Source: Candidatus Paceibacter sp. (lineage in GTDB: Bacteria > Patescibacteriota > Minisyncoccia > UBA9983). Taken from it: a stretch of DNA of 64,000 nucleotides. The notes under the pieces are model-generated. The model made no database searches. It was given only the letters and a program-made list of their open reading frames with translations, and was not told the DNA's origin. A program made the translations under genes and the position numbers. Positions 1 to 64,000 of the stretch are shown here, in pieces (the first letter of the stretch is position 1; each line of letters opens with the position of its first letter). Location of the stretch: positions 30,159 to 94,158 of the forward strand of contig JABWAS010000002.1 in assembly GCA_013360865.1 (NCBI GenBank). Reading direction: 5' to 3'.

Positions 1-202
1 TTCCTGTTCCAAAAAACGAAGAGAAGACCGATGGTATTACCCGTCATCATCGAGGTTTAATAGTTGGAGGGTTAATTTTGCAATATGGATATATTGAAAC
101 CGAGTCTTACCCCGTACTTCCGCCAAAGGCGGATAGTGCTGGGGTGGTGTTGCCGGTCATAGTATAGGCGTAATTTCAAAGCAATGCTTTGTGAGACTTT
201 GC

Positions 203-1687
203 CTAGCGTGAGTTTATGGTTGATTTACCGTAAGTTACAAAATTCCACTCGGACGGGAAATATTTAGCAACATAATTAATGGCATCTATTTGACTCATGG
301 TCGGAGGATTACTTTTTTTACTTAAAAGGATATAGGCCATCTTAAAATCTTTCTGTGATGTTTGATACGAAGGGATTCTTGTTCCATATCTTGAAACAAT
401 ATCACTGATCGAAATTGTTTTAGGCTCACCTCGGACATGGACATTAAAAGGAGATTGATCCTGAGGATTTTCCGGAACCACAATTCGTAAATCAGGTACT
501 TCTGTTTGAGAAGCCAGCCCCATAAGATATAGAGATAATTTTGAGAATCCTTGTTTATTTGTAATAATCTCACTCACTGTTCCATCACCATTGTCTTTCC
601 ATGGAGACCCTCCCATTACATCACTCCACTGCTGGCCATCCCTAATAAAACCGGTGTCAGTCCAGTTTGTGTAATGAGTGGCAGTTGAAAAACCTTCTTC
701 TTTCCCGATGTACGCAAGCCACTGATGACCGGTTTCGTGGACTAGATAATGAAGATTGTTCTTAACATCATCTTCTGTTTTTATGCGAGGGGAAGTAAAG
801 CCGAAACCTAAAAAATTAACCCCAATTAGTTTATTTGAGTCAGATAAATAAGAAGAAGTAATTTGTGGTCCGCCGATACCTTTAACATCGTTTTTGACAA
901 TGCTATGAAACGCACCTTGAAAACCAGGCTCAAAACTCGGAAACACACTTAAAAAGTCGTAGTAAGTCTTTTGAGGATGTAGCGTGTAAAATTTTTCGAC
1001 TATTTTTTTATCAATAAGTTTATTGTCCGAATCGATAAGAGTTCCGTCATCATCCATTAAAAAGACATCCTCCATAAGTTCAGCAGAAAATATTGAGGAC
1101 GAACTGCTGCTCCTACTTGAAGGTGCTTTAGAGCTTGCGGCGCTAGATAAACTATTAGAAAGTTTAGAATTATTTGTTTTTGAAGAAACCAAAGATGACT
1201 TACTTGAACTTTTTTGCGAAACCGAAGAGGAAATAATTTTAGAACTATGAGATCCGCTTTGTTGCTGCGAATTTACGACATTTTCTTTTTTTGCAAAATT
1301 AGCCGTTATTGTTACGTTTTTATTCATCTCAATTTTGCACTTTTCGTTAGGGGTGTAATCGCAACCGGACCAGCTTTTGAAAATATAATTATCGTTTGGT
1401 TTGGCAGTTAATTCTACCAATGATTTTTCGGGGAATATTTTTCGGCATTCATTGCCACAATTTATTTTCCCCTCATTAACATTAATTATCACCGTTCCGG
1501 AGCCGACACTGGAAACACCAAGGCGATAATATTTGGGAAGAACAATTTCTTCTTTTTTAACGTTTGCTTCATTCTTCCCAAAGAATCGGAAAAACCAGTC
1601 AAAAAAACCGGCTTCGGCCGAATGAAAGACAAAAAACAAAGAGAAAATGATTAAAAAGCCCGAGAAGAAATTTTGAATTTTTTTCAT
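203..1687 (-). CDS. secreted zinc metalloprotease-like protein (HExxH) with Ser-rich linker and N-terminal bacterial repeat domain
   Basis: 494-aa ORF with an N-terminal hydrophobic signal. A HETGH motif (VHETGHQW) sits in the C-terminal half. A long Ser-rich low-complexity linker is present. An NYIFKSWSGC segment resembles Listeria-Bacteroides-type repeat domains. Confidence 0.5.
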   Translation of the reverse strand: MKKIQNFFSGFLIIFSLFFVFHSAEAGFFDWFFRFFGKNEANVKKEEIVLPKYYRLGVSSVGSGTVIINVNEGKINCGNECRKIFPEKSLVELTAKPNDNYIFKSWSGCDYTPNEKCKIEMNKNVTITANFAKKENVVNSQQQSGSHSSKIISSSVSQKSSSKSSLVSSKTNNSKLSNSLSSAASSKAPSSRSSSSSSIFSAELMEDVFLMDDDGTLIDSDNKLIDKKIVEKFYTLHPQKTYYDFLSVFPSFEPGFQGAFHSIVKNDVKGIGGPQITSSYLSDSNKLIGVNFLGFGFTSPRIKTEDDVKNNLHYLVHETGHQWLAYIGKEEGFSTATHYTNWTDTGFIRDGQQWSDVMGGSPWKDNGDGTVSEIITNKQGFSKLSLYLMGLASQTEVPDLRIVVPENPQDQSPFNVHVRGEPKTISISDIVSRYGTRIPSYQTSQKDFKMAYILLSKKSNPPTMSQIDAINYVAKYFPSEWNFVTYGKSTINSR

Positions 1688-1759
1688 TTTTCTACTTATT
1701 GCGCTGTTTTTTTAGCTCACCATTCCATTAACAATATTTTACACCACAACAAGAATTAA

Positions 1760-2134
1760 TTAACACATTTTAGCGACGGCTTCCAGCGCAGAAATTCTTT
1801 GCTCCAGTTCTAAAATTTTTCTATGGTCGTTATCGCTACCGCCGGTTTTCTTTAATCTCTTGAGTTCGTCCTTTATCTCTTCTATATCTTTGCTGTGCGT
1901 CGCCAAGATGCTTTTTATTTCTCTGATGCCTTTGCCGTGTTCCGTCAAAATATCCTCAGTGGAAAAAATTCTTCTTTCAATGGATTCAACTCTGTTTTCC
2001 AAACGGTCAAATCTTTCGTCCATGTGGTCTAATCTGTTATCAATACTGTTTAACCTTCCATCCATTCCATTTAACCTGTCATGAACTTCGTTAAAACCCT
2101 TAGCCACCATCAAAGCCAGTTTATCAATCGTCAC
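1760..2134 (-). CDS. hypothetical coiled-coil protein with regular heptad repeats
   Basis: 124-aa ORF. It contains consecutive heptads: DGRLNSI / DNRLDHM / DERFDRL / ENRVESI / ERRIFST. Confidence 0.4.
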   Translation of the reverse strand: MTIDKLALMVAKGFNEVHDRLNGMDGRLNSIDNRLDHMDERFDRLENRVESIERRIFSTEDILTEHGKGIREIKSILATHSKDIEEIKDELKRLKKTGGSDNDHRKILELEQRISALEAVAKMC

Positions 2135-2228
2135 TTGTCCGGTTTTTCGATTTTAGTTTTCTTGTTCGCCTTTTTCACAATTTTATTATATTCTTCAAAA
2201 TTCGGTTGTCTAATGTTAATATTAACTC

Positions 2229-3227
2229 ATGGCAAATAAAGTTATCTTTAGCGGGGTGGCGCCTTCCGGCAATATTCATATCGGAAATTATCTGGGAGCC
2301 ATCAAACAATGGGTCATGTCCCAGGATGAACCCGCCAATAAAAACATTTTCTGCGTGGTTGACCAGCATGCCATCACCGTGCCGCAGGAACCGGAAAAAT
2401 TAAGAAACAAAACACTGGAAGTGGCCACACTTTATCTGGCCGCCGGAATAGACCCGGAAAAATCAATCATTTTCATTCAGTCCCATATTCTCCAACACTC
2501 GGAGCTCAATTGGATACTTTCCACCATTACTCCCGTGGGCGAGCTGGAAAGAATGACCCAGTTCAAAGATAAATCGCGCAAACAAAAAAGCGTTTTGGCC
2601 GGACTGCTCAACTACCCGGTGCTTATGGCCGCCGACATTCTTCTTTATCAAACTAATCTGGTGCCGGTCGGAGAAGACCAGGTCCAGCACATAGAACTGG
2701 CTCGAACTATCGCCAGAAAATTCAACAACACTTACGGCGAAACTTTCACCATACCCGAGCCGATAATCAACAAAGAGGGAAAAAGAATTATGGGTCTGGA
2801 CGACCCTTCCAAAAAAATGTCCAAATCGGCCGAAAACCCCCATAGCTACATCGCTCTTTTAGACTCTCCGGAAACAATAAGAGAAAAAATAAAAGTCGCT
2901 GTCACTGATTCCGGCAGCGAGATAAAATACGACGAGGAAAATAAACCGGCGATTTCAAACCTGTTGACGATTTACAGCTTGTTTTCTAAAAAACCTATTG
3001 CCGAGCTGGAAAAAGAATACGCCGGAAAAAATTATTCCGTTTTTAAAAAAGATTTGGCCGATGTTGTGATAACCGGTCTGTCTCCTCTTCAGGAAAAATA
3101 CAAAAAACTGGAAAACGACCCGGAACAAGTGAAAAACATCTTAAAATCTGGCGCGCAGAAAGCCCGCGAAATCGCGGGCCGAACAATGAAAGAAGTGAGA
3201 GAGAAAGTCGGTTTTTTGGAGGTTTAA
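2229..3227 (+). CDS. trpS: tryptophan--tRNA ligase
   Basis: 332 aa. HIGH-like NIHIGN is at the N-terminus and KMSKS is present (KKMSKSAENP). Length and overall architecture match class I TrpRS. Confidence 0.9.
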   Translation: MANKVIFSGVAPSGNIHIGNYLGAIKQWVMSQDEPANKNIFCVVDQHAITVPQEPEKLRNKTLEVATLYLAAGIDPEKSIIFIQSHILQHSELNWILSTITPVGELERMTQFKDKSRKQKSVLAGLLNYPVLMAADILLYQTNLVPVGEDQVQHIELARTIARKFNNTYGETFTIPEPIINKEGKRIMGLDDPSKKMSKSAENPHSYIALLDSPETIREKIKVAVTDSGSEIKYDEENKPAISNLLTIYSLFSKKPIAELEKEYAGKNYSVFKKDLADVVITGLSPLQEKYKKLENDPEQVKNILKSGAQKAREIAGRTMKEVREKVGFLEV

Positions 3228-3577
3228 GCGGCTGATATTCTCAGATGCCGTTCAATTTCAAGCTTTTTCAGAAAATCAATGTCGGCTTTTTTGTTCAGAG
3301 ACGTCTTTAGTACCTCCAAAGTAGTTCTTATAAATTTAACTTCATCTTCAACGTTAGTCAGGCGGAAATTCATTTCCTCTAATTCTACCCTTATTCTGCC
3401 CACCTCCTCAAAAGTCGCGTCGCCCTTTTTCCGCACGAAATCAAGCGATTCTCCGAATGCTTTAAAATCAGACCTCATTTCTTCCAAAACGGCGGCAAGA
3501 TAATCTTTTTCTTTCTCCGGTATTTTCTTAAGAGAAGCGGAAGAAATTCTTGTTTTTTTAACATTATTTTTTGACAT
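3224..3577 (-). CDS. hypothetical protein (coiled-coil)
   Basis: The ORF-track entry 3224..3769 overlaps the hemerythrin gene in another frame. An internal ATG at 3577 (MSKNNVKK...) gives a 117-aa non-overlapping gene ending 4 nt after the upstream stop. Confidence 0.4.
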   Translation of the reverse strand: MSKNNVKKTRISSASLKKIPEKEKDYLAAVLEEMRSDFKAFGESLDFVRKKGDATFEEVGRIRVELEEMNFRLTNVEDEVKFIRTTLEVLKTSLNKKADIDFLKKLEIERHLRISAA

Positions 3578-3581
3578 AAAC

Positions 3582-4073
3582 TTAATTCCACTCTTTCTCA
3601 TTAAAAGCCAGATCCGGCACTTGGGCGAATTTTTCGGCCATTTCCTTTTGCTCGCTTTCGGAAAGCGCCTCGTCGGCCATAGGATATAAAATATTGTCCT
3701 CTTTGAAGATGTGCTCCCGCAGAAGTTCGCCATAACCCCGGGCGTTTTCGCATAGAGATTTTTTGTCATTTTTCCCCAGAGCTTCTTCCATCCCCTTCAC
3801 GAAGCCGCGGCCGATCTCATGTTCGTGAAGCATCTGCTTGGTCGGGTCGCAGTGCATCCGCGAATGCCCGCTGATTTTTACGAACAGCACGTCTTCTTCT
3901 TTGGCGTGGTGGAACTTATCGGCGTACTTCCTGATAAATTCAATCGCCCGACGGAAAAAGTCATCGTTTATTTCCTCGCCGCCTTCCAGGCCGTCGCACT
4001 TCCTTAAAAGAGAATCAATGACGGTAAGAATATTTTTGTGTTCATCCGATAATATTTGGGTTGGTTTTTTCAT
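3582..4073 (-). CDS. hemerythrin-like metal-binding protein
   Basis: 163 aa with repeated H...HxxxE spacing (DEHKNIL, HHAKEED, HEHEIGRGF, REHIFKED). This is typical of the hemerythrin HHE cation-binding domain. Confidence 0.6.
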   Translation of the reverse strand: MKKPTQILSDEHKNILTVIDSLLRKCDGLEGGEEINDDFFRRAIEFIRKYADKFHHAKEEDVLFVKISGHSRMHCDPTKQMLHEHEIGRGFVKGMEEALGKNDKKSLCENARGYGELLREHIFKEDNILYPMADEALSESEQKEMAEKFAQVPDLAFNEKEWN

Positions 4074-4079
4074 ATTTTG

Positions 4080-4397
4080 TTATTTTATTACTTCGCAAGT
4101 AAAAGCGCAAACTTGAGTACATGTCTGGGCATTAAGGTCGCAAGTGTTGCCGCACATATTGAATCTTCCTTTCCTCAAGCGGCAATCGTTTTCAAACCTG
4201 GCAGTCGCCTGATTGGTATTGGTAGTATAGACGACTTTCAGGTAGCTTAATTTACCCCGGTATTTGGCCATTACTGGAACCCTGTCCGGTTCCTTAAAAA
4301 AAACAAACGGATTTTCGCTTTCGCCGAAAACGAACCACACGTAAACGATAGCGAAGATTATGGCTATAAAAACAAACAAAACTTGTTTCGGTCCCAT
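4080..4397 (-). CDS. small membrane-anchored Cys-rich protein
   Basis: 105 aa. It has an N-terminal TM helix and six Cys in the C-terminal 40 aa. The start codon abuts repeat family 1. Confidence 0.35.
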   Translation of the reverse strand: MGPKQVLFVFIAIIFAIVYVWFVFGESENPFVFFKEPDRVPVMAKYRGKLSYLKVVYTTNTNQATARFENDCRLRKGRFNMCGNTCDLNAQTCTQVCAFTCEVIK

Positions 4398-4531
4398 CCC
4401 GGTTAGTACAAATTATGATTGCCTATGTTTTTGGTTAAATGATAACCCAACAATTAAACAACCAGCTTACTTTTTAATATTAATGACTTTTATATACCCG
4501 GCAAAAACCATCATAATTTGTCCTACCGGGC
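4398..4531. repeat. MITE-like inverted-repeat element, family 1, copy 1
   Basis: Left end cccggttagtacaaattatgattgc and right end atcataatttgtcctaccggg form about 22-bp imperfect terminal inverted repeats. The same ends recur at 14231..14362. Confidence 0.6.
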
Positions 4532-4560
4532 ATGATTAAATTATAATCTTTCTCCTCTCT

Positions 4561-4602
4561 AAAACAAGAACAGTTCCGCTTTAGCGGAACTGTTCTTGTT
4601 TT
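4561..4602 (-). terminator. Rho-independent terminator hairpin downstream of the S8 protease gene
   Basis: Perfect 19-bp inverted repeat aaaacaagaacagttccgc-ttta-gcggaactgttcttgtttt with T/A runs on both sides, so it is bidirectional in form. Confidence 0.6.
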
Positions 4603-4617
4603 AATCTACAAACATTA

Positions 4618-5811
4618 TTACCAGTTGACGGCGTTGTAAGCGTTGACCATTACGCCCAGGTCGGAGGCGGTATCTTCCAGTTTCTGGTAAACTTCCGCCG
4701 GATCCCAGGCGCCGTTGCCGTTGAAGTCGTAAAAACCGACCGGAGAATTAAGCAACAAAGCCGCCGCGCCGGCCACGTGAGGAGCGGCCATTGAAGTGCC
4801 GGACATCGTAGCGTACCAGGAGCCTTTGTAAGTGGAGAAAATACTCACCCCCGGAGCTACTAAATCAACTTCCGGCCCGCGGCTGGAAAAAGAAGCGATG
4901 TTGTTGCCATAATCGGTGGCGCCCACGGCCAGAACTTCCGGATAAGCTCCCGGATAATCCACCGCCGCGCCGTCGTTGCCCGCCGCAGCCGTTATCACTA
5001 TTCCGGAGTTGTAAGCGGCTATGACCGCGTCGCGCAAAGAAGCGATATCGTAGTTGGAACCGAGGCTCATGTTTATAACGTCCATGTCGTTGGCAATAGC
5101 CCATTGTATACCCTCTATGACGTCAGAAACGTAACCGGAACCTCTTCTATTGAGAACTTTGACCGCGTAGAGGTCGGCGGCCGGAGCGGCGCCGATAACT
5201 CCAATGGAGTTGTCCACCGCGGCAACAATACCCGCCACGTGAGAACCGTGCCCGTTGTCGTCATTATAGCTCCTGCTCGGATCAATGGCGTTGTATCCGC
5301 CCTTGATGTTGCCGAACAAGTCCTGATGAGAAGTGGAAATACCGGTATCTATAACGGCGACTTTTATCGGATCGGCGGTATTGCCGGTCGGCCAGATCAA
5401 ATCGGCCTGTATTCTGCCAACTCCCCAAGGCAACCCTTCGGAAGGCTGACTTCCGCCCCTTACCTTTAAATTTTCAGTAACAGCCAGTGTCTGGACAACG
5501 ACGTCGTCTTCAACTCTTTTGACTCCTTCTTCTTTACTTAAAGCGGACGCCGATTCCTCATCGTCAACCGCAACGGCCAAGCCGTTAACCAGGTCTAATT
5601 TTTTGGTCCTGGCGTTTTTGTGCTTAATTTTGATGGTCTGCTCCGTTTTCTCCAAATCAACGCCCGGCTCCAAAACGACTATTTTGCGGACTTCTTTTTT
5701 TTGCGCGTCATTGTCGCCATCGTTATCTTTGGCGTAAGCGGCTGGAAACGCTCCGTTTGCCAAAAAAAGGCTTAAAACAACACTTAAAGCTATGATATTT
5801 TTGTTTTTCAT
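4618..5811 (-). CDS. subtilisin-like serine protease (S8), secreted
   Basis: Asp/His/Ser catalytic motifs are present: VAVIDTGI, HGSHVAGI and GTSMAAPHVAG. The signal peptide starts at MKNKNIIAL, and the start was set to that ATG at 5811 rather than the track ORF start at 5892. Confidence 0.85.
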   Translation of the reverse strand: MKNKNIIALSVVLSLFLANGAFPAAYAKDNDGDNDAQKKEVRKIVVLEPGVDLEKTEQTIKIKHKNARTKKLDLVNGLAVAVDDEESASALSKEEGVKRVEDDVVVQTLAVTENLKVRGGSQPSEGLPWGVGRIQADLIWPTGNTADPIKVAVIDTGISTSHQDLFGNIKGGYNAIDPSRSYNDDNGHGSHVAGIVAAVDNSIGVIGAAPAADLYAVKVLNRRGSGYVSDVIEGIQWAIANDMDVINMSLGSNYDIASLRDAVIAAYNSGIVITAAAGNDGAAVDYPGAYPEVLAVGATDYGNNIASFSSRGPEVDLVAPGVSIFSTYKGSWYATMSGTSMAAPHVAGAAALLLNSPVGFYDFNGNGAWDPAEVYQKLEDTASDLGVMVNAYNAVNW

Positions 5812-5915
5812 AGTTGGATTTATAAAAAATAAACCGTTATTCCGACTAAACTTAATTATACCACCGTAAAAAGAAAAACACCAGTCAATCAAGACTGGTG
5901 TTTTTATAGGACTTT

Positions 5916-6410
5916 TTAGAGCTTGTAGTCAACCGGTTCGGAAGCGTCGTCTCTTATCTTGAACTTTACCACCACGGTGTTACCGTTCTTGTCTTTGGCC
6001 GGCTGGTCGTCGGCGGTGTTATAAACCCCGTCGCCGTTGTCCCAATGGAGCATGGCGTACATATTTTCCCCGGCAACGCTTCTTCGGCTTAAAGTAACAG
6101 ACGTGTCCCGGCTGGTTCCAACGTTAAGCAAGCTGCTGTTGCCAATGGTGGATCCCGGACCTCCTGCTTGCTCCTCATGTATGGCTATAAATCCCTTCTT
6201 GCTCAACTTCGCCTCCCTAACGTTGACGAACCGTCCCGGCTTCTGATCCATCATTGTTAGGGAATCTTCCATCATCTGTTCTTCTCCTCCGTTTTCAACC
6301 TCCGGAGCGGGCGCTCGCCTACCCGCAAAAAGCCAAACTATAACACCGATAACCGCCAGCGCGATGATAATTCCTATTATCATCGGCGCGCTTGATTTTT
6401 TCTCGTCCAT
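5916..6410 (-). CDS. hypothetical membrane-anchored protein
   Basis: 164 aa with a single N-terminal TM helix (IIGIIIALAVIGVIVWLF). No recognisable catalytic motif. Confidence 0.4.
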   Translation of the reverse strand: MDEKKSSAPMIIGIIIALAVIGVIVWLFAGRRAPAPEVENGGEEQMMEDSLTMMDQKPGRFVNVREAKLSKKGFIAIHEEQAGGPGSTIGNSSLLNVGTSRDTSVTLSRRSVAGENMYAMLHWDNGDGVYNTADDQPAKDKNGNTVVVKFKIRDDASEPVDYKL

Positions 6411-6512
6411 AAATTTAAAAAAATAATTAAGCTAATAATAAGATAATTCAATTATACTTCCCGCTCTCCCAAAGGCAAGGGCGGGGAAAATCAAGTTTTG
6501 CACAGGCTATTT

Positions 6513-7508
6513 TCAATAATTGGAGCCGAAGCGCACGTTTTTGTTGATATAATCAAGAATTTCCATCACGTCTTCTTCGCGGGATTCGCTTTTCAGCAGC
6601 GTAATGCCTATGTTCCTGCCTCCGCCGAACGATACCGGCATATAAAAGGCCGCGGCGATTGTTTCTCTGGCTTGGCTGGTGTGGCCGGTTTTGCCGCCCA
6701 GATAATTTCTCATGTCGGCGATTAAATTTTTATTAAGCCAAGCGTTAGAGTCGGAAGAATATCCCTCCTGACGGGTGATGTCCAAAATTTCTTTTTTGTA
6801 TTTATAAATGTAGGAGAGAAATTCAAACACTTCCTGGGCGCTGGACACGTTGGCCGGGGAAACGCCGCTCGGGTCGGCAAACGAAGTTTTGCGCAAGCCA
6901 AGTTCAGCCGCCTTTTTGTTCATCATTTTGATGAATTTTCCCCGCCCGTAGTCGCTGGCAATAGTCTCCGCCGCCGCGTTGCTGGATTCCAGAAGCAGCG
7001 GATAAATCAGGTCCCCTGTTTTTATCAGCTGGCCGGCTTTGAGGCCGCCCACCTTGTAATAAGGAATGCTGGAAATGGCCATCGGCACCGCCGCCACCCC
7101 TGTTTGATCCATTTCTTCCAAAGAAACAAGGGCGGTCATAAGCTTGTTTTTCTCCAAGATGATCGCGCCGGAATCCAGGTCGGCCACCAGATAAGCTTTG
7201 GCGGAAAGTTGCGGTTTGGGCATATTCTTGTCTATGGCGTAATAATTGTCTGGGCCGGAATCGCCGGAAATCCCTTTCCCGCCGTCGTTTAAGGCATAAA
7301 AAATTTTGGGCGCGCCCGCGGCGGCGGAAACCTTCAGGGGGAAATTTTGGGCCTCGTAAACCAGCGGCTCAAACATTCGCGAAAATGATTCGTAAGCGTA
7401 ACGGACGCCCTTTGTGGCGGAGTAAAACAAAAACACGCCGGAAAAAACGGCCACCCCCGTCCAAAAAAGATAAGAAATGATTCCGTGTCTTTTGCCGTAA
7501 TGCGCCAT
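6513..7508 (-). CDS. S11-type PBP / D-Ala-D-Ala carboxypeptidase homologue lacking the SxxK serine segment (possible pseudoenzyme)
   Basis: SxN (LLESSNAAA) and KTG (GGKTGHT) motifs are present. Next to the canonical paralogue at 15350..16378, the segment EKNAYDQLPIASVTKLMTAM is reduced here to EKNKLMTAL. Confidence 0.6.
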   Translation of the reverse strand: MAHYGKRHGIISYLFWTGVAVFSGVFLFYSATKGVRYAYESFSRMFEPLVYEAQNFPLKVSAAAGAPKIFYALNDGGKGISGDSGPDNYYAIDKNMPKPQLSAKAYLVADLDSGAIILEKNKLMTALVSLEEMDQTGVAAVPMAISSIPYYKVGGLKAGQLIKTGDLIYPLLLESSNAAAETIASDYGRGKFIKMMNKKAAELGLRKTSFADPSGVSPANVSSAQEVFEFLSYIYKYKKEILDITRQEGYSSDSNAWLNKNLIADMRNYLGGKTGHTSQARETIAAAFYMPVSFGGGRNIGITLLKSESREEDVMEILDYINKNVRFGSNY

Positions 7509-7527
7509 TTTTATTTTTCTTTAAAAA

Positions 7528-7659
7528 TTTTACCCCCACACCTGCTTAGGTGTTGCGAAGCATATTTTTGTACTTTATCCCCGTGTAATTTTACTTTAAA
7601 TGTTAATTATCTCAGGACATCCAGGAGCAAAAAACATCTAAACAGGGTGGGGGTTTACT
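7528..7659. repeat. MITE-like inverted-repeat element, family 2, copy A
   Basis: ttttacccccacacctgcttaggtgttgcgaagc ... aaacagggtgggggtttac. The ends are inverted repeats and match the copy at 34249..34343. Confidence 0.55.
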
Positions 7660-8113
7660 TGCTTTCGTAATCGCTTTCCGCCACCGAAGCCCGCCGCAAA
7701 ATAGTCCCGTCTTTATCCGTGCGGTAAACGTATTTTTTGCCCCCGACGGTCATAATAACCTCAAATCCCGGAGTAATAACCTGGGCGCAAAACTCATCCA
7801 CCGCCGCCACACCCAAACAGGAATCGGGCCAATCCTGGTCTTTTACCTCAAGAATCAGGATGTCTTTTTCGTCAACGGATAAAAAGTCCGCCAGATTTTT
7901 GCGCGCGACTTTGGCTGCCGGCTCAATCGGCAGGTCATGAACCAGACTGCCGGAAGAAACGCTGTCTCCGGAAGTGGCCGGGGTTTGCGTCTGTTCCTCT
8001 TTTCGCGGCTCTTCTTTTTTGTTTTGTTTAAACAAGATGGCTCCGCCGGTTATCGCGGCAAGCGCCACTAACGCTATAATTATTTTAAGCATAAGATAAT
8101 TATACCACCACAC
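7655..8113 (-). CDS. hypothetical membrane-anchored protein
   Basis: 152 aa with an N-terminal TM helix. The stop codon lies inside the right arm of the family-2 repeat. Confidence 0.4.
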   Translation of the reverse strand: MWWYNYLMLKIIIALVALAAITGGAILFKQNKKEEPRKEEQTQTPATSGDSVSSGSLVHDLPIEPAAKVARKNLADFLSVDEKDILILEVKDQDWPDSCLGVAAVDEFCAQVITPGFEVIMTVGGKKYVYRTDKDGTILRRASVAESDYESK

Positions 8114-8118
8114 CGCTG

Positions 8119-8985
8119 TTAGTAAAACAACTCCACAAACTTCACCGGGTCCACGGATACGCCGTTTATTTTAACGCTTAAATGCAGGTGCGGAAACTCG
8201 GCATAGCCGGTCCGGCCGCTTAGCCCGAGCAGTTGCCCTCTTTGGACCAGTTCGCCCTCATTAACCTTGATTTCAGAAAGGTGCATGTAAAGAGTCATCA
8301 GGCCGAGCCCGTGGTCAACCACCACGGTTTTGCCGTAATTGCGGTATTCCCGGGCGGCGCGGACGACGCCGCGGTTCATGGCCATAACCGGCGTGCCTTC
8401 TTGGGCGCGAAAGTCCGTCCCCTTGTGAGCGATGGTATAGGCGCCGGTTTTGCGGGAATAGCCGTAATCGTCGGTGATAATGTTTTCTTGCAACGGGAAA
8501 CGAAACGACCCCGTCCAGAAAGATTTTTTACCGGTGCGCATTTCGGCCAGATTTTTATTTTCCAGCGCCAGCGTCGCCGCCAGTTTGTTCTGGCTTTGGA
8601 CAGTGTTGCCTCCCAGCTTTTGCGGGATTCCCAAAGGCGCTTCAACTTTTTTCCGTTCGGCAATCGCGACTTTTTTTCTTAAAACAAACCCATCGGAAAA
8701 CTCGGCAGCAATCTCGTACTCGCCGGGCTTTTTGTTCAAATCCAGGCCGACCAAAGCGGCCGGTTTGCTTTTGTAATAAAAAACGGGAAAAGCCTCCCCG
8801 CCAAAACTTATTTTTTTGACGGAATTATTTTCCAGCCGCCCTTTTACCGTTATCATCAACGGCTCGCCCTGTTTGACCGCTTCCGGCAGGAAAACAAGCT
8901 CCGGTTCGGCCAAGCTGCTCGCCGGAAAAACAAGAAACGCCGGCACGGAAAAAGAAACGGCCAATATTGATAAAATTAACCTCAT
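8119..8985 (-). CDS. M23 family metallopeptidase (LytM-like)
   Basis: HKGTDFRAQEGTPV, VVVDHGLGLMTLYMHLS and PHLHLSV motifs (HxxxD ... HxH). Signal peptide present. Confidence 0.8.
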   Translation of the reverse strand: MRLILSILAVSFSVPAFLVFPASSLAEPELVFLPEAVKQGEPLMITVKGRLENNSVKKISFGGEAFPVFYYKSKPAALVGLDLNKKPGEYEIAAEFSDGFVLRKKVAIAERKKVEAPLGIPQKLGGNTVQSQNKLAATLALENKNLAEMRTGKKSFWTGSFRFPLQENIITDDYGYSRKTGAYTIAHKGTDFRAQEGTPVMAMNRGVVRAAREYRNYGKTVVVDHGLGLMTLYMHLSEIKVNEGELVQRGQLLGLSGRTGYAEFPHLHLSVKINGVSVDPVKFVELFY

Positions 8986-9006
8986 TTACCAATATTATAA
9001 CTTTTT

Positions 9007-9432
9007 TTACCTTATGCCGGTGTCAATGGAAAAATCAAATTCTTTCGTTTCTCCTTCAGCGAGCGTGAAAGCGTAAGGCAGGTCTTTGCTGGCGTAGCCG
9101 ATGCCCTTGCGCGCCGTGTCCAAAATATAAGAGCCCGGTTTAAGATTAAACAAATATGTCCCGTCCGTGTTTATAGCGGAGCGCTTCACCTCCGTTTTGC
9201 CGTCGGATTTATAGACGACAATTTCCCGCGAAGTGTAAGCTTCCGGCGGCACGGAACACGGCTCGCCTTCCTTTTCCACCGGGCAAATCGGCCCGATGGA
9301 AACTTTGCCTTTAATGGCGGCAGTCTCGCCGCCGCCATTTTCAACGGTTGAATTTTGTTTGGAAACATAAGCAAAAATCCCGTAAACAGCGGCCGCTATG
9401 GCGATAATTGAAATTAAAATTTTTGTTTTCAT
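9007..9432 (-). CDS. hypothetical secreted protein
   Basis: 141 aa with an N-terminal signal/anchor and a beta-rich C-terminal part. Confidence 0.4.
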   Translation of the reverse strand: MKTKILISIIAIAAAVYGIFAYVSKQNSTVENGGGETAAIKGKVSIGPICPVEKEGEPCSVPPEAYTSREIVVYKSDGKTEVKRSAINTDGTYLFNLKPGSYILDTARKGIGYASKDLPYAFTLAEGETKEFDFSIDTGIR

Positions 9433-9552
9433 GGTTTTATTATACCACCAACTCTTTTATTTTTGCAAAGTAGGGTTTAAAATAAAAACAGTGCAGTAAA
9501 CCCGCTACGGGGTTCGTAGAAACAAGAAAGTTCTTTTTACAAAGGAGAAAGA

Positions 9553-9960
9553 ATGGAAAGCGCTCGGGTGATTCACATAAACCGCGGAAGAGGTTATGGT
9601 TTTGCCAAAGTTGTAGTATTTAAAAGCCGTGAAATAACAATTGATAAGTATGAGGAAATAATCTTCCACTTTGGCGGTGGATACAAGATGAGGCCTGGAA
9701 GAAGAAAACCGAGATTTAATTATAAAATTAGAATCAAAAAATTTCCTGTGCCTGGAGAATACATAGTCTTTGTCAGGAAAAAGATAGAAAATGGAAATCT
9801 TAGGGATAAGGCCGCCGTATGGGGGCTTAGAAAGCAATACAAGGAGGTATGGAAGTTTTTAGACAGAAGAAATAAGCAGGAAAAGAAACTGCTGAAAATA
9901 GACCAGTTATTCCGAAAAATAGAAACAGAAAGAAGCTCAGAAACAAGAAAAGCGCTTTAA
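9553..9960 (+). CDS. hypothetical highly basic protein
   Basis: 135 aa, Lys/Arg-rich. A strong SD (aaaggag) lies 6 nt upstream of the ATG. Confidence 0.45.
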   Translation: MESARVIHINRGRGYGFAKVVVFKSREITIDKYEEIIFHFGGGYKMRPGRRKPRFNYKIRIKKFPVPGEYIVFVRKKIENGNLRDKAAVWGLRKQYKEVWKFLDRRNKQEKKLLKIDQLFRKIETERSSETRKAL

Positions 9961-9992
9961 TTCACTTTCATAAATTTTTTAAGGAGAATGTT

Positions 9993-10085
9993 ATGGCTAG
10001 AAATGTTCCGCCGCCTCGCTTCACAAGGCGGGTTACATTAAAAAACATCCTTAGAAACAAAATATCATCAGCCAGGAAGAAGTAA
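9993..10085 (+). CDS. candidate small basic protein (30 aa)
   Basis: aaggag SD 6 nt upstream of the ATG. It encodes MARNVPPPRFTRRVTLKNILRNKISSARKK and is followed by a terminator hairpin. The ORF is too short to appear in the ORF track. Confidence 0.25.
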   Translation: MARNVPPPRFTRRVTLKNILRNKISSARKK

Positions 10086-10100
10086 TTTTCCTGGCGCAAT

Positions 10101-10146
10101 GCCCTCCTCCCTGCAATCCCTCTTGCTTGGAGGAGGCTTTTTTCTC
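10101..10146 (+). terminator. Rho-independent terminator
   Basis: cctcctcc ... ggaggagg stem followed by cttttttctc. Confidence 0.5.
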
Positions 10147-10196
10147 ATCGAAGCTCATCGAAGTCCGGTGTCGATGAGCCTCGATGAGATGAGCTT

Positions 10197-10589
10197 CTAA
10201 AAAGTCTCTTCAACAAAAGTCACCAGGAGTTCTCTTTCCCGCGGGCCGTCCAGCTCCACTAAAACAAGTTTTTGCCACTGGCCGAGCAGGAATTTGCCGC
10301 CGCTGACCGGCAAGCTGACGGACTGGCCGACGACGGAAGCCATGATGTGGTCTTTTACATGAGACGGGTCGTGCAAATGCCGGTATTGCAGCTTCGGCAC
10401 CATTTGTTCAAAAGCGTCCAGCATGTCCGAATCAGTGCCCGGATCAAGGTCGGCCACGGCCAAAGCCGCCGTGGTGTGCTTCACGAAAATATTGCACAAG
10501 CCGATGTCCACCGGCAAAATAATTTCCACTTCCTTGGTAATATCCACGATTTCTTTCTTCCTTTTGGTTTTTATTTTAAGAGTTTGCAT
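10197..10589 (-). CDS. YjbQ/UPF0047 family protein (secondary thiamine-phosphate synthase family)
   Basis: 130 aa. Family-typical segments HTTAAL and DHIMASVVGQSV...GKFLLGQWQ. Confidence 0.65.
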   Translation of the reverse strand: MQTLKIKTKRKKEIVDITKEVEIILPVDIGLCNIFVKHTTAALAVADLDPGTDSDMLDAFEQMVPKLQYRHLHDPSHVKDHIMASVVGQSVSLPVSGGKFLLGQWQKLVLVELDGPRERELLVTFVEETF

Positions 10590-10646
10590 GAGTGTATTAC
10601 CCGCTCAAAATAATCTTTCCAATTTTTTTGCGAATTATTGCCATAG

Positions 10647-11126
10647 TTATCTTACCTCATCATCCTTGATGTAGCGGACTTCGTTTGAGCTTACTCTCCC
10701 CTCTCTAAAATCATCTCCCAGTTTTGGAGGTAATATCTTTACATTATCTTCGGGACTTACCCAATAAATTCCGGAAAGCTCATGGGCATGAGAACGGACT
10801 ATTTTGTCGCTATCGATATAATCTTTTCCGTTTAACACCTCAAAGAAAAATTCTAATGGTTGAATATTTTCCGAACTGACAAAAGTGTTTACATATAATA
10901 ATCTTCCGATAACGGGCTTAACGCCAAGTTCCTCTGTTATTTCCCTGCTAAGGCAACTCTTAACATCTTCTCCCCATTCCAAATGGCCGCCAGGCAAGGC
11001 GACATAACCTGAATCAGATGAATGTCGCACTAAAAGCAATTTCCCATCATGGAAGATTATTGCTCTGCACCGTATTACAAATTTTTTAGTATTGTCCGCG
11101 TTCATTTTTCTATCTAACTTGGACAT
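10647..11126 (-). CDS. NUDIX hydrolase
   Basis: Nudix box GGHLEWGEDVKSCLSREITEELGV. The track ORF starts at a TTG at 11177; the ATG at 11126 (MSKLDRK...) is more plausible and avoids overlap with the upstream gene. Confidence 0.65.
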   Translation of the reverse strand: MSKLDRKMNADNTKKFVIRCRAIIFHDGKLLLVRHSSDSGYVALPGGHLEWGEDVKSCLSREITEELGVKPVIGRLLYVNTFVSSENIQPLEFFFEVLNGKDYIDSDKIVRSHAHELSGIYWVSPEDNVKILPPKLGDDFREGRVSSNEVRYIKDDEVR

Positions 11127-11146
11127 CGGATGTCCAAGTGGTTTAT

Positions 11147-11797
11147 TCAGTTTTGTTGACCAACCAAGTTTTTCCAAAGGTTAATCATATTCCTATCCTT
11201 TGCCCAATACTCCAGAATATTATCCCGAAGCTCTTTGTGTTGCGGATAGCCGCCATCAACGATTCCCTCAGGCATCAGGTCCTTGCACTCAATATTAAGC
11301 AAAACTGTAATAGCCTCTTTTAGATCATTATACTTCTGTTTACCAATCTTTTCTTCCCAATCGGCCCCGAAAGCATGCCAAGTATAGAAATGCCACAATT
11401 CATGCATGGATGTTTTTCTGGCGGAAAGCGACTGCGCGGAAACGTAAAAGAAATTATTTTCAATACTGTACGGACAGCGGCTATTTATAGTAAGGTAGGC
11501 CACAATATCGCCAGGAAGAGAAACTCCGAAAATAGTTTCTGCTCTTTTTTGGTATTCACCTGAAATACTATCCCAATCTTTTTGAAATTTTTCCACGCAT
11601 TCGCCAATATTAATTTTATTATCCTTAAGATATTTTCCTATAAAATCGTCCGTCATTTCAGGATTAGGATACTCTCCGTGCATGGCTACAAGTTGCTCAT
11701 ATTGTTTTGTCGGGATTTGAGAATTGCTTGAACTTTTCCCTCTGCTCAACAAGCACCAGATGTCCTTTTCTTTATTGTATGTAAAACTGACTTTCAT
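11147..11797 (-). CDS. hypothetical protein with HExxH-like motif
   Basis: 216 aa with MHELWHFYTWH; possible zinc-dependent hydrolase. Confidence 0.4.
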   Translation of the reverse strand: MKVSFTYNKEKDIWCLLSRGKSSSNSQIPTKQYEQLVAMHGEYPNPEMTDDFIGKYLKDNKINIGECVEKFQKDWDSISGEYQKRAETIFGVSLPGDIVAYLTINSRCPYSIENNFFYVSAQSLSARKTSMHELWHFYTWHAFGADWEEKIGKQKYNDLKEAITVLLNIECKDLMPEGIVDGGYPQHKELRDNILEYWAKDRNMINLWKNLVGQQN

Positions 11798-11840
11798 TCT
11801 ATATATACTAATGACAAATCATGATCTTGGCGAAGGATGA

Positions 11841-11911
11841 CTGCCGGACTTGGATTCGAACCAAGATTAGCGGATTCAGAGTCCGCGGGCCTACCATTAG
11901 CCGATCCGGCA
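11841..11911 (-). tRNA. tRNA-Gln (CTG anticodon)
   Basis: The reverse complement gives a 7-bp acceptor TGCCGGA/TCCGGCA, a T-arm CTTGG-TTCGAAT-CCAAG and an anticodon stem GCGGA/TCCGC with loop CTCTGAA. CCA is not encoded. Confidence 0.75.
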
Positions 11912-11973
11912 ATGTTTACTTTCCTCAAATAATCTAGCAATAAAAACGCCAAAAATCCAGCTCGCCAAAAATT

Positions 11974-12003
11974 AAAGGGGAGTTAATTAACTCCCCTTTT
12001 TGT
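11974..12003. terminator. bidirectional Rho-independent terminator
   Basis: Perfect palindrome aaggggagtt-aatt-aactcccctt flanked by A-run and T-run. It sits just downstream of the minus-strand gene 12025..12456. Confidence 0.6.
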
Positions 12004-12024
12004 TTAGACGCTAGCAAAATATTA

Positions 12025-12456
12025 TTATGTGCTCCGGGCAAGGCGCGAGTTGATAAGTTTATTGTAAAAACTTCTGATTCTTTTTTCTATCAACTCTTTT
12101 TTACTCTTGTCGGCAATTACGGTTTTTATATATTTGTTAAGTTTATAAAAACCGAATATCTCCGCTTTGCCGCCCTCCATAAAACAATAAATTGACATTG
12201 GGTTTATGTCTTCGTGATGCTCGACGCTTATGTGACAGTTTATATCTGCATCACAGCTTATAACTGAAACGATTATTTTAACTCCGCCGTTGATATTATC
12301 GGATGGAATATCCGCGATATAACTGTCTCTAATCTTCTTATTATCATCAGAACGCCACTTAAATTGACCATTTTCCAGAAAACCAATCAGGTCAAGAAAG
12401 AAATTAAACCAATCATCTTTTTCCGCTTTCTCGTCAAAAATTGCAAAAAAATCCAT
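12025..12456 (-). CDS. hypothetical protein
   Basis: 143 aa with no recognisable motif. Confidence 0.4.
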   Translation of the reverse strand: MDFFAIFDEKAEKDDWFNFFLDLIGFLENGQFKWRSDDNKKIRDSYIADIPSDNINGGVKIIVSVISCDADINCHISVEHHEDINPMSIYCFMEGGKAEIFGFYKLNKYIKTVIADKSKKELIEKRIRSFYNKLINSRLARST

Positions 12457-12589
12457 AACTATTCCCTCCGGTATTTGTTTTGGTTCAAAAATAAAAATAC
12501 TGTCAGCTTAACCCAAAACTAACAGATTAAAACCCAGAAGCAAAGGCATGGCCTTTACTATAAGCCATACGCCGTTTGCCATTTGCTAT

Positions 12590-13519
12590 CTATATCTTCA
12601 AATACCTCCTGATGGCGATGAGGCTGGAGAGGGCGCAGGTGAGGATGCCGATGCCCAGAAGCAGAATAAATATCTGGCCGAAGTTGGCGATGTAATATTC
12701 GCGCAGGCTGACGCCGGAGAAAAAGTTGACGATTTTCGGGTCAAGCCAAAGCGCGAACGGATAAAACAAAATCATGGCGATGATAGCCGAGAAAAATCCG
12801 TACATCATCCCCTCCACCACAAACGGCCCGCTGGCGAAGCGGTTGCTGGCGCCGACCAACTTCATAACCTCCACTTCTTCGCGCGATGAATAAATGGCCA
12901 GCCGGATGGTGTTGAAAGTTATGAGCATGGAGATAAAAACCAGAATAAGGCTGACGGCCAGGCCGATGTTTTTGGCCGAGTCCATTATCGTAATCAGCCG
13001 GTCTATGACTTTCTTGTTTTGGTAGTAGTTCACTTTGTCTATGGAAGAATCGCCCAACGGCCCGCTTTTGCCCTCCAGAAACTTCGCCACCGAGCCGTAT
13101 TGGGAAACTTCTTTGGTTTTGATGTTGAGCGCCGCTCCGAGCGGATTGCCGTCCAACTCATCCAGCGACTGCATTATGGTGGCGTTGTCTTTATGCCTTG
13201 TTTTGAATTCCTCCAGCGCCTGCGCGGCGGAAATGTATTCCACGCTTTTCACCTCGTCCAGTTTGGAAACGGCGTCTTTGACGGCCGTTATTTCCGCTTC
13301 GTCAGCGTCCGTTTTGAAGTAAACAGTTATGTCAACCTTATCCTGAACGTGGGCCAGCATTGAGCCCATTATTGCCCGGGAAAAAACGATGGAGCCGATA
13401 GTAAAAAGAGTTATCACAACGATAAGTATGGCGGCCAAAGAAACCCAGCCGTTGCGCCAGAAGTTTATAAACCCGCCCTTTATCACCCTTTTTGCTTTAG
13501 TAATGATCATTTTCCCCAA
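12590..13519 (-). CDS. ftsX: cell division permease FtsX
   Basis: 309 aa with one N-terminal TM, a periplasmic domain and three C-terminal TMs. It lies immediately downstream of ftsE. Confidence 0.8.
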   Translation of the reverse strand: MGKMIITKAKRVIKGGFINFWRNGWVSLAAILIVVITLFTIGSIVFSRAIMGSMLAHVQDKVDITVYFKTDADEAEITAVKDAVSKLDEVKSVEYISAAQALEEFKTRHKDNATIMQSLDELDGNPLGAALNIKTKEVSQYGSVAKFLEGKSGPLGDSSIDKVNYYQNKKVIDRLITIMDSAKNIGLAVSLILVFISMLITFNTIRLAIYSSREEVEVMKLVGASNRFASGPFVVEGMMYGFFSAIIAMILFYPFALWLDPKIVNFFSGVSLREYYIANFGQIFILLLGIGILTCALSSLIAIRRYLKI

Positions 13520-13549
13520 GATTTTAGATTTTATTTTTTAGATTTTAGA

Positions 13550-14230
13550 TTACACATGGTATTTCCCCTTCTTATCATCCCTTATCACCTTTCCCTTTTC
13601 AAGCGTTATGACCCTTTTCCCCAGCGAATCTATAATGGACTTGTTGTGCGTCGCCAGCAACACGGTAGTGCCAAGTTTGTTTATCTTCTCCAGAATACTT
13701 ACAACCTCCGCGGCGTTGCGCGGGTCAAGGTTGCCCGTCGGCTCGTCGGCAATTATAACATCGGGGCGATTGACGATGGCCCGGGCGATGGCCACGCGCT
13801 GACACTCCCCGCCGGAAAGCTCGTTGGGAAACCGCGAGGCTTTGTCCACCAGATCCACCAACTCCAGCACGTATGGCACGCTGTCTTCTATTTCCGCCGG
13901 AGTCTTGCCGGCCGCCTCCATGGCGAAAGCCGCGTTTTCGTAAACGGTTTTATTGGAAAGCAGGCGGAAGTCCTGGAAAACCGTGCCGATTTTTCTCCGC
14001 AGCAAAGGCATCTTTTTCCGAGACAGAGAATGAACATTGACCGACTCAAAATACACCGTTCCGGAAGACGGGCATTCCTCGGCCAGAAGCAGTTTCAATA
14101 AAGTGGTCTTGCCAGCGCCGGACTGGCCGACCAAAGAAGCAAACTCACCCTGCTCCACCGATAAACTCACCTCGTCTAAAGCGACGGAGTTGGGTGAATA
14201 AATTTTGGAAACTTTATCAAAAAAAATCAT
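13550..14230 (-). CDS. ftsE: cell division ATP-binding protein FtsE
   Basis: Walker A GQSGAGKTT, ABC signature LSGGECQR and Walker B IIADEPT. 226 aa. Confidence 0.85.
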   Translation of the reverse strand: MIFFDKVSKIYSPNSVALDEVSLSVEQGEFASLVGQSGAGKTTLLKLLLAEECPSSGTVYFESVNVHSLSRKKMPLLRRKIGTVFQDFRLLSNKTVYENAAFAMEAAGKTPAEIEDSVPYVLELVDLVDKASRFPNELSGGECQRVAIARAIVNRPDVIIADEPTGNLDPRNAAEVVSILEKINKLGTTVLLATHNKSIIDSLGKRVITLEKGKVIRDDKKGKYHV

Positions 14231-14362
14231 CCCGGTTAGTACAAATTATGATTGCTTATAAATTTGGTTACATTACGCACACCCTTTATCTAACCCGCAG
14301 TGAGCAAATTATGATTAAGCTTTATTTTCGCGAAAAATTTAATCATAATTTGTCCTACCGGG
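14231..14362. repeat. MITE-like inverted-repeat element, family 1, copy 2
   Basis: It begins cccggttagtacaaattatgattgc immediately after the ftsE ATG and ends atcataatttgtcctaccggg immediately before the prfB stop. It fills the whole intergenic gap. Confidence 0.6.
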
Positions 14363-15238
14363 TCATATACCCTTCTCCGCTTCTATAAATTCATCCAGCT
14401 CCCCTTCCAGCACCGCGTCCACGTTACCCGTCTCGACATTCGTCCGGTGGTCCTTCACCATCTTATACGGATGCACAACATAAGACCGTATCTGATGCCC
14501 CCACTCGGCTTCCACCGTCTTGTTTATCCGTAAAGCGTTTTTCTCTTTCTCCTGTTCTTTTATCATTATACTATACAACTTGGCTTTGAGAATCTGCATT
14601 GCCCGTTCTTTGTTTTGCGCCTGCGACCTTTCAGCGTCCGCGTGGATGGCGACGTTGGTGGGCAAGTGGACTATTCTCACGGCCGTTTCTCTTTTGTTCA
14701 CGTTTTGGCCGCCCGCTCCGCCTGATCTCATTAAATCAACCCTGATATCCTTCTCGTCTATCCTTACTTCTTCCGGCGCCACGAATTTGGGCACCACCTC
14801 CAGCAAGGCAAAGGAAGTGTGGCGCAACTTTTTGGCGGAAAAGGGCGAAACGCGGACAAGCCGGTGCACGCCCGCTTCTTTTTTAAGCGTTCCGTAGGCT
14901 GATTTGCCGTCAATTTCAAAAGTGATGTTTTTATACCCTCCGTGCTCGCTTTTGTGCTCATGCAAGACAAAAACTTCCCAGCTTTTTTTCCGGGCGAACT
15001 TCAGATACATTTCAAAAAGCATTCTCACCCAGTCTTCCGCGTCGTCGCCGCCCGCTCCGGCAAACAAGGTCAAAACCGCGTCGCCCTTGTCGTACTTGCC
15101 GACACCGGCCGCTTTTTCTTTAAGTTCGTTAAGTTCTTTCACCGCTTCCTGCGCTTTTATCTTATCCTGCCAAAAATCGGGTTTTTGCATTTCCGCTTCC
15201 AGCACGGCTATTTTATTCTTAATTTCTTCTTTTTCCAT
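14363..15238 (-). CDS. prfB: peptide chain release factor 2
   Basis: SPF tripeptide (VRVSPFSAKK), GGQ motif (SGGAGGQNVNK) and AGAGGDDAEDW. 291 aa, without the extreme N-terminal segment. Confidence 0.8.
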   Translation of the reverse strand: MEKEEIKNKIAVLEAEMQKPDFWQDKIKAQEAVKELNELKEKAAGVGKYDKGDAVLTLFAGAGGDDAEDWVRMLFEMYLKFARKKSWEVFVLHEHKSEHGGYKNITFEIDGKSAYGTLKKEAGVHRLVRVSPFSAKKLRHTSFALLEVVPKFVAPEEVRIDEKDIRVDLMRSGGAGGQNVNKRETAVRIVHLPTNVAIHADAERSQAQNKERAMQILKAKLYSIMIKEQEKEKNALRINKTVEAEWGHQIRSYVVHPYKMVKDHRTNVETGNVDAVLEGELDEFIEAEKGI

Positions 15239-15278
15239 CCGTTAAATTATATCTTTTTAAGATAATTGGGCAACGCTT

Positions 15279-15324
15279 AAACTTGGAAGCCAAACTTCCA
15301 ATTGGAAGTTTGGCTTCCAAGTTT
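15279..15324. promoter_or_regulatory. 46-bp perfect palindrome in the prfB / PBP divergent intergenic region
   Basis: aaacttggaagccaaacttccaa|ttggaagtttggcttccaagttt. The two 23-bp arms are exact reverse complements with no spacer. Each arm also holds a ggaag...cttcc sub-hairpin. Confidence 0.5.
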
Positions 15325-15349
15325 TGACATCGGATGTCGGTTTTGATTT

Positions 15350-16378
15350 TTGTCCATCGGTTGTTGTTGTGCTAGCATAAAAACAATGGAAACACCGGAG
15401 AAAAATAGAGGAAATTTATCCTTGGAAAAAGGCATTTTCGCCTTTTTGCTGATTCTGGCCATGGCGGCGCCGGCTCTTTACTCGGTGAAAAATTTCGGGC
15501 AAAAACTCTCGGCGGCTTCGCTTTTAGCCAAAACAAACAAACAGGAAACATCAAATTCATGGCTGCCAGTTAAAAAAGAAAACGCCGGCGCGCCGGAATT
15601 GTCCTCTTTGTCTTATCTTTCCGCTTTCATAGGCAACGTCGGAGAAGTAAAAATATTGGCGGAAAAAAACGCCTACGACCAACTGCCCATAGCCAGCGTC
15701 ACCAAGCTGATGACGGCCATGGTCGCCGCGGATTCTCTTGATATGGAGCAAATAATAACCATGGACAGCAGAAATATTTTGAAAGAAGAGGGCTCCAAAA
15801 GATTTAACGCCGGAACGAAATTCAAAGCCAAAGAACTGCTTCACGCCATGCTGGTAGAATCCAACAACGACGCGGCGGCGGCTTTCATGGAAGAAGTCGG
15901 CAAAACCAAATTTATTGAACAGATGAACCTGAAAGCTAAACAATTAAACTTATTATCAACGTATTTTAACAACCCCGTTGGACTTGATCCAAAAGACATC
16001 CGCGACGAGCTTAACTACTCCACCGCGGCCGACCTCTTGGCGATAGCAAAAGAGGTAAAAGAAAATTACCCGCAAATTTTGGAGATTACTTCCCTGCCGG
16101 AATACAATGTCCACAACAGCGACGGCTGGTTCAATCACGTAGCCGTAAGCACCGACAAACTGCTTGCTTCCAACGAGCTGGCTTGCGACGGCGCGCCGCT
16201 GAAAATTTTGGGCGGCAAAACCGGCTCCACTGATTTAGCAAAAAAGAATCTGGTTTTAATTACGGGATCGCCAAATCCCGAAGGTTATCTCATAAACATC
16301 GTCTTAAGTTCGGACGATAATTTTGAAGACACCAAGAAACTGGCGCGGTGGATGTGCGAATCTTATCAATGGCGGTAA
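15350..16378 (+). CDS. S11-type penicillin-binding protein (D-alanyl-D-alanine carboxypeptidase)
   Basis: Canonical SxxK (PIASVTK), SxN (VESNNDAAA) and KTG (GGKTGST) motifs. The real start may be the METPEKN ATG at 15386. Confidence 0.75.
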   Translation: MSIGCCCASIKTMETPEKNRGNLSLEKGIFAFLLILAMAAPALYSVKNFGQKLSAASLLAKTNKQETSNSWLPVKKENAGAPELSSLSYLSAFIGNVGEVKILAEKNAYDQLPIASVTKLMTAMVAADSLDMEQIITMDSRNILKEEGSKRFNAGTKFKAKELLHAMLVESNNDAAAAFMEEVGKTKFIEQMNLKAKQLNLLSTYFNNPVGLDPKDIRDELNYSTAADLLAIAKEVKENYPQILEITSLPEYNVHNSDGWFNHVAVSTDKLLASNELACDGAPLKILGGKTGSTDLAKKNLVLITGSPNPEGYLINIVLSSDDNFEDTKKLARWMCESYQWR

Positions 16379-16380
16379 TT

Positions 16381-18201
16381 TTATTCCACCGTCACTGATT
16401 TAGCCAAATTTCTAGGTTTGTCCACATCAATTCCTTTGTAATCGGCGATATAATAAGCCAGCAACTGAAGAGGTATTGTATTAATTATCGGAGAAATGTT
16501 ATCGCTTGATTTCGGCACCTTGATTATAAAATCAGAAAGTTTGCTTATTTTATCGTCTTCTTCGTTGGTTATGGCGATAATTATCCCTTTTCTGGCTTTT
16601 ATTTCTTCCATATTGCTTAAAATCTTTTCGTAGGTTTTGTCTTTTGGAGAAATGAAGACCACTGGCATATTTTCATCAATCAAGGCGATCGGACCATGCT
16701 TCATCTCGGCGGCAGGATAGCCTTCCGCGTGTATATAGGAAATTTCTTTGAGTTTTAACGCGCCTTCCAAAGCCACCGGAAAATTAACACCTCGCCCGAG
16801 GTAAATAAAATTCTTGCTGTCTTTTAATTTTCGAGCTATTTTCTTTATTTCATCTGCCTGGCTTAAAACTTCTTTTATTTTCTCCGGAATAATTTCCAGC
16901 TCTTCCAGTATTTTTTTATCAAGACTCATTTTCTTTTCCTGCTTTATATACAAAGCCAAAATAAACAAAGCAACAATCTGACAACTGAAGGCCTTAGTGC
17001 TGGCTACTCCGATCTCCGAACCGGCGTGAAGATATATCCCCAAACCGGATTCTCGGGCTATAGTTGAGCCGACAACATTTACAATACCCAGGGTTTCAGC
17101 GCCCTTGCTTTTTGCTTCCGCCAAAGCGGCCAATGTGTCGGCGGTTTCTCCCGATTGAGAAATGGTTATGAATAAATCTCCTTTTTTTATTATCGGATCC
17201 CTGTATCTGAACTCAGAAGCGTAATCAACCTCCACCGGGATTCCGGTCTCGCGTTCTAAAACAAATTTTCCAATGAGCGCCGAATGCCAACTTGTCCCGC
17301 AGGATGTTATTATTATTCTTTTTATTTTTTCCGGTTTGATATTAAGCGTCAACCTTATTTTGTTTTTCCTTATCCTGCCTCTCAAGGTATTGTTTACGGC
17401 TTCCGGCTGTTGAAATATTTCTTTTAGCATAAAATGTTTGAATCCTCCTTTTTCTATTTCCTCCAAATCCCAGTTTATGCTATGGATTTTTTTATCCATA
17501 CTTTTGCCGTTTATATTTTTTATTGTCCAGTTTTTGTCTGTTATAACAGCCAACTCGTTTTCGCCCAGATAAATTATCTTGCGAGTCCTGTTAAGCATGG
17601 CGGATATATCCGAACTCACAAAGTTTTCTCCCTTACCCGCTCCGATAACAAGCGGAGAGCCTTTCCTGGCGGCTATTATTTTATTTTCGTTTTTATGCAC
17701 AATCGCCAAGCCGTACGCTCCTTCCAACAAGGGCAATGTTTTTGCCACCGCCTTTTCCAAATCCCCATCGTAAAACTTTTCCACCAAATGAGCGACCACT
17801 TCCGAATCGGTTCGGGAAACAAATTTGTGCCCCTCCTTTTGGAGCAGCACTTTCAAAGTTTGATAATTTTCTATAATGCCGTTATGAACAACCGCGATTT
17901 CTCCCTTGCAATCCAGATGAGGGTGAGAATTTGTTTCATTTGGCTCACCGTGCGTCGCCCACCTTGTGTGAGCTATGCCGAAATTCATTTTTGTTTTGCC
18001 GGAAAACGCGCTTGCCAGATTAAACCGCGCGGCTTTTTCCAGTTCTTCTATTTTTCCCTTCCGCTTTAACACGGTCAATTTTTTTCCGTCAGACACGCAA
18101 ATGCCGGCACTATCGTAACCCCTGTATTCCAACTTTTTTAAACCGTCAACGAGTAAAGGAATGATATTTTTATTACCGATATATCCAAAAATTCCACACA
18201 T
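16381..18201 (-). CDS. glmS: glutamine--fructose-6-phosphate aminotransferase
   Basis: MCGIFGYIG N-terminal nucleophile Cys, followed by two SIS domains. 606 aa. Confidence 0.9.
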   Translation of the reverse strand: MCGIFGYIGNKNIIPLLVDGLKKLEYRGYDSAGICVSDGKKLTVLKRKGKIEELEKAARFNLASAFSGKTKMNFGIAHTRWATHGEPNETNSHPHLDCKGEIAVVHNGIIENYQTLKVLLQKEGHKFVSRTDSEVVAHLVEKFYDGDLEKAVAKTLPLLEGAYGLAIVHKNENKIIAARKGSPLVIGAGKGENFVSSDISAMLNRTRKIIYLGENELAVITDKNWTIKNINGKSMDKKIHSINWDLEEIEKGGFKHFMLKEIFQQPEAVNNTLRGRIRKNKIRLTLNIKPEKIKRIIITSCGTSWHSALIGKFVLERETGIPVEVDYASEFRYRDPIIKKGDLFITISQSGETADTLAALAEAKSKGAETLGIVNVVGSTIARESGLGIYLHAGSEIGVASTKAFSCQIVALFILALYIKQEKKMSLDKKILEELEIIPEKIKEVLSQADEIKKIARKLKDSKNFIYLGRGVNFPVALEGALKLKEISYIHAEGYPAAEMKHGPIALIDENMPVVFISPKDKTYEKILSNMEEIKARKGIIIAITNEEDDKISKLSDFIIKVPKSSDNISPIINTIPLQLLAYYIADYKGIDVDKPRNLAKSVTVE

Positions 18202-18219
18202 TGCTTTATTTTAGATTTG

Positions 18220-18480
18220 TTATTTACTTTCTCCAACCAAAGAAATACAGTTATCAAGAATACCGCTCAACTCGTTTCTCGCGGAATCATCTACGGTTGT
18301 TCCCGCCGGATGTTTTTGCCTCCATTCTTCCACCTTTTCATTGCAAGAGCGAATGTTATTAACGGCTTGGTCAATTAAAGAAGTAACCGGCTTTCTCGCT
18401 TCTCTTAAAACAAACACGAGCAACGCCACAATAACGATCAAAAGTCCTATTATAATGTAAAAATGTCTATCTTTATTCAT
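18220..18480 (-). CDS. small membrane protein
   Basis: 86 aa with a single TM helix (IIIGLLIVIVALLVFVL). Confidence 0.35.
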   Translation of the reverse strand: MNKDRHFYIIIGLLIVIVALLVFVLREARKPVTSLIDQAVNNIRSCNEKVEEWRQKHPAGTTVDDSARNELSGILDNCISLVGESK

Positions 18481-18567
18481 TTTTGATTTTGTTTAATTTT
18501 TAAATCTATTGGGTGACCTTTTTATATTCTTATTAGGTTATTGCAAGAATGATTAAAATTTCATTAA

Positions 18568-18654
18568 CGGAGGAGGTGGGATTCGAACCCACGGTACCAT
18601 TTCTGATACACAGACTTTCCAGGTCTGCCGATTAAACCGCTCTCGCACTCCTCC
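18568..18654 (-). tRNA. tRNA-Ser (GGA anticodon), long variable arm
   Basis: The reverse complement gives acceptor GGAGGAG/CTCCTCC and a T-arm GTGGG-TTCGAAT-CCCAC. Anticodon stem is CAGAC/GTCTG with loop CTGGAAA. About 87 nt, a type II tRNA. Confidence 0.7.
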
Positions 18655-18694
18655 AATTCTTTCCAATTGTGGCACAAAAAGCCAAAAAAATAAA

Positions 18695-18752
18695 GCCGCA
18701 AAATTTAAAAGCCATTAGCTTGCTATATACATAAATGCAAGCTAATGGCTTT
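18695..18752 (-). terminator. Rho-independent terminator downstream of the small ORF 18756..18965
   Basis: 16-bp perfect stem aaagccattagcttgc / gcaagctaatggcttt with a 13-nt loop. A T-rich tract follows on the minus strand. Confidence 0.55.
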
Positions 18753-18755
18753 AGA

Positions 18756-18965
18756 CTACCACGGAGCATGAAACCCCCTTTCTTTTGCTTTTTTAAGAAA
18801 AAGTTCCAGGTATTCCTCCTCTGTCAAAACTTCTTGAGAATAGCTTGGGTCTGCGGGTATTGGGAACCTCGCAAAGTGGTCTTGCCAACACTTGAACCAG
18901 CTCAGAAAAAAATTTTCTGGCACCTCATATTTATTAAATGCCGCGATTATTTTTTCCTTAACCAT
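18756..18965 (-). CDS. small hypothetical protein
   Basis: 69 aa. A good SD (aaggagac) sits upstream of the ATG and the gene is followed by the terminator. Confidence 0.45.
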   Translation of the reverse strand: MVKEKIIAAFNKYEVPENFFLSWFKCWQDHFARFPIPADPSYSQEVLTEEEYLELFLKKAKERGFHAPW

Positions 18966-19120
18966 ATTAAGTCTCCTTGTTTTAAAGAAGTTTAATCAGA
19001 GTAAACAAGATATTAAGATACTTAAAATAAAGTACGTGTTGTTTTGATTAAACCACAAATATTTTACACGTCCAGTCAACGCAAATTCACATGTGGATAA
19101 GCCTTTTCTGCGGCTAAAAA

Positions 19121-19981
19121 TCAGCCAATATCCAAATCACGGAGAGCCGCTACCCTTTCTTCAACGGGTGGGTGGGTCATAAACAATTTGGCAAACCAGT
19201 GGGTGCCGCCGTTTTTGCCCTTAAGCGGCGATATTATAAACAAATGAGCAGTGGCGTTGTTGGCCCGTCTTAACGCCACGGGATAATTGGAAATTTTTTC
19301 CAGAGCCGAAGCCAATCCTTCCGGGTAACGGGTCAAAAGAGCGCCGGAAGCGTCGGCCAGAAATTCCCGCTTGCGGGAAATGGCCAGCTGGATAAGCTTG
19401 GCGGCAATCGGGGTAAGAATGGCCAAAATTATTCCAGCCAGCAACATAAGCATCTGTGCCTGGCCGCCGCCTTCCCTATCATCTCTTCTGCCCCGAAAAA
19501 ATTGCGCCCTCAAAAAGAAGTCGGAAAGAAGCGCCACAAACCCGACCAGAATCACGACAATGGTGGAAACAAGGATGTCTTTGTTGCCGATATGCGAAAG
19601 CTCGTGGGCGATGACCCCTTCCAGTTCGTTTTTATTAAGCATTTGGCGCAGGCCGGAAGTGACGGCCACGGCCGCGTGCTCCTGATTGCGGCCGGTGGCG
19701 AAAGCGTTGGGCGACGGGTCGTTTATCATATAAATTTTTGGCATCTCCAGCCCCGCCGCGATGCAAAGATTTTCCACGATTCTATAAAGCTCCAAATCCT
19801 CTTCCCTGCTTATTGGACGCGCTCCGGACATCGCCAGCACAATTTTGTCGGAAAACCAGTAGCTGAAAAAGTTCATAAACAAACTAAAGACAACGGCGAC
19901 AACCACAAAAGATGAATCTCCGTAAACCCGCGAAAACACCCAGCCGATTCCGACCACAATAATTAAAAACAGGCTCATCAA
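19121..19981 (-). CDS. htpX: protease HtpX homologue (M48)
   Basis: HELSH motif (IAHELSHIGN), N-terminal TM helices and a conserved C-terminal region. 286 aa. Confidence 0.85.
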   Translation of the reverse strand: MMSLFLIIVVGIGWVFSRVYGDSSFVVVAVVFSLFMNFFSYWFSDKIVLAMSGARPISREEDLELYRIVENLCIAAGLEMPKIYMINDPSPNAFATGRNQEHAAVAVTSGLRQMLNKNELEGVIAHELSHIGNKDILVSTIVVILVGFVALLSDFFLRAQFFRGRRDDREGGGQAQMLMLLAGIILAILTPIAAKLIQLAISRKREFLADASGALLTRYPEGLASALEKISNYPVALRRANNATAHLFIISPLKGKNGGTHWFAKLFMTHPPVEERVAALRDLDIG

Positions 19982-20073
19982 AAGCCATGTTTTGCGGATG
20001 TTTTTTGATTGGTGGGTGTAAAGTCATGTTTTAATTGTTGTAATTGTTCTAATGTTCTAATTGTTTTAATAAT

Positions 20074-20448
20074 TTAACCTCTTTTTGTCAGGAATTTATC
20101 CAAGGCAATAAGCTTAAAATACTCCTCTTGAATTAACTTATCTAATTTATCATAAATTTCTTTACTTATATATTTTTGCTCCAATGATATATCAATACAG
20201 GCCATAGTTTCCATGAGTGACCCTAAGGCAATTCTCACGAATGAAGCAAAATCTTTACTGGTCCTTTTGGCGCTTCCTTCAGCAATATTAAGAGGAACTG
20301 AAATTGCGGCTCTCCTAATTTGAGAAACCAGGCAAAATTTTTCATCATTTGGAAAATTTTTAGTTATTGAGTATATTTCTTTGACAATACTCATTCCCAA
20401 TTTCCAAACATCCAATTTATAGAATCCATATTCAACTTTTTTCTGCAT
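20074..20448 (-). CDS. four-helix-bundle protein (23S rRNA intervening-sequence protein family)
   Basis: 124 aa. Family-typical segments CLVSQIRRAAISVPLNIAEGS and ALGSLMET. Confidence 0.65.
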   Translation of the reverse strand: MQKKVEYGFYKLDVWKLGMSIVKEIYSITKNFPNDEKFCLVSQIRRAAISVPLNIAEGSAKRTSKDFASFVRIALGSLMETMACIDISLEQKYISKEIYDKLDKLIQEEYFKLIALDKFLTKRG

Positions 20449-20500
20449 ATAATGCTCAACTAGAACATTTACAACAAGCGTAGCGATAGAACAACTAGAA

Positions 20501-20971
20501 CTATTTCTTCAAAATTTCCTCCACCATTTTTATTTCTTCCAAAATGCCGTCTATGAGGTCGTATTTTTCCGCCTCTTTGGCGGTCACCCATTTAAAATCC
20601 ACGCTGTCTTCGTCCAGCTTCACTTCACCGGAAACTAACGGACAGTAATAACTCAACACCAAAACCGGAATGCCGTCCGGCCGGATGAAAGTCAAGTCCA
20701 GAAGATATTGCGGTTTGCCGATTTCCAGATTAACCTCTTCTTTTATTTCTCTCCTTAGCGCGTTTTCCACCGCGTTGTACCACTGGTCGCCCTTGTGAGT
20801 GGGCGGGGTGTTCGTGTAATCATCGGTTTCCAATCCGCCGCCCGGCACCGTCCATTTACCCGGAAAAGCTTTTTTGCTCAAACTCCGACGGGTGATCAGA
20901 TATTTGCCATCTTTGTTATAAATAATCGCCGTAGTGGTTATCCGATGCAGTTCTTTATCTTTGATTTGCAT
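20501..20971 (-). CDS. NUDIX hydrolase
   Basis: Nudix box GGGLETDD...ALRREIKEEVNLEI. 156 aa. Confidence 0.7.
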   Translation of the reverse strand: MQIKDKELHRITTTAIIYNKDGKYLITRRSLSKKAFPGKWTVPGGGLETDDYTNTPPTHKGDQWYNAVENALRREIKEEVNLEIGKPQYLLDLTFIRPDGIPVLVLSYYCPLVSGEVKLDEDSVDFKWVTAKEAEKYDLIDGILEEIKMVEEILKK

Positions 20972-20995
20972 AAAAATTGTTTAACATTTGTAATT

Positions 20996-21991
20996 TCACC
21001 TCTGCATAGTCGAAACTAAATCTATGTAATTCAAGTAATCTTCACATGTTACATTGTTATCATTAGGAATTTCTATTTTTTGACAAATATTTGGATCTTT
21101 ATTGTTTCTAGAAATTTCATAATAACAAGCATTCATTAATTTTACTGAATCATTCCTTACTTTTTTACATTCATTGGGATCATTATTTGCAATCAAGGAA
21201 TAACAATTTATTATCTTAAAACCATCCGTAGCGCTAAAAAAAGTTTCTTTTTCTTCACAAATTTTACTTCCATTAATTATTTTGCATTCAATTACCTTTG
21301 GAGTACCAGAGACATTTTTGATGTTCTTGCATAAATTTATATCTCCGGAATTGATTGCTACATCCCTAAAACAAGAATTTTTGTCATCCTGACTTTTTAA
21401 AGCCAAACATATTTTTTCATCATCTAAACCTACAGCATATCGCATTAAGCAACTTTCTACAGAATAGGCAGGATTTCCACTAGAATAATCGTAGAGATCC
21501 ATTTCAGGAATTTTACGGCAAAGATTTGGGTCTTTTTTGCTTTTAGCAATCGTTAAAATACAAGTAGTGTCCTTGCATAGTTTTTCATCATTAGTAACTA
21601 CGGCTACAACGCTAAAACAAGAATCTCTTCTTTCTTCTGTAACTCTATCGCAGAATGTAATATCTTTATGGAATCTAGCAACATTTATATAACAAGAACT
21701 CTTATTGTCTTCATCTTTAAACTCCTCGCATTTTTTTGGATCAGTAATTTCTGGTGCAACTTCACTTAAGCATTCCTCTTTAAACTTTTCGATAGGAATT
21801 TTATAACAAATTCCCGGATTTTGGTCTTTTGCCGCCTTATTAATGTATTCGTAATAATCCTTTTCAGTGAAATTAGTGAGATTGTTGATAAAATTTGTTT
21901 TGGCTAATAAGAAATACCCCGAAATAATTACAACAATTATAATTAAGAAAAATTTTATAAATCCTTTTTTATTATTCATAGAATTTTGCAT
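20996..21991 (-). CDS. secreted Cys-rich repeat protein
   Basis: 331 aa with an N-terminal TM/signal. About 24 Cys fall in reiterated units such as DxxxC(Y/F)xx(V/I)A...(K/D)xxxC, for example KSSCYINVARFHKDITFCDRV and DKNSCFRDVAINSGDINLCKNI. Confidence 0.5.
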   Translation of the reverse strand: MQNSMNNKKGFIKFFLIIIVVIISGYFLLAKTNFINNLTNFTEKDYYEYINKAAKDQNPGICYKIPIEKFKEECLSEVAPEITDPKKCEEFKDEDNKSSCYINVARFHKDITFCDRVTEERRDSCFSVVAVVTNDEKLCKDTTCILTIAKSKKDPNLCRKIPEMDLYDYSSGNPAYSVESCLMRYAVGLDDEKICLALKSQDDKNSCFRDVAINSGDINLCKNIKNVSGTPKVIECKIINGSKICEEKETFFSATDGFKIINCYSLIANNDPNECKKVRNDSVKLMNACYYEISRNNKDPNICQKIEIPNDNNVTCEDYLNYIDLVSTMQR

Positions 21992-21997
21992 ACCGGT

Positions 21998-22534
21998 TTA
22001 AAACTTTACCTTGACCGGTTCTTTGGCCGCCTCCTCCTCCAATTCAAAAAATTCCTGTTTTTGGAAATTAAACATTTTGGCGACGATATTACTGGGGAAA
22101 ACGTCTATTTTGGTATTAAGGTCGCGGACGTTGGTGTTGTAAAAACGCCTGGCCGCCTGGATTTTGTTTTCCGTGTCGGAAAGTTCGTCCTGCAGCTTGG
22201 TAAAACTTTCCACCGCCCGCAGTTGCGGATAAGCCTCGGCGATGGCAAAAATGGATTTTAAAGCCGAGCTGACCATGTTGTCCGCGTCTTCTTTTTCTTT
22301 CACCGTTTGCGCGCCCAGCGCCCTGGCGCGAGCCTGCGTCACTTTCTCAAACGCTTCCCTTTCGTGAACGGCGTAACCCTTCACTGTTTCCACCAGATTA
22401 GGGATAAGGTCGTAGCGCCTCTTTAATTGCACGTCAATATCCGCCCACGCCTCCTTAACGCGGTTAACGAGCCGGACAAACCCGTTGTAAGAAGCGATAA
22501 ACCAGATTACGACGACTCCCAAAACGCCCAACAA
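21998..22534 (-). CDS. LemA family protein
   Basis: N-terminal TM, then NGFVRLVNRVKEAWADIDVQLKRRYDLIPNLVETVKGYAVHE, typical of LemA. Confidence 0.8.
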   Translation of the reverse strand: MLGVLGVVVIWFIASYNGFVRLVNRVKEAWADIDVQLKRRYDLIPNLVETVKGYAVHEREAFEKVTQARARALGAQTVKEKEDADNMVSSALKSIFAIAEAYPQLRAVESFTKLQDELSDTENKIQAARRFYNTNVRDLNTKIDVFPSNIVAKMFNFQKQEFFELEEEAAKEPVKVKF

Positions 22535-22551
22535 AATATAAAAAATAAGAT

Positions 22552-22764
22552 TTAATTTTTTATAAACCTCCTTAAGTTTTCTAAAGATTCTTTCTCTTCC
22601 AGATTCAAAAGATAAATCTCCGTCAAATCTTTAAATAAATCTATTCTTTCCTTCAAATCCATTTGAGGAACTTTTTCCAAAAGCAAAACCTCCTGATTTT
22701 TATCTATGTTTAGGGATTTGATAAGGCTTTGCAGGCTATTGTTTTTTAAGATGTCGTTTGCCAT
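22552..22764 (-). CDS. small hypothetical protein
   Basis: 70 aa, acidic, with no motif. Confidence 0.3.
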   Translation of the reverse strand: MANDILKNNSLQSLIKSLNIDKNQEVLLLEKVPQMDLKERIDLFKDLTEIYLLNLEEKESLENLRRFIKN

Positions 22765-22778
22765 GGCTTTATTTTAAA

Positions 22779-25715
22779 TTAAGGCGTTTTTGGCTGGCCC
22801 GGCTGAGTCTGCGCCCCCGCAGCCTGTTTATTGTAGGGCGGTTTCCCCTTGCCTCTTGTCTTCCAGCCCGGCTGCTGTTGAGGCTTCGGTTTTTCCGGCG
22901 GATTAAGCAACGTGGCTACCAATCCGACCATCCAGTTTATAAAACCCTTTCTCTTGTTGACGCTGTTTTTATAGCCAGTGTTCAGGTTGTTCATTATCCC
23001 AAGGCTCCAGGCGTCGCCTTTGGCGCTATTTTCGTAAGCCTCGTCAAGGAAATTGGTTTCTAAACCGAATCCTTCCATAAATTCTTTAATGCTTTCCAGT
23101 GTTTCGTCGTCAAGCTCATCACCCAGATTTTTAATACCTTTTCTTTCGGAAATATTTTTCAGGAAATCTTCCGCTTCGGTTTTGCCGCCCAAAAATTCTT
23201 CAATTTTGCCGATTTTTTCCTTATTTCCTTGCTCTGTTTTGACGCTCTTGAGCAAAATTTCATTGACTCTTTCCGCTTTCAACCGGCGAAGATAGCCAGT
23301 GATTCCGCCTTCGGCGTTTTTTATCGTGTCAGATATTTTAGAAATTGTTTTATAAGTTTCAAGATTTATTTCTTTACCTCTTTCCGATTGCCACTCTTCG
23401 CCTAATTCTTTTATGGCTCTTTCTCTTAAATTTTTATAAAAATCCGCGTATTGATTTCCAAGAAAACCGGCAATATCTTTTTTGGAAAAAACTTCCTTGC
23501 CGGTGTTTATTTTGCCGCCCAAAATTCCCGCCAATGAGAATTTCTTAAAATCATATCCGTTTTTCAGCAAGATCAAAACATCATCCTCTTTCACTTTCAA
23601 CTTTTTTCCTCCAATAGAATCAATAGAACCAAGTTGCTCTCTCATCTTCTCCTGGAAAAATTTGTCGGAGTCGCCACCGTATTTCTTAACCTTGTCTTCT
23701 TCGGTAATTTTATCCCATTCTCCGCCCCATATTTCTTTTTTAAGAAAATCACGATGGCTTAATTTTTTCTCCTGATAATTTAAATTAAGCTGAGTGTACT
23801 TTTCTTTAGAGATAATTTTCTTATCAACCTGTTTTGCAGATTCTTCGCCCAAATTTCTTCCTGAAGTCTTAATTGCTAATTCTTCTTGTGTTTTTGTAAG
23901 ATTATTGAATTCTTGCTCTTTAATGCCTCTCTCCGCTCCCTTCAAAACAAAGTTGCCGCTAGAGTCTTTTTTGTTTAAGGTATTAAAAAGTTCTTGTCTT
24001 CTGTCTTCAAGAAAATGGAGCATAACAACAGGACTTTCCAGCCGCATTTCACCCTTTTCCATTTCCGCCCTGATATTATAAAGCTCTTCTTTTTTCAAAA
24101 ATTTCTCGTAGTCTTCCTCTTCGCACCAGGAGCAAGTTTTATTTTTTATTTCATCGCCCAAACCTTCTTTTATAAAATAAGCCAGCTTGCGGGAGTCGGA
24201 CATATTCACGTCCACGCCCTGTTGCGTAAGTTGGTCTTTGTTGGACTCAAAATATTTCTTGGCGAAGTTGAGATTAATTTCTTCGGATTGCTGTTTGGCG
24301 AACAGATTAACGTAATCTTTGGACGAGTCGGAAAACTTCATCTCCTCCCTCGTCCTGTCCATAAACTCTTTGGCTTCCTTGCGCTCCAAAGCTTCGCCCG
24401 GAGTTTCAAAATCGTTTTTTAACTCTTTTTCAGGATTGTATAGTTTATCTATTTTTTCCGCTCCCCCTTTCATATCATCTATTATATTACCGCTTCCCAT
24501 AAAGTCCATCAATCCACCGGACGGCTTAAACTTGCCGTCGGTCATTTTGTCCAATATCTCCGTCAATAATTCGTCGGGTAAATTTTCACCCGCGGCCAGT
24601 TCACTTATCCACATTTTCCCGCGAACGGGTATCCCTTGGGAGAACTCATCAGTTATTTCCTTGGTTGAATATATGCCGAACATATTCTTTTCCGGAATCC
24701 ACCTTATGTAAGTGTCATAGCCGCAAGCCGCCGCCGCTTCAAAACCGAAGCCGACCTTGCCGCCGATGTCTACGATAATTTTCCCATATCGGCCGGAATC
24801 TAAAGCAAAGCCGTTTTTATCCAGCCAATCCAGCCTTTTAACGGAAAACTCCGCGTTTTTCTTTTGCTGTTTGCTTATTTCAGAAATTGTTTTGCCGCTG
24901 TATTTATCATTGCCCAGCTCTTTTAATTCCTCCTCGGATAACGCCCGCCAAGGGTCTTTAAAATAAGTGACAGCCTTGCCCGCTTTATTTTTTCCGGTCT
25001 TTGGTTTAAAAAATTCACGCAAATTGTCAAATGTTATATGTCTCCTCAAGCCGGCCAATGTGTTGGGAAATTCGTTTTCAAAAAAATTTTTATTCAAAGA
25101 TCCGACATAACCGGCGTTGTCTGTATTGGTGACGAATTTTACCATCTCGTCCAAATATTTCTCTTTCTTGAGCAAGCCAAGCCCGGTAAGGATTTTGTAA
25201 GTGAGCTCCGACGCGGAAGTGCCGCTCTTGGCGTCCGGCCCGTGGTGGTCTATGAGCATTGTTCTGCCGCCGTCTTTGACTACCAAACCCCACTCGTTGC
25301 CGGTGTCTATAACCACTCTCCCTTCCGCGGATCCTCCCTGATGAACATAATCAACTTTTGACGCGTCTACTCCGGCAAGTTTAATAAGTCCGACACTGGC
25401 GTCCCCATCCAAATCGCTAAAGTTGCTAATTGTCGGCTGTTTGTCTTTGCCGTTCATTATCAGCCCGTGAGTAACAAGCTCTTTCCAAAATTCTCTTGTT
25501 TTTTCTTTAAATTTTTCATCCCCTTCTTTCTCCGTGGCAGCGTTAAGGTCTTCGTAATTTTCTATCCGACTGAAGGTAAAATTGGAGGCTAGCCTTATCA
25601 ACTCCGCCTCGTGCCTTTTTTTCTCTTCTCCCGTTAACTTGTCGTCGGGCGCCCAACGGCCTTCATATTCCATCCCTTCGTTTCTCTTTGTGTTGCTGCT
25701 GCTGTTTTTTGACAT
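22779..25715 (-). CDS. DHH/DHHA1-family phosphoesterase (NrnA-like) fused to a long Lys/Glu-rich C-terminal extension
   Basis: N-terminal about 370 aa carry the DHH motifs: I (SDLDGDASVG), II (VVIDTGNEW), III (MLIDHHGPD) and a degenerate GGGH/DHHA1 region (GGKVGFGFEAAAACG). Then comes about 600 aa of charged low-complexity sequence ending in a Pro/Gln/Lys tail. Confidence 0.55.
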   Translation of the reverse strand: MSKNSSSNTKRNEGMEYEGRWAPDDKLTGEEKKRHEAELIRLASNFTFSRIENYEDLNAATEKEGDEKFKEKTREFWKELVTHGLIMNGKDKQPTISNFSDLDGDASVGLIKLAGVDASKVDYVHQGGSAEGRVVIDTGNEWGLVVKDGGRTMLIDHHGPDAKSGTSASELTYKILTGLGLLKKEKYLDEMVKFVTNTDNAGYVGSLNKNFFENEFPNTLAGLRRHITFDNLREFFKPKTGKNKAGKAVTYFKDPWRALSEEELKELGNDKYSGKTISEISKQQKKNAEFSVKRLDWLDKNGFALDSGRYGKIIVDIGGKVGFGFEAAAACGYDTYIRWIPEKNMFGIYSTKEITDEFSQGIPVRGKMWISELAAGENLPDELLTEILDKMTDGKFKPSGGLMDFMGSGNIIDDMKGGAEKIDKLYNPEKELKNDFETPGEALERKEAKEFMDRTREEMKFSDSSKDYVNLFAKQQSEEINLNFAKKYFESNKDQLTQQGVDVNMSDSRKLAYFIKEGLGDEIKNKTCSWCEEEDYEKFLKKEELYNIRAEMEKGEMRLESPVVMLHFLEDRRQELFNTLNKKDSSGNFVLKGAERGIKEQEFNNLTKTQEELAIKTSGRNLGEESAKQVDKKIISKEKYTQLNLNYQEKKLSHRDFLKKEIWGGEWDKITEEDKVKKYGGDSDKFFQEKMREQLGSIDSIGGKKLKVKEDDVLILLKNGYDFKKFSLAGILGGKINTGKEVFSKKDIAGFLGNQYADFYKNLRERAIKELGEEWQSERGKEINLETYKTISKISDTIKNAEGGITGYLRRLKAERVNEILLKSVKTEQGNKEKIGKIEEFLGGKTEAEDFLKNISERKGIKNLGDELDDETLESIKEFMEGFGLETNFLDEAYENSAKGDAWSLGIMNNLNTGYKNSVNKRKGFINWMVGLVATLLNPPEKPKPQQQPGWKTRGKGKPPYNKQAAGAQTQPGQPKTP

Positions 25716-25727
25716 GAGTTTATTTTA

Positions 25728-26828
25728 TCATTTCCCCGCCAATTGTCCGCAGGCGGCCAAGATGTCTTCGCCCAAACTGGCGCGGAACGTAACAGAAACG
25801 CCCAGCTTTTTCAACCGGTCAAAAAATTGATTTCTTTTTGTTTCAGAAGATGGGCTATACTGCAACCTGCCCGCCTCGCTAGTCTCGATGTTTGTCGGGA
25901 CGTTGCGGGCGTGGTCGTGGTATTTTATGAGGTTTAAATGATAGAGCGACCCCTTCATCAGTTTGGCCAGCTTTTCTGCGTCTTTATCCGTATCGTTTAT
26001 GCCCTCAATCATCAGATACTCAAACATAACTTTGCGGTTTGTTTTTTCTATGTATTCATCTACCGCTTCCATTACTTCCTTTAAGGGATAAATTTTGTTT
26101 ATTGGCATCAAAACTGACCTCATGTCGTTGTCCGGAGAGTGCAGAGAAACAGCCAGATTGACCTGGAAATTTTCATCGGCGAATCTTTTTATTCCCGGAG
26201 TAACGCCGCAGGTGGAAACGGAAATATGCCTGGCGCCGATGTTTAATCCATCTTTGTCGTTTAAAATTTTTAGCGCCTCCATAACGCTCTCGTAATTCAA
26301 AAACGGCTCGCCCATGCCCATAAAAACGATGTTGTTGACCACGCCTTCTGAATGGCAAGGTTCAACCTTGCCATTCGATGTCAAGGTTGAACCTTGCCAT
26401 TTACGTTTCAAATATCGCGCGAAATACAAAACCTGATCCACTATCTCCGCGCTATCCAAATTTCTTTTAAATCCGCCTTTGCCGGTGGCGCAGAAGCCGC
26501 AACCCATGGCGCAGCCGGCTTGCGAAGAAACGCAGACCGTATTTCTGTCCTTTAGGTGCCTCATCAAAACAGTTTCAATGGTAAAATTTCCGTTTATTTT
26601 GAAAACTGTTTTGATGGTCCGGCCGTCTTTTGATTTTGCGGTTTTAACCGGCTTCAGGTTCAACAACGGAAAATTTTTCTCCATTTCCTCCCGCAATTCC
26701 TTAGATAAGGTCGTCGCCTCCTCCCAGCTTTCTATCAAATCGCAAAAAACCGCTTTCTTGATCTGCTTTAAGCGGTAAGGTTTGTGACCGTTTCTATTCA
26801 AAAATTTTTCTAACTTAACTATGTCCAT
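25728..26828 (-). CDS. rlmN: radical SAM 23S rRNA/tRNA methyltransferase RlmN/Cfr family
   Basis: CxxxCxxC cluster (CAMGCGFCATG), MGMGEP, and a C-terminal ACGQLAG with the second catalytic Cys. Confidence 0.85.
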   Translation of the reverse strand: MDIVKLEKFLNRNGHKPYRLKQIKKAVFCDLIESWEEATTLSKELREEMEKNFPLLNLKPVKTAKSKDGRTIKTVFKINGNFTIETVLMRHLKDRNTVCVSSQAGCAMGCGFCATGKGGFKRNLDSAEIVDQVLYFARYLKRKWQGSTLTSNGKVEPCHSEGVVNNIVFMGMGEPFLNYESVMEALKILNDKDGLNIGARHISVSTCGVTPGIKRFADENFQVNLAVSLHSPDNDMRSVLMPINKIYPLKEVMEAVDEYIEKTNRKVMFEYLMIEGINDTDKDAEKLAKLMKGSLYHLNLIKYHDHARNVPTNIETSEAGRLQYSPSSETKRNQFFDRLKKLGVSVTFRASLGEDILAACGQLAGK

Positions 26829-26964
26829 TTATTTTTTCTAAAATTATTAAAAACTTTTTTATTTTTACGTCTTTTCCATCATTATCTCTTACGGCATCAA
26901 AAATAACTATTTCATTAGTTTTTTTAGTTTTTGATTTGAGGTTTTGAACTTTTCGCTTTGACAT
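26815..26964 (-). CDS. possible small ORF (49 aa) between rodA and rlmN
   Basis: The ATG at 26964 gives MSKRKVQNLKSKTKKTNEIVIFD... and overlaps the rlmN start by 14 nt. No homology support. Confidence 0.2.
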   Translation of the reverse strand: MSKRKVQNLKSKTKKTNEIVIFDAVRDNDGKDVKIKKFLIILEKINGHS

Positions 26965-26975
26965 TTGAGTTTGTT

Positions 26976-28106
26976 TTACTTCGGTCCCAGAAATTCCGTT
27001 TCCGCTTCCTCGGGATGAGTGTGACGGGAGTATCTTCTCATGCCCATCAGCATTCCCAGGGCGGCGTAAATGGTAAGCATGTGCGAACCGCCATAACTCA
27101 TAAACGGCAAGGTGGTGCCGGTTACGGGCAGCAGGCCGATGTTCATCCCAACGTTGACGAAAAAGTGGGCGCACAGGAGCACAGCCACGCCAATGCCAAA
27201 AAGAGTTTCAAAATTGGTGGCTCCGATGGCCGCGTTTTTAAGCACCCTCCAGACAACTATTCCATAAAACAAAAATATCAGCAATGTTCCGGCAAACCCC
27301 CACTCCTCGGCGAAAGCGGCAAAGATAAAATCTGTCTGATGCTCGGGCAAAAACTCCAGCCGGCTCTGACTGCCGAAACCTATTCCTTTGCCGAACACCC
27401 GCCCCGAGCCGACGGCGATCATGGATTGGATGGCGTTGTAGCCGGCGCCCCGGGCGTCTCTGGCCGGATCAATAAAAGTTATGATGCGATTTTTCTGGTG
27501 CGGCTTCAGGACAAAAAACCAGGAAACGCTTAAGAAAACCGCGGCAAGCATGAATATCGCCAGCAAGTGTTTTTTGCTTACACCGGAAACCGTTATCATG
27601 CCCAACCATATCAAAAATATTATGGCCGCCGAACCGAAGTCGGGCTGAAGAAAAACCAGTCCCGCCGGAATGGCCGCGTAAATTCCCGACAGGATTATGT
27701 GCCTGATGTTGGCTATCTCCGTGTGACGGCGGGAAAAATATTTGGCCAGAATAAGAATGATTATTATTTTGAGCGGGTCGGAGGGCTCCAGCGAAAAAAA
27801 ACCCAGATCAAACCAGCTGGCCGCTCCTTTTGTCACCTTTCCCCAAAGAAGAAGTGCCGCCAGAAGAAAGTTTATCGCCAGAAAGAACGACATTATCACT
27901 CCTGTCTTCCGGAAAAATCTCCAGTCCACGGAACTGAAGACGAAGAAAACGACCCAGCTTATGCCGATCCATAAAATTTGCCGGTCAAAGAAGTAGTCGC
28001 TTCCCGCGCCCAAAGACCTCATGCTTATCAGTCCGGCCGCCAGCAACGGTACCGCCGCCAGAAAAAGCGTCCAGTCAATGCCAATATAACGGGTGAGAGC
28101 CTTCAT
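26976..28106 (-). CDS. SEDS family peptidoglycan glycosyltransferase (FtsW/RodA)
   Basis: 376 aa, polytopic. Conserved C-terminal PVTGTTLPFMSYGGS motif. Confidence 0.85.
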   Translation of the reverse strand: MKALTRYIGIDWTLFLAAVPLLAAGLISMRSLGAGSDYFFDRQILWIGISWVVFFVFSSVDWRFFRKTGVIMSFFLAINFLLAALLLWGKVTKGAASWFDLGFFSLEPSDPLKIIIILILAKYFSRRHTEIANIRHIILSGIYAAIPAGLVFLQPDFGSAAIIFLIWLGMITVSGVSKKHLLAIFMLAAVFLSVSWFFVLKPHQKNRIITFIDPARDARGAGYNAIQSMIAVGSGRVFGKGIGFGSQSRLEFLPEHQTDFIFAAFAEEWGFAGTLLIFLFYGIVVWRVLKNAAIGATNFETLFGIGVAVLLCAHFFVNVGMNIGLLPVTGTTLPFMSYGGSHMLTIYAALGMLMGMRRYSRHTHPEEAETEFLGPK

Positions 28107-28113
28107 AATATTA

Positions 28114-28878
28114 CTAGAAATCGGAGGCGCTTTCGGCTCTGACGAAAATCTCTTCCGAATCGCGCTCGCCCTCCAAAATTTCCGGCCAGGTGAAAAAGAC
28201 TTCTTCGGAAGCTCCGCCTTTTAGCCGTTCCAAAACCGTGGCGCTGCCGGCGACGGCGTTGCCGTCAAAATCATAAATTACGGCGACCGCCCGGACGTTA
28301 AGGGCGTCCTGGAGAGATTTGTTGGCGATTATGGCCGAGACGGCCGGACCGCGCGAATCGTCGTAATTTTTGCCGGTCACGACCAGGCTGGGCGGCTCGC
28401 TTTTGGCAAGCTCCCACTTTATATTTTTGCCGAACTCCAGATACGCCCGCGCCGGAACGCGCGCGCCCGTGGAAACAGCCTCTTCAAACAAGGCGAATTT
28501 TTGCCCGGGGTTTGCGAAAGTGCTTCCTTCTCTGGAGGCTATCAATATGTTTCTCTCGTCATAAAGTTTAAAAACGTAACCGACCTTGCCGGAGCGCAGT
28601 TTCAAATTTCTGTTTTCCGCCAAAGCCACGACGTCGTATTTGCCGTCGGCGATTTTAACCGGCCGGCTCCATAAGACAACCAGGTCTTTTATTTCCCCCA
28701 GGCACTCTTTGGCGCACGGTCCGCCGCAATCCACGCCTTGTTCTTTCTGGTTTTGCCGGCCGTCAAAGCATGTGGGAGCGGTGACTCTTAAAAAGACAAA
28801 AATGCCGGCGCTTATCGCGGCAATCATGAAAAACAATAAAAAGGTTATTTGTTTTTTAGCGGTCCAAGGAAGCGGCAC
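28114..28878 (-). CDS. hypothetical membrane-anchored protein
   Basis: 254 aa with one N-terminal TM. It is co-directional with and adjacent to the SEDS gene. Confidence 0.4.
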   Translation of the reverse strand: MPLPWTAKKQITFLLFFMIAAISAGIFVFLRVTAPTCFDGRQNQKEQGVDCGGPCAKECLGEIKDLVVLWSRPVKIADGKYDVVALAENRNLKLRSGKVGYVFKLYDERNILIASREGSTFANPGQKFALFEEAVSTGARVPARAYLEFGKNIKWELAKSEPPSLVVTGKNYDDSRGPAVSAIIANKSLQDALNVRAVAVIYDFDGNAVAGSATVLERLKGGASEEVFFTWPEILEGERDSEEIFVRAESASDF

Positions 28879-28928
28879 GGCTTAATTATATCAGCTCCGC
28901 GCCAAATAAAAAAGATTGATTTCTTTGT

Positions 28929-29000
28929 CCTGGCGACTACCTACTTTCCCTCTACGAAGTATCATCGGCACTACGACGTTTTACTTCTGTGTCCCCGCAC
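28929..29000 (-). pseudogene. partial 5S rRNA-like copy (3' half), immediately downstream of the 5S gene
   Basis: Its reverse complement cacagaagtaaaacgtcgtagtgccgatgatacttcgtagagggaaagtaggtagtcgccagg aligns at about 75% identity to the 3' about 65 nt of the adjacent 5S (cacggaagtgaaacgtggtagcggcgatgatactcttttgggggaaagtagctagccgccgg). Confidence 0.5.
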
Positions 29001-29012
29001 TAAAAATTAAAT

Positions 29013-29125
29013 CCTCTGAACCGGCGGCTAGCTACTTTCCCCCAAAAGAGTATCATCGCCGCTACCACGTTTCACTTCCGTGTTCGGAATGGGAACGGGT
29101 GGTTCCGTGGCGCCAAGCCACCGAA
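29013..29125 (-). rRNA. rrf: 5S ribosomal RNA
   Basis: The reverse complement contains the conserved ccgaacacggaagtgaaac and gcgatgatact...gggaaagtag 5S segments. Confidence 0.8.
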
Positions 29126-29291
29126 TCAGAAGATTCAAAATTTAATAATAGCCCTATTTTAGTGCGGGGCAAGTCGGAATGCCTGTCCCGTAATCAGCTT
29201 CGCTGTATTTGGGAAGAACAGGTAGTTCCATCGCGTTAAGTCACCAGGACGCAAAAATCAATCCATACGATAAGATTAAGCGGCATTATAA

Positions 29292-29373
29292 TTTACCCCG
29301 TGAAATAAATTTTGTTTTTGGAAACAAAATTTGATTTTTAAATTCCGATTTAAAAATCATTTCACAGGGTGAA
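29292..29373. repeat. MITE-like inverted-repeat element, family 3, copy in the 23S-5S spacer
   Basis: tttaccccgtgaaataaattttg ... aaaaatcatttcacagggtgaac. The ends are inverted repeats and match 41553..41704 and 33379..33428. Confidence 0.5.
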
Positions 29374-29394
29374 CTTTACAGGTTTCCTAATAGG

Positions 29395-32928
<3,534 letters not shown>

Positions 32929-33444
32929 GAAACCTATAAAGTTCAATCCTGTTAAATTCCACAAAACGGGAGCGACTCGCCCCCATTTAACAGGACTTAT
33001 TTTTTTACCTGCTATACCCTAAAACCAAGACCCCTCGGTTTTAGGGCTGTCCCGTCGATTCTTAATAACGGGACAAATCTTATCGTATTCTGTTTTCAAT
33101 TTGCATTCCTTTCTGAAAAAATATCCCGCTGAAAGCGGGACAGCAACATGATATATCAGAACGACTAGGTCCGCTTTCTTTTTGATGAGATATTTTTATT
33201 GCATATCATCTACGCGCGTTAGTATATACCCTCCGTTTAAAAGAGTCAACACACCATTACAAGTTCAATTTAACGCGTTGGTTGTTCTAGTTTTTCTGCG
33301 AAATCGCCTTCGGCTTTGTTTGAGGAAAACTTACGACAAAAAAGAAACTTGTAACGGGGCAAGCCCCCAATAAAAAATGCCCCACGAAATTCATAAAATT
33401 CCACAGGGCATTTCACGGGGTGAACCCCAACAAAACAAGACAGC

Positions 33445-34122
33445 TTAGTGTTCTCCGTTTACGTCCTTTTTCAACTTCTCAATGTATTTGGCCGCGGCGT
33501 CTCTGCCTCCCAAACCGAAAGCCAAACCTCCGGCTATGGCGACCATCGCCACAAAGCCGGTAAAGAGAGTCTGGGCGAAAGCCCCGGCAATTCCAAGCTG
33601 ATAAAGAGCGGCCAGTATGGCGAATGCCCAGATGGACCATTTGGTTATCCCCCCGAGCAAGTGGGTGGAAGGAGAACCGGCCGCTTTAGCCGAACCGACG
33701 ACAAGTCTGTGCATGGCTTGGGCGATAAAAGCCGCCGCCACCAGAATCAAGGCCGCCACGATGACATTGGGCAAGTAGTCCAAAACGACGTTCTTGAGGA
33801 AATCGTTTACGTCGCTGAGCCCGATGATATCCAAAGAAGCGATAAGGAAAACAACTATCAGAAACCATTTGACCAAACCTCCGATGAAATGTCCCGAGTC
33901 CAAAGTAAAACCTCCCTTGTGCAGAAGGTCGTCAACCCCGACGGATTGAAGCGCTTTGTCCACCCTTAAGGTGCTGATGGCGCGGGCAACGAATTTGCCG
34001 ACCACGGAAGCCACGATAAGACCGACGATGAAAACTATTATAGCCATCAGAAGCTGGGGCGCGAACAACACCACGCCGTCCCAAAGTTCCTGGAAAGATT
34101 GCACTAAAACATCACTCCACAT
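33445..34122 (-). CDS. membrane protein with duplicated conserved TM-helix domain (MscS N-terminal-like)
   Basis: 225 aa with four hydrophobic helices and an internal duplication. Confidence 0.45.
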   Translation of the reverse strand: MWSDVLVQSFQELWDGVVLFAPQLLMAIIVFIVGLIVASVVGKFVARAISTLRVDKALQSVGVDDLLHKGGFTLDSGHFIGGLVKWFLIVVFLIASLDIIGLSDVNDFLKNVVLDYLPNVIVAALILVAAAFIAQAMHRLVVGSAKAAGSPSTHLLGGITKWSIWAFAILAALYQLGIAGAFAQTLFTGFVAMVAIAGGLAFGLGGRDAAAKYIEKLKKDVNGEH

Positions 34123-34248
34123 AATATTTTAAATTAAATAAACTTATGCTTATAAATGATGGCGCCTAAGCGACTGACACCATCGTTAAATCACTATGGC
34201 AATATTATACAACAAAAACCGGTTTTGGTTTTTGCAAGCTGTGAATAA

Positions 34249-34343
34249 GTTTACCCCCACACCTGTTTTAGCGCTGTGAAGCGTTTTTTCAAAGAAACTT
34301 CGGCTTTGCAAAAATAACACGAAAACAGGTGTGGGGGTTTACT
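34249..34343. repeat. MITE-like inverted-repeat element, family 2, copy B
   Basis: 17-bp perfect inverted repeat acccccacacctgtttt / aaaacaggtgtgggggt separated by 53 nt. The internal gctgtgaagcg resembles copy A gttgcgaagca. Confidence 0.55.
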
Positions 34344-34465
34344 CCGTTACAAGTTTGCAGTTTTTTGACAATTAACCACCGACGAAGCCGAAGGCGGCTT
34401 CGCGTAAAACTTTAAAATAACCAAAGATGAATAGTTGAACTTGTAATGGGATTTACCGCGTGTTT

Positions 34466-35440
34466 TTAGAGGTATTTTTTAAGCGTTTCCAGGTGTTTAA
34501 CCAGCATGGCGGCGTAGCCGTATTCATTGTCGTACCAGGAAAGAACTTTGACCAGATTGCCGCTTGCCACGCGGGTAAAAGCCGCGTCCACGATGGAGCC
34601 GTAAGGCTCTCCGACAATATCGGAAGAAACAATTTGCTCGTTGGAAACTTTGATTATTCCGTTCCAGCGCGGCAGCAATGATTTCTCCGCCAGTATTTTG
34701 TTGACTTCTTCGGCCGAAGTTTCCCGTCCGCTTATAAAAGTAATGTCCGCCAGAGAGCCGGAAGGAACGGGCACCCTCACCGCCACCCCGTCAAACCTGC
34801 CTTCCATTTCCGGCAAGGCTTTGGCGGCGGCGACGGCGGCTCCGGTGCTGGATGGAGAAATATTGAGAGCTCCCGCCCTGCCCCGCCTCCAGTCTCTAGC
34901 ATCCGGTCTGTCCACTATCCCCTGTGTGGCAGTGTAGGCGTGGACGGTGTTGAGCAGCGCGCTTTTGATGCCCAGCTCTTCGTCCAGAATCGCCAAAACA
35001 GGAGTGACGGCGTTGGTGGTGCAGGAAGCGTTGGAAGTTATTTTAAACTTGGCTATGTCTTTAGAGCAAACCTCCGGAGTAAAGGTAAGGGTTTTATCGT
35101 CTTTGACCGGCGCGGTGATGACAACCCTTTTCGCTCCGACGTTAAGGTGCGGCTCCGACTTCTCGTAAGAATCAAAAAATCCGGTGGACTCCACGACAAC
35201 GTCAACGTCCAACTTGCCCCACGGCAGCTTAGAAGTATCTTTTTCCTGAAAAAATTTTATCCGGCTGAAATATTCCGGCAATTCAAATTTTCCGTAAACC
35301 GAGTCATGCTCAAGCAAATAAGTTAAATTTTCCCTGTCCGCCAAGTCGTTTACGGCCACGATGTCAAAATTTTTATTCGCCGAAGCCTGCCGATAAAGAA
35401 TCCTGCCTATTCGCCCAAACCCGTTGATGGCTATCTTCAT
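34466..35440 (-). CDS. gap: type I glyceraldehyde-3-phosphate dehydrogenase
   Basis: NGFGRIGR NAD-binding motif and active site ASCTTNA. 324 aa. Confidence 0.9.
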   Translation of the reverse strand: MKIAINGFGRIGRILYRQASANKNFDIVAVNDLADRENLTYLLEHDSVYGKFELPEYFSRIKFFQEKDTSKLPWGKLDVDVVVESTGFFDSYEKSEPHLNVGAKRVVITAPVKDDKTLTFTPEVCSKDIAKFKITSNASCTTNAVTPVLAILDEELGIKSALLNTVHAYTATQGIVDRPDARDWRRGRAGALNISPSSTGAAVAAAKALPEMEGRFDGVAVRVPVPSGSLADITFISGRETSAEEVNKILAEKSLLPRWNGIIKVSNEQIVSSDIVGEPYGSIVDAAFTRVASGNLVKVLSWYDNEYGYAAMLVKHLETLKKYL

Positions 35441-35469
35441 AAATTAAATTATACCAATTAAAAATTAAC

Positions 35470-36096
35470 TTAAAACATAATATCCTCCTCCGCTCTTTTA
35501 TAATCGTGAATTTCTTTTTTAGAAAACCAGAGGGCAATCTCGTTGGCCGCTTCCTCCGGCGTCTCCGAAGCGTGGATGATGTTGCGCAACGAACGTTTGT
35601 TGAGATTGGCCTGAACCGGCGAATCCACGGAAAAATCTCCCCTTATAGTCCCCATGTCCGCGACATTAGGCAAACTGTTGCCGCAAATTTTTCTCACCAT
35701 ATCCACGGCGTGCACTCCCTCCACGACCCCCTTAACCATCGGTCCGCTGGTCATAAAGTCCAGCACCCACTCCCGTATCATTTTGCCGATTTTTTCCGGC
35801 TCGTCGGTGCCCAGTTTTTCTTTCGGGTCAACGCCATATTGTTTGTAGTTGGCCAACGATTTTTCTCCCAGCCTTTTTATCCACGCTTCGTCTTTGGGGT
35901 AATGTTTGTCCACTTCTTCCCTTGCCGCCCATATCATATTAAGGGCGATTATCTTAAGGCCTCGTTTTTCAAAACGGGAGATGATTTCCCCGACCAGCCC
36001 TCTTTTGACTCCGTCCGGCTTGATGATAAAAACTGTCTTCTCCTGTTTTGGGTTACGCATAGCAAATATTTTAATCCCTTTTTCTTCAGTCGGCAA
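35470..36096 (-). CDS. ndk: nucleoside-diphosphate kinase (with internal insertion)
   Basis: TVFIIKPDGV, RFEKRGLKI, MTSGPMV and IRGDF...NIIHASE (catalytic His). 208 aa. Confidence 0.75.
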   Translation of the reverse strand: MPTEEKGIKIFAMRNPKQEKTVFIIKPDGVKRGLVGEIISRFEKRGLKIIALNMIWAAREEVDKHYPKDEAWIKRLGEKSLANYKQYGVDPKEKLGTDEPEKIGKMIREWVLDFMTSGPMVKGVVEGVHAVDMVRKICGNSLPNVADMGTIRGDFSVDSPVQANLNKRSLRNIIHASETPEEAANEIALWFSKKEIHDYKRAEEDIMF

Positions 36097-36949
36097 TAGA
36101 AATTCTCTCTCCGTCGCTAAAAATTTTTATCGTTCCCTCTTCGTCCGTCCGCAAAACCGGCGTCTCAAACTTTTCCAGCCTTTCCATAATCTCCTTATGC
36201 GGATGACCGTATTTATTTTCCGCGCCGGCGGAAATAACGGCGAAATCCGGGCTGACGCTTCCCAAAAACATTTCCGAAGTGGAGGTGCGCGAACCATGAT
36301 GACCAACTTTCAGAACGTTGCTTTTTAAATTTCGCGCGCCCGGCGCCAGCAGATAATTTTCCAGGTTGTCTTCCATATCGCCCGTCAGTAAAAAAGAATT
36401 ATTTTTGTAAACCAATTTTGAAACGACCATTGCGTCATGGGGAGGAATATTTTTATCGTTTATTACGGGCAGGAGAATGTCCAGATAAGCGCCGCCGCCG
36501 AGATTTATTTTCATCCCTCTTTTCGCCTGGGCATAAAAAGACTTCTCCGCTTCAACCGCTTTTTGGTAATCGGCGAACCCGGACGATTCATCATTTTCCG
36601 AACCGGAATCCAGAATCAATCCGACTTTATATTTTCTCAAAACGTTTATAAGGCCACCGTAATGGTCCAGGTGCGGATGGGTAAGAATAACGGCGTCAAT
36701 CGTACGGTCGTAAAACGGCATTATTCTGGAAAGCTGTCTTAAAACCGTTTTATTAGGTGGCCCGCCGTCCACCATAATTTGTTTTCCATCAAGTGTTTGA
36801 ATAAAAACAGCGTCGCCCTGCCCCACGTCAAGAAAAGCGACCAATAAATCTTTTCTAGTCTCCTTAAAAACGGCGTACCAGACAAAAACAGCCGCCAAAA
36901 ACAGCAGACCGAGAAAATAATATCGGAGGTTTTTATTAATTTTGGACAT
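36086..36949 (-). CDS. MBL-fold metallo-hydrolase (stand-alone ComEC C-terminal beta-lactamase-like domain)
   Basis: ILTHPHLDHYGG and VGHHGS motifs. N-terminal TM. Confidence 0.65.
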   Translation of the reverse strand: MSKINKNLRYYFLGLLFLAAVFVWYAVFKETRKDLLVAFLDVGQGDAVFIQTLDGKQIMVDGGPPNKTVLRQLSRIMPFYDRTIDAVILTHPHLDHYGGLINVLRKYKVGLILDSGSENDESSGFADYQKAVEAEKSFYAQAKRGMKINLGGGAYLDILLPVINDKNIPPHDAMVVSKLVYKNNSFLLTGDMEDNLENYLLAPGARNLKSNVLKVGHHGSRTSTSEMFLGSVSPDFAVISAGAENKYGHPHKEIMERLEKFETPVLRTDEEGTIKIFSDGERISIAD

Positions 36950-36996
36950 CTCTTGTCAATATTGAGAGGACATTAGCCCTGCCTTATAATTCCGTC

Positions 36997-37920
36997 ATGG
37001 ATATTATATCAATTATTCTGGTCATCGGCGGCCTGTGTTTGTTTGAAACGATAACCAGCATAGACAACGCCATTATCAACGCGGAAGTTCTCCATACAAT
37101 GAAGGAGAAAGCCCGCCGATGGTTTCTGCTTTGGGGACTTATTATCGCCGTGTTTCTCATCAGGGGTATTCTGCCCTGGCTGATAGTCTGGATAAGCACC
37201 CCGCAGCTCGGTCCGATAGGCGCCCTGACCGCCGCCTTCAGCAACGACCCGAGCGTGCCGCGAGCCATAGAAAAATCCGCTCCGATAATTCTTATAGGCG
37301 GAGGGGTGTTTATGATTCTGCTTTTTTTGCACTGGCTGTTTCTGGAGCCGAAGAAATACGGCCTGCGGGGAGAAAAATTTTTCCACGAAAAAGGAGTCTG
37401 GTTTTTCGCCATCGCTTCCGTCGTCCTGTCCGCCATAGTTTGGTTTGCCCTCAAGCAAAACCCGTTTATGGCCTTTGGCGCGGTGCTCGGCTCCACCGCT
37501 TTCTTCATCACCCACGGCTTTAAACAAAACGCCGAGCAGAAAGAAAAAGAAATGTTGCGCGACGGCTATTCCGACCTGGCCAAAATATTTTATTTGGAAG
37601 TGATAGACGCCACTTTCTCCATAGACGGGGTGCTGGGCGCCTTCGCCTTCACTCTTTCCGTGCCTTTAATTTTAATCGGCAACGGTATTGGCGCGTTTGT
37701 GGTACGACAGCTCACTATCGGCAATATTGATAGGATTAAAAAATACATTTATCTCAAAAACGGGGCGATGTACTCGGTCTTGCTTCTGGGGTTGATAATG
37801 GTTTTGGACAGCTTCGGCTTCCACATCCCCAACTGGGTTTCGCCCGTAGCCACATCCTTTGCCGTGGGCTACTTCTTCTGGAAATCAAACAACCATAATA
37901 AAAAGGCTATCGCTGTGTAA
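36997..37920 (+). CDS. TerC-family integral membrane protein
   Basis: MDIISIILVIGGLCLFETITSIDNAIINA N-terminus with multiple TM helices. 307 aa. It converges on the ComEC gene with a 52-nt overlap. Confidence 0.55.
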   Translation: MDIISIILVIGGLCLFETITSIDNAIINAEVLHTMKEKARRWFLLWGLIIAVFLIRGILPWLIVWISTPQLGPIGALTAAFSNDPSVPRAIEKSAPIILIGGGVFMILLFLHWLFLEPKKYGLRGEKFFHEKGVWFFAIASVVLSAIVWFALKQNPFMAFGAVLGSTAFFITHGFKQNAEQKEKEMLRDGYSDLAKIFYLEVIDATFSIDGVLGAFAFTLSVPLILIGNGIGAFVVRQLTIGNIDRIKKYIYLKNGAMYSVLLLGLIMVLDSFGFHIPNWVSPVATSFAVGYFFWKSNNHNKKAIAV

Positions 37921-39359
37921 CTTAAAATCACAAGCGCCTCTGAAAAGCCTTGGATGTTTACCGCTGAAAACGGCAGTTTGGCGAAAATATCCACGACAAA
38001 CAATTCATATTGAAGCAAAGCGTAGCTGATCCAGCCGAGCGGCGCGGCCAATATGCCACTGAATATTCCTAAAATTCCGGTGGCAAAGCCGAAGAACATC
38101 GTCATCGGGATAAACGGCAAGATTAAAAAATTAACAGGCAAGCTTACAATGGAAAACAGTCCTGTTTTATAAACCAATAGAGGCAGGACGAAAATTTGCG
38201 CCGAAATGGTGGCGGCAAAAATTTCCCGCAGATTGAATTTGTCGGTGATAAAAAACAGTTTCTCCTTTACAAAAGGCGAAAGATAAATGAGTCCAAGCGT
38301 GGCCAGAAATGAAAGATGGAAAGAAGTATCAAATCTCAAAATTTTGGGATTTTGCAAAACCATGAAGAAACCGGCCAGAAACAGCGCCCAGGAGGCGGCG
38401 TAAATCCTGCCCGTGGACCGGGCGGCCAACGCCAGCAACGCCATAACGGAAGCGCGCAAAACGGTGGCCGAAGCGCCAGTCATTACCGCAAACAAAATCA
38501 CTCCGGTTGCTCCCCCGCCAATCGCCAGATACCGCGGCAGAAAACTGAAAAACAGCATTACGGCTTCCGCCACGATGGTAATGTTGTAGCCGGACAAAGC
38601 GACGATATGCGCCACGCCGGTCGTTCTGAAATCTTCCTGCAAGTTTTTCGGCAGGCTTTCTCTGGCGCCGACGGTTATGCCGCCCAGGAAAGCGGCGTGC
38701 GGCTCCGGCACGGAATCCGATATAGCCGTCAAAAATTTCCGCTTCAAATCAAATAACTTTTCCTTAACCCAAAAACCGTTTCCAGAAGAAACAAATTCAA
38801 CCTGCGGATAAAACATCTCGTAATAAATTCCGTCTTTGGCCAGATAAGCGGGCCAGGAGAAATTGTTTGCTCCATCAAGGGGTTTCCTTGATTTCCTAAT
38901 CAAGGAAACCCCTTGATGGTAATCTTCCGGTTTTTTTAAGACACCGCTGATTTTTAACTTGTCGCCGTATTTGTATTCGGGATATTTTTGGGCATAGACC
39001 AGGATTTTTGAATTGTTTTCTTCCTCCTCAAAAACAAACCTCAAATAATTTTCTTTTTCCTCTGGCTCGTCAACTATAATTCCCGCCAAAACAGATATTT
39101 GCCCCATCTTTGATTCCATCAACGGATTTTCTCCGCCAAAATCGCTGATGCCGTACCTTAATTGCCCGAGTCCGCACGAAACAAAAATCAGTCCGGCGGC
39201 CAAAAAAATTTTCACCCGATTAAAACCGTAAAACAGGAAAAAACATCCGCCTAAAAAAATAAAAAGTGCCGCCAACACCCAGCCGAAATCAACAAAGGAA
39301 GAAACAAAAATCCCCGATATAAAACCGGAAATAATAGTAGTCAAATATTTACGCGGCAT
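37869..39359 (-). CDS. comEC: DNA internalisation competence protein ComEC/Rec2 (membrane domain only)
   Basis: 496 aa, polytopic, with conserved competence-domain stretches (LSGYNITIVAEAVM...LLALAARS). Confidence 0.7.
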   Translation of the reverse strand: MPRKYLTTIISGFISGIFVSSFVDFGWVLAALFIFLGGCFFLFYGFNRVKIFLAAGLIFVSCGLGQLRYGISDFGGENPLMESKMGQISVLAGIIVDEPEEKENYLRFVFEEEENNSKILVYAQKYPEYKYGDKLKISGVLKKPEDYHQGVSLIRKSRKPLDGANNFSWPAYLAKDGIYYEMFYPQVEFVSSGNGFWVKEKLFDLKRKFLTAISDSVPEPHAAFLGGITVGARESLPKNLQEDFRTTGVAHIVALSGYNITIVAEAVMLFFSFLPRYLAIGGGATGVILFAVMTGASATVLRASVMALLALAARSTGRIYAASWALFLAGFFMVLQNPKILRFDTSFHLSFLATLGLIYLSPFVKEKLFFITDKFNLREIFAATISAQIFVLPLLVYKTGLFSIVSLPVNFLILPFIPMTMFFGFATGILGIFSGILAAPLGWISYALLQYELFVVDIFAKLPFSAVNIQGFSEALVILSYTAIAFLLWLFDFQKK

Positions 39360-39362
39360 AAA

Positions 39363-39827
39363 CTAAAACAATTTTGGGTTTTGGCGCTTGGAATTTGGAA
39401 TTTCTCCCTCATCCATCGCCTCGTTGGCCAGTCTGTCCGCCTCCTTGTTTTGCTCGCGGGGAATTTCCGTAAATTTTATCGGCCCGAAGTCCATTCTAAG
39501 ATTCCAGATTTTGATAAAAAGCGGAAAAAGTTTTTCCTCCTCAATGCGGTATTGTCCGTTTAACTGGCGGGCGATCAGCTGACTGTCCATTTTGAATTCA
39601 ATTTCCATCTGTTTTACTTTTTCCTTGCCGAATAAGGCCTTAAGCTTTTGCAGGGCGAAGACAACCGCTTCGTATTCGGCCTCGTTGTTGGTTTTTACGC
39701 CTAAAAAATTGGAGTACCCCTTGATGAGATTTCCTTTTTCGTCGGTTATCGCCACACCTATTCCCGCCGGGCCGGGGTTGCCCCGCGAGCCGCCGTCGGT
39801 GTAAACGATTATTTTTTCTTTTTTCAT
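39363..39827 (-). CDS. rnhA: ribonuclease HI
   Basis: IVYTDGGSRGNPGPAGIGVAI N-terminus with conserved DEDD residues. 154 aa. Confidence 0.8.
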   Translation of the reverse strand: MKKEKIIVYTDGGSRGNPGPAGIGVAITDEKGNLIKGYSNFLGVKTNNEAEYEAVVFALQKLKALFGKEKVKQMEIEFKMDSQLIARQLNGQYRIEEEKLFPLFIKIWNLRMDFGPIKFTEIPREQNKEADRLANEAMDEGEIPNSKRQNPKLF

Positions 39828-39839
39828 TAATTTAAATTT

Positions 39840-41549
39840 TCAAACCATTTTTATATCCTCTATCCGCAGGCGCAATTCTCTCCTGCCACGGAAGTCGTTT
39901 CTTTCCAGCGAGGCCGCCAGATTTATTTTCTGCCCGCTTCGCAATCCGCTAAAATCGCCGCCCCTGAAAAATCCCACCGCCGAAATGTTCTCCCCGCCGC
40001 TTTTTTTGAAATTAATCTGGAGATGCGCGTCGCCGTTGCCGAATTTCCTCACCTCACTTATCGGCAAATCGTAAAAGGCGAAGACCGGCTTTTCGTTTTC
40101 CACCCCGAACGGACGCAATTTTTCCAAAAAAGAATAAAACTGCCAGTTCATATCGTCAATTTTCATCTCTCCGTCTATAAAAATAAAACCGTTTTCTACG
40201 TTATCGCGCGGATAAGACTCAAACCTGTCCAAAATCTGCTCGCCCAACTCATCTTCCCGTCCGTCGTTTAAGGTAAATCCTCCAGAAAAAGCGTGTCCGC
40301 CAAAGTCGCTGAAGAATTCTCTAGGCAACCCTCCCATAAAATCAACCAAGTTGATTGAGCCGTTGCTGCGGCAGGAACCTCTTATCTTATCGGCCCGGCC
40401 CCTTCCCCACAGGAACACCGGGCAACCGTACTTTTCCATAATTTTATTGGCCGCGATTCCCAAAACGCCCGGATACCAGTCCGCGCTGCCATCTACTATT
40501 ATCTTTGGGCTTTCTTCCCGTCCGATTTTATTCATTACCGCTGATGATATTTTTTCCACCTGATTTTTCCTGTCCGCCGTCAAAAGCTCCAATCTGCCGC
40601 TTATCCAGTCGGCTTCCTTTTCTGAGTCGGTGGTCAAAAGATTGTAGCCCAAAGTGGCGTGGTCCATCCGGCCGGCCACGTTTATGCGCGGAGAAATTAG
40701 AAAGGCCAGATCCTCTTCGTTTATAATGGAAGGGTTGATGCCCAGTCTGTTATAAAAAGAGATTAGCCCCGATCTCTGCGTTTTCGGCATCACTTTTCTT
40801 AAACCGTAAAGAGTAAGCACCCTGTTTTCCCCGACAAGCGGCACCATATCCGCCACGGTCGCCACCGCCACCAGATCAAGAAGCCATCTTTCCCAGCCGG
40901 GCACTATATTGAAGCCGCCCCGGGCGACGAGAGCGCAAACAGTTTTAAACGCCAGTCCGGCTCCGCACAGAAATTTGAACGGGTAATTATCATCTTCTTT
41001 TTTCGGATCAATTATGGCGCAAGCCGGAGGAGTTTTACCATCCTGAACGAGATGGTGGTCTATTACCACCACGTCCATACCTGAAGCATTTGCCTTTTCT
41101 ATCTCTTTGCCGTTGGTTACACCGCAATCAACGGTTATGAGCAAGGAAGTCCCGGCGCGGGCGAATTCGTCAACCGCTTTCTCGTTCAGACCGTAGCCCT
41201 CCAGAAACCTGTCCGGAATGTGGACGTGGAAGTTTTCGAATCCGGTTTTTTTGAAAAAGTCGTGGAATATGACGCAGGAGCAGATTCCGTCGGCGTCATA
41301 ATCGCCGAAAACGGTTATCTTCTCGTTATTTTTCATCGCGCGGGAAATTCTCTCTACGGCCTTATCCATTCCGTCCAGCAAAAACGGATCGTGTAGCCCG
41401 CCGTCATAAGCGGGGTTTAAAAATTCTTCGGCCTCCTTTTTTGTTTTAACGCCTTTGTGAAAAAGTATTTTCCGAAACGGATCCGGCCACTCTGCCAGTT
41501 CTCTTGCCGCGTCTTCCGGAACTATGTCTTTGACCAACCATTGCTTCAT
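39840..41549 (-). CDS. recJ: single-stranded-DNA-specific exonuclease RecJ
   Basis: DHH motifs (GDYDADGI, VVIDHH) and the DHHA1 GGHAFSGG motif. 569 aa. Confidence 0.85.
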   Translation of the reverse strand: MKQWLVKDIVPEDAARELAEWPDPFRKILFHKGVKTKKEAEEFLNPAYDGGLHDPFLLDGMDKAVERISRAMKNNEKITVFGDYDADGICSCVIFHDFFKKTGFENFHVHIPDRFLEGYGLNEKAVDEFARAGTSLLITVDCGVTNGKEIEKANASGMDVVVIDHHLVQDGKTPPACAIIDPKKEDDNYPFKFLCGAGLAFKTVCALVARGGFNIVPGWERWLLDLVAVATVADMVPLVGENRVLTLYGLRKVMPKTQRSGLISFYNRLGINPSIINEEDLAFLISPRINVAGRMDHATLGYNLLTTDSEKEADWISGRLELLTADRKNQVEKISSAVMNKIGREESPKIIVDGSADWYPGVLGIAANKIMEKYGCPVFLWGRGRADKIRGSCRSNGSINLVDFMGGLPREFFSDFGGHAFSGGFTLNDGREDELGEQILDRFESYPRDNVENGFIFIDGEMKIDDMNWQFYSFLEKLRPFGVENEKPVFAFYDLPISEVRKFGNGDAHLQINFKKSGGENISAVGFFRGGDFSGLRSGQKINLAASLERNDFRGRRELRLRIEDIKMV

Positions 41550-41552
41550 AAA

Positions 41553-41704
41553 TTTACCCTGTGAAATAAAATTTGATTAGTTGATAGTTAATAGTTAATT
41601 ATTAGCAGGTGGTATGTTTTATAAACTTGTTAAATTTATTTAAAAAAATAATCAAATTTTGATTTTTTAATTGAAAATTAAAAAATCATTTCACGGGGTA
41701 AATT
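41553..41704. repeat. MITE-like inverted-repeat element, family 3, copy in the recJ/HIT divergent region
   Basis: ttaccctgtgaaataaaatttgatt ... aaaaatcatttcacggggtaaat. The ends cross-match the 29292..29373 copy. Confidence 0.5.
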
Positions 41705-41768
41705 ATATCACAAAGAAAGAAAGACATAATCTTAATAATTCACACTTTTTGTGTTATAAAATAGATAT

Positions 41769-42179
41769 ATGAATAATTGTGTTTTTTGCAAAATAATAAA
41801 CGGCGAGATTCCAGCGGATAAAATTTACGAAGACGCCGATTTTTTGGCTTTCCTGGACATCAACCCCATCAATTCGGGACACGCGCTTTTGATACCGAAA
41901 ACCCACTACGAAAATCTCTATAATATCCCGGATAAAGTTTTGTCGGCCATCGCTCCGCTTATTAAAAAACTGGCCGTTGCCGTAAAACAAGGAATAAACG
42001 CCGACGGCATAAACATAGGCATGAACAATGATTCTGCCGCCGGCCAAGTTGTTCCCCATGCCCATTTTCACATCATCCCCCGATTTTCTGACGACGGCTT
42101 GCGCCACTGGCCGGGCAAACCGTACGCCAACAAAGAAGAAGCCGCCGAAATGGTAAAAAAGATAAAAAGTGGAATTTAA
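41769..42179 (+). CDS. HIT family nucleotide hydrolase
   Basis: Histidine triad HAHFHIIP. 136 aa. Confidence 0.8.
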   Translation: MNNCVFCKIINGEIPADKIYEDADFLAFLDINPINSGHALLIPKTHYENLYNIPDKVLSAIAPLIKKLAVAVKQGINADGINIGMNNDSAAGQVVPHAHFHIIPRFSDDGLRHWPGKPYANKEEAAEMVKKIKSGI

Positions 42180-42310
42180 TATCGTTTGCGACCCGCCCGC
42201 CACGACTGCCGTCGGGCATGTCGGGCGCGGCGCCTTGCGCAGTCCACCAGAGGCGGAAGCAGAGCAAATTTCAGCCCCGACGAACGTCGGGACGAGCCGA
42301 GCAAATGATG

Positions 42311-43408
42311 TTAAATTCCGCTTTTAAATAGCGCTTCTATTCCCGGCAACGTGCCATGCGCCAAGAATTCCAGCATGGCGCCGCCGGCGGTGGAAACGAA
42401 AGAAAATTTGTCCATAATTTTAAGCTCGTTCAAGATTGCAACAGTGTCGCCCCCGCCCACTATCGTTCTGGCGCCGGAGTTAGCAATTGCCATGGCGATA
42501 ATTTTCGTCCCTTCCTCAAAGCTCGGTTCTTCCATGCTGCCCAGCGGCCCGTTCCAGAGTATGAAGCGGGCTTCTTTTATCAAACCCTCCAGCCGTTCGG
42601 CCGACTTCGGCCCTACATCCAAAATCACGCCGTCTTTTTTTCTGACATCCTCGGGCAGAATTATTTTCGCGTTCCCCAGATATTTTTCCACGGAAACTTT
42701 TTCATTATAAGAAGAGCCGTCAATGTCTTCGCCTTTGGCTTTGAAGAAGTTATTGGCCAGCGCTCCGCCGATAAAAATTTTGTCGGCGATGTTTAAAAAC
42801 TTGTCCACCACGCCGATTTTCGTTTCCGCCTTGATGCCTCCCAGAATGAGAAGGAACGGGTGGTCAGGGTGGAAAGCGGAATCAAACCCGCTCAATTCCC
42901 CTTCAAAAAGCAGGCCGACAAAAGACGGCAGATATTTGGGCAGACCGACCACCGAAGCGTGCCGGCGGTGCGCCACGCTGAAAGCGTCGTTGACGAAAAT
43001 GTCTCCCAGCGAGGCGAGTTCTCTGGCGAAAACGTCGTCGTTTTTTTCCTCCCCTTCGTGCAAGCGTAAGTTTTCCAGCAACACAACTTGGCCGTCTTCC
43101 ATATCGGCGATTTTTTGCTTTACCGAGGCAATGTCCGAATGTTCAATAAACTTTACCGGTTCGTTTTTAAAATATTTTTCGTTCAGATATTCGCAGACCG
43201 GTTTGATGGTTTTCCCCTTGCCCGGGCTCAGGTGGCTCAAGATTATCGTTTTGGCGCCGGCGTTTTTGAGCAGTTCTATCGTCGGCACGGTTTTCTTTAT
43301 CCGGTACAAATCTTCAATGCGGCCATCCCCAAAAAGCACGTTGAAGTCCGCGCGCAAAAGCACTCTTTTACCTCTAAAATCAATATTTTTAATGCTCGGT
43401 AGCGTCAT
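42311..43408 (-). CDS. pgk: phosphoglycerate kinase
   Basis: RADFNV N-terminal motif and a conserved C-terminal TGGGA/STGGGA-like region (IVGGGDT...VSTAGGAMLE). 365 aa. Confidence 0.9.
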   Translation of the reverse strand: MTLPSIKNIDFRGKRVLLRADFNVLFGDGRIEDLYRIKKTVPTIELLKNAGAKTIILSHLSPGKGKTIKPVCEYLNEKYFKNEPVKFIEHSDIASVKQKIADMEDGQVVLLENLRLHEGEEKNDDVFARELASLGDIFVNDAFSVAHRRHASVVGLPKYLPSFVGLLFEGELSGFDSAFHPDHPFLLILGGIKAETKIGVVDKFLNIADKIFIGGALANNFFKAKGEDIDGSSYNEKVSVEKYLGNAKIILPEDVRKKDGVILDVGPKSAERLEGLIKEARFILWNGPLGSMEEPSFEEGTKIIAMAIANSGARTIVGGGDTVAILNELKIMDKFSFVSTAGGAMLEFLAHGTLPGIEALFKSGI

Positions 43409-43410
43409 TG

Positions 43411-44196
43411 TTATTTTGCAGCTTCAGCATTGCTTGCAACCTCTAAAATCTTCCCAAACTCTTCCGGATCCAAACTTTTCTGCCCGACAAGCAATCCCTG
43501 AACCCGCCCTTTGCCGATAAATTCTCCGGCCGTGGAAGAGTCAACCGAGCCGCCGTAAAGAATGGGCACACCCCTGGCAAAAGAGTCGCCGAAAGACAGC
43601 AATTTTTTCCGGATAAAAAGCGACATTTTAAAAACCGACTCCGGGTCGTCGGGAGTAAGTTTGCCGCCGGAGCTTACGGACCAGACCGGCTCGTAGGCTA
43701 TAACCAAACCTTCAAGCAATTTGCTTTTTACGCCCTTTAATCCGTTTTCAATCTGTTTTCTTACCTCGTCAAAATACAATCCATCGGCGTCTCTCGCCTT
43801 TTCTCCGACGCAAAAAATAATTTTCAGACCGGCTTCCAGCCCAGCTCTTGTTTTCTTGTTCATAATCTCGTCCGTCTCCCCCATTTTGCGCCGCTCCGAA
43901 TGGCCGACAATGACGTACTTAACGCCGTCTTTCTTCAGCATCACCGGCGATATTTCTCCGGTATAAGCTCCTTTTTCCTCGTAAAAAACATCCTGCGCGC
44001 CGAGCTCCAACTTGGAAGCGAAGCTTCCAAGTTCCGATAAATAAACGAACGGCGGACAGACGACAACCTCAACGCCTTTGGCTTTCGCCGCGGCCTTCTT
44101 GATTCCGCCGAAAATTTTTTTGGCTTCTTCCGCCGAAGCCGGATTCATCTTCCAGTTGGCGACGATTATTTTTTTGGCCATATTCAGATTATACAA
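43411..44196 (-). CDS. tpiA: triose-phosphate isomerase
   Basis: ANWKMN, VGHSERR and AYEPVWSV(S)SG motifs. 261 aa. Confidence 0.9.
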   Translation of the reverse strand: MYNLNMAKKIIVANWKMNPASAEEAKKIFGGIKKAAAKAKGVEVVVCPPFVYLSELGSFASKLELGAQDVFYEEKGAYTGEISPVMLKKDGVKYVIVGHSERRKMGETDEIMNKKTRAGLEAGLKIIFCVGEKARDADGLYFDEVRKQIENGLKGVKSKLLEGLVIAYEPVWSVSSGGKLTPDDPESVFKMSLFIRKKLLSFGDSFARGVPILYGGSVDSSTAGEFIGKGRVQGLLVGQKSLDPEEFGKILEVASNAEAAK

Positions 44197-44209
44197 TAAA
44201 TTTAAAAAC

Positions 44210-45517
44210 TTATTCTATTTCTTCCCATGTTTCTATGGAGTAGCCGCCGGACGGGCCGGAAGTGAACAGAAGATTAGCCAGTCCCGTTTCGTAGACGACG
44301 CTGGCGGAGTTGGCCAGCTGTATTTTGTAGGCCGAGGCTTCTTTGACGTTGATATTGTTGGACAGATAAATCATCCCGTGCGGGGCGTAAAGAAGCACTT
44401 TGCCGGAGGCGCTGTTAGACACGGTTATCGCCGCGTTCCCGCCGCCCGTTTCGGCGCTGTTGTTTTGGGAAACAAGCAGGACATAAGACTTGTCGCCGCC
44501 CGAGCCTGAAAACTGAACGGTGTTGCTCAAATACACCTGCCCGCTGGAGCTCCTGTTCGTTTCCTTGTCGGCTATCATAACCACCGTCCTGTCCCCCAAA
44601 GACGGATTGATTTTCACAATGGCGTTGTTGCTGACGTTAATGTTGCCGGAAACCCAGACGTTGCCGTTTAAAGTCAGGACGTCCGTTCCGTCTACGTAAA
44701 GGTCGCAGTTTATTTTCTTGGGTCCTAAAGAAACGGAACCGCTAAGAACGTACGGGCAGGGCGAGGTGTGAGTTCCGCCGGCCGCCGCCTCGACCTTGAA
44801 CTCCTCTATTTGGGCGTCGGATATTGGCAAAGAAGACGTGGCCTGGTCGGGACTGCCCGGATAAGACACTCCGCCTATTGTGGTGCCGGAAATCACCTGA
44901 TAATAAGCGTCTTTGTCTATCTGGGAATTTCTGATGGTGTGGGCGTAAACGGAGCTGGTGGAATGAATGCCGTCCACCAAGCCGTTCGGCCCGGCGGCTA
45001 TGACGTCGCCCCGGGTAATATTACTATTGGAGCCGGTGACAGGCCCGTTGGAAAATACGTTGCCCACGACTTGGGAGCTGTTGGTCATCACCAGACCGCC
45101 GTCGCCCACCTGGATTCCGTAATGGAAAGACGTGCCCGAACCGGGCTGCATTTTGACTTTTACACGGCGCACGGCGCTGGAAGCGTCCGCCGAAGAAACC
45201 ACCTCTTTATAACCGCCCGTGTCGGCAACCGAAGTAGTGGCGTAAAATCCGTCCAAAAACATCACCTCGTCGGAGTCATAATTTTTACCCGAAACCAGGC
45301 GATAAGACATGTCTTCCAGTCCCGCTTCCGCCGTGAAATAACTCTTTTTAGACGAAAGAAAATCTCTTGATATTTTTGACTCTTTGTAAGCAAGCGTGTA
45401 AGCCCCTCCTGTAATGACCAACGAAATCACGGTAAAAAATATCACCGTGGCCAAAACCGCCTGCCCGGAACTGGAATTACGAATTAAGAATTCAGAATTA
45501 AGATTTGGAATTTTCAT
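44210..45517 (-). CDS. PilX-like minor pilin / pilus-associated protein
   Basis: N-terminal TM segment followed by an AEAG motif (YFTAEAGLED) typical of PilX N-terminal domains. A large beta-rich Gly/Ser/Thr-rich C-terminal domain follows. Confidence 0.5.
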   Translation of the reverse strand: MKIPNLNSEFLIRNSSSGQAVLATVIFFTVISLVITGGAYTLAYKESKISRDFLSSKKSYFTAEAGLEDMSYRLVSGKNYDSDEVMFLDGFYATTSVADTGGYKEVVSSADASSAVRRVKVKMQPGSGTSFHYGIQVGDGGLVMTNSSQVVGNVFSNGPVTGSNSNITRGDVIAAGPNGLVDGIHSTSSVYAHTIRNSQIDKDAYYQVISGTTIGGVSYPGSPDQATSSLPISDAQIEEFKVEAAAGGTHTSPCPYVLSGSVSLGPKKINCDLYVDGTDVLTLNGNVWVSGNINVSNNAIVKINPSLGDRTVVMIADKETNRSSSGQVYLSNTVQFSGSGGDKSYVLLVSQNNSAETGGGNAAITVSNSASGKVLLYAPHGMIYLSNNINVKEASAYKIQLANSASVVYETGLANLLFTSGPSGGYSIETWEEIE

Positions 45518-45518
45518 A

Positions 45519-46079
45519 TTAGTAGCTTCCTCTTAAGGTGATAGTATTATAAAAATTTTCCGACCTTTGCATATTAGCACCCCCGGCCCGGACGGTCATT
45601 TTTATCTTCACCGCCGTTCCAGCCGGGGAAGTTATTTTGTTAAACTCCAGATAAGTCAGCTCCGTGGAAGAAGCGGTGAGATATTCGGTCGCGCCGCTGT
45701 CTTCTTTTACAGCCAACGCTCCGTTGTCGCTGAAGAATTCAATTACAGCGGCTCCGCCCGCGCCGGCGGTGTTGAGCTTCAGCCGTCCCGGCGAAAACCC
45801 GAAGACGCTGGCGGCGTCCGTGCCGGTCGCTTTGCGCATTTCTCTGGCCATTCTTTCCATTGCCGCCGAGGCGGAAATGTTTATGGCCCGGGAAACTCTT
45901 ACCGCTCCGTAAGACTTGACTATGGCCAAAAGAGAATTGACAACCGCCAAAACCAGAACAACGAATATGGCCGCGTAAATCACCGTCTCCAGCAATGTCA
46001 CCCCTCTTCCAAGGACGGCCCTTGGAGATTTTTTAAGGACCGTCCTTGGAAGAATCCGGTATTTTTTATTGATTTTCAT
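45519..46079 (-). CDS. type IV prepilin-like protein
   Basis: N-terminus LGRGVTLLETVIYAAIFVVLVLAV, a G|VTLLE prepilin peptidase-type cleavage/methylation motif. Confidence 0.55.
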   Translation of the reverse strand: MKINKKYRILPRTVLKKSPRAVLGRGVTLLETVIYAAIFVVLVLAVVNSLLAIVKSYGAVRVSRAINISASAAMERMAREMRKATGTDAASVFGFSPGRLKLNTAGAGGAAVIEFFSDNGALAVKEDSGATEYLTASSTELTYLEFNKITSPAGTAVKIKMTVRAGGANMQRSENFYNTITLRGSY

Positions 46080-46083
46080 AATT

Positions 46084-46602
46084 TTAATTTGAAAAAATGT
46101 CGGTCAGATACGTTGATATATTTTTGGTGGTGGTGCCGTTTCTGCCCTGCCAGGAAACGGAAACTGTCGCTTTTCGGGAGCCGTCGTCCTCCGTCCCCGA
46201 CTCGGTTATGTCGTCATCGGCGTCGCGGTAAACGTTTTCCAAAACGAATTTTCTTGTAAAAAAGCCGTCAATCATTTGGCCGGTGGCGGTTGCCTTCCAG
46301 CTTGTTCCATCAAATTCCAGATAATAATCCGCGCCGGCGTTAAGCGAAGCGATGTTGTCCTGCCAGCCTTTGTCTCTTAAAATTTTAAGCGCCTCAACTC
46401 CTTCCTCCGCTAAAAAAGAAGCCTGGACGCTTCTGACGCTTTCTCCCACTATCCGCTGGGAAAGCTGGGAAACGGCCATCACTCCGAGCAACGAAAGCGA
46501 GATGACCGCCACTCCCACAACCGCCTCCAGCAACCCAAAACCTCTCATCGAAGACTGACGTCGATGAGGTTTTGCGGCAATATTTTGGTGTTTACGCGTC
46601 AT
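46084..46602 (-). CDS. type IV prepilin-like protein (PilV-like)
   Basis: N-terminus MRGFGLLEAVVGVAVISLSLLGV (G|FGLLE). Confidence 0.6.
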   Translation of the reverse strand: MTRKHQNIAAKPHRRQSSMRGFGLLEAVVGVAVISLSLLGVMAVSQLSQRIVGESVRSVQASFLAEEGVEALKILRDKGWQDNIASLNAGADYYLEFDGTSWKATATGQMIDGFFTRKFVLENVYRDADDDITESGTEDDGSRKATVSVSWQGRNGTTTKNISTYLTDIFSN

Positions 46603-46617
46603 TTTTATGTTTAAAAT

Positions 46618-47106
46618 TTACCGCGCGTCGGTCACTCCGGTCGGTTTGATGGTTATCGTTTTTATCTTGGAAACATCATCCTTTAGCCTTACCCCGACGC
46701 TGCCATAATTACCGGTTTTTCCCGTAAGCCTTTGGAAGACGACATCCGCTCCGCCGCCGTTTAAAGAAACGGGCGATATCTCCAGAACCGGATGCAAAAT
46801 GGAAGTTTCGTTGTAGCTGTCGGCGCTGGAATAGCTGGCGCCTTTGAACAACACGGTCTTGTTCGCCTCAAAATGCACTCCGTATTGCGAAGCGTTTTCA
46901 GAATTTAAGGTTTTAAACCTGGCATCGCTTAGCATGGAAACAATCTGGTCCGCCGCGGCCTCCAGCAACCGCCCGTTTCGCAAAGACGACAAAGGGAAAA
47001 TAATGGCCGCCGCCATCAATCCGATAATAGCCAGAACCACAATGATTTCCAGAAGACTGAAACCTCTTTTTTTCTCTTTAACTTTTTGGAATTTGGATTT
47101 TGGCAT
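46618..47106 (-). CDS. type IV prepilin-like protein
   Basis: N-terminus KRGFSLLEIIVVLAIIGLMAAAII (G|FSLLE). Confidence 0.6.
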   Translation of the reverse strand: MPKSKFQKVKEKKRGFSLLEIIVVLAIIGLMAAAIIFPLSSLRNGRLLEAAADQIVSMLSDARFKTLNSENASQYGVHFEANKTVLFKGASYSSADSYNETSILHPVLEISPVSLNGGGADVVFQRLTGKTGNYGSVGVRLKDDVSKIKTITIKPTGVTDAR

Positions 47107-47114
47107 TTGGTTTT

Positions 47115-50100
47115 TTATCTTACCTCATAAACCTGATAAAGCGCGTCTTCACCTTCATCATAATAATCCGCCACCAGCGCCTCCTCAATGAGCTTAACGC
47201 CAATTTCTTCAAGATCTTGGCGATGTCTCTCAAGTAGCCTTTGCGAATCCTCCCTAAGATGCATGTCAAAAAGAACAGGCTTTCTTTCTTCTGCCGCCTT
47301 TGCCTTTAATTTCTCCACCAATTCTCTAAGAATTCTCCAGCCCAAGCCTTGCCTCTGCGCTTCGGGCAAAACAGCGATATCTTCCAGGTAAATTGATTTG
47401 TCGCTTTCATCCGTTTCATCCTCTATGGCAACCGCATAGGCAACAGCTTCTTTCTTGCCAGTCTTGGGATTAATGCCGTAGGCTATAGTCGAATAGTCTA
47501 GCCCGTTGCTGTCTTTTATGTCCTGAATCATCGCTTCGCCGTGAATTAAATCCGTGCCACGATAAATTTTTCTCTCCAACCTTTTTATTGTTTCAAAATC
47601 ATTTTTGCTTAGAGCTCTTGTATCTAGGTCTTTAAATTCTATTTTAGTTTTAGTTTCTTCTGGCCTGCTTTTTTCTTTTTTAACCGTTTTCTTCTCAGCT
47701 TCCCATATTATTTTTACGCTCTTATCTTCAGCTTCCAATAAATAACCGCCTGCCCGGTTATATCCTCCTAATTTTTCGTATTTAACTGAATCATCCGCCA
47801 TCTTGTTCAGTTCTGCCGAAGTAGGCAAATCATTGTTCGCTTTGCCTAACACCACTTTTTTGGCTCCTATTGCTTTGTCGTAATCTTTCAGATAATCAAC
47901 CAGTTCTTTTTTTAGCTGTTCGGGATAATTACCGCTGTAAACAGTATTAGATTCAATGTTATCAACCACCAAAACCGGTCCTTCCCCCTCTTCGCCCTTA
48001 CCAATCCAACACCAGGCCGCCGTTACTGGTTCGCTCTTGGCTTCATCCCAGATATTGACGATCTGAACACCAAGATCAGTGTTGTAGTCGGCGATAGTTG
48101 ATTCCGCTCCCATATGCTCGCTGTTTATCTTAATGCAGCAATCGGAATAGTTGCCTTGATATAAATCAATATCGGGATTTCTCGCCCATACAAATATACT
48201 CATCGGCTGACTGTCCAGCTTGTCTTTTTCTTTGTCGCTCTTCTCGGAAAAAAGATTGGCAATAGCGGTCCGATCTGTTCTGTAATGGTCAAACTGTTCG
48301 GCAACAGCCTCATCTATTTCTTGCGTCAGCGAGCCTGCTCTTTCTTTGCCCAAAGCCGGAGAAATGATGTCCGGCATTTTCTCTTTAAATTCTTCCACTC
48401 TCTTTTCAAGCGCGTCAAATTTCAGCCTCAATTCTTCCTTACTCTTGGCTATCTTCTGTTTGGCTTCTTGGATTTCTTTGCCCGAAGGAGCTTTGCCGGA
48501 AGATTTTTCCGCAAATTCGTTTTCGGCCTTGATCAAGTTTTCTTGAGACTTGAAAACATCATTTTTTAATTGCGAAAAGTCGGCGATGTCGCCCAATAAT
48601 TTATCCCAGGATGAAACTGTTTTGAGGCTAGCTAACTTTTGACTAAGCCCGTCTATGCCCTTCTGAATGCCTTGCGCTTTTTTGTCGTTCCCTTCGTTTC
48701 TCGCTTTTTCCATTTCCATTCTCATCTTGGCGATCTTGCCCTCAATTTCTTTCGGATCTTCAAGAGGTATCTGAAATTGCGCAAGTTCTTTCTGATAATT
48801 CTTGAGAACTTCTTTGATTTTATAAGTATAGCTGTCAATGGTTTCTTTAATTCTGTTTATCGGGGTGGCAATGGTTTCAGAAAAGGCCAACTTGCTTTTG
48901 CCCGACTCAAGAGAAAAGTAACGGGTTTCTTGATAATTAAGCCACCGGTCAATATTGATTCCGCTTCTTTCAATGTCAGAGAGTATTTCGGGATTGTTTT
49001 CGTAACTCTTTAGTTTCTCCTGCATCAATTGCCGAGATTCCAAAGACTCCGGATCAATGCCGGGATTTTCTTTCAAAATCTCCTTCTTGGCCTCAAAAAG
49101 AGTTTTAATGTTTTGCTTGGACAACTCATCAAACTGCGGAAACTTCACGAGTAATTTTGAACCGAATTTCGGATTCTCCATTACCGCATTGGCAAGAAAA
49201 GGGTTTTTTTGAATATCTCGCAGAAATTCATCAGGGTCTTTTGCAAACTCAAAAAGAAAAAGCAGAGTATCTAAAGATTTATGAGCTTGATCATAAAATT
49301 GAGGAGAGATGGGTTGAATTTGAGAAATCAGGTCTTTAATGTCGGGGATTTGATCAATTATTTCAGAAGGCTGAATGACTACAGAAAATCTTTCTTTAAT
49401 TTCGGATGCAACATGGTGTCTGCCATTTTTAAGGCAGCTAATGTATCCTTCTTTAGCGGCTTGCTGAACTTCTGAAGTTAATAACCACTCCTTGGTTAAG
49501 GAAAATTTTTCTTTAATTTTATTAGCTTTATTAACCAAACCATCTTTAATGCAGCCAACAAATGCTTCTTTGATGGATCGCTGGACAAATTCTTCAGGCA
49601 AAGAAAAACTTTCTTTGATTTTATCGGCACCGTAAAATGAATTATTTTTAAGACGAAGAGTAAAACCCTCTTCGGCGGCCTGCCGAACACTTGCGGAGAA
49701 AGGTATGTCAAACACATTCCGAATTGTTAGTATGCCTTCTAAATCAGCACCATCGTTAGACAGTTTTTTAATTATTTTTTCCTCAGCATTCTTTTTTATA
49801 GAATTAATAGTTTCTAGAGCTATTGGAAATTTGTCTTTTGTCTCAGCTAAAAATTCATAATCTTCTTGTTCTAAAGATTTGAGTAAAATATTTTCAACAT
49901 CTTTTTGTATCTTTTTGGAATATAAAAAATCATCAGATAAATTAATTTCTTTTTTAATGTTGGAAAAATTTGTAAACCATGATTTTATATAATTTACTGA
50001 CCATTTTTCTTCAAAAAATTTCTGTTTAACTCTAATTGCATTTTTAAACTCGTCTCTGATTGCACTTTCAACTTTATTTTTGATTACCATCATAGGAACA

Positions 50101-50834
50101 ATCTCATCAGGTACAAAAAATTTTTCTTTCAATTTACACGAATTTAGCATAGCATTAACTGTGTCAGAATAACCAGGAGTTGCACAATAGTTATCTTCGT
50201 ATTTTTTGCTTATAAGTTCATGCATTCTTCCAGCAACAACGCTCTGAAGTTTTTTATCTAAAGCCGTCTCCTGCGTAATAGGGAACAGGTCAATAAAACT
50301 GAGTATTTTGTGTGTACTAATATTTATTATCCGGGGTGAATAAAGGCTGTTATCATCAGATTCATGCAGCTGAAACAAATTAATCAGTTTTTCTTTGATT
50401 ACTCTCTGAAATTCATCACTTTTAATAATCTCATTGAGCGGAAAATTTTGTTTAACTAATTTTTTTCCAAAAGATTCAGCTTTTTTTATATCTATTTCGT
50501 CATATCTTCTCATGTTACCATTGGTAGCATACATATAAGGGGAAGCCGTAGTTGTATAATAAACAACCTTAATATTTTTTTGCGGATCTATGTCTTTCAG
50601 TAAATTTAACATCTTTTCAGTTATCTGCTCCGGGGTTAAGGCCATTTCTTCTTTTTCTTCCTTCTCTATCAATTTTATCGCCTGACTATAATTATTAACT
50701 TCGCCGAATTCTATTTTTTCCTGCATTTCTGTGGCCTTTTTATGCGCCTCATCAATAATTTCCTCCCTCTCTTTTTCAGGCAAATTATCAATTTTCTTTT
50801 GGTCTTCAATTTTTGAGAAATCAAATTTTTCCAT
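47115..50834 (-). CDS. 1239-aa soluble repeat protein with C-terminal GNAT acetyltransferase-like domain
   Basis: No TM or signal peptide. Three tandem about 34-aa repeats (VRQAAEEGFTLRLKNNSFYGADKIKESFSL / VQRSIKEAFVGCIKDGLVNKANKIKEKFSL / VQQAAKEGYISCLKNGRHHVASEIKERFSV). C-terminus has GNAT motif A (LPEAQRQGLGWRIL). Confidence 0.55.
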   Translation of the reverse strand: MEKFDFSKIEDQKKIDNLPEKEREEIIDEAHKKATEMQEKIEFGEVNNYSQAIKLIEKEEKEEMALTPEQITEKMLNLLKDIDPQKNIKVVYYTTTASPYMYATNGNMRRYDEIDIKKAESFGKKLVKQNFPLNEIIKSDEFQRVIKEKLINLFQLHESDDNSLYSPRIINISTHKILSFIDLFPITQETALDKKLQSVVAGRMHELISKKYEDNYCATPGYSDTVNAMLNSCKLKEKFFVPDEIVPMMVIKNKVESAIRDEFKNAIRVKQKFFEEKWSVNYIKSWFTNFSNIKKEINLSDDFLYSKKIQKDVENILLKSLEQEDYEFLAETKDKFPIALETINSIKKNAEEKIIKKLSNDGADLEGILTIRNVFDIPFSASVRQAAEEGFTLRLKNNSFYGADKIKESFSLPEEFVQRSIKEAFVGCIKDGLVNKANKIKEKFSLTKEWLLTSEVQQAAKEGYISCLKNGRHHVASEIKERFSVVIQPSEIIDQIPDIKDLISQIQPISPQFYDQAHKSLDTLLFLFEFAKDPDEFLRDIQKNPFLANAVMENPKFGSKLLVKFPQFDELSKQNIKTLFEAKKEILKENPGIDPESLESRQLMQEKLKSYENNPEILSDIERSGINIDRWLNYQETRYFSLESGKSKLAFSETIATPINRIKETIDSYTYKIKEVLKNYQKELAQFQIPLEDPKEIEGKIAKMRMEMEKARNEGNDKKAQGIQKGIDGLSQKLASLKTVSSWDKLLGDIADFSQLKNDVFKSQENLIKAENEFAEKSSGKAPSGKEIQEAKQKIAKSKEELRLKFDALEKRVEEFKEKMPDIISPALGKERAGSLTQEIDEAVAEQFDHYRTDRTAIANLFSEKSDKEKDKLDSQPMSIFVWARNPDIDLYQGNYSDCCIKINSEHMGAESTIADYNTDLGVQIVNIWDEAKSEPVTAAWCWIGKGEEGEGPVLVVDNIESNTVYSGNYPEQLKKELVDYLKDYDKAIGAKKVVLGKANNDLPTSAELNKMADDSVKYEKLGGYNRAGGYLLEAEDKSVKIIWEAEKKTVKKEKSRPEETKTKIEFKDLDTRALSKNDFETIKRLERKIYRGTDLIHGEAMIQDIKDSNGLDYSTIAYGINPKTGKKEAVAYAVAIEDETDESDKSIYLEDIAVLPEAQRQGLGWRILRELVEKLKAKAAEERKPVLFDMHLREDSQRLLERHRQDLEEIGVKLIEEALVADYYDEGEDALYQVYEVR

Positions 50835-50866
50835 TGTTTTGTTAGTCTAATGCCTAGATTTTAATG

Positions 50867-52075
50867 TCATATTCCATTCATCACCGAGTACATCGGCCTT
50901 ATCATGGACAAGGCGAAAAACCCGACCGCTCCGCCGATGAGCAGCATCAGAAACGGCTCTATGATCGTGGTGATGTTTTTGGTCGCCTCGGCTACTTCGT
51001 CCTCGTAAAAAGAGGCCACCCTTTCCAGCATCTCGCCGACTTTTCCGGTTTCTTCGCCTACCGCCATCATTTCCCCAACCATCACCGGATAATATTTCGG
51101 CGCCTGTTTGAAAGCGTTAGAAATAGGCACGCCTTTCTGCACGTCTTCAATGGCGTTGTTCAGTATTTTTTTGTAATCGCTATTTTGCAGAACGTCTTTG
51201 GTAATTGTAAGCGCCTCCACGATGTTGATTCCGGAGCTCACCAACGAAGAAAGCGTCCGGCTCGTCCTGGCGGAATAAAGTTTTTTGGCCACCGGAGAAA
51301 TTATCGGCGCGTTGAGCATCAAAAAACCGAGAGCCTTCCGGCCATTTTCCGAGCGCAAAAACCATACCGCGGCGGCCAGAATAAAAACAAGAACGGCCAG
51401 AAATAAAATAGTGTGCCCGGTCAGTGTTTCGCTTATAAAAATTATCACTTTGGTGCTCAAAGGCAGCTCCATATTCATATCTTTGAAAGTGGAAACGAGG
51501 GTTGGCACCACGTAGACGAACATAAAGGCGCCGATGCCGAGCATGGCCAGAAGAATCACGCACGGATAAATCATCGCTCCTCTTATTTTCTTAAACAGGA
51601 TGTAATCTTTTTCCATCTGCTGGCCGGCCGTCTTTAAAGAGTCGCTCAATCTTCCGCTCTCTTCGCCCGTTCTTACCATGGCCGTAAAAAGTTTGGAAAA
51701 CGTTCCCGGGCGCTTTTTCATCGCCTCGCTTAGGGCGACTCCTTTTTTGGCATCCTCCAAAAGCGCCGCTATGATTTTGGCGAAAACTTTGTTTTTGGTC
51801 TGGCGGCTTAAAATTTCCAGCGCCCGGGCAAGCGGCAACCCGGCCGAAATCATCACTCCCAAATTTTTGGAAAACATTATCTTCTCCGCCGCGGAAATAA
51901 ATCCGATTCCGGCCAGAAGCGAGCGCAAGTCGCCTTTCTTTCCTTTTTCTATTATGGAAACCGGTATTTCTCCTCTCTCGCGGAGTTTATGGGCGGCCTC
52001 GAACTTGTCTCCCGCGTCTATTTCCCCGCCCGTGTCTTCGCCCGATATTTTTTTGGCTTTGTATTCAAAAATCAT
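50867..52075 (-). CDS. type II secretion / type IV pilus platform protein GspF/PilC
   Basis: Two GspF-type repeats and polytopic membrane topology. 402 aa. Confidence 0.85.
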   Translation of the reverse strand: MIFEYKAKKISGEDTGGEIDAGDKFEAAHKLRERGEIPVSIIEKGKKGDLRSLLAGIGFISAAEKIMFSKNLGVMISAGLPLARALEILSRQTKNKVFAKIIAALLEDAKKGVALSEAMKKRPGTFSKLFTAMVRTGEESGRLSDSLKTAGQQMEKDYILFKKIRGAMIYPCVILLAMLGIGAFMFVYVVPTLVSTFKDMNMELPLSTKVIIFISETLTGHTILFLAVLVFILAAAVWFLRSENGRKALGFLMLNAPIISPVAKKLYSARTSRTLSSLVSSGINIVEALTITKDVLQNSDYKKILNNAIEDVQKGVPISNAFKQAPKYYPVMVGEMMAVGEETGKVGEMLERVASFYEDEVAEATKNITTIIEPFLMLLIGGAVGFFALSMIRPMYSVMNGI

Positions 52076-52082
52076 TTTGTTT

Positions 52083-53834
52083 TTATTCGCTGGTGACTCT
52101 TAACACTTCCTCCAGCGTGGTCACTCCCTGGGCCGACTTCATAATTCCGTCTTCCAGCATCGTCATCATTCCCTCTTTTTTGGCCTGTTTTTCTATGTCG
52201 CCGGAGGTGGCGTTGGACATTATCAGGTTTTTGATGGACTCGTTGACGCTTAAAATTTCATGGACGCCTATCCGGCTGGAGTAGCCGTCGGCGCACTCGC
52301 CGGACGGCTTCGGCCGGTAAAACGGCAGTTTGTCCAAAGTCGTTCCTTTCTCCGCCAGCTTTTCCTTAACCATAAAATCAGCCACCCTTTCCAAGTCGGC
52401 TTCCTTTTTCAAGGCTTCGTACTGCTCTTTGCTTAGAAAATATTTTTCCTTGCCGGGGCAAAGCACACGCACCAGCCTTTGGGCGATGACGACGTTAAGA
52501 GTTGAGGCAAGCAAAAACGGCTCCACGCCCATATCCAGAAGCCTTGGCACGGCTCCGGCGGCGGAGTTGGTGTGCAAAGTGGAAAGAACGAGATGCCCGG
52601 TCAGGGCGGCATTGACCGCCAGTGAGGCCGTCTCGCTGTCTCTTATCTCTCCCACCATTATTATATCCGGGTCCTGCCTGACCAGCGACCTCAAGCCGTT
52701 GGCGAAAGTAAATCCGATGTCCGGCCGGACCTGCGTCTGATTAACTCTGGGTATCTGGTATTCTATCGGGTCCTCAATGGTGGAGATATTGACGTCGGGC
52801 GTGTTCAAAATATCCATCGCCGTGTAGAGCGTGGTGGTCTTGCCGGAGCCGGTCGGTCCGGTGACTAAAATCATACCCGTCGGCTTGTTGATGGCGCGGT
52901 GAAATTCCTCTATCTGGCTGGGAGCAAAGCCGAGCGTCTCAAAGGTGAAGCCTTTGGAATTTTCCAGCAAAATTCTCATCACGATTTTCTCTCCGTGAAA
53001 AACCGGCAAAACGGAAACACGGAAAGAAACCTTGTCTTCCGCGGTTTCTATCTTGAAGCGTCCGTCCTGGGGCAACCTTTTTTCGTCTATCTTCAGGTTA
53101 GAGAGTATTTTTATTCTGGCGGTGATGCCGGAGGCGACGTGCCGCGGCAAAATCATTGCGTCGCGCAAAACCCCGTCCACGCGGTAACGCACCACTAAAT
53201 CTTTTTCCTGCGGTTCTATGTGGATGTCGCTGGCCCGCTGCAGAATGGCGTGGCGCAAAAGCGTGTCCACGATTCTGACGATAGGAACATCCTCGGCCAG
53301 TTTTTTAAGGTCGTCTCCGGCAGCTTCCGCGCCGTCTTTATCGCTGACGATTTTAAGCGATCCGGCCTCTTTTTTGACGATGTTGTCAAACTCCGCCTGC
53401 AGACTTTCCTGGTATTGGGAAAGGGCGGACTTGATGGATTTGCGGCTGGTGAGCCTGGGCAGAATTTTGAGATTTGATTTTTTCTTGATGAAGTCAATCG
53501 TTTCCAAATCTTCCGGGTCAAGCATCGCCACCTCCAGCTCGTCTTCTTTTTTATTATAAGCCACGATGTTGTGGTTGCGGGCGAGCGGTTCAGGTATAAG
53601 GCTCAAAACTTTGAAATCTATTTTTTCTTTTTCCAGACTGACGAACGGGATGCCTAAAATGTAGGCTTCCATTCTTCTTAAATCGTCTTCGGAAATTTTT
53701 CCTTCGTTAAGCAAAACTTCCTTCAAATCAAGGTCTTCCCTCTTGGCTTTCTTCTCAGCCTCGGCGACGTCCTTGGCGGCAACCAATCCGCTGTCCAGCA
53801 AAAAAAGCTTCAATTTTTTGGACTCAACTTTCAT
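52083..53834 (-). CDS. type IV pilus assembly ATPase PilB/GspE
   Basis: Walker A GPTGSGKTT, Asp box, Walker B and His box (GHLVLSTLHTN). N-terminal GSPII domain. 583 aa. Confidence 0.85.
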   Translation of the reverse strand: MKVESKKLKLFLLDSGLVAAKDVAEAEKKAKREDLDLKEVLLNEGKISEDDLRRMEAYILGIPFVSLEKEKIDFKVLSLIPEPLARNHNIVAYNKKEDELEVAMLDPEDLETIDFIKKKSNLKILPRLTSRKSIKSALSQYQESLQAEFDNIVKKEAGSLKIVSDKDGAEAAGDDLKKLAEDVPIVRIVDTLLRHAILQRASDIHIEPQEKDLVVRYRVDGVLRDAMILPRHVASGITARIKILSNLKIDEKRLPQDGRFKIETAEDKVSFRVSVLPVFHGEKIVMRILLENSKGFTFETLGFAPSQIEEFHRAINKPTGMILVTGPTGSGKTTTLYTAMDILNTPDVNISTIEDPIEYQIPRVNQTQVRPDIGFTFANGLRSLVRQDPDIIMVGEIRDSETASLAVNAALTGHLVLSTLHTNSAAGAVPRLLDMGVEPFLLASTLNVVIAQRLVRVLCPGKEKYFLSKEQYEALKKEADLERVADFMVKEKLAEKGTTLDKLPFYRPKPSGECADGYSSRIGVHEILSVNESIKNLIMSNATSGDIEKQAKKEGMMTMLEDGIMKSAQGVTTLEEVLRVTSE

Positions 53835-53881
53835 TGGTTTGATTATACCAAAAATAAACTTGGCCGTAATGATTTGACAAT

Positions 53882-53910
53882 TATAAATTGTGTGTATATC
53901 ATTAAATCAT
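53882..53910 (+). promoter_or_regulatory. putative sigma70-type promoter for nusA
   Basis: TTGACA at 53882-53887, 17-nt spacer, then TATCAT. The leader contains two small GAAA-loop hairpins (cccgc-cgaaa-gcggg, cgccc-gaaa-tggcg). Confidence 0.3.
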
Positions 53911-53975
53911 CAATCCCGCCGAAAGCGGGATAATTTTATAAGAAAAACGCCCGAAATGGCGTAAAAGCAAAACAT

Positions 53976-55160
53976 ATGGATCTAAAAGCTTTACAAACGG
54001 CCCTGCACCAGTTGGAAACGGAAAGAGGCATACCGAAAGATAAAATCGTCCGAACAATAGAAGACGCGCTGGCGGCGGCCTATAAAAAAGACTACGGCAA
54101 AAAAGGCCAGATTATTCGGGCCGTGTTTAATCCGGAAAACGGAGAAATGTCTTTCTCCCAGATCAAATACATCGTGGATGAATCAATGCTCAAGACGGAA
54201 GAAGAGGGCGACGAACCGGCCCACGAAGAAGCGCCCGTGGCAATGGCGGAGGGCGAGATAAAGAAAGTGCGCTTCAACCCCGAGCACCACATTATGCTGG
54301 ACGAGGCCAAAAAAATTAAGAAAACCGTCCAGCCGGGCGAGGAAATGGTTTTTCCCTTGGAAACGAAAGAAAACTACGGAATGATCGCTGCGCAGACCGC
54401 CAAACAGGTTATCATCCAGAGAATCCGCGAGGCGGAGAAAGAATCAATCTACGGCGAATACAAAAACCGCCAGGGAGAAATAATCAGCGGCATCGTCCAG
54501 AGAATGGAGGCCGGCAACGTCTTCGTTGACCTGGGCAGGGCCACAGCCATGCTCCCCCGCGATGAGCAGATCCGGGGCGAGAGATATAGGATAGGAGAAA
54601 GAACAAGGGCATTGCTTTTCCTGGTGGAAGAAACGCCAAGAGGCATAAACCTTTTCCTTTCCCGCTCGCACCCGAGGTTTATCGCCAAACTTTTTGAGAT
54701 GGAAATACCGGAAATAACTTCCGGCGCGGTGGAGATAAAAAACATCGCCCGCGAACCGGGTTCCCGCTCCAAGATAGCGGTGGTTTCCAAACAGGACGGC
54801 ATTGACCCCGTCGGCTCCTGCGTCGGCCAAAAAGGCGTAAGGATCAGCACCATCATCTCCGAACTGGGCGGCGAAAAAATAGACATCATAGAATGGTCCG
54901 AGAATCCGGAAGACGTCATTGCCAATTCCCTTTCTCCGGCCAAGATAATAGAAGTCAAGGCCGACCCGAAAACAAGGGTGGCCGAGGTGACGGTGGACGA
55001 GGACCAGCTTTCCTTGGCCATCGGCAAGATGGGCCAAAACGTGAGGCTGGCGGCCAAACTGACCGGCTGGAAAATAGACATCAAGTCCCGCGCGGGCGAA
55101 ACAGTGGCGGAAGCGAACGAGGAAGGAGAAGTGACGGAGAAAACAAAAGAAACTGTGTAA
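53976..55160 (+). CDS. nusA: transcription termination/antitermination factor NusA
   Basis: N-terminal NusA domain, S1 domain (GEIISGIVQRMEAGNVFVDLG) and two KH domains (GSRSKIAVVS..., GQKGVRIS..). 394 aa. Confidence 0.85.
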   Translation: MDLKALQTALHQLETERGIPKDKIVRTIEDALAAAYKKDYGKKGQIIRAVFNPENGEMSFSQIKYIVDESMLKTEEEGDEPAHEEAPVAMAEGEIKKVRFNPEHHIMLDEAKKIKKTVQPGEEMVFPLETKENYGMIAAQTAKQVIIQRIREAEKESIYGEYKNRQGEIISGIVQRMEAGNVFVDLGRATAMLPRDEQIRGERYRIGERTRALLFLVEETPRGINLFLSRSHPRFIAKLFEMEIPEITSGAVEIKNIAREPGSRSKIAVVSKQDGIDPVGSCVGQKGVRISTIISELGGEKIDIIEWSENPEDVIANSLSPAKIIEVKADPKTRVAEVTVDEDQLSLAIGKMGQNVRLAAKLTGWKIDIKSRAGETVAEANEEGEVTEKTKETV

Positions 55161-55319
55161 GAATTATTAGTTAATTTTAAATCCGAAATTCGAATATCGA
55201 AATTCGAAACAATTTCTAAACTCAAAAAACAAAATTCAAAACTGTTTAGAATTTTAAATTTTTAACATTTGAATTTATTTCGGATTTCGTGCTTCGTGCT
55301 TCGGATTTACATTTTGAAT

Positions 55320-55841
55320 ATGTCGTTATTAAACATCAAAATCGGAGACAAGGCGCCGGAAATTATCAACGTCGTAATTGAGATTCCCAAAGACAGCCAG
55401 AATAAATACGAGATAGATAAACAAACGGGAATAATCTCGCTGGACCGGGTTCTCTACTCCCCCGTCCATTATCCCGCCGACTACGGATTCATACCAGAAA
55501 CCAAAGCCGAGGACGGCGACCCGGCGGATGTGATGGTCTTGGGCAGCGATCCGCTATTTCCCGGCTGTGTGGCCAGGGTCCGACCGATAGGAATACTTAG
55601 GATGATTGATGCCGGCGAACAGGACAACAAAATTCTGGGCGTGCAGGCGGACAACCCACGCTTTGACGCCATCAAAGACATCTCCGACATAGAGAAACTG
55701 CACACTCATTCGCTTAAAGAAATCGCCCACTTCTTCCAGACCTACAAAGAATTGCAAGGCAAAAAAGTAGAAATATTAGGCTGGGAAAACTCCTCGGCGG
55801 CCAAGAAAGAAATAGAAAGAGCGATGGAGATGTATAAGTAA
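55320..55841 (+). CDS. ppa: inorganic pyrophosphatase
   Basis: DGDPADV motif and conserved Asp/Lys residues. The start was set to the MSLLNIKIG ATG at 55320. Confidence 0.85.
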   Translation: MSLLNIKIGDKAPEIINVVIEIPKDSQNKYEIDKQTGIISLDRVLYSPVHYPADYGFIPETKAEDGDPADVMVLGSDPLFPGCVARVRPIGILRMIDAGEQDNKILGVQADNPRFDAIKDISDIEKLHTHSLKEIAHFFQTYKELQGKKVEILGWENSSAAKKEIERAMEMYK

Positions 55842-55870
55842 AATTCAAAATTAAAAAGTCAAAATTTAGC

Positions 55871-56593
55871 TTATATTTTATTTGCTTGTTTGGTGATTAT
55901 ATCATAACGATACGAACCCTTTATGTCTCCGCCCCAGGTTACGTCATATTCTATTTCTTCGTTATTAATCCATCCTCGAAATTCAGTTCCATAACAACCA
56001 TATCCTCTTTCACACTCGATGCCTTGTAAATCCAAGTCAAGAGATTCCATAGTTTCTGAACTAGTAATGGTAAAACTGCAATCCCCCTCCCAACAACCGT
56101 CCGAAAAAACAAAATAATTGCCATTTGGAGAAAAACCAAGAAATTTATTGCCTAGATAATAATCCGTAAGAATGCGAATCTCTCCTGGAGCGCGAAAGGG
56201 ATGTAAAACACCTGCGACAGAATCTGGTTTCAAATAAAAACTGACAGTAAAACCGATTTCTGTGCCTCTTGGCGAAAGACTAATGCTAACAAAATCAGAA
56301 AAATTCCTAAAAGCCGCTCTATCAATACAGCCATTATTCGGCACTAATTTTCGATTATAATCATCAGTGCATCTCTCTGTTTTTTGAAAAAAATTAAATA
56401 TGCGGTCATCGGCAACATCTAAAATAACTCTTCCTCTTTCATCAAGAATGCTTTTTTTATCTGATGAAATTTTTATGGGCTGGAGTGGTTTTTGCGACTT
56501 AATCCTGATTTTGCTGACTACGTTAAAACCAAAAACACCTAAACCAAAAATTATAATTGCTAGAATGATAATCTTTAAAAAATTTAATCTCAT
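55871..56593 (-). CDS. hypothetical secreted/anchored protein
   Basis: 240 aa with an N-terminal TM and a Cys-containing beta-rich domain. Confidence 0.4.
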   Translation of the reverse strand: MRLNFLKIIILAIIIFGLGVFGFNVVSKIRIKSQKPLQPIKISSDKKSILDERGRVILDVADDRIFNFFQKTERCTDDYNRKLVPNNGCIDRAAFRNFSDFVSISLSPRGTEIGFTVSFYLKPDSVAGVLHPFRAPGEIRILTDYYLGNKFLGFSPNGNYFVFSDGCWEGDCSFTITSSETMESLDLDLQGIECERGYGCYGTEFRGWINNEEIEYDVTWGGDIKGSYRYDIITKQANKI

Positions 56594-56601
56594 TGAATTG
56601 G

Positions 56602-57651
56602 CTACGCCGTCGGTTTGGCGATGCGCTTTTTCCGATAGTTGATGTCGTCCAGGACTTCCATGGCGATGGTCGCCAGCGGCACGGCCAATAGCATCCCGAC
56701 AAAACCTCCCACGTTGGCGCCGATAACCAAAGCCAGGATAACCACGACGGCCGGAACGCCCACTATTTTTCTAACCACCAAAGGATAGATAAGATGATTC
56801 TCAAACTGTTGGATAATGACGTAAAGAATAAGTACCTCCAAAGCCAGCCATGGATTTTCCAACAAAGCCACGATAATCGGCGGTATGGCGGAAAGTATCG
56901 GCCCGAAAATCGGGATGAGCTCAAAAATGGCCGCTAAGATGGCGAAAGTCAAAGCGTATTTGACCTGCAAAAGGGTAAGTCCGATGTAAACTAAGACGCC
57001 GACGATAAAGCCAAGCAATATCTGCCCCTGAAGCCAGTAACCGATTTTCTTCCTCCAGCGCATCCACAGGCTAATGGCGTAGTCCTCGTGGCGCGTCGGT
57101 ATTATTATTCTTAAAAAGTTTTCCACCCCGTTTTCCTGAACGGACAAATAAAAAGAGAGCACTATCACAAGAATGAACGAAACCACCCCGCCCACGGCCA
57201 TAGAGGCAAAGTCAAAAAAGCTGGCGGTAAATGTGTCTATGTATTCCCCAAGCATCGTTATTGAGTTGCCGAGTCCGTCTCTGACAAACACCGGCAGATT
57301 GCCGAAAATTTTGTCCACGGTGCCGGCCTCAAACGGCTTTTCCAGATAAAGCGGGATGTTGTCGGAAAAATTGGTCAGTTCGGAAAAAGTGGTCGGGATG
57401 ATGATGTAGAACATCGCCCCGAGGAACAGAAACGCCGCCATATAAATGAAGACGACTGCCAGGGCTCTGGGTATTTTCCTCTTCTGCAGCCAGGCCGCCG
57501 CCGGTTCTATGCCGGAAGCAATAACCAAAGAAAGAATCACAGACATTAAAATGCCACGAATCATATAAAGAAAAACAGCAATCACAAGGATGGTCAAAAT
57601 TTTTATTACTGTTCCGACGCTTATATTTATTGAAAATTTATTTTCTTCCAT
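56602..57651 (-). CDS. AI-2E family transporter (PerM-like)
   Basis: 349 aa, 7-8 TM, family-typical topology. Confidence 0.7.
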   Translation of the reverse strand: MEENKFSINISVGTVIKILTILVIAVFLYMIRGILMSVILSLVIASGIEPAAAWLQKRKIPRALAVVFIYMAAFLFLGAMFYIIIPTTFSELTNFSDNIPLYLEKPFEAGTVDKIFGNLPVFVRDGLGNSITMLGEYIDTFTASFFDFASMAVGGVVSFILVIVLSFYLSVQENGVENFLRIIIPTRHEDYAISLWMRWRKKIGYWLQGQILLGFIVGVLVYIGLTLLQVKYALTFAILAAIFELIPIFGPILSAIPPIIVALLENPWLALEVLILYVIIQQFENHLIYPLVVRKIVGVPAVVVILALVIGANVGGFVGMLLAVPLATIAMEVLDDINYRKKRIAKPTA

Positions 57652-57657
57652 GTTTTT

Positions 57658-58947
57658 TCAATTTAATTTCGCTAAAATCGCCTCGTATCTTTTTTGTTCC
57701 GCCTTTCCGGCATCCTGTTTGCCCACCGCCGCCAGGCTTATCTTGCTTGGAGAAAAAATCTCCCTTGCGGCATTTATTATTTCTTCCTTTGTCACCTTTT
57801 CTATTTTTTTAAAGATATCCGTCGGCTGTTCAATTTTATTATAAAACAATTCCTGCCCGGCGACAAAGCCGGCTATCTCGTCGGAAGTTTCAAACTTCAG
57901 TGCCATTTGTCCCCGCAGGTAACTTTTGGCCAGGGAAACATCTTCCTCGGAAATTTTACCGTCTTTTATTTCCTTGCAGATGTCGGTTATTTTTTCCGCC
58001 ACTTCGCCTAGTTTGTTATGGGGGATTCCGGCGGCCATGCCCAGGTAGCCGCAGTCCAGATATTGTTCCCCCCAGGAATAAACGTAGTAGGCCAGTCCCA
58101 GTTTTTCTCTTATTTCCGAAAACAGACGCGACGAGGTGTTGCCGCCCAAAATAACGGACAGTAAATTAAGGACGTATCTTTTTTCGTCATACATGTCATA
58201 CGCCCGCGCCGCCATGGCCAGATGCGTCTGGTCGGAATCTTTGTTTATTATCTTTACGTTTGGTGATTTTTGCCCTATCTTCGCTTTGGCGCAGGGGTTA
58301 TTCGTCCCTTTTTTTATTTTTCCGAAAATGGCGTTTAATTTTTTGAAAGTTTCCTCCGGTTCAAAATTTCCCGCGACCACCAATACCATATTGCCCGCTT
58401 TATAGTTTTCGCCTTCGTATTTAATCAGGTCGTTTCTCTTTATCGCCCCGACCGATTCCTTGCTTCCTATGATGTCCCACCCGATCGGCTGGTCGCCCAG
58501 AGCGATGTTTTCCAAAACGCTTTGGACTTTCACCCGCAAATTATCTTCGTACATATCCATTTCCTGAAGTATCACTCCCCTTTCTTTTTCTATCTCCTCC
58601 TCCTTAAACAAAGGCTCCAGCAGAATGTCGGAAACGACGTCCAAACCAACGTCAAAATCTTTGGCGGAAGTCTTGACCCAGAATCCGGTCATCTCCTTGG
58701 AAGTGAAGGCGTTGTGGTCGGCGCCTATTTTGTTGAGGTCTCTGTGAACTTGTCCTGGCTCCGGCCGGCTCTTGGTGCCTTTGAAGAACATATGTTCCAA
58801 GAAATGAGAGATGCCGCCGATTTTCTTAACCTCCCAGCGCGAACCGACTTTGACAAACGCCATCAGCGTCACCGCCTCGGTGCTCTTCAGCGGAGCAAGT
58901 ATAACCCTCAACCCGTTGTCCAAAACTTTTTTCTCAAAGTTTATCAT
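57658..58947 (-). CDS. M16 family zinc peptidase (pitrilysin-like)
   Basis: Inverted zinc motif HxxEH (GISHFLEHMFFKGT). 429 aa. Confidence 0.8.
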   Translation of the reverse strand: MINFEKKVLDNGLRVILAPLKSTEAVTLMAFVKVGSRWEVKKIGGISHFLEHMFFKGTKSRPEPGQVHRDLNKIGADHNAFTSKEMTGFWVKTSAKDFDVGLDVVSDILLEPLFKEEEIEKERGVILQEMDMYEDNLRVKVQSVLENIALGDQPIGWDIIGSKESVGAIKRNDLIKYEGENYKAGNMVLVVAGNFEPEETFKKLNAIFGKIKKGTNNPCAKAKIGQKSPNVKIINKDSDQTHLAMAARAYDMYDEKRYVLNLLSVILGGNTSSRLFSEIREKLGLAYYVYSWGEQYLDCGYLGMAAGIPHNKLGEVAEKITDICKEIKDGKISEEDVSLAKSYLRGQMALKFETSDEIAGFVAGQELFYNKIEQPTDIFKKIEKVTKEEIINAAREIFSPSKISLAAVGKQDAGKAEQKRYEAILAKLN

Positions 58948-59364
58948 TTAAACCAACTTTTTTACGTAAATAATATATTCTTTAAAATCTACAAAATTAA
59001 TTTTTAGTTTTTCTATAAAAGCTTGTTTGTTCAAAGTATCGTATCTGTGGACAATTCTATTTCTTAGACCGACAACCGGAGCTATTTTTGCGGCAAAATC
59101 TTTCGGCAACAAATTGTTATCCGCCAACGTTACAAACGTGCTTTGCAGGTCATCGGGCACGGTTAATTTATTCTCTTTTATTAAATGGATATTTATGTCC
59201 ACAATGGTATCAACTATAAGCTGAAGCAACCTCTCCGCCGTGTGATATTTGAAATAATCTTTTCTTATTTCTTCGTCCGACATTTTTGTTACTATCGGAT
59301 CAAGTTCTTCCAAATATTCAATTATTTGATTTATTTTTTTCTCAACCAGTTCCTTGTCAAACAT
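58948..59364 (-). CDS. hepT: HepT-like (DUF86) toxin of a nucleotidyltransferase TA pair
   Basis: C-terminal RNRIVHRYDTLN (Rx4HxY motif). 138 aa. It overlaps the upstream MNT gene by 8 nt. Confidence 0.7.
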   Translation of the reverse strand: MFDKELVEKKINQIIEYLEELDPIVTKMSDEEIRKDYFKYHTAERLLQLIVDTIVDINIHLIKENKLTVPDDLQSTFVTLADNNLLPKDFAAKIAPVVGLRNRIVHRYDTLNKQAFIEKLKINFVDFKEYIIYVKKLV

Positions 59365-59779
59365 GTTTTAATTCTTTTTGGTACTGTTTAATTTTAAAAT
59401 CCAAAAATTCCGACCTTGCTTTTAAAAGTTTTTTTGTGTCAAAATATTTTTTAAACGCATTAATTACAAATTCGCTGAATAAGGTTTTTTTTGACTCAAA
59501 AACAACGACCGCGTTATCCGCGATTTCTTTTTGAAGCAGTGGCGAAGCGTTTCTTAAGGAAACCAGATCAACAAAATTAGTTTTAAAAATCTCCATAAGC
59601 GCTATGGAAAGCGAACTTTCCTCCATCAGTTCAAGCGGTTTTTCCGATAAATAAGCAATGTCAACGTCGCTCCCCCTGCGAGTTTTTCCGGTCGCCTGTG
59701 AACCAAAAAGCACCACCAAAGAAAGACCGTATTCCTCTGCCAATTCCTTGATTTTTGGCTTTGCATTCTCTATATCCAT
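59357..59779 (-). CDS. mntA: MNT-type nucleotidyltransferase antitoxin
   Basis: GSQATGKTRRGSDVDIAYL (GSx9-10DxD motif). 140 aa. Confidence 0.7.
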   Translation of the reverse strand: MDIENAKPKIKELAEEYGLSLVVLFGSQATGKTRRGSDVDIAYLSEKPLELMEESSLSIALMEIFKTNFVDLVSLRNASPLLQKEIADNAVVVFESKKTLFSEFVINAFKKYFDTKKLLKARSEFLDFKIKQYQKELKHV

Positions 59780-59824
59780 ACTGAAACAACAATAGCACGG
59801 GCAAAAACTTTAGGCAAAGAAGCA

Positions 59825-59860
59825 CAAAGAAAGGATATTTTCTAATCCTTTCTTTGTTTT
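59825..59860. terminator. Rho-independent terminator hairpin
   Basis: caaagaaaggat-attttcta-atcctttctttg followed by tttt. It lies between the small gene 59881..60120 and the TA pair. Confidence 0.5.
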
Positions 59861-59880
59861 ATCTAGTGCAGTAGAAATTA

Positions 59881-60120
59881 TTATTGATTATATGGAGCCT
59901 CATCCCCATATGGAATCCCTAAGCAATATACATTATCAGAATAATCAGCGAGGGCTCCTGCACCAATATAAATCTTAAAACCAAAACAATTATGATAAAA
60001 TTTATCGCAGTCAGAATAAGGACAATTGCCTCCGGTAGTTCCAATAATTTTGGGGTAAAAAAAGACAAATACTCCTAGTATAATAAAAATTATACTAAAA
60101 ATCTTAATCTTTTTATTCAT
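59881..60120 (-). CDS. small membrane protein
   Basis: 79 aa with an N-terminal TM. It overlaps the glyQS stop by 8 nt. Confidence 0.35.
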   Translation of the reverse strand: MNKKIKIFSIIFIILGVFVFFYPKIIGTTGGNCPYSDCDKFYHNCFGFKIYIGAGALADYSDNVYCLGIPYGDEAPYNQ

Positions 60121-61486
60121 GGTTTTTATTAGTTAAATAATCTGCGACCTTTATAATGCCTACCCTTTCCTGCTTGCCCGTATCCCTGTCGCGGACGGTG
60201 ACGGTGTCGTCGTTTAAAGTGTCGAAATCTATCGTGATGCAAAACGGCGTGCCGATTTCATCCTGCCTTCGGTAGCGTTTGCCGATGTTGCCGTTGTCGT
60301 CAAAAATTATCGGCCGGATTTCTTTTTTAAGTTCGCGGTAAACTTCTTGGGCTTTTTTGACCAGTTCCGGCTTGTTCTTCAGCAACGGGAAAACAGCCGC
60401 TTTTATCGGAGCCATGTTTGGCTTGAATCTAAGCACCACTCTTTTTTCGCCGTTCATTTCGTCCTCGTCGTAAGCGTCAGAAAGAAGCATTAAAACTGTT
60501 CGGTCAACTCCGACCGATGTTTCAATCACATGGGGGATATAACGTTCTTTGGTTTTCTCGTCAAAATAGCTCATATCAACGCCTGAAAATTTCTGATGCT
60601 GGCTCAGATCATAATCTCCCCTGTAATGCACTCCTTCCAACTCGTTCCAACCAAACGGGTATTCATACTGAATATCCCACGCGTCTTTGGCGTAGAAAAC
60701 AAGATTCTCGTGTTGTTTCCAGCGCAATTTTTCTTTTTTTGCCCCTAAACGGTCATAATAAGCCATACGCTCTTTTTTCCACTCTTCGTAAGCAGCCGGA
60801 GCGTCTTTTGGCGAAATAAAATATTGCATTTCCATTTGCTCAAACTCCCGCTTGCGAAACAAAAATTGCCTTGGGCTTATTTCATTTCGGAAAGCTTTGC
60901 CAATCTGAGCGATCCCGAACGGAATGGAATAAAATCCGGAACCTATCACGTTTTTATAGTTTATAAAAATACCTTGGGCTGTTTCTCCCCTCAGATAAAC
61001 TTCTTCGTCTTCGCTGTCAAACTTGCCTAAGGTTGAGGTCGCCAGAAGACTCTTGGCGACAATTTTTCCAAAATCTTTTTTACCGCATGTTGGACAGTGC
61101 AATTTGTCCCTATTGTCATCAAATAATTTGTTTATTTGCTGTTCCGTCATCTTCTCGTCCGCCACAACTCCTATGACATCAAGCAGATGGTCGGCGCGGA
61201 ATTTGGTATGGCAAGAATTGCATATAACCATAGGGTCGGAAAATCCGGAAACATGACCGCTGGCTTCCCAAACCTTCGCGGCGGTAAAAATACTTGAATC
61301 CAAAAAGGCCATATTGTCATGTATTTTCATGGCATTGGTCCACTCATCAACAACGTTTCTGCGAAGCTCTGTTCCAAGAGGACCCCAGTCATAAGTCCCC
61401 GCAAATCCTCCGTATATATCAGAACCTGGGAAGACAAACCCCTTTCTTTTGCAAAGCGATATTATTTTTTCCAATTTATTTTCCAT
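60113..61486 (-). CDS. glyQS: glycine--tRNA ligase (alpha2 dimeric type)
   Basis: N-terminus IISLCKRKGFVFPGSDIYGGFAGTYDWGPLG with class II motifs. 457 aa. Confidence 0.9.
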   Translation of the reverse strand: MENKLEKIISLCKRKGFVFPGSDIYGGFAGTYDWGPLGTELRRNVVDEWTNAMKIHDNMAFLDSSIFTAAKVWEASGHVSGFSDPMVICNSCHTKFRADHLLDVIGVVADEKMTEQQINKLFDDNRDKLHCPTCGKKDFGKIVAKSLLATSTLGKFDSEDEEVYLRGETAQGIFINYKNVIGSGFYSIPFGIAQIGKAFRNEISPRQFLFRKREFEQMEMQYFISPKDAPAAYEEWKKERMAYYDRLGAKKEKLRWKQHENLVFYAKDAWDIQYEYPFGWNELEGVHYRGDYDLSQHQKFSGVDMSYFDEKTKERYIPHVIETSVGVDRTVLMLLSDAYDEDEMNGEKRVVLRFKPNMAPIKAAVFPLLKNKPELVKKAQEVYRELKKEIRPIIFDDNGNIGKRYRRQDEIGTPFCITIDFDTLNDDTVTVRDRDTGKQERVGIIKVADYLTNKNHE

Positions 61487-61491
61487 GATGA

Positions 61492-63384
61492 TTATTCTAT
61501 TACTTTATCGTCGCCCGTTTTTGTTTGCGGGTCGCCCGACAACTTTATACTTAATGCCTGCACATCCCCGCTTATTTCCTCTCCCGTGTAGTCGTCCATC
61601 GCCTCAATTTTGGCGGCGTTAATTAATATTGGCGTTTCTCCGATCTGGGAAAGACTCGGCGCGAAAGAAATCTGGAACGATAGTTCTTTCGCCGGAGATA
61701 TTATCCCCGTTCCGGCCGGAAGTTCGCCGAGGTTCCATGTCAGCTCGCCCGTTTTGTCGTCAAAAAACAAATCAGCCTCCGCCGGACTCTTCTGCCCGGT
61801 CAGCGTAACGTAAGGCGGCAAGGAAGACTTTATTTTGACTCCGGAAAGATTGTTGATGTTTCCGGCCAGCGACCAGGTGACGGTGTAGCTTGTTTCCGAA
61901 CCGGCTTTGGGCGGCATCGGCCCCGAATTGGCGAACGGTCCGGAATAGTAAAGCGAGTGTCCGGCCCCCTGCAACCTGGAGCCTACTATTATATTCTTTT
62001 CAACCATATCGGAAATTTCCCTGTTTTCAAACTCGTTGGACGTGCCGCGACCGAATATTCTGGCGGTTATTTTCACGCTGAAATCCTTATCTTCCGGCCC
62101 GTGAACCGGCAGCGGGTTTTGAAGATAAAAGCTCAACTGAGATTTGCCCGACTTCCCTGAAGATATGGCGCCCAGACCCCCCAGCGTGGACGGATTCCAA
62201 ACTATTTTATCGTCGGAGCTTCGGTAGAACCCCCGGCTGACGGACAAAGTTCTCGGATCGTAAGCCTCCCCCTCAATTTCCGTCTCTATTTGGGCGTCGC
62301 GGACTTCCGCTAGCAGATTATTAACCCACTCCAGGTCAACGCGAACGGAATCTCCCGGATAAACAATGTTCTTGTCCTGATCTTTGCCGTTTATCACAAC
62401 CGACAGATTAAGCGGCGATTTTTTTATGGATATTTTTTCCGAGGCGCTGCCGTAAACCCGCAGTTCGCCCCCCTCCCCGGGCAAGCCGACGGAAGAAACA
62501 AAAATCCTTTCCTCCGCGTTCTCTCCCTCCACCGTTCCGTTTATTGTAATAACGTTTTTCTGATTCGGTCCCAGATCGCCGATCAGCCAGACATTGCTGC
62601 TCTGCCTCGGCTCCGGCTCGGCGTCTATAAATCTGAATCCGGGCGGATACTTCATTTCCATCCGCAGATTTCTGGCCACCGATTCGGAATTGGAAACAAT
62701 CTCAACTTTAACCGCCACTTCCTGGCCGGACGCGGCCTCCTTGGGGACGGAAACGGTTATGCCGAGCGGCGCTTTAATTATCCTTACGGTGTACTCCGTC
62801 TCCTTGACGAAAATGGCGTTGGAGTCGGCGAGGCGATATTCCAAAGTCGCTTTTAATTTCTTCTCCTCGTTTTCCGTGCCGAAAAACACCGCATCAACTG
62901 ACTCGTTCACTATTTCTCCCGGACCGACGTCGTCAAGCGGGATTCTCGTCCGCGTCATCTGGTCGCCCTCCGGAGAGAAGCTGTTGGACGGAAAATCAAA
63001 AATAAGGTCGGCCATTTCCAGAGGCGTTTCGTTCTGGTTTTTTATCGTGAAGCTGAACTTGGCCGGTTGGCCGCCGTCAACGCTGACCGGCCCGGAGGCG
63101 GTGATGGTGATGTTGGAAGAAGAAATGACGTTGGAACCGGAAAACAGCAGATAAAGGAAAAAGCCGCCGATAATCAAAAAAAGCGCGCCTGACAGATAAA
63201 TGATAAGCCTGACCGGATCAAAAAAGCGGCTTTTTTTGCCGGCGGACGGCGCGTTTTCTTTCCAATAAGGCAGGATTTTTTCTTTTTCCGAACGCAAAGA
63301 CTCCCTGTCCAGCCGAGACGGGAAACTTTCCTCCTTTTTATATAATCTCTTTTTAAGTTTTTCTAAATTATTGCTCTCGTCCAT
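61492..63384 (-). CDS. large membrane-anchored surface protein
   Basis: 630 aa with a cytoplasmic N-terminus, one TM (LIIYLSGALFLIIGGFFLYLLF) and an about 550-aa beta-rich extracellular region. Confidence 0.45.
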   Translation of the reverse strand: MDESNNLEKLKKRLYKKEESFPSRLDRESLRSEKEKILPYWKENAPSAGKKSRFFDPVRLIIYLSGALFLIIGGFFLYLLFSGSNVISSSNITITASGPVSVDGGQPAKFSFTIKNQNETPLEMADLIFDFPSNSFSPEGDQMTRTRIPLDDVGPGEIVNESVDAVFFGTENEEKKLKATLEYRLADSNAIFVKETEYTVRIIKAPLGITVSVPKEAASGQEVAVKVEIVSNSESVARNLRMEMKYPPGFRFIDAEPEPRQSSNVWLIGDLGPNQKNVITINGTVEGENAEERIFVSSVGLPGEGGELRVYGSASEKISIKKSPLNLSVVINGKDQDKNIVYPGDSVRVDLEWVNNLLAEVRDAQIETEIEGEAYDPRTLSVSRGFYRSSDDKIVWNPSTLGGLGAISSGKSGKSQLSFYLQNPLPVHGPEDKDFSVKITARIFGRGTSNEFENREISDMVEKNIIVGSRLQGAGHSLYYSGPFANSGPMPPKAGSETSYTVTWSLAGNINNLSGVKIKSSLPPYVTLTGQKSPAEADLFFDDKTGELTWNLGELPAGTGIISPAKELSFQISFAPSLSQIGETPILINAAKIEAMDDYTGEEISGDVQALSIKLSGDPQTKTGDDKVIE

Positions 63385-63410
63385 ACAAAGCTATGAATAA
63401 TATACCATAT

Positions 63411-63941
63411 TTACAGCATACTTTCCTTAATGGCTCTGTTTATGGCGGAAACGGCGGCCAAACCGTTTCCCGGCATTGTTTCCATATATCCGAGACTGTG
63501 GAGAATGCCCGAAGCGGCTCGCGTTTCCAGGTCTTTCATGTTTTTAGAATCTGGCGTTTTTTCTTTTTTAAAAATCTCAAGGAAAAAGTCTTTAAGGTGT
63601 TTCCACGCCGTCTCGTTTTTTTCTTCGCCCTTTATCATTCTTACCAGCAAAGCGGCCAAACCGGAAAAACGTTCCAGCGCCTGGGAATTAAACGGAAGCG
63701 CCCGCGCGATGTCTCTGGCGTCCGTGATCTGCCAAAAATCGCCCAAAGAAATTACCGCGAATTCTCCGTAAGTGTACAAGTCCAGACCGTAACGCAATTT
63801 TGACTTCTCCAGCCGCGCGCCCTTGGCCGCCGCCATAATCATCCCGAATTTTTCCGTATAAATCCAAAACAGCCGGTCCGCCTCGCCGTAATCTTTTTTC
63901 TTGAGAATTATCCCTTCGGTTATGTAAATTTTATGAGCCAT
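63411..63941 (-). CDS. recO: DNA repair protein RecO (short form)
   Basis: N-terminal OB-fold consensus IYITEGIILKKKDYGEADRLFWIYTEKFG. 176 aa. Confidence 0.65.
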   Translation of the reverse strand: MAHKIYITEGIILKKKDYGEADRLFWIYTEKFGMIMAAAKGARLEKSKLRYGLDLYTYGEFAVISLGDFWQITDARDIARALPFNSQALERFSGLAALLVRMIKGEEKNETAWKHLKDFFLEIFKKEKTPDSKNMKDLETRAASGILHSLGYMETMPGNGLAAVSAINRAIKESML

Positions 63942-64000
63942 TTTTAAATGGACAAATTAACTTGAAATACTGTTTCATCTATTTTTACCTCCTCCCCTTT

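Follow-up and report, generated by a model that had tools for sequence, protein, structure and literature searches.

A probable low-copy, MITE-like repeat family sited on start codons in Paceibacteria

Two repeat copies and the genes they precede

The window, the whole 64,000-nucleotide stretch of Candidatus Paceibacter sp. DNA that was analyzed (GCA_013360865.1), holds two copies of a short repeat, each lying immediately upstream of a minus-strand gene. Copy 1 separates a subtilase gene (assigned by Pfam) from the gene of a 105-aa protein without a Pfam hit, and copy 2 separates prfB from ftsE. The features are as follows:

4395..4397, minus strand: ATG of the gene for the 105-aa predicted membrane protein (4080-4397), flush with copy 1
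4398..4530, minus strand: copy 1, 133 bp (nhmmer E=2e-31)
4398..4422, minus strand: gene-proximal inverted end of copy 1, 22 nt plus a conserved GCA, sense strand GCAATCATAATTTGTACTAACCGGG, invariant columns in the nine-copy alignment
4510..4530, minus strand: distal inverted end of copy 1, 21 nt, sense strand CCCGGTAGGACAAATTATGAT
4531..4533, minus strand: second ATG, directly 5' of copy 1, read as the start codon in use before the insertion and hence as the remaining half of the duplication
4540..4545, minus strand: TATAAT box, 6 nt before the ATG that precedes copy 1, a leaderless-type promoter geometry
4561..4602, minus strand: terminator-like hairpin belonging to the subtilase gene, which bounds the copy 1 promoter region on its upstream side (read directly in the sequence and unflagged by a simple terminator scan)
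13550..14230, minus strand: ftsE, downstream of copy 2, 100% identical to NCBI "FtsE [Candidatus Paceibacter sp.]"
14227..14230, minus strand: ATGA on the 3' side of copy 2, the ftsE start codon and the next base, one half of the duplication
14231..14362, minus strand: copy 2, 132 bp, in the prfB-ftsE gap (nhmmer E=3e-30)
14231..14252, minus strand: gene-proximal inverted end of copy 2, 22 nt
14304..14315, minus strand: internal third end-core motif of copy 2, sense strand ATCATAATTTGC
14342..14362, minus strand: distal inverted end of copy 2, 21 nt
14363..14366, minus strand: ATGA on the 5' side of copy 2, holding the prfB stop TGA (14365-14363) as well as the second of the duplicated ATGs
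14363..15238, minus strand: prfB (release factor 2), upstream of copy 2, with PCRF and RF-1 domains

As an earlier note on this DNA had described, copy 1 begins just after the CAT at 4395-4397 and copy 2 just after the CAT at 14228-14230, the ftsE ATG. The coordinates given there stand for copy 2, whereas copy 1 ends at 4530 and not at 4531, since base 4531 belongs to a flanking CAT. Running from the ftsE ATG to the base before the prfB stop, copy 2 exactly fills the prfB-ftsE gap, again as had been claimed. Each copy is also directly adjoined at its distal, 5' end by a second ATG, overlooked in that note (4533-4531 and 14366-14364).

The element measures 132-136 bp over the sites found, and has no coding capacity, all six frames having stops or non-conserved short ORFs. 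Its inverted ends are 22 nt long on the gene-proximal side (CCCGGTTAGTACAAATTATGAT) and 21 nt on the distal side (CCCGGTAGGACAAATTATGAT), and differ from each other by one indel and one G/T position; the shared 22-bp terminal repeats proposed earlier are therefore upheld in kind, with a distal end that is one nucleotide shorter. The diverged interiors are also as described, copies 1 and 2 being 51-60% identical there against a shuffled level of 52 +/- 3%. The 20-mer GGTTAGTACAAATTATGATT occurs exactly at 4401 and 14234, and on the opposite strand at 14341-14360 with 3 mismatches, with 0 matches in 100 dinucleotide-preserving shuffles, and the 12-mer core ACAAATTATGAT occurs 7 times at ≤1 mismatch where 0.54 are expected. 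The third internal motif ascribed to copy 2 is indeed present (14304-14315), and weaker internal end-core motifs are found at sites L121 and L130, of the same subfamily as copy 2.

No further copies, diverged ones included, were found by nhmmer in the window or in the ~20 kb beyond its ends. Copy 1 is identical in every contig examined (several samples and a second assembly), and copy 2 in the six contigs that other samples yielded; neither copy is missing from any contig examined, and insertion polymorphism within the population was not seen. Several assembly contigs begin exactly at the inverted-repeat edge, the signature of a multi-copy sequence.

Dispersal, empty sites and target duplication

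Pattern scans located seven more sites on other Patescibacteria contigs, bringing the total to at least nine. The additional sites precede rpsL (two), rpmF, nusG, argS, scpA and ftsE, so that with the window copies seven different genes are involved: the small membrane protein, ftsE twice, rpsL twice, rpmF, nusG, argS and scpA. The hosts (the window genome, contigs of at least two further MAGs, and unbinned metagenome contigs) are tiny groundwater-type bacteria of the Paceibacteria/Patescibacteria. Over the nine sites the ends are near-identical, with 1 substitution in 387 nt, a figure biased toward conserved ends by scans that demanded one perfect end, while the interiors are 51-80% identical and near-random. 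Copies at the same gene in two genomes (ftsE, rpsL) fall in one interior subfamily.

At 9/9 sites the orientation relative to the gene is the same, the 3' end of the element lies on the gene's ATG (with one extra T between them at two sites), and an ATG stands at the 5' end too; the orientation of the interior and the asymmetry of both ends are likewise constant, across the nine sites as across all contigs examined. Start codons make up 27% of the ATG/CAT trinucleotides outside coding sequence in the window, and a start-codon location in 7/7 distinct genes has p ~1e-4.

The flanking duplication is ATG at five sites, ATGA at two and TATG at two, and in each of the last four the extra duplicated base (A at copy 2 and L121, T at L125 and L130) agrees with the flank on the other side. 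The count of copies and the search for target-site duplications proposed in the earlier note thus give at least nine sites and a duplication that always includes ATG. Relatives that lack the element between prfB and ftsE have an FtsE 74-80% identical to that of the window. Their empty site (L139/L140) reads ...AAATTT[ATGA]TTTATTTC, where the stop of prfB and the start of ftsE overlap within one ATGA; the filled site in the window reads ...GGTAT[ATGA]-element-[ATGA]TTTTTT. At rpsL, the empty site L142 has one ATG and the same promoter as the filled L125/L145 (TTGACC-17-TGcTAATCT), and the filled site reads gt[TATG]-element-[TATG]tca. Among the nearest relatives of L121, the second filled ftsE site, L158 is empty and L159 carries a different palindrome; judged from these sequences, the insertion at L121 is apparently a lineage-specific gain.

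Because relatives have empty sites and the ATG is doubled around the element, it has been inserted, and is a non-autonomous, MITE-like element with a 3-4 bp target duplication. Set beside prokaryotic MITEs in general (about 50-800 bp, inverted ends of at least 10-15 bp, duplications of 2-10 bp), it is likewise short and non-coding, has terminal inverted repeats and a flanking duplication (of a length that varies between 3 and 4 bp), and is dispersed with presence and absence among related genomes. The MITE-like character and the position flush with start codons suggested for the two window copies hold across the nine dispersed sites.

A cognate transposase or autonomous element was not detected in the 40 window ORFs scanned with Pfam (about two thirds of the called genes), nor an autonomous partner at the other loci (ORF lists read by eye) or in plasmid and phage collections, and exact-end scans gave miniature copies only, among the matches listed. 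Rfam 15 gave no match at gathering thresholds and, in E-value mode (E≤5), weak matches only, scoring well under their gathering cutoffs. The literature that could be searched yielded no such repeat. Integron attC sites were considered and rejected: the ends depart from the R-box consensus (RYYYAAC / GTTRRRY, read by eye), no integrase lies among the tested ORFs, and the copies stand 10 kb apart before housekeeping genes, not in a cassette array beside intI.

RNA folding, host translation signals and interpretation

Folding of the RNA, also proposed earlier, gives a terminal stem in every copy (MFE -34 to -40 kcal/mol, z-scores -3.1 to -5.4). In copy 1 the ends (4510-4530 with 4398-4419) pair into a stem of 21 pairs, which includes an A.A mismatch, a G.U pair and one bulged A. 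Covariation in the stem was not seen across the nine copies, and since the ends are invariant and the interiors near-random, these data demonstrate neither an RNA-structure constraint nor transposase binding. The stem starts at -1 of the gene's AUG, and by itself would be expected to hinder initiation.

Shine-Dalgarno sites play almost no part in this host, where many genes have a leaderless appearance: motifs resembling a Shine-Dalgarno site precede 3/57 window genes (background 8.3%), and a TATAAT-like box lies 5-9 nt upstream of the start in 13/57, against 2.9% of control ATGs. Such a box also lies at 6 nt from the 5' ATG of copy 1, L039 and L127, as read by eye from the flanks and not scored by script. 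The element supplies no Shine-Dalgarno site, and a consensus promoter was not found on the sense strand of either window copy; the earlier idea that it may supply the translation-initiation region of the downstream gene has to be put differently, the start codon being restored by the duplicated target ATG. The upstream ORF that opens at the 5' ATG varies in length, from 3 to >30 codons.

We believe that the copies probably belong to a low-copy family of non-autonomous, MITE-like DNA transposons of the Paceibacteria/Patescibacteria, in which insertion on start codons may be combined with bridging by a hairpin. Filled and empty sites show that the element inserts at (Y)ATG and doubles 3-4 bp that always include the ATG. 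A gene hit on its start codon thereby retains a complete ATG flush with the 3' side of the element, and the earlier ATG is left on the 5' side. Because the host is nearly without Shine-Dalgarno sites and the geometry is leaderless, such an insertion would turn leaderless or ATGA-coupled starts into AUG-hairpin-AUG leaders, with a predicted transcript, from the geometry, of 5'-AUG-[21-bp-stem hairpin, ~90-nt loop]-AUG-ORF. The inverted ends would pair as RNA and loop out the insert, juxtaposing the original entry point (the 5'-terminal AUG, or a ribosome terminating on prfB) with the duplicated AUG, and a ribosome on the 5' arm would melt the stem and free the gene's AUG. We infer this part of the hairpin in gene expression; if only sense-oriented insertions exactly on start codons are viable, the siting at 9/9 sites would be explained. 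For the invariant ends we favor binding by a putative trans-acting transposase, with host-level selection on the hairpin as the alternative.

Two observations bear on the type of enzyme. The duplication length is not fixed (3-4 bp), which is unusual for a single DDE transposase, and a plain DDE transposase leaves the fixed orientation and the exclusive start-codon location unexplained, so that a selection or targeting step is needed.

It is possible, though in our view unlikely, that the element spread by transposition and that the host has retained the surviving copies because they work as a structured 5' leader, perhaps a switch coupled to the upstream ORF or processed by RNase III, or a site for an RNA- or DNA-binding protein, that controls housekeeping genes. 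The invariant ends and the 5' AUG would then be under host selection, consistent with ends that stay constant around interiors 51-80% identical even between copies of one metagenome, with a 5' ATG and an orientation kept at 9/9 sites, and with the presence of copies 1 and 2 in every contig examined. The G.U pair of the stem works only in the sense RNA, and an alternative 5' hairpin (AUGCCCGG/CCGGGCAU) has wobble-compatible changes in 6/9 copies and 79% of its cells paired, against 30-47% in slid controls, although its shuffle control is not significant (244/500). Correia elements, which are cleaved or protected by RNase III with altered expression (PMC2649163, PMC10969869), offer a precedent. 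Against such a leader, however, are the lack of covariation, the unconserved length of the upstream ORF, genes that form no obvious regulon, and close relatives in which the same genes are expressed without the element; the invariance of the ends must also be read with the ascertainment in mind.

Quite unlikely, we think, is a mobile 5'-leader module for leaderless genes, targeted to the +1 ATG and crossed by a ribosome shunt at the stem base. Integration would be aimed, for instance, at the ATG exposed in an open promoter complex, or at ATGA stop/start overlaps, and a ribosome coming from the 5'-terminal AUG or from termination on the upstream gene would cross the base of the 21-bp stem to an identical AUG, over 133 nt. 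Such a module, if real, would explain why the ends are invariant, why the 5' AUG is conserved, why the orientation is fixed and why ftsE and rpsL were each hit more than once.

The uniform orientation, with ATG always the left flank and always the right end, would also suit a single-strand HUH/Y1 miniature of the IS200/IS605 type, which would insert 3' of a target ATG without duplication, its own terminal ATG serving as the motif for cleavage at the right end; a single orientation would follow from strand-specific insertion, with a preference for single-stranded ATGs, such as the +1 ATG in an open promoter complex. In three or more cases the target is the +1 ATG of a leaderless-type promoter, and a related Paceibacteria contig carries an IS200-type Y1 transposase fragment (L159 1081-1389). 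The right-end hairpin beside that fragment is, however, unrelated to the element, the ATGA that copy 2 and L121 occupy is internal to an operon and not at a promoter, and the long terminal inverted repeats pair end to end, unlike the separate subterminal hairpins of IS200/IS605. The extra base matching the opposite flank at four sites fits a 4-bp duplication and would otherwise be a coincidence of ~1/64-1/256. We therefore consider this origin distinctly improbable.

Non-mobile, vertically inherited gene-specific leaders or riboswitch-like RNAs would explain why ftsE and rpsL each carry the element in two genomes, with same-gene copies sharing an interior subfamily. Such leaders are highly improbable, since seven unrelated genes carry the element, the element is absent from relatives closer by FtsE (74-80%) but present in one further away (70%), whose own nearest relatives are empty or hold a different insert, and there is neither a conserved interior nor an Rfam match. 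The earlier note had itself named conserved gene-specific leaders in only two copies as the contrary case, and the nine sites, seven genes and empty sites speak otherwise. Hardly credible is an inverton, in which an invertase acting on the inverted repeats would flip the interior and switch the downstream gene on or off: global invertase systems do use the same inverted repeats at many loci upstream of genes, as do the ~21-bp repeats around ~90 bp here, but the interior points the same way throughout the nine sites and the contigs examined, the sense strand of both window copies gave no consensus promoter, the genes concerned are essential housekeeping ones, and the empty sites and ATG duplication indicate insertion, not inversion.

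Comparison with known systems

Miniatures derived from IS200/IS605 (PATEs) have a short specific left-flank target, strict orientation and no coding capacity, all of which recur here; identity with PATEs was rejected because these have neither terminal inverted repeats nor a duplication, whereas the present element has 21/22-nt repeats and, at four sites, a 4-bp duplication. Hairpin-bridged starts are known from the split ribosome-binding sites of T4 genes 38 and 25, the T4 gene 60 bypass and the CaMV 35S shunt, all of which loop out RNA, and in gene 60 take-off and landing occur on identical codons. The two AUGs around our element resemble those identical codons as a functional analogy only: the T4 and CaMV cases are not mobile repeats, and split-site logic is not directly applicable in a host that does not use Shine-Dalgarno sites.

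Closest in general build are the Correia elements (CREE/NEMIS) of Neisseria, which are likewise non-coding (~100-155 bp), with terminal inverted repeats (~26 bp) around a variable core, dispersed beside genes and with no cognate transposase identified. They are co-transcribed, and their inverted repeats make a long RNA hairpin that is cleaved or bound by RNase III, changing expression (PMC2649163, PMC10969869). Correia elements differ, however, in their TA duplication, their hundreds of copies at varied gene distances and in both orientations, and their IHF site and promoter boxes, whereas the present family has an ATG duplication, is low-copy (2 in ~84 kb), and lies exactly on start codons in a single orientation. 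Identity with Correia was rejected, the two families having no sequence similarity and unrelated ends, with no WATCAANNNNTTR match seen in the ends and no IHF-type site (both read by eye).

ERIC/IRU, together with RUP, BOX and YPAL, are MITE-like repeats of enterobacteria or pneumococci, imperfect palindromes of ~100-130 bp transcribed from intergenic positions with orientation-dependent effects on mRNA (PMC10969869, PMC2229807, PMC3184786). Unlike the present family, they have TA or unidentified targets and are not tied to start codons; in their Shine-Dalgarno hosts the repeats accordingly lie in 5' or 3' UTRs and not at the first codon. Rickettsia palindromic elements (RPEs) are small palindromic mobile repeats tolerated where genes survive, in streamlined genomes where intergenic space is scarce (PMC10969869). 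Their insertions are in frame within ORFs and add a translated peptide segment, whereas the present family stands outside the ORF, at codon 1, with the start codon restored by target duplication.

The two elements and their family

The window carries two inverted-repeat elements of 132-133 bp, both with the minus strand as their sense strand, which were read directly from the window sequence together with their flanks:

4398-4530, minus: copy 1
4397-4395, minus: ATG of the gene downstream of copy 1, abutting the element and encoding a 105-aa predicted membrane protein
4533-4531, minus (sense): ATG directly 5' of copy 1
14231-14362, minus: copy 2
14304-14315: third internal motif of copy 2
14230-14228, minus: ATG of ftsE, downstream of copy 2 and abutting it
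14366-14364, minus (sense): ATG directly 5' of copy 2, overlapping the prfB TGA as ATGA

The earlier note had described two copies, and both are confirmed, with one correction: position 4531, given there as the end of copy 1, belongs to a flanking CAT, the true end being 4530. Its description of shared ends around diverged interiors, of elements flush with the ATG of the small-protein gene and of ftsE, and of a third internal motif in copy 2 holds throughout, the two interiors being 51-60% identical, near the shuffled level of 52 ± 3%. The feature it missed is the 5' flanking ATG of both copies. On the sense strand, every copy follows the plan CCCGGTAGGACAAATTATGAT, about 90 variable nt, GCAATCATAATTTGTACTAACCGGG, and copy 2 stops one base short of the prfB stop. 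A 20-mer from the element end occurs three times in the window and in none of 100 shuffles, and the 12-mer core, at no more than one mismatch, occurs seven times against 0.54 expected. The FtsE encoded in the window matches an NCBI FtsE of "Candidatus Paceibacter sp." at 100% identity.

A first scan of species-representative genomes with a 16-mer pattern gave mostly chance matches among the matches listed; the only real ones among these are two Patescibacteria contigs (L015 and L039) with both ends, about 107 nt apart, while a match in Sedimenticola (L012) is compatible with chance. A metagenome scan with a 20-base pattern covering either end gave 11 stretches, nine of them real; L122 and L123, which have neither flanks nor a partner end, were judged to be chance, of which a few are expected by our own rough estimate. 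Viral contigs scanned with the end pattern gave no match. After removal of duplicates nine sites remain, copies 1 and 2 included, and the contigs fetched for comparison contribute the following:

L015: element before rpsL
L039: element before rpmF
L121: element before ftsE
L125: element before rpsL
L127: element before argS
L129: element before scpA
L130: element before nusG

The downstream genes were confirmed by Pfam, with profile matches that start at or near residue 1. The copy count and the search for target-site duplications that had been proposed earlier, carried out here by pattern scans, yield nine sites with ATG flanks at all of them: the orientation of the element relative to the gene is identical in 9/9, the gene's ATG borders its 3' end in 9/9 (across a single additional T at L125 and L130), and an ATG stands at its 5' end in 9/9 (across a single additional A at copy 2 and L121). 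Since the flanks were absent from the search patterns, this rule is not an artefact of ascertainment. When the nine copies were made into an nhmmer profile, it recovered no diverged members from the window, from about 20 kb outside its ends or from 38 kb of relatives. The family is therefore low-copy, with 2 per ~84 kb here; the pattern scans are exact-match, and decayed copies elsewhere escape them. Many short-read contigs (L134, L137, L147, L148 and L150-L155) begin at or inside the element, L150 at its first base exactly and several where the 3' inverted end begins, 26-27 nt before the gene's ATG, so the repeat fragments metagenome assemblies precisely at gene starts.

The window also holds a second repeat pair, unrelated to the element, of 46 nt and 78% identity (AAAAATTTTACCCCCACACCTG...): one copy (7523-7568) lies just upstream of a gene starting at 7508, the other (34244-34289) about 120 nt upstream of a gene starting at 34122. 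Perfect or near-perfect palindromes at 15279-15324, 38872-38919 and 26351-26401 are likely bidirectional terminators or protein-binding sites; the first, whose arms of 23+23 nt meet without a spacer, separates the prfB region from a divergent DD-carboxypeptidase gene. The 23S rRNA match (29385-32928, minus) is 3544 nt long against a 2925-nt model, which implies about 600 nt of insertions, and contains no ORF of at least 110 aa; 5S adjoins 23S, 16S rRNA went undetected throughout the window, and a "23S rRNA-intervening sequence protein" gene (PF05635) lies about 9 kb from the 23S rRNA (further coordinates listed with these features, 29019-29125 and 20074-20448). A nucleotidyltransferase/HepT-like toxin-antitoxin pair occupies 13606-14437 of L156, a stretch of the same genome, equivalent to window ~59357-59779 and 58948-59364. 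A PemK-type toxin gene is found about 8-9 kb past the high-coordinate end of the window, and an RNase J gene just outside the window.

Insertion and duplication of the start codon

At the prfB-ftsE junction the element is absent in relatives whose FtsE is 74-80% identical to that of the window. The empty site of L139 and L140 is a classical overlap, ...AAATTT[ATGA]TTTATTTC, and the gap is 1 nt in L138 and 17 nt in L141; the filled site of the window reads ...GGTAT[ATGA]-element-[ATGA]TTTTTTTT. A second comparison comes from rpsL. In the protein database, several S12 entries are lengthened at the N terminus by an odd extension, (L)TLFFISANLIFV-M, an in-frame reading of the conserved rpsL promoter region. 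One contig with this extension (L142) has the empty site TTGACC-17-TGcTAATCT-tatttttgtc-ATGTCG, and the filled site of L125/L145, with a promoter as in L142, is ...ttattttgt[TATG]-element-[TATG]TCA. The rpsL sites of L143 and L144, whose S12 is 93% identical to that of L015, are empty as well.

The duplication is 3 bp long (ATG) at five sites and 4 bp at four (ATGA twice, TATG twice). At all four of the latter, the extra base equals the opposite flank, which argues for a staggered-cut duplication and against an ATG borne by the element.

The FtsE of L121, at 70% identity to that of the window, falls below the empty-site relatives, and its nearest proteins (85% and 83%) come from L158, in which the site is empty, and L159, in which the gap holds a different palindrome of about 85 nt. 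With the closest relatives of L121 empty or differently filled and its FtsE so distant, independent insertion or transfer is favoured at the ftsE junction, and would be more parsimonious than many precise losses. In L159 (a Paceibacteria contig, GCA_017973895.1, JAEMOI010008525.1), the imperfect palindrome of the prfB-ftsE gap lies at 2501-2585, TATGCCAAT...ATTGGCATA, with an MFE of -23.8 kcal/mol (z -1.7); about 1 kb upstream of it, a fragment of an IS200-type Y1 transposase (1081-1389) adjoins two apparent tRNA genes, judged from the sequence alone. Hairpin elements may have landed at this junction repeatedly. In the prfB ORF of the window (14363-15238, minus, 291 aa) the match to the PCRF profile starts no earlier than position 95, a 61-aa ORF (15277-15462, minus) lies just upstream of it, and prfB in relatives is annotated at 288-313 aa; this arrangement may reflect the programmed +1 frameshift usual for RF2, or else a shortened RF2.

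Fold of the element and gene starts of the host

RNA folding, also proposed in the earlier note, pairs both ends in every copy, with MFEs of -34 to -40 kcal/mol and z-scores of -3.1 to -5.4. The predicted terminal stem consists of 6 bp, an A.A mismatch, a G.U, a G-C, a bulged A, and then 12-13 bp. The ends have a single substitution in 9 x 43 nt; the scans demanded one perfect end, so the conservation of that end is biased, and the partner end, which is unbiased, is perfect in 8/9 copies. Because the ends are invariant, the nine copies show no covariation in the terminal stem and lend it no such support as an RNA pairing. In the antisense RNA the stem G.U would become a C.A mismatch, a weak fit with the fixed orientation. 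The interiors form three subfamilies (L039, L127, L129 and copy 1; L121, L130 and copy 2; L015 and L125), with identities of 63-80% inside them and near-random ones across them. An upstream ORF from the 5' AUG (MPGRTNYD...) reaches a stop after 3 to >30 codons and is conserved only over the part encoded by the element end.

A second pairing is possible in six of the nine copies, between the 5' AUGCCCGG and a CCGGGCAU-like box in the interior, and the changes there are wobble-compatible (G.U):

Element positions 1-8 with ~33-40, sense: alternative 5' hairpin, e.g. window 4533-4526 with ~4501-4494 (columns 2-9 with 34-41 in A2, the alignment of the nine copies)

Its cells are paired in 79% against 30-47% for slid controls, a difference not significant against shuffles. 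The hairpin is suggestive only; it would compete with the long terminal stem and sequester the 5' AUG.

The host genome is ~89% coding or RNA. Among 57 window ORF starts taken as genes, GGAG/GAGG/AGGA is found 5-16 nt upstream in only three, below the 8.3% at control ATGs, and host initiation thus proceeds mostly without Shine-Dalgarno pairing. A TATAAT-like box 5-9 nt upstream is found in 13/57, against 2.9% of control ATGs, and we infer that in a large share of the host's first genes promoter and ATG are spaced as in leaderless mRNAs, which would seem to be usual for the genes that head operons. The 5' ATG of the element has similar surroundings: TATAAT 6 nt upstream in copy 1, TTGCAA-17-TATAGT-6-ATG in L039, TGtTAAAAT-6-ATG in L127, and extended -10 boxes 10-11 nt upstream in L129 and L125; for copy 2 and L121 the site is a stop/start junction inside an operon. 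This geometry indicates that the element landed on the original start codon, and given it the transcript of a filled gene should read 5'-AUG-element-AUG-ORF. An element-borne promoter is not favoured: a CATAAT lies 14 nt before the ATG, with neither -35 box nor TG extension, and a consensus scan reported none on the sense strand of the two window copies.

The window has 1565 ATG/CAT trinucleotides, 57 of them start codons and 152 in unannotated DNA. Under a null of survival bias, in which only non-coding and start-codon insertions persist, 27% would fall at start codons; the distinct genes give 7/7 (p ~1e-4), two of them each struck in two lineages. This leaves two readings: gene starts are the target of integration, or no other placement and orientation is viable or useful.

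Nature of the element and comparison with known systems

The element is small and non-coding, has terminal inverted repeats, is present in some relatives and absent from others, and lies between the two copies of a 3-4 bp ATG-containing duplication. All sites found are start codons with the element in sense orientation, and the host, which hardly uses Shine-Dalgarno sites, has many leaderless-type gene starts. On this basis the element is, we believe, quite probably a MITE, moved by a trans-acting transposase, probably of the DDE type, an enzyme we infer, that would bind the invariant ends, while the target duplication would regenerate the start codon. On the mRNA, the paired ends would loop out the insert and so bring either the AUG at the transcript's 5' end or a ribosome finishing prfB at its stop next to the gene's AUG, which a ribosome over the 5' arm would expose by unzipping the stem. 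This hairpin-bridging step is tentative, and we hold it to be rather doubtful. Alternatively, an accessible start could arise by Correia-like RNase III cleavage of the 21-bp stem; such cleavage of the stem is described for Correia elements (PMC2649163, PMC10969869).

Pfam detected neither transposase nor integrase nor invertase in 40 window ORFs, and none was seen among the ORFs of the other element-bearing contigs, which look like housekeeping genes. A protein-database search with peptides encoded by the inverted ends, meant to catch a transposase or spurious ORFs, returned no match at E<=10. Rfam returned no family for the element at gathering and E-value thresholds, and blastn against plasmids and phages gave short chance matches only. 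An exapted regulatory leader overlaps with the MITE reading and would fit the invariant ends and the fixed orientation; as a separate account it is a minority view. An IS200/IS605-like single-strand element inserting 3' of the ATG would also leave an ATG before every copy, and is improbable given the extra bases matched across the 4-bp sites. Vertically inherited gene-specific leaders, to which the paired ftsE and rpsL sites might point, are very improbable beside the empty sites of close relatives, and an inverton, for all its inverted ends, even more so, with a single orientation in every contig and site. An integron attC site was rejected (R-box consensus absent, no cassette array, housekeeping neighbours), as were a self-cleaving ribozyme, a riboswitch and a tRNA-like processing signal, for lack of a conserved core in the interior.

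Text searches of the literature found no start-codon-specific MITE, no MITEs in Patescibacteria and no leaderless translation in Patescibacteria, and neither start-codon MITEs nor MITEs of Patescibacteria are mentioned in a survey of 183,232 genomes or in a review, both from 2024. Four features are thus not described in the searchable literature: a duplication that is the start codon itself, the exclusive and oriented start-codon placement, the link to leaderless-type gene starts in a candidate-phyla-radiation host, and ends that stay invariant while interiors randomise. The element offers a natural case of where a mobile element can persist in a streamlined genome, or of gene-start targeting, and a concrete route from a leaderless gene to a structured 5' leader; AUG-hairpin-AUG is a natural construct for start-codon finding behind a stable stem without use of Shine-Dalgarno pairing. 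In kind, the element belongs with the known MITE-like palindromic repeats of bacteria, such as Correia, ERIC and RPE.

Follow-up and report, generated by a model that had tools for sequence, protein, structure and literature searches.

What does the long gene directly downstream of rlmN encode in a 64-kb window of a Candidatus Paceibacter genome (the window being the whole 64,000-nucleotide stretch that was analysed)? A preliminary description had read it as a DHH/DHHA1 phosphoesterase of the NrnA/GdpP-like type, carrying an unusually long charged tail. Positions 22779..25715 on the minus strand form an uninterrupted open reading frame of 978 codons plus a stop. The ATG lies at 25715, separated by 12 nt from the rlmN stop codon (25728-25730), as the preliminary description had it. 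The database gene call P0001 (964 aa) begins instead at M15; sequence comparison favours the first ATG, because the orthologues P0002, P0003 and P0005 have N-termini similar to residues 1-25. We found neither a signal peptide nor a transmembrane segment in the 978-aa protein, and the open reading frame is predicted to encode a soluble enzyme, ending in NPPEKPKPQQQPGWKTRGKGKPPYNKQAAGAQTQPGQPKTP. The protein divides into the following parts:

25476..25658, minus strand: family-specific N-terminal helical segment (about residues 20-80, consensus EGDEKFKEKTRELW), conserved in alignment A1
25071..25475, minus strand: DHH-type catalytic lobe (about residues 81-215), recognised by conservation, motif register and fold matches
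25242..25250, minus strand: codons of the DHH triad D156, H157 and H158, conserved at 98%, 99% and 97%
24498..25070, minus strand: inter-lobe linker and insert, then a DHHA1-like second lobe (about residues 216-406)
22905..24497, minus strand: lineage-restricted tail module of ~530 aa (residues 407-937), Lys/Glu-rich and predicted all-helical, colinear with P0002-P0004
22782..22904, minus strand: Pro/Gln/Lys-rich C-terminal end (residues 938-978), peculiar to this protein and missing from its orthologues

Profile searches did not place the protein among known DHH families. Neither Pfam DHH (PF01368) nor DHHA1 (PF02272) matched the whole protein or its N-terminal fragments at E<=10, an outcome that the preliminary description had itself named as grounds for giving up the assignment. 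NCBIfam likewise held no DHH/DHHA1 match for the 978-aa protein, and scans of the protein, its fragments and its relatives against Pfam, NCBIfam, PADLOC and PHROGs gave nothing meaningful; weak matches to ExoX-like_C, WWE_3, ApoC-I and SbsC_C were discarded as far under the cut-offs. Since the window's own RecJ scored strongly in the same scan (DHH 1.3e-23, 84 bits; DHHA1 3.8e-10), the protein is, by profile, not of the NrnA/GdpP type. Its layout points the same way. The N-terminal transmembrane helices, PAS domain and degenerate GGDEF domain that precede DHH/DHHA1 in GdpP were not seen, and in place of a stand-alone NrnA of ~310-340 aa with housekeeping-level conservation we find 978 aa in a family with a median length of 823 aa. 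RecJ_OB, the C-terminal OB fold, had no match in the 978-aa protein.

Placement in the DHH superfamily as a whole is supported by near-invariant motifs I-IV together with weak, in-register matches to PggH and RecJ. With the single sequence as query, the PDB sequences yielded no match. The family profile, searched against the same set, matched PggH (E=0.0047) with DxD and DHH in register, and against the window's RecJ it gave E=3.5e-4 with motifs II-IV in register; a looser alignment to this RecJ stays colinear through motifs I-IV and on into the DHHA1 lobe, at low confidence. The sequence-level links are marginal, as hhalign probabilities to known DHH proteins lay at 12-37%. The AF2 model of the core (pLDDT 89.3, pTM 0.87) predicts a two-lobe DHH/DHHA1-type alpha/beta fold joined by a linker. 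In a Foldseek search with this core the top 11 matches all belonged to the DHH superfamily, headed by B. subtilis NrnA (probability 0.97). Among the fold matches, archaeal RecJ/Cdc45-like proteins score at least as high, and the structural matches do not separate NrnA-type enzymes from these proteins.

The motifs on which the preliminary description relied, DGDASVG (from residue 103), VVIDTGNEW (from 134) and LIDHHGPD (from 154), are present in that order, and they are not there by chance, because they are the most conserved columns among 153 family representatives that otherwise average ~35% column identity. The key residues of the catalytic lobe are H83, D101-x-D103 (motif I), D137 (motif II), D156-H157-H158 (motif III) and D199-N200 (motif IV), conserved at 92-99% (n=153), with D101 at 95%, D103 at 99%, D137 at 98% and D199 at 97%. 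Judged from these columns, the metal-ligand motifs (DxD, D, DHH, D) appear complete and under strong purifying selection. From motif register rather than model coordinates, we infer that D101, D103, D137, the DHH triad and D199 form one metal site. Ahead of the lobe, R41, F69 and W77 of the N-terminal segment are conserved at 83-88% in the 153 representatives, and its helices are predicted at pLDDT 85-96.

The second lobe was found to be remodelled. Where a degenerate GGGH region had been proposed, a literal motif search of the 978-aa protein returned neither GGGH nor GGH, and no histidine column of the lobe reaches 80% among the 153 representatives. FGGHAFSGG of RecJ pairs only loosely with F.QG..VRG of the family profile. 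G311, W339, F346, G361, R365 and M368 are the conserved residues of this lobe; GGGH has been lost, and an invariant R365 (97%) is conserved instead with W339 and G361. Of the original family assignment the superfamily therefore stands, on motif conservation and the PggH and RecJ profile matches, and the NrnA/GdpP-like label is not supported (no DHHA1, no GGGH, fast evolution).

Taken together, we consider it probable, if well short of certain, that the first ~410 residues belong to the DHH phosphoesterase superfamily, as a highly divergent but catalytically intact representative of a CPR-only family with modular helical extensions. Conservation of the ligand residues lends indirect support to a phosphoesterase activity, in which the protein would hydrolyse a phosphoester by means of a divalent-metal centre, occupied by Mn2+ or Mg2+ like those of other DHH enzymes. 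The substrate would most likely be a nucleotide, a short oligonucleotide or single-stranded nucleic acid, attacked at a phosphodiester or at a terminal phosphate, and the altered second lobe may confer a specificity other than that of NrnA, GdpP or RecJ. Because the GGGH substrate-binding motif is absent, a nucleotide substrate is suggested by analogy only, the basis being, to our knowledge, all characterised bacterial DHH/DHHA1-fold enzymes; DHH-fold enzymes also include pyrophosphatases and polyphosphatases.

The family defined by the core comprises at least 684 clusters at 50% identity, with 450 of the 684 representatives at E<=1e-30. All named members are Patescibacteria (Parcubacteria, Moranbacteria, Paceibacterota and Berkelbacteria), and the family has so far been seen only in CPR/Patescibacteria. 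We found no relatives in viral contigs and no paralogue within the 64-kb window; a scan of reference genomes returned 3 loci, but it needed exact peptide patterns and is a poor gauge of prevalence. It is a large branch of the DHH superfamily that current profile databases miss completely, and our literature search found no paper on a DHH family in Patescibacteria, nor on DUF5663, a neighbour discussed below. Protein lengths range from 278 to 2315 aa (median 823), with the core at variable positions between unannotated flanks, so the tail is unusual beside enzymes of ~320 aa, as had been pointed out, yet long unannotated extensions are the norm within the family. Fusion and fission are evident, as a protein encoded separately downstream of one member can match the C-terminal extension of another (e.g. 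1e-53 and 2e-20). The core may thus serve as a portable catalytic module, with long, fast-evolving Lys/Glu-rich helical modules either fused to it or encoded as a separate neighbour.

In the window's lineage the fused module is the ~530-aa helical tail, with an amphipathic helix and a basic disordered end at its close. The highly charged extension that had been described is real, roughly 570 aa in all and rich in Lys and Glu (14.3% K and 13.3% E over residues 421-930). The AF2 model of the tail shows 24 helices at low confidence (pLDDT 48, from an alignment of only 4 sequences), and a conserved amphipathic helix, GFINWMVGLVATLL (residues 924-937), closes the module. Predicted secondary structure and conservation point to a folded helical module, and the prediction is of helices, not of a chain that is simply charged and disordered; for the last ~40 residues pLDDT drops to ~30. 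We detected no internal repeats and no Pfam match in the tail, and searching the database with the isolated tail recovered nothing beyond the query protein. As to whether the tail is conserved or lineage-specific, a point raised at the outset, residues 407-937 are a lineage-restricted module that is colinear in at least six other proteins, and the final residues 938-978, of net charge +7 (+6 to +7), are unique to this protein. The L009 orthologue shares the tail, and the tail HMM also matches P0115 and P0048 (~1e-16). Full-length colinear orthologues are P0002 and P0003 (36-37% identity) and the L009 protein (45%). The tail diverges faster than the core and the neighbouring genes. Possibly, it targets or regulates the enzyme by binding a partner, nucleic acid or membrane, and takes no part in catalysis. 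We also considered that it is a fused copy of the separate large proteins of other lineages; this was dropped, as hhalign probability was <1% for all twelve.

The gene order in the window's lineage is RodA, RlmN, the DHH-like gene, a small ORF and LemA:

26976..28106, minus strand: rodA, SEDS family (FTSW_RODA_SPOVE, 2.4e-88), farther upstream
25728..26828, minus strand: rlmN, radical-SAM rRNA/tRNA methyltransferase (Radical_SAM + RlmN_N), directly upstream
22552..22764, minus strand: conserved 70-aa ORF of no known family, starting 14 nt past the stop codon
21998..22534, minus strand: lemA (Pfam LemA, 5.3e-61), the next gene downstream of the 70-aa ORF
39840..41549: elsewhere in the window, the canonical recJ, with Pfam DHH and DHHA1

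The adjacency of rlmN is conserved in L001, L002 and L009. Both rlmN and rodA lie upstream on the same strand; the proposed operon with rodA is reduced to same-strand proximity, because rodA and rlmN are spaced by 147 nt and, adjacent in L001 and L002, have three genes between them in L009. Counterparts of the 70-aa ORF in L001 and L009 are 59-67% identical to it, and it has no Pfam match; the idea that it is a truncated DUF5663 was rejected (no HMM match, hhalign probability 0.1%). The position of lemA is conserved in L001 and L009. Against its syntenic orthologue the core shows 48% identity, as compared to 56-83% for the neighbouring genes. A link to pGpG or c-di-GMP, raised by the PggH match and a GGDEF gene in L001, was dropped since the window holds no GGDEF gene.

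A different neighbourhood was observed in the wider family. In 9 of the 13 lineages sampled, a member is closely followed downstream by DUF5663 and an orphan VirD4/TrwB-like ATPase. Seven loci (L003, L006, L007, L012, L013, L014 and L016) share the order DHH-like gene, optional large protein, DUF5663, ~150-aa protein and DUF8128/TrwB ATPase, and Berkelbacteria (L010, L011) carry a shorter version in which a single gene separates the DHH-like gene from the ATPase; in L011 a DUF5663-like gene lies just upstream on the opposite strand. An N-terminal transmembrane segment is present in the ATPases of L003 and L006 but was not detected in that of L007, which matches TrwB_AAD_bind, DUF87 (the HerA central domain) and TraG-D_C. 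A 2025 survey reported thousands of orphan T4CP homologues in Patescibacteria, with no relaxase and no assigned role (PMC12102498). On this ground the protein could act as the nuclease or phosphodiesterase in a system that translocates nucleic acid, working with the adjoining membrane-anchored VirD4/TrwB/HerA-like ATPase, or be the substrate of that ATPase. It would degrade or process the nucleic acid moved by the ATPase, in the manner of HerA-NurA, and the window protein would derive from such a component by relocation and fusion. RecJ-like proteins among the top fold matches are in line with this, as is the basic character of the family's C-termini: 24% of them reach +4 or more, against 7% of internal windows (p=4e-9), and that of the window protein carries the +6 to +7 noted above. 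The C-terminal effect is small, however, and five of the nine positive loci (L003, L007, L013, L014 and L016) share upstream PMT_2 synteny, also with L006, and are not independent. Moreover, the ATPase, DUF5663 and the ~150-aa partner are absent from the 64-kb window and from the 5-8 kb flanks of L001, L002 and L009. The ATPase is also missing from L004, L008 and L015, and no relationship could be detected between the window's tail and the partner modules found elsewhere in the family. We regard this translocation role as a tentative and rather unlikely account of the protein.

It is doubtful that the protein is a housekeeping enzyme of the NrnA/GdpP type (a nanoRNase, pAp phosphatase or c-di-AMP phosphodiesterase) with a decorative charged tail. 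The missing DHH/DHHA1 profile match beside a strong RecJ control, the loss of GGGH and the lack of a conserved second-lobe histidine all speak against it, and a core at 48% identity beside neighbours at 56-83% evolves unusually fast for such an enzyme. Archaeal RecJ/Cdc45-like proteins fit the fold at least as well, the cluster with DUF5663 and a T4CP-like ATPase in 9 of the 13 lineages is not a nucleotide-turnover context, and the window contains no diadenylate or diguanylate cyclase. A non-catalytic DHH-fold scaffold serving purely as a protein-interaction platform, like eukaryotic Cdc45, is highly improbable, because all seven canonical metal-ligand residues are kept at 95-99% in the 153 sequences against an average of ~35%, the retention expected of an active site and not of a decayed one; Cdc45-like proteins are marked by loss of these residues. 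Finally, a sequencing or assembly frameshift that merged a ~400-aa enzyme gene with a ~570-aa gene for a charged protein, an arrangement for which the separate adjacent genes of other lineages offer a precedent, is effectively refuted by the uninterrupted frame, by the identical protein P0001 on 12 contigs and by the colinear core and helical tail in independent assemblies (P0002 and P0003, 924 aa; L009, 940; P0115, 1042; P0048, 953).

A divergent, catalytically intact phosphoesterase thus remains the reading we prefer, and around it a wider proposal may be sketched for the family, which we put forward with considerable reserve: that it is the hydrolytic component of an undescribed chromosomal system of Patescibacteria, built around orphan membrane-anchored VirD4/TrwB/HerA-like ATPases. 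In one version, nucleic acid would be imported and degraded or otherwise processed to feed nucleotide salvage in auxotrophic epibionts; in another, the ATPase would recognise the basic C-termini and export the family proteins as enzymes. The helical extensions, fused or split, could be adaptor parts, with the window protein a lineage-specific derivative, fused and relocated. RecJ and Cdc45 belong to the DHH superfamily, and so do the enzymes that remove nanoRNA, pAp and dinucleotides, whether cyclic or linear. With their minimal genomes, CPR bacteria rely on scavenged nucleotides, and therefore an abundant, unrecognised, fast-evolving hydrolase of nucleotides or nucleic acid, if that is what the family is, bears on their lifestyle. 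What is new is a branch of the superfamily with a predicted intact catalytic centre and a rebuilt substrate-binding lobe, and an HMM of the family would annotate hundreds of CPR proteins now called hypothetical. Through its repeated linkage to DUF5663, the ~150-aa protein and the T4CP-like ATPase, the wider family offers a concrete set of candidate partners for the ATPases left without a function in the 2025 survey (PMC12102498).

Among known systems, the wider family invites comparison with HerA-NurA, as 9 of the 13 lineages cluster the gene with an ATPase of the TrwB_AAD_bind/DUF87/TraG-D_C type; the analogy applies to the wider family only, since the linkage is absent from the window. A translocase ATPase with a partner nuclease is a known arrangement in HerA-NurA, and the fold of NurA is RNase-H-like, not DHH. 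In comparison with NrnA-type enzymes (B. subtilis NrnA, 5j21; S. aureus Pde2, 8iu7; T. maritima TM1595, 5o1u; B. burgdorferi DhhP, 9r7o; V. cholerae PggH, 7d62; PAP phosphatase, 8a8k), the window protein has no Pfam DHH/DHHA1 match, replaces GGGH by the region of G361 and R365, has an additional helical element at its N-terminus and a large insert between the lobes, measures 978 aa against about 320 aa, and evolves quickly. The archaeal RecJ/Cdc45-like nucleases (GAN/PF0399, 5yh1; M. thermautotrophicus RecJ-Cdc45, 7bhi; M. jannaschii RecJ2, 7ykv) share 12-13% identity with it and no sequence-profile match, and they lack its N-terminal helical segment and helical tail; its host is a CPR bacterium, and we saw no sign of a CMG/GINS-interaction role for the window protein. 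Bacterial RecJ (the window copy; PDB 1ir6, 2zxo) belongs to the same superfamily, with motifs II-IV in register and motif I aligned at low confidence.

The ORF described was borne out as an unbroken frame of 978 aa on the minus strand, and its expected motifs were located in the product: DGDASVG at residue 103, VVIDTGNEW at 134 and LIDHHGPD at 154. The Lys/Glu-rich tail is real as well, with 14% Lys and 13% Glu over residues 421-930, and the Pro/Gln/Lys-rich peptide taken as its end is the true C-terminus. The rlmN stop codon (25728-25730) lies 12 nt ahead of the ATG, as the preliminary description had it. The database call of the identical protein begins at Met15. As the first ~25 residues resemble the N-termini of three orthologues (P0002, P0003 and P0005), the real start is probably the first ATG and not Met15. 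The gene and the other features referred to here are as follows.

20074-20448, minus strand: 23S rRNA-intervening sequence protein (PF05635, 1.3e-35)
20996-21991, minus strand: Cys-rich 331-aa ORF, hydrophobic N-terminal segment, no Pfam match
22552-22764, minus strand: 70-aa ORF, beginning 14 nt past the DHH-like stop codon
22779-25715, minus strand: DHH-like gene, single ORF without interruption, 978 aa
28114-28878, minus strand: 254-aa protein directly upstream of rodA, N-terminal hydrophobic segment, CGGPC motif, no Pfam match
29019-29125, minus strand: 5S rRNA gene, after the 23S rRNA gene
29385-32928, minus strand: 23S rRNA gene, 3544 nt
39840-41549, minus strand: canonical RecJ with DHH, DHHA1 and RecJ_OB

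An operon with rlmN and rodA had been proposed. The adjacency to rlmN (Radical_SAM and RlmN_N domains) holds; the link to rodA (FtsW/RodA/SpoVE family, 2.4e-88), which is separated from rlmN by 147 nt, amounts to proximity on the same strand. Downstream on the same strand follow the 70-aa ORF, lemA, the Cys-rich ORF, a NUDIX gene, the 23S rRNA-intervening protein gene and an M48/HtpX peptidase gene. The order 254-aa protein, RodA, RlmN, DHH-like gene, 70-aa ORF, LemA, with NUDIX and M48 further on, recurs in three close relatives (L001, L002 and L009, the last with three additional genes between RodA and RlmN), which supports a conserved unit RlmN-DHH-like gene-small ORF-LemA within one Parcubacteria lineage. 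In L001 and L009 the 254-aa protein keeps its position with 55-56% identity and the 70-aa ORF with 59-67%. The latter falls in no known family, shows no relation to DUF5663 and may act as a small partner protein.

The 5S and 23S rRNA genes are placed upstream of this gene group. The 23S gene exceeds its 2925-position model by roughly 600 nt of insertions, which are frequent in CPR rRNAs, and the free-standing intervening sequence protein is encoded about 9 kb away from it. The rRNA genes appear to be unlinked, since the 64-kb window holds no 16S gene. The Cys-rich ORF falls in the stretch of lowest GC (33% in 20001-22000; most of the window has 40-50%). It separates two genes, lemA and NUDIX, that adjoin in L001, and looks like a lineage-specific insertion. 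L001 in turn carries a RelB/YafQ toxin-antitoxin pair (10132-10691) and a GGDEF-domain gene (11617-12279) between NUDIX and the region past M48; in the window neither a homologue of the GGDEF protein nor a GGDEF/GGEEF motif was detectable.

The protein had been assigned to the NrnA/GdpP-like phosphoesterases, and profile searches, whose failure had been named beforehand as a refutation, did not bear this out. No Pfam-A or NCBIfam match was obtained at E<=10, neither with the whole protein nor with the N-terminal 163 or 343 residues scanned alone, which removes the compositional penalty of the tail, and a single-sequence search of PDB sequences was empty. The tool itself works, as the window RecJ matched strongly in the same scan (DHH 1.3e-23, DHHA1 3.8e-10, RecJ_OB 2.2e-26); the organism thus has a standard DHH nuclease besides the divergent one. 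The GGGH motif that had been read as degenerate is lost altogether, GGGH and GGH both being absent from the whole protein. Sequence-profile links to known DHH proteins are weak, yet in register. The family profile matched PggH in the PDB (E=0.0047) with DxD and DHH aligned, and hhalign against RecJ aligned motifs II, III and IV (E=3.5e-4, probability 37%). A deeper profile of 153 sequences aligned colinearly with RecJ, at low confidence, across all four motifs and on to the DHHA1 lobe, where FGGHAFSGG of RecJ sits opposite F.QG..VRG of the family.

The part common to homologues is limited to residues ~30-406. AlphaFold2, run for residues 20-420 on a 15-sequence alignment, gave a confident model (mean pLDDT 89.3, pTM 0.87), and the top 11 Foldseek hits include NrnA (probability 0.97), NrN, TM1595, RecJ-Cdc45, GAN and Cdc45; two fold-comparison methods concur. 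On this model the protein is an enzyme of the DHH-superfamily fold, despite the failed profile tests. The superfamily placement stands and the subfamily does not, and a housekeeping NrnA/GdpP enzyme of odd length is, given the missing profile match and the lost GGGH, unlikely. In the 15 sequences H83, D101, D103, D156, H157 and H158 are invariant and D137, D199 and N200 nearly so. This was seen also among 153 members (D101 95%, D103 99%, D137 98%, D156 98%, H157 99%, H158 97%, D199 97%, N200 96%, H83 92%): the DHH motifs are intact, strongly conserved and under selection, with GGGH lost. The second lobe conserves G311, W339, F346, G361, R365 (97%) and M368, and no conserved histidine was found in it across the 153 members. 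These columns point to a catalytically active, metal-dependent hydrolase whose substrate-binding lobe has been rebuilt and whose active-site geometry is putative, and they speak against an inert scaffold of the Cdc45 type. Such a hydrolase would cleave a phosphoester of a nucleotide or short nucleic acid, and its specificity may be set by R365, W339 and G361 of the remodelled lobe.

When 1.84 billion cluster representatives were searched exhaustively with HMMER, 684 family members were found, 450 of them at E<=1e-30. Wherever a source gives a name it is 'hypothetical protein', none has a Pfam domain, a signal peptide or a convincing TM helix, and those with taxonomic labels are all CPR (Patescibacteria group, Moranbacteria, Paceibacterota, Parcubacteria, Berkelbacteria). 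The length of the protein had been presented as unusual; lengths range from 278 to 2315 aa with a median of 823 aa, and the core may be N-terminal, central or C-terminal (median flanks 190 aa N-terminal and 125 aa C-terminal), so a long extension is the norm. Lys and Glu are abundant in the flanks (11.8% K, 12.7% E), as they are in the core. This is a large unannotated family with modular extensions, so far only in CPR.

The tail (residues 407-978) can be aligned colinearly with P0002-P0004; in 50-residue windows the identity is 20-40%, and aromatic and hydrophobic positions are kept. A terminal amphipathic helix is conserved (GFINWMVGLVATLL versus GFVKFMLDFVEALL), and the last 41 Pro/Gln/Lys-rich residues are, in this comparison, found in the window protein only. 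The 940-aa Parcubacteria orthologue in L009 shares 45% identity along its entire length. Over ~500 residues the tail HMM also matched P0115 and P0048, at about 1e-16. Since a database search with the tail alone recovered only the window protein itself, the tail, whose conservation had been in question, is conserved within one subclade only. The low-confidence AlphaFold2 model (pLDDT 48) has 24 helices and leaves the ends unstructured, and there are no internal repeats. We describe the tail as a predicted helical module, which may serve in targeting or partner binding. A frameshift fusion of two genes is ruled out, since independent assemblies contain colinear orthologues and 12 contigs carry the identical protein. 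Compared with syntenic L001 the core is 48% and the tail 29% identical, against 56-83% for the neighbours, which makes this the fastest-evolving gene in its neighbourhood.

Some separate large proteins encoded directly after family genes are homologous to C-terminal extensions of other members. A 680-aa protein (L004:12189-14231) is homologous to P0100 residues 501-769 (38% identity, 1e-53), a 644-aa protein (L012:2852-4786) matches P0013 residues 998-1422 (2e-20) as well as P0152, P0084, P0039 and P0015, and an 854-aa protein (L007:10267-12831) matches P0152 (1e-15). This indicates repeated fusion and fission between enzyme and partner module. In L013 the separate protein is missing and the DHH-like protein has 1153 aa; together these data suggest that core and helical modules act together, fused or split. 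The window tail has no detectable relation to the separate large proteins (hhalign probability <1%).

Linkage to an ATPase was found in 9 of the 13 lineages sampled, representing Berkelbacteria, Moranbacteria and Paceibacteria-type lineages. These loci are not all independent, since six (L003, L006, L007, L013, L014, L016) share upstream PMT_2 synteny. Seven same-strand loci (L003, L006, L007, L012, L013, L014, L016; for example L016:10001-18056) have the following order.

Position 1: DHH-like gene
Position 2: 640-1120-aa protein, no assigned function, optional
Position 3: DUF5663, ~100 aa, where called
Position 4: ~145-165-aa unknown protein
Position 5: ~800-aa ATPase matching DUF8128, TrwB_AAD_bind, DUF87 and TraG-D_C (VirD4/HerA-like); the L003 and L006 ATPases bear a TM segment at the N-terminus

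In the Berkelbacteria loci L010 and L011 the cluster is shorter, a single 361-506-aa gene separating the DHH-like gene from the ATPase, and in L011 a DUF5663-like gene lies just upstream on the opposite strand. L004 and L008 have DUF5663 nearby and lack the ATPase, L015 has neither, and none of these partner genes occurs anywhere in the window. The L016 copy lies among core genes of a 484-kb chromosomal contig, so nothing obvious marks the cluster as a mobile element. The L007 cluster carries an additional T4SS-pilin-like gene, mreBCD-pbp2 comes after the cluster in L012, and a 23S rRNA-intervening-type gene directly follows the T4CP-like ATPase in L014. The contig of P0017 (L005:4092-16166) is a near-perfect inverted duplication with PMT_2, PMT_2 and DHH-like gene mirrored around ~9800, giving a second family copy on the opposite strand; it is probably an assembly artefact and was left out of the locus count.

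Our literature search found DUF5663 in no paper and no DHH family described in Patescibacteria. A 2025 survey (PMC12102498) reported 5,713 VirD4-type T4CP homologues in 2,918 Patescibacteria genomes, just 148 of them near virB4 and with relaxases nearly absent, and its authors consider them possibly exapted; DHH proteins go unmentioned there and the DHH-like/ATPase cluster is not described. That the family is a hydrolytic partner, or a substrate, of such orphan T4CP-like ATPases is a tentative reading to which we give a rather low likelihood. Basic C-termini are modestly in excess in the family: 24% reach >= +4, compared with 7% of windows (p=4e-9). The end of the window protein carries +6 to +7. 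Both observations are compatible with the partner or substrate reading and prove nothing. The window protein is a new divergent variant within a known kind of enzyme, and its gene, of moderate interest alone, is a helpful pointer to a Patescibacteria gene cluster still in need of explanation.
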